DNA of 21,053 nt from Nitrospinota bacterium (GTDB taxonomy: Bacteria > UBA8248), in the NCBI GenBank assembly GCA_036231405.1, contig JAZAHK010000040.1, forward strand, positions 1 through 21,053. Reading direction: 5' to 3'. Position numbers and translations under genes: made by a program. Within the stretch, counting starts at the first letter, position 1, and each line of letters starts with the position of its first letter. Below the pieces are notes generated by a model, which was not told the origin of the DNA, made no database searches, and worked only from the letters and a program-made list of their open reading frames with translations. This document shows, piece after piece, positions 1-21,053 of this stretch.

Positions 1-454
1 TGCTCATAGGATAGGTTAAGGTCGCTTTTACTTTTTTGTCTGGCCCTATCAAAAATACTGATCGTGCCGTTGCATTGTCCGCGGCTGTTCTACCCTCAGA
101 AGAATTTCCATCCTCTGAAGGCAACATATCGAAAGCCTTGACTACTTCCAGTCCTGGGTCGCCTATTAGCGGATAACTAACAGGGTGCCCCTGAGAATTT
201 TCAATATCTTTGGACCATTTTTCGTGGTCAGAAACGCCATCAACACTGATTCCAAGTATTTTGCAATTCCTTTTTTCAAACTCATTTTTCAGTCCGGCCA
301 TAAAGCCCAGTTCTGTTGTACATACGGGGGTGAAATCTTTTGGATGAGAGAATAGAATTACCCATCCATCCCCAATCCATTCATGGAAATTGATTGTTCC
401 TTGTGTAGTTTCTGCAGTGAAATTTGGGGCTTCATCGTTAATTCTTAAAGTCAT
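1..454 (-). CDS. 1-Cys peroxiredoxin (Prx6 family), 5' part; continues beyond the window's left edge
   Basis: Not in the ORF track. Hand translation from ATG at 454-452 (RBS AGGAGGG at 467-461) gives MTLRINDEAPNFTAETTQGTINFHEWIGDGWVILFSHPKDFTPVCTTELG...ARSVFLIGPDKKVKATLTYPMS, open to position 1. FSHPxDFTPVCTTE is the Prx6 signature. Confidence 0.95.
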   Translation of the reverse strand, partial: MTLRINDEAPNFTAETTQGTINFHEWIGDGWVILFSHPKDFTPVCTTELGFMAGLKNEFEKRNCKILGISVDGVSDHEKWSKDIENSQGHPVSYPLIGDPGLEVVKAFDMLPSEDGNSSEGRTAADNATARSVFLIGPDKKVKATLTYPMS

Positions 455-554
455 TATTTTCCCTCCTAAAAAATTGGATTTCAAATTATTTTCAACTAAC
501 AGTAATTTTTTATTATTAGTTTTTTTTTAGGAATAATTCCATTAGACTGGTTTT

Positions 555-1991
555 ATGTCAATTGAACCCAAATCATATATTCATTCGGCGGCTAATATTC
601 TTGTTCATGTTCCTGAACTTGTGCGTTACGGGTCTAAGTGTCACAGTGAAATCGAAGAATTCGGCGAAGATTTTGTAGTTCAATTGAATCAACGCCTTCG
701 TAATTTTGATGAAGTTGTCTCCTATGCCCCGAATCAGACATTTATAGGTAATTTAAAACCAGAAGAACTTGATAAAAAATCGCAGCCTTGGTTCGAAAAT
801 CCTATTCATGGATCTTCTAAGGAAGGTTCCTTTGGCCAAATTCTAGATCAGTCATCTTTTTACATGCTTTTAAAATCTGCTGATGATTTTGATCTCTTTA
901 TGTTGGACTCTAATTTCATCGCTTCAAATTATAGTTGTGATGATACTACAAAAAAAATCTTCAATTCTAAGTTTTTAGAAAAAGGATCCGACATTGATGA
1001 AATTGGAAAGCAAACAAAATTGGAAAAAACTTTGGCTATTGAAAACAAGGGGAAACTTGTGGGATGTTTTCGTTCTGATCATGAAAAAGATGAGTCTTTA
1101 GATGCTAGAATTTTATTGGAAAATTTATCGGCTAAGGCTAGTGGTGCTTTTGCGTTGAATCGTCTTTTATCTCAGGAATCAATCGATCCATTATCAGTAG
1201 AATATATAATAAGTTGTTCAGAAGAGGCTATAGGGGACCGTTACAATCGTGGAGGAGGAAACCTCGCCAAAGCGATTGGAGAGATGGTTGGTTGTAGTAA
1301 TGCTGCTGCGATGGATGTAAAAGCATTTTGTGCTGCTCCTGTATATGCGCTCATTCATGCTGCTTCATTGATACAGTCAAAAGTTGTCAAAAATGTTGCT
1401 GTGGTTGGAGGTGGTTCTCTTGCAAAATTAGGGATGAAAGCACATTTTCATATAGAAAAACAAATGCCCATACTTGAAGATTTACTTGGTGGAGTTGCAT
1501 TCTTCCTATCCTCTGATGGCACAGAAGGTACTCCCTATGTAAATTTAGAGATTGTCGGGCATCATCGTATAGGCAGTGCTTCTTCTCCACAAGAGATGAT
1601 TGAATCACTGGTTTACAAACCTTTACACAAAGTAAATTTGACTGTTTTTGATATTGATAAATTCTGCGTGGAACTTCATAATCCTGAAATCACTGTTCCT
1701 GCTGGTGCTGGGAATGTTCCCTTGGTTAACTATAAAACTATAGCTGCTCTTGCAGTGATGAAAAACGAGTTGACAAAGGAATGCATTCAGGATTTCATTG
1801 TTGAAAAAGGCATGCCAGGATTTTCTCCTACTCAGGGGCATATTCCAGCGGGTGTTCCTTATCTAGGATACGCGCTCAACGCTTTAAGAGAAGGGTCTTT
1901 CAAGAGAACTATGGTTGTAGCGAAAGGCAGTTTGTTTCTTGGTCGAATGACGAGGAGTGCAGATGGAGTATCCGTGGTAGTGCAGGTATAG
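555..1991 (+). CDS. grdC: Glycine/sarcosine/betaine reductase component C subunit beta-like protein (FabH/thiolase fold)
   Basis: GrdC-type motifs YAPNQTFIGN, LENLSAKASG, CSEEAIGDRYNRGGGNLAKAIGE, DVKAFCAAP, AKLGM, ELHNPEIT.PAGAGNVP..NYKTIAALAV, GMPGFSPTQGHIP and KGSLFLGRMT. Adjacent to grdA/E/B. Confidence 0.93.
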   Translation: MSIEPKSYIHSAANILVHVPELVRYGSKCHSEIEEFGEDFVVQLNQRLRNFDEVVSYAPNQTFIGNLKPEELDKKSQPWFENPIHGSSKEGSFGQILDQSSFYMLLKSADDFDLFMLDSNFIASNYSCDDTTKKIFNSKFLEKGSDIDEIGKQTKLEKTLAIENKGKLVGCFRSDHEKDESLDARILLENLSAKASGAFALNRLLSQESIDPLSVEYIISCSEEAIGDRYNRGGGNLAKAIGEMVGCSNAAAMDVKAFCAAPVYALIHAASLIQSKVVKNVAVVGGGSLAKLGMKAHFHIEKQMPILEDLLGGVAFFLSSDGTEGTPYVNLEIVGHHRIGSASSPQEMIESLVYKPLHKVNLTVFDIDKFCVELHNPEITVPAGAGNVPLVNYKTIAALAVMKNELTKECIQDFIVEKGMPGFSPTQGHIPAGVPYLGYALNALREGSFKRTMVVAKGSLFLGRMTRSADGVSVVVQV

Positions 1992-2025
1992 ATTGTAAAC
2001 TTAAAATTAAAGAGGAGTGCTTGTT

Positions 2026-2478
2026 ATGGATGATCGGAAAGTCATTATCCTTGGAGAAAGAGATGGTATCCCAGGACCGACTATTGCCGAGTGTCTCGAG
2101 GCTGCAGGACGGGAAATTATTTTTCAGAAAACGGAATGTTTTGTTTGAACCTCTGCAGGTGCAATGGACCTGGACAACCAAGCGACCATCAAAAAGCTTT
2201 CTGAGGAATATGGTTCAGAAAATTTGATGGTAGTCTTAGGTATGCCAACTGATGGATTGATGATAGCAGTAGAGACCTTAACAAAAGGGGATCCAAGTTG
2301 GGCAGGACCATTAGCGGGGGTCTCGTTGGGACTTCCTGTCTACCATGTACTTGAAGAGGAAATCAGGGATTTGATTCCTATTGAAATGTATGAAGAAAAG
2401 CTAAAGATGATGGAAATAGTTCTAGATCTGGAAGAAATTGAGTCTAGTTTGTCACAGATGCGATCGGGCACTTCATAA
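2026..2478 (+). CDS. grdA: Reductase selenoprotein A (150 aa; Sec41 encoded by TGA 2146-2148)
   Basis: ATG 2026 follows RBS AGAGGAG and reads MDDRKVIILGERDGIPGPTIAECLEAAGREIIFQKTECFV-(TGA)-TSAGAMDLDNQ..., in frame with track ORF 2164..2478. CFVU is the GrdA CxxU motif. GDPSWAGPLAGVSLGLPVYH is also a GrdA hallmark. Confidence 0.95.
2149..2174 (+). promoter_or_regulatory. Candidate SECIS element of grdA
   Basis: Stem CAGGT (2156-2160)/ACCTG (2168-2172) with loop GCAATGG directly after the UGA. An alternative mini-fold is TGC-AGGT-GCA (2154-2163). The exact fold is uncertain. Confidence 0.5.
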
Positions 2479-2500
2479 AAAAATTTTGGAGAGTGAGATA

Positions 2501-3778
2501 ATGCGTTTAGAAATGGGTTTGTTCCCTGTCGATAATATTGTAGAAGGAAACGATTCTACTTTTTCTAATGGATTATTGACTCTTAATTTCGAACAACTTC
2601 GTGGAATGGTAATGGAAGAGGGGAAATTTGAGGATGTTAGTTTTCATATTGCTCTTCCCGGTGATTCTGTCAGAATCACCAATGTGTTAGATGCAGTTGA
2701 ACCAATTCATAAGATAAATGGAAATTCGTGCGAATTTCCTGGTTTCCTAGGGCCTGCAAGAACGGCGGGAGATGGAAAAACTCATAAACTCTCAGGGATG
2801 TGTGTATTAAGTTCGACGTATTTTTTGGGTCCTCAGACAGGTATAATGACGTGCCGTGAAGGCATCATTGATATGTCTGGCCCAGGGACCAAATTTTGTA
2901 CAAATTCGGATACTTTCAACCTTGTCATTAGATATATTCCACTTCCAAGCACGACCAATGTTGAACACGATGATGCCGTAAGACTTTCAACACTTCGTAT
3001 TTCTTCATGGCTTGGGAGTTTGACAAAAGAAATGACTCCAAAAGAAACAAAAATCTATGAACTTCTTGATGTAGATCCTTCTCTTCCAAAAGTGGTTTAT
3101 GTTGATCAGGTAATGCATCAAGCCCCTATGGTGCAGACCTTTATGTACGGAAAAGATTTGGGAGATTCTCTTCCCACACTCATACACCCGAACGAAATGC
3201 TTGATGGTGCTGTTGTTGGCGCAAATTATAAAACATCACAAAAAGTACCGACTTATCTCCATTGTAATAAACCGCTAATCCTCGAACTGTATAGGCGTCA
3301 TGGGATAGATTTAAATTTTGCGGGCATGATTCTTACTAGAGGACACAGAGATAATCAAGCTCTGAAAGAACGTTCTGCTCAATACGTTGCGAAACTTGCA
3401 AAAATTCTCCATGCGGATGGTGCTGTTTTGTCCTTTGAAGGAGGTGGGAATTCATCCGTTGATTACTGGCTAACTGTTCAAGCTCTTGAACAAATGGAGA
3501 TAACTGCGGTTCCGATTGTTTATGAAGTTGGACGGCCAGGAACAAGCGAATTCCCTCTTGTTTATCATGTTCCTGAGGCGAACTCTATTATCAGTAAAGG
3601 CGCTAATGGGGATAAGGTAGATGCTCCTGCAATGGAAAGAGTGATTGGGTCCAAAAAAATCTTTTTATATGGAGGACAAGAATTTAACGCCAGTGGAAAT
3701 TTGCAACTTACGAATTCTGATTACTATGCGACAGAATGGGCTTTAGATTTAAACGGTTTTGTTGGGAAGGATTATTAA
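2501..3778 (+). CDS. Reductase component B alpha/beta proprotein-like (GrdE/GrdG/GrdI family), 425 aa
   Basis: Start moved to ATG 2501 (RBS GGAGAG 2488-2493; MRLEMG N-terminus). Motifs PGDSVRITNVLDAVEP, FPGF, GDGKTHKL, EGIIDMSGPG, LPKVVYV, PTLIHPNEMLDGAVV, LYRRHGIDLNFAG, KERSA and ADGAVLSFEGGGN. Confidence 0.9.
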   Translation: MRLEMGLFPVDNIVEGNDSTFSNGLLTLNFEQLRGMVMEEGKFEDVSFHIALPGDSVRITNVLDAVEPIHKINGNSCEFPGFLGPARTAGDGKTHKLSGMCVLSSTYFLGPQTGIMTCREGIIDMSGPGTKFCTNSDTFNLVIRYIPLPSTTNVEHDDAVRLSTLRISSWLGSLTKEMTPKETKIYELLDVDPSLPKVVYVDQVMHQAPMVQTFMYGKDLGDSLPTLIHPNEMLDGAVVGANYKTSQKVPTYLHCNKPLILELYRRHGIDLNFAGMILTRGHRDNQALKERSAQYVAKLAKILHADGAVLSFEGGGNSSVDYWLTVQALEQMEITAVPIVYEVGRPGTSEFPLVYHVPEANSIISKGANGDKVDAPAMERVIGSKKIFLYGGQEFNASGNLQLTNSDYYATEWALDLNGFVGKDY

Positions 3779-3814
3779 TCCAAGTACAATTTCGATAATG
3801 GAGGTTAGTAGACT

Positions 3815-5131
3815 ATGAATGAGATTAAGATAGTTCATTTCCTTAATCAGTTTTTTGCAGGTTCTGGCGGAGAGAAAATGGCCGAAGAGCCTCTTAATTT
3901 CCATGATCAGGAAATTGGCCCAGGAGTTTTGTTAAATAAAATACTGGGAGCAAACGGAAAAGTTGTCGGAACTATCTCTTGTGGTGACAATTATTTTTTT
4001 AAGAATGAAAGCTCTGTATACGAGAAGATAAGCGAATATATTAAAAAAACTGCTCCAGATCTTTTGATTGCTGGACCTGCGTTCAATGCAGGTCGCTATG
4101 GTCTTGCCTGCGCGAACTTGTGTAAGGAAGTTTCCAAGCGGGGTTATTGTAAGGTAATTACCGGAATGTTTGAAGAGAATCCCGGTGTTGATGCTGGAAA
4201 GGGAAGTGTACTTATCATCCAAACTGGCCCATCTGTTGGAGATATGGAAAGTGCATTAGATAATATTTTGAGAATTGGATTAAAACTTGTTTCTGGTGAA
4301 AAAATTAATTCTGCCCAAGATGAAGGCTATTTTCCCACAGGTGTTAGAAATAACGTCCAACTTGACACTCCTGCTTCACCAAGAGCGGTTGACTTACTTC
4401 TAAAAAAAATAAAAGGCGATTCTTATGTGTCTGAACTTATTGTCCCAGTTTTGGACAAGGTGGATCCTCCTGAACCCATTTCTGATTTAAAAACTGCGGT
4501 GATTGCTATTGCATCAGAAGGTGGAATGGTGCCTCCTGATAATCCTCATAAAATACCAGGTTCTAGGACTAATAAATGGGGGGTGTATTCCTTTTTAGGG
4601 AGAAATGAGCTTGAGAAAGATTCTTTTATTTCCATTCACGGTGGTTTTAATACAGTTTTTGTGAACGAGGATCCGGATCGTATTATTCCTCTGGATGCAC
4701 TGCGTGTTTTCGAAGGACGTGGAGAAATTGGGAAAGTGTATGAGGATTTCCTAAGTACATGTGGGAATGGAGGTGCGTTTGGTCACATGCAAGAAATTGG
4801 TCAAGCTTGGGCTAAAGAACTGAAAAAAGGGGGAGTCACTGGAGTAATACTACCTGCAACCTGAGGAACAGGTACACGCAGCGGTGCTGCGTTAGCGAAA
4901 GAACTCGAAAGAGAAAAAATTCCTACTGCTCTTATTACTTGTCTTCCAGATGTTGCTAAAGATATAGGTGCGAACCGTATAGTAAATAATAAAGCTGGAC
5001 ACTTCCATCATCCCTTTGGTGAGCCAAGTATGCCAAGAAAGGCAGAAGAAGCGTGGCGTTTGGGTGCGGTGAAAAGTGCTCTTGAAGCTTTACAAACTTC
5101 TGTCGAGGTTCCTACTGTTTTTGAATACTAG
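3815..5131 (+). CDS. Reductase selenoprotein B (GrdB/GrdF/GrdH family), 438 aa; Sec350 encoded by TGA 4862-4864
   Basis: Motifs IVHFLNQFFAGSGGE, CGDNYF, AGPAFNAGRYGLAC, GMFEENPG, HGGF and EDPDRIIPLD. Reading through the TGA gives GTGTRSGAALAKELEREKIPTALITCLPDVAKDIGANRIV...HPFGEP...ALEALQTSVEVPTVFEY to TAG 5129-5131, the typical GrdB C-terminal domain. Confidence 0.93.
4876..4892 (+). promoter_or_regulatory. Candidate SECIS element of the grdB-like gene
   Basis: Perfect 7-bp stem ACGCAGC (4876-4882)/GCTGCGT (4886-4892) with a GGT apical loop, starting 11 nt after the UGA. Spacing and G/U loop resemble the E. coli fdhF SECIS. Confidence 0.75.
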
Positions 5132-5204
5132 TGATTTTCCATTTAATATTGATGTATAGTAATTTTTATATAAAACATTCAGAGTTTGTTTTTGGGAGAC
5201 TTTA

Positions 5205-6158
5205 ATGGTTCTAGATTATTTAGAATTAAGAAGAAGAACTCAGGATAGGGATAAGTCACTTCGGGAGAAAGTGATGAACTTAGAAGAGGCGGCGAATCTT
5301 GTGTCTGACGGTGATCATATTGCACTGGGAGGTTCGACAGCATCTCGAACATCTTTTGCGCTTCTTTGGTCTCTGATAAGGGCCAAGAAAAAATTTTTAA
5401 CCTTTTCCAGAAGTATAGTTTCTACCGAAGGAGACTTGATCTTTGCCTCTGGAATTGGAAAAGAAATCCAAACTAGTTGGTTTAGCCAAGGGATTGTCTG
5501 GGGTGTATCAAGAGTAATGCGACATTTTACTGAAAATAATTTGGCGACTTACAAAGAATGGAGTCATATGTCTATGGGTCTGCGATATAGAGCAGGAGCT
5601 ATGGGCGTGCCATTCATGCCAATGAGATCTATGATGGGTTCTGATGTCGCGGGTAGATTGGAAAATTTAAAAGAAATGATTTGCCCTTTTACGGGAGAGA
5701 AAATTTTATTAGTTCCTGCATTAAATCCGGATGTTGCTCTTATCCATGTGCAACGTTGTGATTCATTTGGAAATGCACAATTAGACGGATTGACTTTTAT
5801 GGATATAGATATGGCAATGGCTGCAAACAGGGTGATTTTAACTACTGAAAGGATTATTTCTAATGATCAGATAAGAAGATCTCCCGATTTGACAAAAATA
5901 CCTTTTTTTACAGTAGATGGTGTTGTAGAGGTTCCATACGGGTGTGTTCCCCATGAGTGTTACGGAGTCTATGAACCTTTTTTCCCCCATATGGATTATT
6001 ATGCTGAACTTACGAGGAAAGATCCTATGAAAGGAGTAAAAGAATATTTAGACCGGTTTTATTATTCTCCAAAAAACTGGAACGAGTATCTTGCTTTAAT
6101 CGGAATAGACGAAATTTTCGGTGCAACTCAAAGAGGGAGAAGTATTTATGACGATTAA
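5205..6158 (+). CDS. Class I CoA-transferase subunit A (glutaconate CoA-transferase GctA/CatI-like)
   Basis: KVMNLEEAANLVSDGDHIALGG, YRAGAMGVPFMP.RS..GSD, CPFTGEKILLVPALNPDVALIHVQRCD.FGN, AANRVILTTERI. RBS GGGAG. Confidence 0.9.
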   Translation: MVLDYLELRRRTQDRDKSLREKVMNLEEAANLVSDGDHIALGGSTASRTSFALLWSLIRAKKKFLTFSRSIVSTEGDLIFASGIGKEIQTSWFSQGIVWGVSRVMRHFTENNLATYKEWSHMSMGLRYRAGAMGVPFMPMRSMMGSDVAGRLENLKEMICPFTGEKILLVPALNPDVALIHVQRCDSFGNAQLDGLTFMDIDMAMAANRVILTTERIISNDQIRRSPDLTKIPFFTVDGVVEVPYGCVPHECYGVYEPFFPHMDYYAELTRKDPMKGVKEYLDRFYYSPKNWNEYLALIGIDEIFGATQRGRSIYDD

Positions 6159-6918
6159 AGCTGATTCTTTTACCTCTTCAGAACTGCTCTGTATAATGAG
6201 TGCACGTGCATTAAAAGATGGACAAGTAGTTTTTGCGGGTGTGGGGATTCCTCTATTAGCAGCTACTCTTGCACAAAGGCTACACGCACCTGGACTAACT
6301 ATTCTTTTTGAAGGAGGAACTATTGGTCCACATATAGTTCCCGGAGAATTACCACCGACGACGAATGAGCAACGTTGTACTAGAAAAGCTAATATGTTGG
6401 TAAGTATTACTGAAGTTCTTCTTTTGCTACAACGAGGTTATGTTGATATTGGTTTTATGGGTGGTGCTCAAATAGATAAATTTGGGAATTTGAATAGTTC
6501 ATTTATTGGAAATGTTGAAAACCCTTCAGTAAGATTGCCGGGAACAGGTGGCGGAAATGATATTGCTAGCCTCTCCAAAATGATAGTTGCTATGCCACAA
6601 GAGAAACGCCGTTTTGTTGATAAAGTAGATTTTATAACAAGCCCAGGATACCTTAACGGTGGCAGTACCCGAAAAGATTCTGGTTTAATTTCTGGAGGAA
6701 TGTACAGAATTGTGACTGATCTAGCCATTTTAGGTTTTGATGAAAATGGAAGGATGCAAGTGGAAGCTCTTCATCCTGGAATAACTACAGACCAGGTGAA
6801 AGAAAATACAGGTTTTGAACTCAAAATTGACGAAAACATATCAAGAACGGATCCTCCCACAGAAGGGGAATTAAGTGCACTTCGAATTTTAGATCCTGAC
6901 AAAGTTTATATTGCTTAA
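6148..6918 (+). CDS. Class I CoA-transferase subunit B (GctB/CatJ-like)
   Basis: Likely start ATG 6148 (RBS GAGGGAG; 11-nt overlap with subunit A). Motifs VFAGVGIP, ILFEGG (Glu55, the catalytic Glu position), GFMGGAQIDKFGNLNS, RLPGTGGGNDIAS and FVDKVDFITSPG. Confidence 0.9.
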   Translation: MTIKADSFTSSELLCIMSARALKDGQVVFAGVGIPLLAATLAQRLHAPGLTILFEGGTIGPHIVPGELPPTTNEQRCTRKANMLVSITEVLLLLQRGYVDIGFMGGAQIDKFGNLNSSFIGNVENPSVRLPGTGGGNDIASLSKMIVAMPQEKRRFVDKVDFITSPGYLNGGSTRKDSGLISGGMYRIVTDLAILGFDENGRMQVEALHPGITTDQVKENTGFELKIDENISRTDPPTEGELSALRILDPDKVYIA

Positions 6919-6920
6919 AA

Positions 6921-8204
6921 ATGGGAATTACATTGGGAAAAAAAGAAAAAGATTTTCTTTTAAAAGAAATAGATAGTCGTTCGGACGAAATTGTGAATTT
7001 ACTTTCTAATTTGGTGAGGATTCCCAGTGTTACTGGCGAAGAGGGCGAAATCCAAAGATATATAGCGAAGTTTCTAAATGAAATAGGGCTTGAGGTAGAC
7101 GTTTGGGAATCAGACTGGGAAGAATTAAAAAAACATCCTGAGTATGTTTCTGTCACCAGGGGCTATGAAGGAAGGCCAAATGTTGTCGCAGTTTTAAAAG
7201 GTACGGGTGGGGGAAAGTCTCTGCTTCTTAATGGTCATACAGATACTGTTCCTAATGGTCCTTTAGATTCATGGCAATTTGCTCCACTTTCTGCAGAGAT
7301 TTCTAATGGTCGCCTTTATGGACGAGGTTCTTCTGATATGAAGAGCGGAGTTGCAGCAATTATTATGGCAGTTAAAAGTATTGTGGAATCTGGAAGTAAA
7401 TTGAAAGGCGATGTCATTTTGGACTTTGTAGTTGATGAAGAATTAAGTGGTCATGGGACATTAGATACGATTCTGAGAGGTTATACAGCTGATGCTGGAA
7501 TTTGTTGTGAGACTAGTGGAAATGCAATCCAACCTGCATGTATCGGTAGAATTTGGTTTGAGATTTTAGTTCGAGGCAAATCTGCTGGAATTCAAAGAAG
7601 ATACGAAGGGGTAAATGCTATTGACTTAGGTTATAAAATAGTCAATGCAGTTTCAGAACTTGAACAAAAGAGATTGAAGACGGTTGAACACCCACTTTAC
7701 CCAAAAATAATTGATGCTATTCCATGTATGATTGGTTCTATGGAAGCTGGAAGTTTCCCAAGTGCATTCCCGGATACTTGCATTCTAAAAGGAAGCTTAG
7801 CTACAGTTCCAGGAGAGGATCACGATGCCGCAAAACAAAGTCTGCTTGACGAAGTTCGATTTGCCGCGCTTGAAGATCCATGGATGAAAGAAAATCCTCC
7901 AGAGGTAAAATTTACAGGATATTATGCAGAATCCGCAGAGGTTGATGTTGAACATCCGATAGTAAAAACAGTTGCTAATTGTTATCAAGAAGTTTCTGGT
8001 AGAGTTCCAGAAATTTCAGGACGGCAAGGAGCTGCGGATACTAGGTTTCTCAATGGTTTTGCAAATATTCCAACAGTAATCTTTGGTCCAGGTCCTACTA
8101 CACAAATGCATGCGAATAACGAATGGGTTGCTGTGGATGATGTAGTAGATGCAACTAAAACTCTTGCTCTTTCGATGCTTGATTGGTGTGAGTTGTCCAC
8201 ATGA
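6921..8204 (+). CDS. M20 family metallo-deacylase (ArgE/DapE-like)
   Basis: LLLNGHTDTV, LYGRGSSDMKSG, VVDEE, CCET, and FGPG...MHANNE metal-ligand motifs. Confidence 0.9.
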   Translation: MGITLGKKEKDFLLKEIDSRSDEIVNLLSNLVRIPSVTGEEGEIQRYIAKFLNEIGLEVDVWESDWEELKKHPEYVSVTRGYEGRPNVVAVLKGTGGGKSLLLNGHTDTVPNGPLDSWQFAPLSAEISNGRLYGRGSSDMKSGVAAIIMAVKSIVESGSKLKGDVILDFVVDEELSGHGTLDTILRGYTADAGICCETSGNAIQPACIGRIWFEILVRGKSAGIQRRYEGVNAIDLGYKIVNAVSELEQKRLKTVEHPLYPKIIDAIPCMIGSMEAGSFPSAFPDTCILKGSLATVPGEDHDAAKQSLLDEVRFAALEDPWMKENPPEVKFTGYYAESAEVDVEHPIVKTVANCYQEVSGRVPEISGRQGAADTRFLNGFANIPTVIFGPGPTTQMHANNEWVAVDDVVDATKTLALSMLDWCELST

Positions 8205-8217
8205 TTTGGAGAAATTT

Positions 8218-9168
8218 ATGACGAAGAAAAACGTAAAATTTGGTGTGGCTATGCGAAATTTTACTGCTTATCCGGAACTTCCTGATCCAAAAAAATTATT
8301 AGATTACGCTGTCAGAATGGAAGAGTTAGATTTTGAATCTTTATGGGTATGGGATCATATTCTATTAGGCGTAGAACCTCATTTTCCAATCATAGATTCT
8401 TTAACCATGTTGACTGCAGTTGCTGCGAGAACATCAAAAATTAAACTGGGAACAGGAGTTTTGGTTTTACCTCTTCGGAATCCACTTGTATTAGCAAAGC
8501 AGTTGTCAAGTATTGATCAAATTTCTGAAGGTCGTTTAATCGTTGGAATGGCTTCTGGTTGGTATAAGCGTGAATTTGATGCTGTAGGAGTTCCTTTTGA
8601 AAAAAGAGGAAATATAATGGATGAGAGTATTGAGATAATTACTCGCCTTTGGACTGAGGATATGGTTCTAGGAGAATATAGTGACTATAATTTAAGAAAT
8701 TCTGTGATGTTTCCAAAACCAGTTCAAACTCCCAGGCCACAAATTCTAATTGGAGGTTATGTAGATAGAGTCCTAAAACGTGCAGGAGAAAAAGGAGATG
8801 GTTGGCTCACTTATTTTTATACTCCAGAAAGTTTTTCGAAATCTTGGGAAAAAGTTTGCGAGTATGCCGAGTATGTAGGCAGAGATCCTGCTATTTTAGA
8901 AAGTACAAATCAACTTCCTATAGCGGTTGGAGATTTAAGGTCAGAAATTGAAGGACCAATGCAAGAATGGTTGAGAACTGAGTGGGACTATGCGGATTGG
9001 AGTGATTCTACAGCTGAAAGTGCAATTATTGGGAATGTAGATGAATGTGTCGAACAACTTCAAGAGCATATTCAAACGGGGTTAGATCGTATTATTTTTG
9101 TCCCATACAAATATGACATAAAACAAATTGAAGTAATTTCTAAAGAAATTATTCCTCGTTTGAGATAA
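8218..9168 (+). CDS. LLM-class (luciferase-like) flavin/F420-dependent oxidoreductase
   Basis: Likely start ATG 8218 (RBS GGAGA 8208-8212). Motifs FESLWVWDH, AARTSKIKLGTGVLVLPLRNP..LAKQ, GRLIVG...GW...EF and PKPVQTPRPQILIGG. Confidence 0.9.
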   Translation: MTKKNVKFGVAMRNFTAYPELPDPKKLLDYAVRMEELDFESLWVWDHILLGVEPHFPIIDSLTMLTAVAARTSKIKLGTGVLVLPLRNPLVLAKQLSSIDQISEGRLIVGMASGWYKREFDAVGVPFEKRGNIMDESIEIITRLWTEDMVLGEYSDYNLRNSVMFPKPVQTPRPQILIGGYVDRVLKRAGEKGDGWLTYFYTPESFSKSWEKVCEYAEYVGRDPAILESTNQLPIAVGDLRSEIEGPMQEWLRTEWDYADWSDSTAESAIIGNVDECVEQLQEHIQTGLDRIIFVPYKYDIKQIEVISKEIIPRLR

Positions 9169-9205
9169 ATATAATATTTAGTTTATTTTCTGATTGGAGT
9201 ATGAA

Positions 9206-10261
9206 TTGGCTATAAGAAAAAGTTCGTGGGATAGGTTTAAATTTTATTCGCAAAATATGTTTGAAGCTATCGGAGGAACTCCTTTAGTTAAACTCAACAG
9301 TGTAGGTTCTGAACTTTCTTCTAACATCTTTGTTAAAGTTGAATGGTACTCACCAACAGGAAGCCTAAAAGATCGTATCTATTACAATATGATTAGTAAG
9401 GCTGAGGAGAGGGGAGAACTAAAAAAAGGAATGACTGTTTTGGAATGTTCTACGGGAAATGCTGGAATCGCTTGTTCCTTTGTTTCAACAGTAAAGGGTT
9501 ATCCTTGTACAGTCGTCATGCCAGAAGGAATGAGTGTTGAGAGGAAAAAAATAATGCTTGCGTATGGCAGTGAACTTGTTTTTACCCCTGGTGGAGAGAG
9601 CGATGTAGATCTGGCACTTGAGAAACTCGAAGAAATTCGTTCTCAAGACCCAGGAAAGTATTGGGTTCCTGCTCAATTTGATAATTTAGATAATAATGAA
9701 GCACACTATTTAACTACTGGGCCTGAGATATGGGAACAACTAGACGAGAAAGTTGACGCAGTTATTGGTTCGCAGGGAACGGGAGGATGGATTAGCGGAA
9801 TTGGCAGGTTTCTAATGGGAAAAAATGAAAATATTGAAATATTTGCAGTTGAGCCTTCAGAATGTCCCCTGTTAAGCAAGAGAGAATGGGGTTCCCATGG
9901 TATTGAAGGTATTGGGGATGGATTTGTGCCTAGGGCTTTAGATTTATCAATTTTAAAAGGTATCGTGACCACTTCAACTAAAGAATCATTGGAAATGGCT
10001 AAAAGACTTGCTAGAGAAGAAGGAATTTTCTGTGGAATTTCTTCAGGATGTAATGTCATTGCCGCAATTAAACTTGCTCGTTCAAGGCCTCATCTTAAAA
10101 ATATTGTTACTAATATATGTGATACCGGACAAAGATACTTTACAACAGAACTTTGTGGGGAAGAAAAAAACATTGAAATTCCTGATAGGGCACACAGTAT
10201 AGACGAATATAGTAAGTCCGAACTCGATAAATTTTCTTCGCATTGGGAAATAATAAATTAA
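9206..10261 (+). CDS. PLP-dependent cysteine synthase/cystathionine beta-synthase family protein
   Basis: IGGTPLVKL, SPTGSLKDR (PLP Lys), QFDN..N..AHY.TTGPEI, GTGG, HGIEGIG and EEGIFCGISSG. Start uncertain: TTG 9206 follows GGAG 9196-9199, while the track uses TTG 9194. Confidence 0.88.
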   Translation: MAIRKSSWDRFKFYSQNMFEAIGGTPLVKLNSVGSELSSNIFVKVEWYSPTGSLKDRIYYNMISKAEERGELKKGMTVLECSTGNAGIACSFVSTVKGYPCTVVMPEGMSVERKKIMLAYGSELVFTPGGESDVDLALEKLEEIRSQDPGKYWVPAQFDNLDNNEAHYLTTGPEIWEQLDEKVDAVIGSQGTGGWISGIGRFLMGKNENIEIFAVEPSECPLLSKREWGSHGIEGIGDGFVPRALDLSILKGIVTTSTKESLEMAKRLAREEGIFCGISSGCNVIAAIKLARSRPHLKNIVTNICDTGQRYFTTELCGEEKNIEIPDRAHSIDEYSKSELDKFSSHWEIIN

Positions 10262-10400
10262 GATTTCCTTTTTAGGATTTGTTGTTGGAATTAAGTCTAA
10301 AATTTCAAGAGAATTTTTTTCTTTTCGACATTCTTTGTGTCTTCTTGATGAGTTGCCGTATTAGTTGAAAATAAAATGAACAGTGAAAACGGGGACAAAA

Positions 10401-12671
10401 ATGAACTCAAAGATAATAGGGAAACCAGTTCCTATCATTGATGCGGTTGAGAAGGTGTGTGGTGATACTTCATACATAGATGATTTTAGGTTGAAAAATT
10501 TGTTGATTGGTTCAGCTTTGAGGAGTCCTCATCCTCATGCTAGAATCTTAAAAATTGACACTTCAGATGCGGAGAAATTGTATGGAGTAGTTGCTGTCCT
10601 CTCCAAAAATAATACCACTAATAAAAAATTCGGAATTAATCTAAAGGATGAAACGGCGTTCTGTTGCGACAAATCTAGGTATATAGGAGATGAAATAGCT
10701 GCGGTTGCAGCCGTTGATAAAGAAACTGCACAAGAAGCGATTTCTCTAATAAAAGTCGATTATGAGATTCTTCCGGCCGTTTTTGATCCATTTTCTGCAT
10801 TGGAAAAGAATTCACCTCGTTTACATAAATCTAATTCTCGAAACCTAGCAAATGCATTTCATATAAAAAGAGGTAATGTAGATGATGCTTTTTCAAACGC
10901 AGATGAAATTTTCCATGGAGATTTCCATACTCATTTAGCACATCAGGCTTATATAGAACCAACAGGTTGTGTGGCCGATTTTCATTCTAACGGAAAAATA
11001 TCGATATGGGGATGTTTGCAATCTGCATTTTTGATTAGAACCTTTATGCTTTCACCTGTTATGAAAATGAGTGCAGATAATTTTCGTGTTATACAAACTA
11101 AACCAGGAGGTGCTTTTGGTGGGAAACTAGACGTAAAAGCGGCATTAATGGCTGCAATGCTTTCTAGGGAATCGGGTAAGCCTGTTAAATTTCTTCTGAG
11201 TTTAGAAGAAGATTTAACTTGTATGCGACCAAGAATGCCCGTTCATATTTCCTTAGAATCTGCTTGGAAAAAAGATGGCACTCTTTTAGGAAAGCGTGTA
11301 AAAATTATTGCAGATAATGGTGCATATAGTTCACTTTCTCCTGCAATTATGAGTTCAATAGCATTAAGAACTGATAATTTGTACAAAACGCCCGCGTCGG
11401 AGATTGAAGGAAAACTCGTTTATACAAACCTTATTCCATCTGGCCAAATGAGAGGTTTTGGTAATGTTCAAGCAACGTACGCATGGGAGAGTCATCTTGA
11501 CGACGTTGCGAATAGTTTAAATATTGATCCTGCTGATTTGCGAATCAAAAATTACACAGAAAAAGGGGATGTCTCTCTCCATGGTTGGAAAATAGCAAGT
11601 TGTGCAGTAGAAGATGCTACGAAATATGTTGTTGATAAAATTAATTGGAAATCAAAGCGATTGAAAGCAGGGGAAGGAAGAGGCGTTGGGCTTGCTAGTT
11701 GTATTCATGTTTCAGGAAATAAGGGTTTTTCTGTAGAACTTGGTCCAGATGATACAGATCCTTCAAGTTGTGAAATTAGAATAGATAAAGATGGAAAAGT
11801 AACGATCTGGTCAGGAGAATCCGACTTAGGGCAAGGTGCTACCAGTGTTATGGCTTTTATCGCTTCTGAGGTGTTGAATATCCCTGTTGAAAATTTCAAT
11901 GTTCCTCCTACAGACACAGGTTATATGCCTTTTGGTATGGGTGCATTTGCCAGTAGGACAACTTTAATTGGAGGAAACGCAGTCAAGATTGCCGCGGAGG
12001 ATATTAAAAAAAACCTATTGGACGCTGCTTCAGAAATTTTAGAAGTCCCTGCGGGTCAACTTCAGATTTCCGGTGACGAAATTCAAGTTGCCTCGCTCCC
12101 TAATCGTAAAATATCTCTTGGCGAGTTAGTGAAGGAGAAAGGTGACATTATACAAGGTCACGGAACGTGGCTGGCTGGCGGGGAAGTTCTCGATAAGGAC
12201 AAGTATGGGAATCCATCTACCACATATTCCTTTAGTACCCATGGGGCGGAAGTCTTTGTCGATATGGAAACTGGAGAAGTCAAAGTTTTGAATATTTGTT
12301 GCGGTCACGATCCAGGTAGGGTTATTAATCGTCTCGGTGCAGAGGGCCAGGTAGAAGGTGGAACAGTTCAAGGGATGAGTTACGCAATAATGGAAAATTT
12401 AAACCAAATAGAAGGTTCTATTCAGGGAAACAATTTCCATAATTATCTGATCGCAACCTCGATGGATATTCCTGATATTCAACATGATTTCTTTGAATCT
12501 ATGGATCCCTATGGCCCATACGGTGCGAAGGGACTAGCTGAAGTAGCTATCAATCCCATTACAGCTGCTATTTGTAATGCTATATATAATGCAACTGGAG
12601 GTGCTAGGATAAGAAAATTGCCAATAACACCGGAGCATGTACTTGAGGCTATAGAAGGTATTGAAAGCTAA
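10401..12671 (+). CDS. Xanthine dehydrogenase family molybdopterin-binding (large) subunit
   Basis: Likely start ATG 10401. Motifs LRSPHPHARI, AHQAYIEP, GGAFGGK, QMRGFG, DLGQG, AFASRTT, EGQVEGG..QG and GPYGAKGLAE (catalytic Glu). Confidence 0.92.
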   Translation: MNSKIIGKPVPIIDAVEKVCGDTSYIDDFRLKNLLIGSALRSPHPHARILKIDTSDAEKLYGVVAVLSKNNTTNKKFGINLKDETAFCCDKSRYIGDEIAAVAAVDKETAQEAISLIKVDYEILPAVFDPFSALEKNSPRLHKSNSRNLANAFHIKRGNVDDAFSNADEIFHGDFHTHLAHQAYIEPTGCVADFHSNGKISIWGCLQSAFLIRTFMLSPVMKMSADNFRVIQTKPGGAFGGKLDVKAALMAAMLSRESGKPVKFLLSLEEDLTCMRPRMPVHISLESAWKKDGTLLGKRVKIIADNGAYSSLSPAIMSSIALRTDNLYKTPASEIEGKLVYTNLIPSGQMRGFGNVQATYAWESHLDDVANSLNIDPADLRIKNYTEKGDVSLHGWKIASCAVEDATKYVVDKINWKSKRLKAGEGRGVGLASCIHVSGNKGFSVELGPDDTDPSSCEIRIDKDGKVTIWSGESDLGQGATSVMAFIASEVLNIPVENFNVPPTDTGYMPFGMGAFASRTTLIGGNAVKIAAEDIKKNLLDAASEILEVPAGQLQISGDEIQVASLPNRKISLGELVKEKGDIIQGHGTWLAGGEVLDKDKYGNPSTTYSFSTHGAEVFVDMETGEVKVLNICCGHDPGRVINRLGAEGQVEGGTVQGMSYAIMENLNQIEGSIQGNNFHNYLIATSMDIPDIQHDFFESMDPYGPYGAKGLAEVAINPITAAICNAIYNATGGARIRKLPITPEHVLEAIEGIES

Positions 12672-12714
12672 ATATTTTACGTTTTGTAATTCTTTAATCA
12701 TGAAGGGTTAGATT

Positions 12715-13671
12715 ATGCTGAATTTTCATTTTGGATATCTACTTCCTACTAGGGGCGTAGTCGTATCTGCTAAAGGAGAACCTCCTGATACCACTCCTAT
12801 TATTACTCTTGCACAGAAAGCCGAAAATCTTGATTTTGACTCTGTATGGATAGGAGATAGTGTTCTAGCAAAGCCCAGGATGGAAAGTTTTACAACATGG
12901 TCTTCAGTTCTTGCATCTACAAAAAAAGTCCAAGTTGGTACAGCTGTTCTGCTTGCTGCCTTGAGGCATCCTATTATGTTAACCCAGTCATTGACTACTC
13001 TTGACTGTATGTTCCCTGGGAGAGTACTCCCTGGGTTAGGAGTTGGGAGAGAGGAATTAAAGGAAGAATTTGAAACTCTAGGGGTAAAAATATCTGAGAG
13101 GGCAAAACGTTTCACGGAAACTATTGAGATTTTGAAATTATTAATGAGCGAAAGAAATTGTAGTTTCTCTGGGAAATACTTTTCTTTTGAAGACATAGAT
13201 TTAGAGCCTCGACCTTTTAGCAAAGGAGGACCTCCGATATGGATTGCTAGCAACTATGTCCAATCTGGATTACGACGCGTTGCGCGTTTGGCTGACGGAT
13301 GGATAACTAATTCGATCACTCCTGAACTTTATCGGAAATGTTGGGATACTATTCTTGCTTATGGAGAAGATTGCGGGAGAAAGAGTCTAGAAAAGATTCC
13401 TCAATGTCTTTATGTAACGATGAATATTAATCCAAATGGAGAAAAGGCAAAAAAAGAGGCTGGGGATTTCCTTTCGAAATATTACCATAAAACTTTTGAA
13501 GATATTCAAAAACAACTTCTTGTTATTGTCGGGGATGGTGATCAAGTTGAAGAAAAAATTCGTTCTTATAGTGATATTGGGGCATCTACCTTTATTATTC
13601 GTTTTGCTGGAGGTAGTCAAGTAGAACAGATGGAGAATCTTGTCTCAGAACTCATGCCTCGCTTTAGATAA
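12715..13671 (+). CDS. LLM-class flavin-dependent oxidoreductase (second, divergent paralog)
   Basis: FDSVWIGDS, VGTAVLLAALRHP, GLGVG, EPRPFSKGGPPIWIA and RVARLADGW. Confidence 0.88.
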   Translation: MLNFHFGYLLPTRGVVVSAKGEPPDTTPIITLAQKAENLDFDSVWIGDSVLAKPRMESFTTWSSVLASTKKVQVGTAVLLAALRHPIMLTQSLTTLDCMFPGRVLPGLGVGREELKEEFETLGVKISERAKRFTETIEILKLLMSERNCSFSGKYFSFEDIDLEPRPFSKGGPPIWIASNYVQSGLRRVARLADGWITNSITPELYRKCWDTILAYGEDCGRKSLEKIPQCLYVTMNINPNGEKAKKEAGDFLSKYYHKTFEDIQKQLLVIVGDGDQVEEKIRSYSDIGASTFIIRFAGGSQVEQMENLVSELMPRFR

Positions 13672-13688
13672 GGATAAGAGGAAAAATT

Positions 13689-14873
13689 ATGGTCATTGAA
13701 ATTGGAACGGGTGTTTCAAAGGAAGAAGTAAATTCTAGATTGCAAAAGACTCGAATTTTAATGGAGAAAGAAAAAATAGAGTTTTTGATTGTCATTGGCC
13801 GTTCCTTTTACGACAGAATGGGAAGTCTTGCGTATCTCACAAATCACTTTCCCCCGTTCCCTCCTGGTGCTTTTAGTCCAACAGTACGCGGTATGGGGCA
13901 TGGTGTCTTATTGTTACCCTTAGATTCTGATCCTTTACTTTTAGTTGATCATAGAAATTTTCGAGAAGATATGGTTCACATTGATAACGTTCGAGTAGAG
14001 ACAAATTTCTCTAAAATGATTATTGATTATTTAGATAAAAGTCTTCAAAAAAAAACTGGAAGAGTTGGGATTGCAGGTGAAGATATAATGCCTGCAACCA
14101 TGTATATTGATCTAAAGGAAAATTTAGATAACGTTAATTTTGTTAACGGAAATAACATTGTAGAACAATTGAGATCCGAAAAGAGTCCAGTGGAAATAAA
14201 GTATCTTAGAAAAGCCGCAAAAATAACCGAATTTGCGTATGAAAGTATTCTTGCCGCAATCAAACCTGGAGTTAGGGAATGTGATCTTTGTGCGGAGGGA
14301 CATGCTGCAGGAATGAAAGCCGGTGCAGATTTTGTCCGTTATGTAAGAGTTCACAGTGGTCCTTGGTCAAGTTGGGGTTCTCGCTGGCCACAAGCAACAC
14401 AGAGAAAAATAGAGCCTGGTGATTTAATACGTTTTGATTATGTTGGCGCCATCGAAGGATATGGATTTGACGTTAATAGGACTTTTGTTGTGCCGGGAAA
14501 GAAGATTGATGCGAAAATTTTGAGAATGCTTGAATTAACCGTTGAAGTTACACGAAGTGCAGTTTCTGCAGTTAAACCAGGAGTTGCAGTTTCCGATATA
14601 CATAAGAAAGCTAGTGAAAAACTTGATGAAGAGATTCCCGAAGGTAGCAAATATCTCTTCCCAATGGCTGGTCATGGTATAGGGTTGGAGACAGTAGAAA
14701 ATCCTATAATTCGTCCGGATAATGAAGAGAAATTAAAGAAAAACATGGTGCTTTGTATAGAACCTCAATTTGTAATTCCTGAAATCGGTGGAACGAATAT
14801 AGAACAGATGCTACTAATAACAGATACTGGCAGTGAAATCCTTACGAAAACCCCTGAAAGAACTTGGGAATAA
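13689..14873 (+). CDS. M24 family (Xaa-Pro peptidase/creatinase-fold) metallohydrolase
   Basis: Creatinase-type N-domain, LRSEKSPVEI..LRKAA, and metal ligands in RFDYVG...YGFDVNRT, GHGIGL, CIEP and NIEQ. Confidence 0.88.
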   Translation: MVIEIGTGVSKEEVNSRLQKTRILMEKEKIEFLIVIGRSFYDRMGSLAYLTNHFPPFPPGAFSPTVRGMGHGVLLLPLDSDPLLLVDHRNFREDMVHIDNVRVETNFSKMIIDYLDKSLQKKTGRVGIAGEDIMPATMYIDLKENLDNVNFVNGNNIVEQLRSEKSPVEIKYLRKAAKITEFAYESILAAIKPGVRECDLCAEGHAAGMKAGADFVRYVRVHSGPWSSWGSRWPQATQRKIEPGDLIRFDYVGAIEGYGFDVNRTFVVPGKKIDAKILRMLELTVEVTRSAVSAVKPGVAVSDIHKKASEKLDEEIPEGSKYLFPMAGHGIGLETVENPIIRPDNEEKLKKNMVLCIEPQFVIPEIGGTNIEQMLLITDTGSEILTKTPERTWE

Positions 14874-14912
14874 TTATGAAATTCAAAGTAAAAAAAAGTT
14901 TATGAGGTTCTT

Positions 14913-16760
14913 ATGAAGAGATTTTTGAATCCAGTTTCTGTTATTGCAATTTTATGGTCATTTGCCCAACTCTACTGGGCTTTTTTTGGTATGTTACACG
15001 TATTTATTTCGCGCCCCATTCATCTAAGTTTAGCGATGTCAATTGTTTTTTTGACGAAGCCTTTCAAAAAAAGTGGGTCAATACATTTTTTTGATTATAT
15101 TTTGGTTGTTTTAAGTATTGTTATTTCTATGATGTATTTTAACGACTGGAGTTTTTTGAATGATCGAATAAGAGATGTAGATCCAGTACCTATTCGTTAT
15201 ATTTGGGCGGGATGTATCTATATATTATTAATTGTTGAAACCTCACGTCGGTTGCTAGGTTGGGGAGTTACCTCAGTTTCTGTTGTCGCCTTATTTTATA
15301 ATTTTGGTGGACATCTGATACCAGGAGATCTCGGTCACAGATTCATTGAATTGCCTACATTTATCGAGTTTCAGATTTTAAGTGTTGAAGGTTTACTTGG
15401 TGTTCCACTTGGCGTAAGTGCTGAGATAGTTTTTTATTTCATTCTATTTTCTGCTGCTTTGGATGTATCAGGTGGCGGGAAATTGTTTATTGATCTTGCG
15501 ATTCGACTTACAGGACGATTTAGAGGAGGACCAGCAAAAGCTGCTGTAGTGAGTAGCAGTTTGATGGGAACAATAAGTGGTAGCGCAACTGCAAACGTAG
15601 TAGGAACTGGTATTTTTACAATACCTCTAATGAAACGTCTCGGATTTACTCCACATTATTCGGGTGCTGTAGAGGCAGTTGCTTCTACAGGAGGGCAACT
15701 TATGCCACCAATAATGGGTGCAGGTGCTTTCATTCTTGCTGATATGACTGGGACACCATATTTACAAGTTGCGGCGGCGGCTGCACTTCCTGCGGTTATC
15801 TATTATGTTTCTCTTTTCTTGATGGTTGACTTAGAATCCAAAAAACTCGGATTGAGCGGTCTTTCAGAAGATGAAATGCCTGTATTAAGAGAGTTGCTTA
15901 TTGAGCGTGGTTTATTACTTCTCCCTGTTGTATTAATTGTGGGATATATGATTGCCGGATTCACTTTGATGTGGTCGGCTACTTCTGCTGCTATTGGTGT
16001 TGTTGTACTCAGTTGGATTAGGAAATCTACTAGACTTGGGTTCATAGGAATTTTCGAAACACTAGAAAAAGCAGGAAAAATGACAATTGCTGTTGCGATT
16101 CCCTGTGCAATTGCGGGTGTGATTGTTGGAGTAGTTGATGATACGGGAATCGGTTTAAAATTTTCTGGATTAATTGTTAATGTATCTAAGGGGATGCTTT
16201 TCCCAGCATTATGTATGACGATGGTTGCCTGCATAATAATGGGAATGGGAATGCCAACTGCGGCAGCTTATATAATGTCAGGCACTTTATTAGGGCCTGC
16301 TCTATCGAAGTTAGGACTTCCCATTCTTGCATCTCATATGTTTATCTATTATTTTGCTATTTTGTCAATGTTAACCCCCCCTGTTGCACTTTCTGCGTAT
16401 GTTGCTTCCGGTGTGGCAAATTCCGACTTAACTAAGACTGGGTGGAAAGCTTTTCAACTTTCTCTAGCCGGATTCTTGGTTCCTTTTGCTTTCGTATACA
16501 ACCCATCTATGCTCTTTATTGGAAGTTTGTGGGAGACGATTTGGGTTGCAATCACTTGTATTTTGGGTGTTTCTTCCCTCGCAGTATCTCTATCTGGAGT
16601 CTTGTTTAAAACATTAAGATACTGGGAGAGAGTTTTATTTTTCGTTTGTGCAATTTTACTTGTAGTATCAGAGACTTTAACTGATTTTCTAGGCATAGGA
16701 CTTTTGATCAGTTTATTTCTAATTTTATTTATTAGAAATAAGAATGAAAAAGTAGCATGA
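14913..16760 (+). CDS. TRAP transporter fused permease (4TM/12TM, TAXI-associated)
   Basis: Highly hydrophobic. Motifs GGPAKAAVVSSSLMGTISGSATANVVGTGIFTIPLMK, EAVASTGGQLMPPIMGAGAF, MGMGMPTAAAY and LTPPVAL. Confidence 0.95.
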   Translation: MKRFLNPVSVIAILWSFAQLYWAFFGMLHVFISRPIHLSLAMSIVFLTKPFKKSGSIHFFDYILVVLSIVISMMYFNDWSFLNDRIRDVDPVPIRYIWAGCIYILLIVETSRRLLGWGVTSVSVVALFYNFGGHLIPGDLGHRFIELPTFIEFQILSVEGLLGVPLGVSAEIVFYFILFSAALDVSGGGKLFIDLAIRLTGRFRGGPAKAAVVSSSLMGTISGSATANVVGTGIFTIPLMKRLGFTPHYSGAVEAVASTGGQLMPPIMGAGAFILADMTGTPYLQVAAAAALPAVIYYVSLFLMVDLESKKLGLSGLSEDEMPVLRELLIERGLLLLPVVLIVGYMIAGFTLMWSATSAAIGVVVLSWIRKSTRLGFIGIFETLEKAGKMTIAVAIPCAIAGVIVGVVDDTGIGLKFSGLIVNVSKGMLFPALCMTMVACIIMGMGMPTAAAYIMSGTLLGPALSKLGLPILASHMFIYYFAILSMLTPPVALSAYVASGVANSDLTKTGWKAFQLSLAGFLVPFAFVYNPSMLFIGSLWETIWVAITCILGVSSLAVSLSGVLFKTLRYWERVLFFVCAILLVVSETLTDFLGIGLLISLFLILFIRNKNEKVA

Positions 16761-16876
16761 TTTTTTTTCAAAGTTGAAAATCATATCTTCTTATTTTATG
16801 ATTGTTATATCGAAATAATTAACTAGTTCTTATTTTCCTTATAAGTTTCTTTAATTCTACTTTTGGGAGGGGTGTA

Positions 16877-17854
16877 ATGTTTCAGAACTTGAAGAGAATG
16901 TTTGCATTTGTAGTAGTATTTTTATTCATTGCCTGTTCACATGTAAGTGCCGCTGACAGACTTAAGATGGGAAGTTGGAAAAAAGGAAGTGGATGGCATG
17001 TATATACAGCAACTATGGCTAATATTGTGAATAACGCAAAAACAGGGGTTTCGATAGATCCACTTTCTAAAGGTGGTGGAGTAGGGAATCCTATCAACGT
17101 GGGAACAGGGAAATTTGATTTAGCTCTTACTTTTAGTGTTGCTGCTAGTTGGGCTGTTCAAGGAAAAGTTGCATACAAGAAAGCCTTTACTAATTTGAGA
17201 GGTTTAGTTGGTGGTCTTGATCAATACTATCTTGGAATCGTTACAACCAACAAAAAAGTATCTAGTATCAACGATCTGAAAACAGTGCCTGTGAATTACA
17301 TAACTGTTCCACGTGGAGGTTTAGGACAGTGGGCTACTCGTGCAATGCTAGGAGCACATGGAATAACATACGGGCATATAAAGAAGAATGGAGGGTCTGT
17401 TACTCATACTGGTTTTGGTGCAATTAAGAGTAGAATGGCAGATGGTCAGGCAAATATGTTAAGTCACACTGTAAATGCGGGACATCCTGCACTAACATCA
17501 ATAGCGATTAAAAAGAAACTTAAATTCTTAGGGGTTGAAGATAAGTATAGAAATAAGTTGCTGGGTATTGGGTTTTTGAAAGCTGACTTGCCAGCGAATA
17601 CTTTTCCTGGTCAAACTTCATCCAAGAAGACGTTTGGGTTTACTACTTGTGTTATTGCATCAACTAAAATGTCAAATGATGTAGCATACAAAATCGTTAA
17701 ATCATTAATCAGTAATATCAAAGATCTTCGAGCTGGACATAAAGGTCTGCGTAATTTCAAACCAGAGAAAACTGGATGGAAAGTTTCGCAAATGGGTGCT
17801 CCTGTCCATGCAGGTGCCGCAAGATATTATAAAGAGAGAGGTTGGTTGAAATAA
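16877..17854 (+). CDS. TAXI-family TRAP solute-binding protein
   Basis: N-terminal signal peptide (…SHVSA/A), SKGGGVGN, LPANTFPGQ, VAYKIVK and C-terminal PVHAGAARYYKERG. Strong RBS GGGAGGGG. Adjacent to the fused permease. Confidence 0.92.
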   Translation: MFQNLKRMFAFVVVFLFIACSHVSAADRLKMGSWKKGSGWHVYTATMANIVNNAKTGVSIDPLSKGGGVGNPINVGTGKFDLALTFSVAASWAVQGKVAYKKAFTNLRGLVGGLDQYYLGIVTTNKKVSSINDLKTVPVNYITVPRGGLGQWATRAMLGAHGITYGHIKKNGGSVTHTGFGAIKSRMADGQANMLSHTVNAGHPALTSIAIKKKLKFLGVEDKYRNKLLGIGFLKADLPANTFPGQTSSKKTFGFTTCVIASTKMSNDVAYKIVKSLISNIKDLRAGHKGLRNFKPEKTGWKVSQMGAPVHAGAARYYKERGWLK

Positions 17855-17862
17855 GGTTTATA

Positions 17863-17900
17863 TTTTGGCATCGTCCTGATTTTTAGGGACGGTGCCAAAA
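17863..17900. other. Strong intergenic stem-loop (mRNA stabiliser/processing site or atypical terminator)
   Basis: TTTTGGCATCGTCC-TGATTTTTAG-GGACGGTGCCAAAA: a 14-bp stem with one G-U pair, 8 nt after the SBP stop. No U-tract follows it on either strand. Confidence 0.7.
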
Positions 17901-17976
17901 AAATAAAGTTTCATAGTTCTTTGGTTTCTTAATCAAAGGCTTATTCTGTAATTTATTTCAATCAGGAGTTTCCAAT

Positions 17977-19362
17977 ATGATTGGACAAAGTCTTCGAGAT
18001 TTTCTGAAGATGGTAGAGGAAGAATTTCCTGAAGAGTTTGTCCGAATCACAGTGCCAGTAAGTCGTGAAGACATTACTGCAACTGTTTTTGAACTCGAAA
18101 GTGTAGGAAAAAGTCCAGTTGTTTTTTTCGAAAATGTTAAAGGATTTGACCAGCCTGTTGTTACTAATATAGCGGGGAACAGAAAACTTCTAGCTGCAAG
18201 TCTTCAAGTGGATCTATCTGATCTGCCGACTACATTCAAAGATCGATGTCAGGATTACAAGCCTGTAAAAGTTGAAAATGATCCTCCTTGGAAAGAAGTT
18301 GTTTTTGAAGGAGAGGATGTCGATCTGAATAATTTGCCGATCCCTTTCCATTTCGAAGTTGATGCAGCTCCGTATATAACTGCCGGACAAATTACTGCAC
18401 GTGATCCTGAGACAGGGGTCGACACAACTGGATTCCATCGACTAATGTTAAATGGGAAAAATAAACTTGGTGTGTCTCTTCATTCTAGACGAAGAATGTA
18501 TCATTTCCATAAAAAAGCTGAATCTCGAGGAGAATCCTTACCAGCGGCTATTGCAATTGGTATTCACCCTATTCATTATATGGGTTCTATGGCTTACCAT
18601 TTTCCTCCTAATATTCGTAAATATGAAGTAATAGGAGGTCTTTTTGGTGAATCTTATCGAGTTTCTACTTGTTCTACTAATAATTTAGAAGTTCCTTATG
18701 GGGCAGAAATTATTCTAGAAGGTGAAATTTTAGCTGATGTTAAAGAACCCGAGGGACCATTCGGCGAATTTACTGGATATGCCTCTTATAGGAGCACTCA
18801 AAACGTTTTTATTGTTAAAAAAGTGCAAATGAGAAAAGATCCGATTTTTCATAGCATAGCCTCAGGGATGTCAGCCGATCATATTTTAATATCGTGCGTA
18901 AGCAGAGAAGCTGAGATCTTAAATTCTTTGCGTCGTAATCTACCGAATGTGAAAAATGTACACGTACCATCTGTGACTGCAGGAGCACTTCTGGCAATAG
19001 TTTCTATGGACAAAACGGCCGAAGGTCAGCCACAACAAGCAGTTATGGCGGCACTTGGAACGGAATTTTACTGTAAATGTGTAGTAGTGGTTGACGATGA
19101 TGTTGATATTTTTAATTTATCTGATGTTGCATGGGCAATTATGACGCGAACACGTGCCGACAAGGATATGTTTTTTATTCCAGGCGCAATGGGTGCAATT
19201 CTAGATCCTACTTCTGATCCTGATACTCATACCCTTACCAAAATTGGTATTGATGCTACAAAACCTGAGGGAAAAGATTTTGCAGAGCGCTTGTTTATCT
19301 CTCAAGAACAAAAAGAACGGGTCCGTGAAATGTTGAAAGCTACAGGGTTGCCACTTTCATAG
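17977..19362 (+). CDS. UbiD family (prFMN-dependent) (de)carboxylase
   Basis: SLRDFL, DLNNLPIP, DAAPYIT, RDPETG...GFHRL, VPYGAEIILEG, EPEGPFGEFTGY (E-x4-E), VVVVDDDVDIF, LDP and KIGIDATKP. Confidence 0.93.
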   Translation: MIGQSLRDFLKMVEEEFPEEFVRITVPVSREDITATVFELESVGKSPVVFFENVKGFDQPVVTNIAGNRKLLAASLQVDLSDLPTTFKDRCQDYKPVKVENDPPWKEVVFEGEDVDLNNLPIPFHFEVDAAPYITAGQITARDPETGVDTTGFHRLMLNGKNKLGVSLHSRRRMYHFHKKAESRGESLPAAIAIGIHPIHYMGSMAYHFPPNIRKYEVIGGLFGESYRVSTCSTNNLEVPYGAEIILEGEILADVKEPEGPFGEFTGYASYRSTQNVFIVKKVQMRKDPIFHSIASGMSADHILISCVSREAEILNSLRRNLPNVKNVHVPSVTAGALLAIVSMDKTAEGQPQQAVMAALGTEFYCKCVVVVDDDVDIFNLSDVAWAIMTRTRADKDMFFIPGAMGAILDPTSDPDTHTLTKIGIDATKPEGKDFAERLFISQEQKERVREMLKATGLPLS

Positions 19363-19481
19363 CAGTGAAAATAAAATTGTATAAAATATAGATTCTTGAT
19401 TTCTGTAAATACGAAATCATTGGGTTTTAATTTTTTAAATAGATTACTCAAAATTGATTTCATAGATAGGAGATAATACAT

Positions 19482-20984
19482 ATGCGAACGAAAATAGAAG
19501 CTTCATGGATAGTTGCCTATGAAGAAGATGACCATAAATTAATTAAAGATGGTGTTGTTGTATACGAGGATAATAAGATTCTTTATGTTGGACAATCCTT
19601 TGACGGAGAAGTGGATAATACTATTGTTGCCAATGGGAGTCTTGTTTGTCCTGGATTTATTGATACTCACGTACACTCTGGCCACAGAGCTTCGCACAGA
19701 TTAATTACTGATACTGGACGTCCTATGTATTATGGGCAACCTTTTTTGGAGATATCAGTACCTAAAGAAGGGAAGGTGGTAAGTGGCGATCCAAGATATC
19801 TGAAGCATGGAGATAGTGAGAGTGAATCTGCTTTTCTTTTAAATGCAATTTTTACTGTTGCTGAACTTTTGAGAAATGGAATTACTACCTTCATAGAATA
19901 CGGGAGTCAATTACGTGTGCAAGAAGCTCTGCTAGATGAAGTGCAAAGGTTAGGTACTCGTGCATATTTAGGCCCTGGGTATGATTGTGGACGCTGGGTA
20001 GGAGATAAGTCTGGTAGGTTGAAAAGAGTGCGAAATGATCAACTTGGACTGGATGGGTTCGATACAGCACTGGATTGGATAAAGAAGAATGATGGAACTG
20101 CCGAAGATAGAGTTCGAGGAATTCTAGTTCCTCGTGAAGTTGAAACCTGCTCTCTGGAAGTTTTGAAACGAACTAGAGATGCTTCTAATGAATTTGGTTT
20201 CCCCATGGCAACTCACGCCGCATACAGCGTAATTGAGTTTTATGAAGTAGTGAAAGAGCATATGAAGACTCCCATCGAGTTACTAGATGATTTAGAGATG
20301 CTAAGGCCAACTTTGAATATAGGGCATGGAAATTTTGTGTCTGACAATTCAAACCTAAATTATTCTTCTCATAATGACTTGAAACTTATGGGTGCGTCTG
20401 GAGCATCGATATCCCATTGTCCTATTAATATAATGAGGCGTGGTAGGAAGCTTGATAATTGGAAGAAATATGAAATGGCTGGTGTAAATATGTCGATAGG
20501 AACAGACACGTACCCACGTGACATGATTATGAATATGAGAAATGCTTCATATCATGGAAAAGTGATGGGGAATTCTTATTTTTATGCAAGTGCAGGTGAT
20601 GTTTTCCGTGCAGCTACTTTAGGTGGGGCGATTTCAGTCGGACGAGAGGATTTAGGAAGATTGAAACCAGGTGCCATAGCAGATATCCTTATAATTGACT
20701 TAACAGGAAGAGGAACGTTAAGGTTCGGGCCAGTTAGAGATCCAATTAAAAGCCTAATTGAGTGTGGAATTGGAGATGACGTGCAAACTGTTATTGTAGA
20801 TGGAAAAATAGTAATGGAAAATGGTGTTATTCCCGGGGTAGATTTATCAAAGATCGCGGAAGAAGCGCAGACTGCTGGCGAGCAGGTTTGGAATACTCAT
20901 CAGGATTGGGACCCACTTGAACGAACACATATAGAAGCATGTCCATGGTGTTACTCGATGGATGAGATCTATGAAGAAAGTTAG
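19482..20984 (+). CDS. Amidohydrolase superfamily protein (chlorohydrolase/MTA-SAH deaminase-like)
   Basis: PGFIDTHVH, ELLRNGITT, THAA, IGHG, SHCP, IGTD and ATLGGA...GRLKPGAIAD. RBS AGGAG. Confidence 0.88.
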   Translation: MRTKIEASWIVAYEEDDHKLIKDGVVVYEDNKILYVGQSFDGEVDNTIVANGSLVCPGFIDTHVHSGHRASHRLITDTGRPMYYGQPFLEISVPKEGKVVSGDPRYLKHGDSESESAFLLNAIFTVAELLRNGITTFIEYGSQLRVQEALLDEVQRLGTRAYLGPGYDCGRWVGDKSGRLKRVRNDQLGLDGFDTALDWIKKNDGTAEDRVRGILVPREVETCSLEVLKRTRDASNEFGFPMATHAAYSVIEFYEVVKEHMKTPIELLDDLEMLRPTLNIGHGNFVSDNSNLNYSSHNDLKLMGASGASISHCPINIMRRGRKLDNWKKYEMAGVNMSIGTDTYPRDMIMNMRNASYHGKVMGNSYFYASAGDVFRAATLGGAISVGREDLGRLKPGAIADILIIDLTGRGTLRFGPVRDPIKSLIECGIGDDVQTVIVDGKIVMENGVIPGVDLSKIAEEAQTAGEQVWNTHQDWDPLERTHIEACPWCYSMDEIYEES

Positions 20985-21053
20985 TCTTGTTCTTGAGAAG
21001 AAATGTATCCGGGGATTTTGATTGTGCGGAATTCTTTATCTAAAGAACCTAAG
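20981..21053 (-). CDS. Possible 3' end of a convergent gene entering from beyond the window
   Basis: The minus frame from 21052 is open for 23 codons (LGSLDKEFRTIKIPGYISSQEQD) to TAA at 20983-20981, overlapping the amidohydrolase TAG. Too short to identify. Confidence 0.3.
   Translation of the reverse strand, partial: LGSLDKEFRTIKIPGYISSQEQD

Follow-up and report, generated by a model that had tools for sequence, protein, structure and literature searches.

A four-gene Grd-type module with two selenoproteins and without GrdD in marine Nitrospinaceae

Introduction

The clostridial glycine reductase is composed of GrdA, of GrdB with GrdE, of GrdC with GrdD, and of TrxA/TrxB, as described in the accessible parts of PMC9908766 and PMC13188914; the latter gives UxxCxxC as the GrdB motif. 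For the fluoroacetate reductase, the accessible portion of PMC10838667 reports that FarB is without CxxC and FarE without the processing Cys residues, and that the latter is 'similar to' GrdI. According to the same portion, the far operon includes genes for a transporter and a radical-SAM protein; GrdA, GrdC and GrdD are borrowed from the host's glycine reductase. In Syntrophus aciditrophicus, GrdA and GrdB are listed as selenoproteins (PMC1794560, available text).

Here, a stretch of 21,053 nucleotides from a Nitrospinota bacterium, which is a whole contig and is called the window in the following, was compared with these systems. Nitrospinaceae, which are marine bacteria, bear a Grd-type A/B/C architecture of four genes, two of them encoding selenoproteins. 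The module of the window belongs to a GrdD-less variant of the Grd type, which is widespread and uncharacterised. Judged from the sequences, its substrate and product probably differ from those of the canonical glycine reductase.

Architecture and distribution of the operon

Profile searches confirmed the six genes which the initial annotation had placed in this region, i.e., grdC, grdA (Sec), a grdE-like gene, a grdB-like gene (Sec) and both subunits of a CoA-transferase (Table 1). The gene of the GrdB-family selenoprotein adjoins that of its PF09338 partner (2501-5131); the two products are referred to as GrdB' and GrdE'. The grdE-like ORF spans 2438-3778, and the ATG at 2501 is the likelier start, since relatives align from there. 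As annotated before, no GrdD, Trx, TrxB or Sel protein is encoded by the 17 large ORFs of the window. The left contig end falls inside a peroxiredoxin gene, the full-length homologue of which carries PF00578 and PF10417 (1-Cys Prx C-terminal domain) at locus L015. This neighbour is kept only in three loci of the same genus (L013-L015) and is not found beside grdC in other genera.

Table 1. Positions of the features in the window and supporting evidence.
Feature	Position	Strand	Evidence
1-Cys peroxiredoxin, cut by contig end	2..484	-	divergent from grdC; NF009668 127.5 bits (cut ORF), cut-off 211
grdC, thiolase/FabH-fold 'protein C beta' subunit	555..1991	+	NF040746 595 bits, cut-off 450; PF19364, PF08545
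grdA, selenoprotein A	2017..2478	+	Sec TGA 2146-2148, motif CFVU; PF04723 203 bits; NF040748 204 bits, cut-off 130
Candidate SECIS hairpin 3' of the grdA TGA	2154..2174 (approximate limits)	+	RNA fold of 60 nt from 2146, -9.4 kcal/mol
grdE-like, protein B subunit	2501..3778	+	PF09338 360 bits; pyruvoyl-forming Cys absent
grdB-like, selenoprotein B	3815..5131	+	Sec TGA 4862-4864, PATUGTGTRSG; PF07355 404 bits; TIGR01918 416 bits, cut-off 65
Candidate SECIS hairpin 3' of the grdB TGA	4872..4896 (approximate limits)	+	RNA fold of 60 nt from 4862, -15.1 kcal/mol; 7-bp GC-rich stem
CoA-transferase, subunits A (5205-6158) and B (6121-6918)	5205..6918	+	PF01144 in both (E 5e-24, 3e-29); glutaconate-CoA-transferase family

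Of the 42 Nitrospinaceae genomes, 30 encode a homologue of GrdB', and each of these homologues has one in-frame TGA. Of 14 fetched loci, 13 show the full order C-A-E-B and one is truncated by a contig end. Among the relatives' loci examined, no conserved neighbour genes were found which could name the substrate.

In all family homologues listed, the Sec codon of either selenoprotein gene is the only TGA in frame. RNA folding gave a hairpin 3' of each of the two TGA codons, and these hairpins are candidate SECIS elements; that of grdA gave no match in Rfam. The genes selA, selB and selD and the tRNA-Sec were all detected in the genome of the window. TrxB is also encoded in this genome (360 bits, cut-off 343). 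No classical thioredoxin gene was detected in the assembly, which is 91.9% complete, and one was present in 5/5 relatives checked. Neither gene is part of the grd operon.

Relationship of the protein B subunits

In the alignment, GrdE' has a Tyr ('GANYKTSQK') in the column of the pyruvoyl-forming Cys of canonical GrdE ('SGNCVSACDK'), and the same replacement was seen in all seven Nitrospinaceae sequences aligned. GrdB' has UxxGxxS (UGTGTRSG) where the canonical motif is UxxCxxC; loss of CxxC was also observed in the FarB loci compared here. GrdE' scored 249 bits with the GrdG model (cut-off 780) and 129 bits with FarE (cut-off 675). Likewise, GrdB' stayed below the specific cut-offs for GrdB (TIGR01917, 375 vs. 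602 bits; canonical controls 682-699 bits), GrdF (436 vs. 800) and GrdH (382 vs. 775). The GrdB motif published in PMC9751293 (accessible part), written as a regular expression, did not match the window protein or six other Nitrospinaceae sequences, with one canonical control passing fully and two passing five of six parts. The GrdF motif from the same part of this source did not match GrdB' of the window, and four control sequences passed. In the tree, GrdB' constitutes a clade of its own (support 1.0), distinct from the Far clade and from the GrdH-like, GrdF-motif and canonical clades.

The TIGR01917 score, the failed GrdB motif, the Tyr in place of Cys and UxxGxxS speak against glycine reductase proper. 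Sarcosine reductase (GrdF/GrdG) was rejected because both model scores are below the cut-offs and the GrdF motif fails. Betaine reductase (GrdH/GrdI) is not supported, given the GrdH score and the separate clade (support 1.0) of the GrdH-like proteins, the members of which reach 717-738 bits. Fluoroacetate reductase (FarE/FarB with FarA/FarC) was discarded due to the FarE score and the separate Far clade; neither the MFS antiporter nor the radical-SAM family expected in a far operon is present among the ORFs of the window. Thus, by HMM cut-offs, published motifs and the tree, the B and E proteins nest in no characterised clade, in agreement with the initial annotation. Its proposal of a non-glycine substrate of the type X-CH2-COO- fits the loss of both the pyruvoyl Cys and CxxC, as far as sequences can indicate a substrate.

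A betaine-type reductase akin to GrdH/GrdI, which would convert glycine betaine or a related marine onium-acetate such as dimethylsulfonioacetate to an amine or sulfide and an acetyl unit, appears rather unlikely. The missing processing Cys of GrdE' agrees with what the accessible part of PMC10838667 reports for GrdI, and GrdI-like sequences have Phe at this alignment column. Furthermore, an Ala before Sec ('ATUG') is common to GrdH-like proteins and GrdB', and betaine is a common marine osmolyte (PMC9321204, accessible part). However, the GrdH score and the clade separation given above argue against this assignment, as does the UxxCxxC which GrdH-like proteins keep. In none of the loci examined is the module flanked by a betaine transporter or methylamine gene, and North Pacific metatranscriptomes gave no obvious taxa transcribing grdI homologues, as stated in the accessible part of PMC9321204.

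The downstream CoA-transferase

The two PF01144 subunits constitute a class I CoA-transferase related to GctA/GctB. Among solved structures, the nearest is 1POI (E 2.2e-38), a glutaconate CoA-transferase, which acts on dicarboxylic acids. In the initial annotation, the enzyme had been assigned to the module as a partner which recycles the thioester or activates the Grd substrate, and a lack of conserved linkage had been named there as speaking against this model. Linkage was not conserved: of the 14 loci fetched from other genera, none has a CoA-transferase beside the grd module, and of 26 Nitrospinota-type loci, not counting the window, one has it. At locus L014 of the same genus, an amidohydrolase gene directly follows grdB instead. 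The CoA-transferase forms a tight cluster with the downstream M20, LLM, CysK-like and Xdh-like genes and is gained or lost together with them.

Some observations favour the partner role. The CoA-transferase is on the same strand and 3' of grdB in the window and at L015, with a spacer of 73 nt in the window, in which no terminator-like site was found. One metagenome contig (run X1, record 6, 4955-5650) spans the junction of grdB and the CoA-transferase, and may originate from the window's own sample. In the deltaproteobacterial locus L114, CoA-transferase homologues are located about 3 kb from grdA. Against the distribution, the joint gain and loss with the downstream genes and the glutaconate-type nearest structure, the partner role is nevertheless considered highly improbable. 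Most likely, the CoA-transferase is a neighbour in a separate, variable catabolic island and not a member of the module.

Absence of GrdD and fate of the acetyl group

The best match to the GrdD model (NF040747) in the own genome reached 17.8 bits (cut-off 350) and is a PlsX-like protein (PF02504). GrdD was above the cut-off in none of the 42 Nitrospinaceae genomes, including closed ones (best match 35 bits), whereas 3/3 control genomes with canonical GrdB scored 358-541 bits. In relatives with 6 kb more 5' sequence, no grdD is found upstream either. The absence of grdD noticed initially in the window therefore extends to the genome and the lineage. PlsX is the family nearest to GrdD; it is encoded in these genomes and could substitute for GrdD.

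AckA and Pta were each detected in 0/42 Nitrospinaceae genomes; as a control, they were above the cut-off in nine and seven, respectively, of 14 known genomes. Acs is present (1018 bits). Since AckA and Pta are absent from the whole family, acetyl phosphate is an unlikely product. A transfer of the acyl group to CoA instead of phosphate, as suggested initially, is plausible in view of this absence and of the predicted FabH-like fold of GrdC. The predicted model of GrdC has a pLDDT of 91.4, with PqsBC, FabH and OleA as top Foldseek matches, and Cys259 and His429 are invariant in 52/52 aligned GrdCs. The window GrdC scores as a normal equivalog and shares its core motifs with GrdCs linked to GrdD, so its sequence gives no sign of CoA use.

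To delineate the GrdC types, two locus sets were used, each consisting of the 80 best matches to one of two different queries, so that intermediates between the clades are left out of the following numbers. GrdD adjoins GrdC in 75 of 76 canonical-type loci vs. 0/72 loci of the window's type, and one tree branch (support 1.0) splits 82 GrdD-less GrdCs from the rest. The GrdD-less clade spans many phyla; it occurs in 41 further genomes outside this phylum, with GrdD in 0/41, AckA above the cut-off in 18 and Pta in five. It also serves canonical-looking protein B pairs, and outside Nitrospinaceae many GrdD-less modules retain the canonical GrdE Cys and UxxCxxC in GrdB. Because of these pairs and of AckA and Pta in other phyla, a 'GrdC-only' constitution alone excludes neither acetyl phosphate nor glycine. 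The distinct class proposed in the initial annotation is indeed distinct, but it is not special to the window.

It is most improbable that the module is an ordinary glycine reductase, in which acetyl phosphate would be formed via the housekeeping PlsX or by GrdC itself and the differences in proteins B and E would be lineage drift. GrdC and GrdA above their equivalog cut-offs, the PlsX-like genes and the canonical-looking GrdE/GrdB of other GrdD-less modules are in accordance with this explanation. It conflicts with the Tyr at the pyruvoyl Cys position throughout the family alignment and with the failing GrdB and GrdF motifs, and acetyl phosphate would have no consumer in a family without AckA and Pta. 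A decaying relic without function is next to negligible: 12 of 42 family genomes are without the module and some carry mobile genes (PIN toxin or methylase) between grdE and grdB, but the four ORFs are intact, the catalytic-site motifs are conserved and the single TGA is kept at the same position across genera of just 56-72% identity.

Discussion

Taken as a whole, the explanation which we favour, with moderate confidence, is a self-contained operon grdC-grdA-grdE'-grdB' for a thioredoxin-driven, two-selenoprotein 'GrdC-only' reductase with the following mechanism. GrdE' and GrdB' (protein B) would bind a carboxymethyl compound X-CH2-COO-. As GrdE' offers no pyruvoyl carbonyl for a Schiff base, X would be a leaving group needing no Schiff-base activation, e.g., a quaternary ammonium, sulfonium, halide or sulfite, and not the glycine amino group. 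X would be displaced by Sec350 of GrdB', after which the carboxymethyl group would move to Sec44 of GrdA. Cys259 of GrdC would accept the acetyl thioester, leaving GrdA oxidised, to be re-reduced by TrxB and thioredoxin. In a lineage without GrdD, acetate kinase and phosphotransacetylase, the acetyl group would most likely be transferred from GrdC to CoA, or be hydrolysed off and then activated by Acs, instead of leaving as acetyl phosphate. If so, the system would function in assimilation or detoxification and not in substrate-level phosphorylation.

Like the window, the clostridial glycine reductase has the protein families A, B, E and C, Sec in GrdA (CxxU) and GrdB, a thiolase-fold GrdC with a conserved Cys, and a lineage with a thioredoxin system. 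It differs in that the window lineage has neither GrdD nor the pyruvoyl-forming Cys, and that the Sec of GrdB' is not followed by CxxC. Further differences of the window are the order C-A-E-B and the lack of trx, and apparently of grdX, in the operon. Furthermore, Nitrospinaceae are without AckA or Pta to use acetyl phosphate.

Cloacibacillus FarB/FarE share with the window the missing CxxC after Sec and the missing processing Cys (NF053623; PMC10838667, accessible part), for which reason Schiff-base chemistry is not expected in Far proteins. The Far substrate is X-CH2-COO- with a good leaving group, as proposed for the window module. The relationship is distant, with FarE far below its cut-off, 32-36% identity to FarB and a separate clade. 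In contrast to the far operon, A and C are encoded within the operon of the window and GrdD is nonexistent.

GrdH/GrdI resemble the window proteins insofar as the selenoprotein's partner has no Cys at the cleavage site and is thus not expected to be a proprotein. Betaine, their substrate, cannot form a Schiff base, which is a likeness to the substrate proposed here. GrdH-like proteins differ from GrdB' in the motif after Sec, in model score and in clade. The characterised betaine reductase works with GrdC and GrdD, unlike the window module.

With FabH, PqsBC and OleA, GrdC shares the predicted fold (Foldseek E 1.7e-11 to 1e-9; TM 0.5-0.6 normalised to the target) and an active-site Cys carrying acyl groups. 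Unlike these, GrdC has about 180 extra N-terminal residues, and the identity is just 12-19%. A condensation reaction is not expected, and CoA binding of GrdC is putative.

The uncharacterised GrdD-less modules of Syntrophus, Smithella, Syntrophorhabdus, Thermotogota, Actinomycetota, Chloroflexota and Burkholderiales differ from the window in their order grdE-grdB-grdC-grdA, in the canonical GrdE Cys and UxxCxxC which most of them keep, and in a thioredoxin gene inside the cluster in 16/51 loci. They have the same GrdC clade and the same four-gene content as the window.

Gene content and selenoprotein machinery

Profile scores and Sec codons bore out the gene content that the initial annotation had read from the sequence, and all genes it named were in place. 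TGA was read as Sec for the window genes, and a hairpin lies 3' of each of the two TGA codons; Rfam gave no match in window positions 1-7000 at E-values up to 1. Neither GrdD nor Trx, TrxB or Sel proteins were found among the genes of the 21,053 bases. Four marine or seawater DNA runs covered parts of the window by short, low-depth contigs only, with no joints among the covered parts.

Features of the window, its genome (G000) and related loci (L numbers)
Feature	Position	Strand	Remarks
peroxiredoxin gene, cut	5' of grdC	divergent	
grdC	555-1991	+	NF040746, 595 bits (cut-off 450)
grdA	2017-2478	+	TGA at 2146, motif CFVU; NF040748, 204 bits (cut-off 130)
grdE-like	ORF start 2438; relatives align from ATG at 2501	+	PF09338, 360 bits
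grdB-like	3815-5131	+	TGA at 4862; TIGR01918, 416 bits (cut-off 65)
CoA-transferase subunits	5205-6158 and 6121-6918	+	PF01144
variable catabolic island	5205-20984		
selD	G000:C3:154791-155753		one in-frame TGA
grdE/grdB inserts	L045:7489-8711; L047:10941-12238		several Nitrospina genomes
second GrdD-less module	L076:5834-10380 (= G027:C1); also L078, L127		grdA-grdC-grdE-grdB
third grdE-grdB pair	L077:8798-11394; L079:1553-4182		genus g9

The genome comprises 2.09 Mb in 48 contigs, of which the window is one in full (C40), and is 91.9% complete. A genome-wide check for SelA/B/D and tRNA-Sec located selA, selB, selD and tRNA-Sec outside the window, and trxB was found as well. The in-frame TGA of selD suggests that its product is probably a selenoprotein itself. 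Classical thioredoxin was not found in this incomplete genome using TIGR01068, PF00085, tblastn and an active-site motif scan, the sole find being a TlpA-like WCPPC protein on contig C48. Since all five relatives checked have a classical thioredoxin, the gene probably lies in the missing 8% of the genome. Thioredoxin-like ORFs with one TGA occur in some genomes of genus g3.

Search for GrdD

Bona fide GrdD, which the initial annotation had noted as missing from the window, was absent from the whole genome and from 42 of 42 Nitrospinaceae genomes (species representatives, several closed). The best match to the GrdD model NF040747 in the genome of the window scored 17.8 bits (cut-off 350) and is PlsX-like (PF02504); the best score in the family was 35 bits. 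The standard control genomes have no GrdD; as a separate control, three genomes with canonical GrdB scored 358-541 bits on the GrdD model. GrdD was also not found in two Chloroflexota genomes with non-canonical modules, one of which (G045, locus L024), on which the Chloroflexota statements partly rest, is flagged as unpublished. Whole-genome searches of 41 non-Nitrospinota genomes with the GrdD-less GrdC type gave no score over the cut-off (best 32 bits). Adding up the 42 Nitrospinaceae genomes, the 2 of Chloroflexota and the 41 from other phyla, GrdD was present in none of 85.

The additional 6 kb upstream of the module available for relatives contained no grdD; genes for PrpD, acyl-CoA enzymes, alcohol dehydrogenase, cupin and peroxiredoxin were found there. 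A grdD merely hidden by a contig break or an incomplete genome was rejected, because closed family genomes bearing the module lack it too. PlsX is a possible stand-in for GrdD.

Phylogeny and predicted structure of GrdC

A search seeded with GrdD-less GrdCs gave 503 relatives, and the analysis was restricted to the 80 best loci. These belong to Nitrospinota, Desulfobacterota, Syntrophia (including a complete Syntrophus buswellii genome), Actinomycetota, Chloroflexota, Burkholderiales, Thermotogota, Acetothermia, Binatia and others. Almost all of the 80 loci obtained with canonical GrdC carry a Bacillota label (Clostridia and relatives); each of the two samples consists of the best 80 matches to its own query. 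Of the canonical loci, 76 extend far enough downstream, and GrdD adjoins GrdC in 75 of them; among 72 loci of the GrdD-less kind it never does. The tree of 164 GrdCs is divided by a branch of support 1.0 into 82 GrdD-less and 80 GrdD-linked sequences, and two rows from short contigs group with the GrdD-linked side. The clades differ in residues such as HVPDLVRYGSK close to the N-terminus, GDRY(N/Q)RGGGN versus GDMNQRGGGN and AKGSLF versus GKGSLF (GrdD-less versus GrdD-linked).

By this phylogeny, the system of the window is a variant of the Grd-type reductases with a GrdC of the GrdD-less clade. In many GrdD-less grdE-grdB-grdC-grdA modules, both the canonical Cys of GrdE and UxxCxxC are retained, which assigns the lack of GrdD, as judged from gene content, to the GrdC clade and not to an unusual protein B; cultured Syntrophus combines the GrdC-only type with a canonical glycine-type protein B, S. 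buswellii having such a grdE-grdB-grdC-grdA module in a genome that lacks GrdD. Of 51 non-Nitrospinota GrdD-less loci (L105-L158), 16 have a thioredoxin gene between grdB and grdC, which supports a thioredoxin-driven mechanism. Parts of a branched-chain-amino-acid-type ABC transporter are found nearby in four to seven of the loci L105-L158.

The structural model of GrdC (pLDDT 91.4, pTM 0.92) predicts a thiolase/FabH-type fold, and its top Foldseek matches were PqsBC, SpoVAD, FabH (including an acetyl-CoA complex) and OleA. Searching solved structures by sequence gave weak FabH matches only (E 0.004). All 52 aligned GrdCs have Cys259 and His429.

Fate of the acetyl group

The initial annotation had the acyl group passed to CoA rather than phosphate. 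The genome survey found neither AckA nor Pta in any of the 42 family genomes; the same searches passed the cut-off in 9 (AckA) and 7 (Pta) of 14 control genomes. There would thus be no enzyme to consume acetyl phosphate, and the lack of AckA and Pta favours release other than to phosphate in Nitrospinaceae. An AMP-forming acetyl-CoA synthetase (Acs) is encoded in the genome of the window (1018 bits). Transfer of the acetyl group to CoA, or its hydrolytic release and subsequent activation by Acs, appears more likely in this family. The lack of acetyl-phosphate enzymes is not general for the GrdD-less clade, since AckA exceeds the cut-off in 18, and Pta in 5, of the 41 GrdD-less genomes from other phyla.

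Conservation of the module and the CoA-transferase

A homolog of the window's GrdB (GrdB') was detected in 30 of the 42 family genomes, including that of the window, with 56-100% identity and always one in-frame TGA. Loci were fetched for 14 of the 29 other positive genomes, long or closed contigs being preferred. The order grdC-grdA-grdE-grdB is complete in 13 of these; a contig end truncates the fourteenth. The operon is split between grdE and grdB by about 2 kb in several Nitrospina genomes, the insert being either a PIN-domain gene preceded by a partner ORF without known family or a DNA-methylase-like gene pair.

The CoA-transferase, whose nearest solved relative is glutaconate CoA-transferase (1POI, E 2.2e-38), had been proposed as a partner of the module. 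The spacer between grdB and the CoA-transferase genes measures 73 nt and has no terminator-like site, so read-through from grdB appears possible in the strain of the window. No CoA-transferase homolog was present in the 14 fetched loci (about 20 kb each), and among 26 Nitrospinota-type loci retrieved independently via GrdC it occurred in one, the same-genus locus L015. It is also missing after grdB in L014, a second same-genus locus, where an amidohydrolase gene directly follows, the product being 67% identical to that of the window's last gene; the third such locus, L013, stops at grdB. This locus comparison argues against a functional partnership of the Grd module and the CoA-transferase.

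Besides the GctAB-like CoA-transferase, the variable catabolic island downstream of grdB encodes a deacylase of the M20 type, two LLM oxidoreductases, a PLP enzyme resembling CysK, an M24 hydrolase, an Xdh-type molybdenum subunit without adjoining small subunits, a transporter of the TRAP-TAXI type, the decarboxylase UbiD and an amidohydrolase. In L015 the fetched stretch ends where the TRAP permease gene starts; up to that point, about 14.9 kb counted from window position 5205, the island is kept as in the window. Because it is present in the window and, as far as fetched, in L015 and missing after grdB in L014, the island is judged from these loci to be gained or lost as one block.

Protein B

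Scores of GrdB' were below the cut-offs of the GrdB (375 versus 602 bits), GrdF (436 versus 800 bits) and GrdH models (382 versus 775 bits), and those of its partner GrdE' below the cut-offs of the GrdG (249 versus 780 bits) and FarE models (129 versus 675 bits). Canonical controls passed on TIGR01917 with 682-699 bits. The GrdB and GrdF motifs published in the Methods of PMC9751293 failed in seven of seven Nitrospinaceae sequences, and the controls passed or nearly passed. By these profiles and motifs, the Nitrospinaceae protein B is not of the glycine, sarcosine, betaine or fluoroacetate type.

A UxxCxxC motif is described for the Sec site of GrdB (PMC13188914). The canonical sequence at this site is TSTUGTCTRCG versus PATUGTGTRSG in Nitrospinaceae; therefore, both Cys residues are gone. 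At the self-cleavage site of GrdE, canonical SGNCVSACDK corresponds to GANYKTSQK in the window. Among 142 length-filtered representatives from the best 150 of 1,034 GrdE matches, a sample enriched for relatives of the query, the Cys column holds Cys in 8 and Tyr in 68, so loss of this Cys appears common. The fluoroacetate reductase pair FarB/FarE has the same two Cys losses, and FarE without the processing Cys residues is called "similar to" GrdI (both statements in PMC10838667). The FarB loci retrieved read UGTSSRGG or UGTSSRCG at the Sec site, and GrdH-like proteins keep CxxC and have a partner with Phe at the Cys column.

In a FastTree phylogeny of 74 GrdB-family sequences, five groups were each monophyletic (supports: Nitrospinaceae 1.0, Far 1.0, GrdH-like 1.0, GrdF-motif 0.96, canonical GrdB 0.98), which places GrdB' outside the four characterized or motif-defined groups. 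The Nitrospinaceae clade is part of an 11-tip group (support 0.955) that also contains a second Nitrospina paralog and two further proteins, one from a metagenome and one from Burkholderiales; all of them lack both Cys residues. No solved structure was matched by the sequence of GrdB', and the ESM Atlas returned only PF09338 clusters with uninformative automatic names for GrdE'.

Paralogous modules and substrate

No conserved neighbor that would name the substrate or replace GrdD was found in the Nitrospinaceae flanks or in other phyla. The Nitrospinaceae flanks vary by genus (SDR, multicopper oxidase, MnmA, AlgH, mobile PIN or methylase inserts, both kinds in the grdE-grdB gap of some genomes), and the only recurrent neighbors in other phyla were the in-cluster thioredoxin and amino-acid ABC transporter parts. 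As the carbonyl cofactor would be missing, the sequences argue against primary or secondary amines and favor X-CH2-COO- with a good leaving group.

Three near-identical Nitrospina genomes contain a second complete GrdD-less module with its own A and C genes, its GrdB being 42% identical to that of the window. It is flanked by genes for a regulator (IclR) and an exporter (TauE/SafE family) and by those of two transporters, one of the ABC type and the carboxylate transporter TctCBA. These flanks would suit sulfoacetate or another dianionic carboxymethyl substrate, a lead that counts as one independent observation and concerns the paralog, not the module of the window. The third, more distant pair has no grdA or grdC of its own; its GrdB (36-37% identical, motif UGTSTRSG) groups with Chloroflexota proteins in the tree.

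Proposed mechanism and comparison with known systems

Of the initial reading, a GrdD-less, non-glycine class appears real from the sequences; the coupling to the CoA-transferase is not supported, its linkage not being conserved. We tentatively propose, as a reading with somewhat less than even chances, that GrdD-less GrdC is a second, phylogenetically separate protein C releasing acetyl-CoA or acetate, and that the Nitrospinaceae pair cleaves a non-amine carboxymethyl compound. The acetyl group would leave as acetyl-CoA or acetate, not acetyl phosphate, and Grd-type selenium chemistry would be uncoupled from ATP formation, serving assimilation or detoxification in aerobes or microaerobes. In Nitrospinaceae, this GrdC would be paired with a protein B without pyruvoyl Cys and CxxC for reductive cleavage of a marine carboxymethyl compound, which may be a haloacetate, sulfoacetate or an onium-acetate such as betaine or dimethylsulfonioacetate.

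GrdA and GrdB were reported for Syntrophus aciditrophicus and marine metagenomes in selenoproteome papers, which make no remark on GrdD in the parts consulted. A 2026 preprint places glycine-reductase-family genes in a riboflavin-degradation neighborhood; the family is thus turning up in new roles. Within literature other than subscription journals and supplements, no paper was found that combines Nitrospina with glycine reductase or, among those listed, that links Nitrospinaceae to Grd, and the literature on GrdC, GrdD/acetyl phosphate and the reductive glycine pathway described no GrdD-less system.

A two-selenoprotein module of the "anaerobic fermentation" type would be unexpected in nitrite oxidizers and points to an unrecognized organic substrate or toxin being processed. 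Nitrospinaceae are marine nitrite oxidizers according to their record titles. Glycine reductase is the textbook selenoenzyme that conserves energy via acetyl phosphate, the final step being assigned to GrdD. A whole clade of GrdC appears to work without GrdD and, because GrdD is missing from all 85 genomes and Nitrospinaceae have no acetyl-phosphate-using enzyme, its end-of-pathway chemistry and physiological role would have to differ from those of the textbook system.
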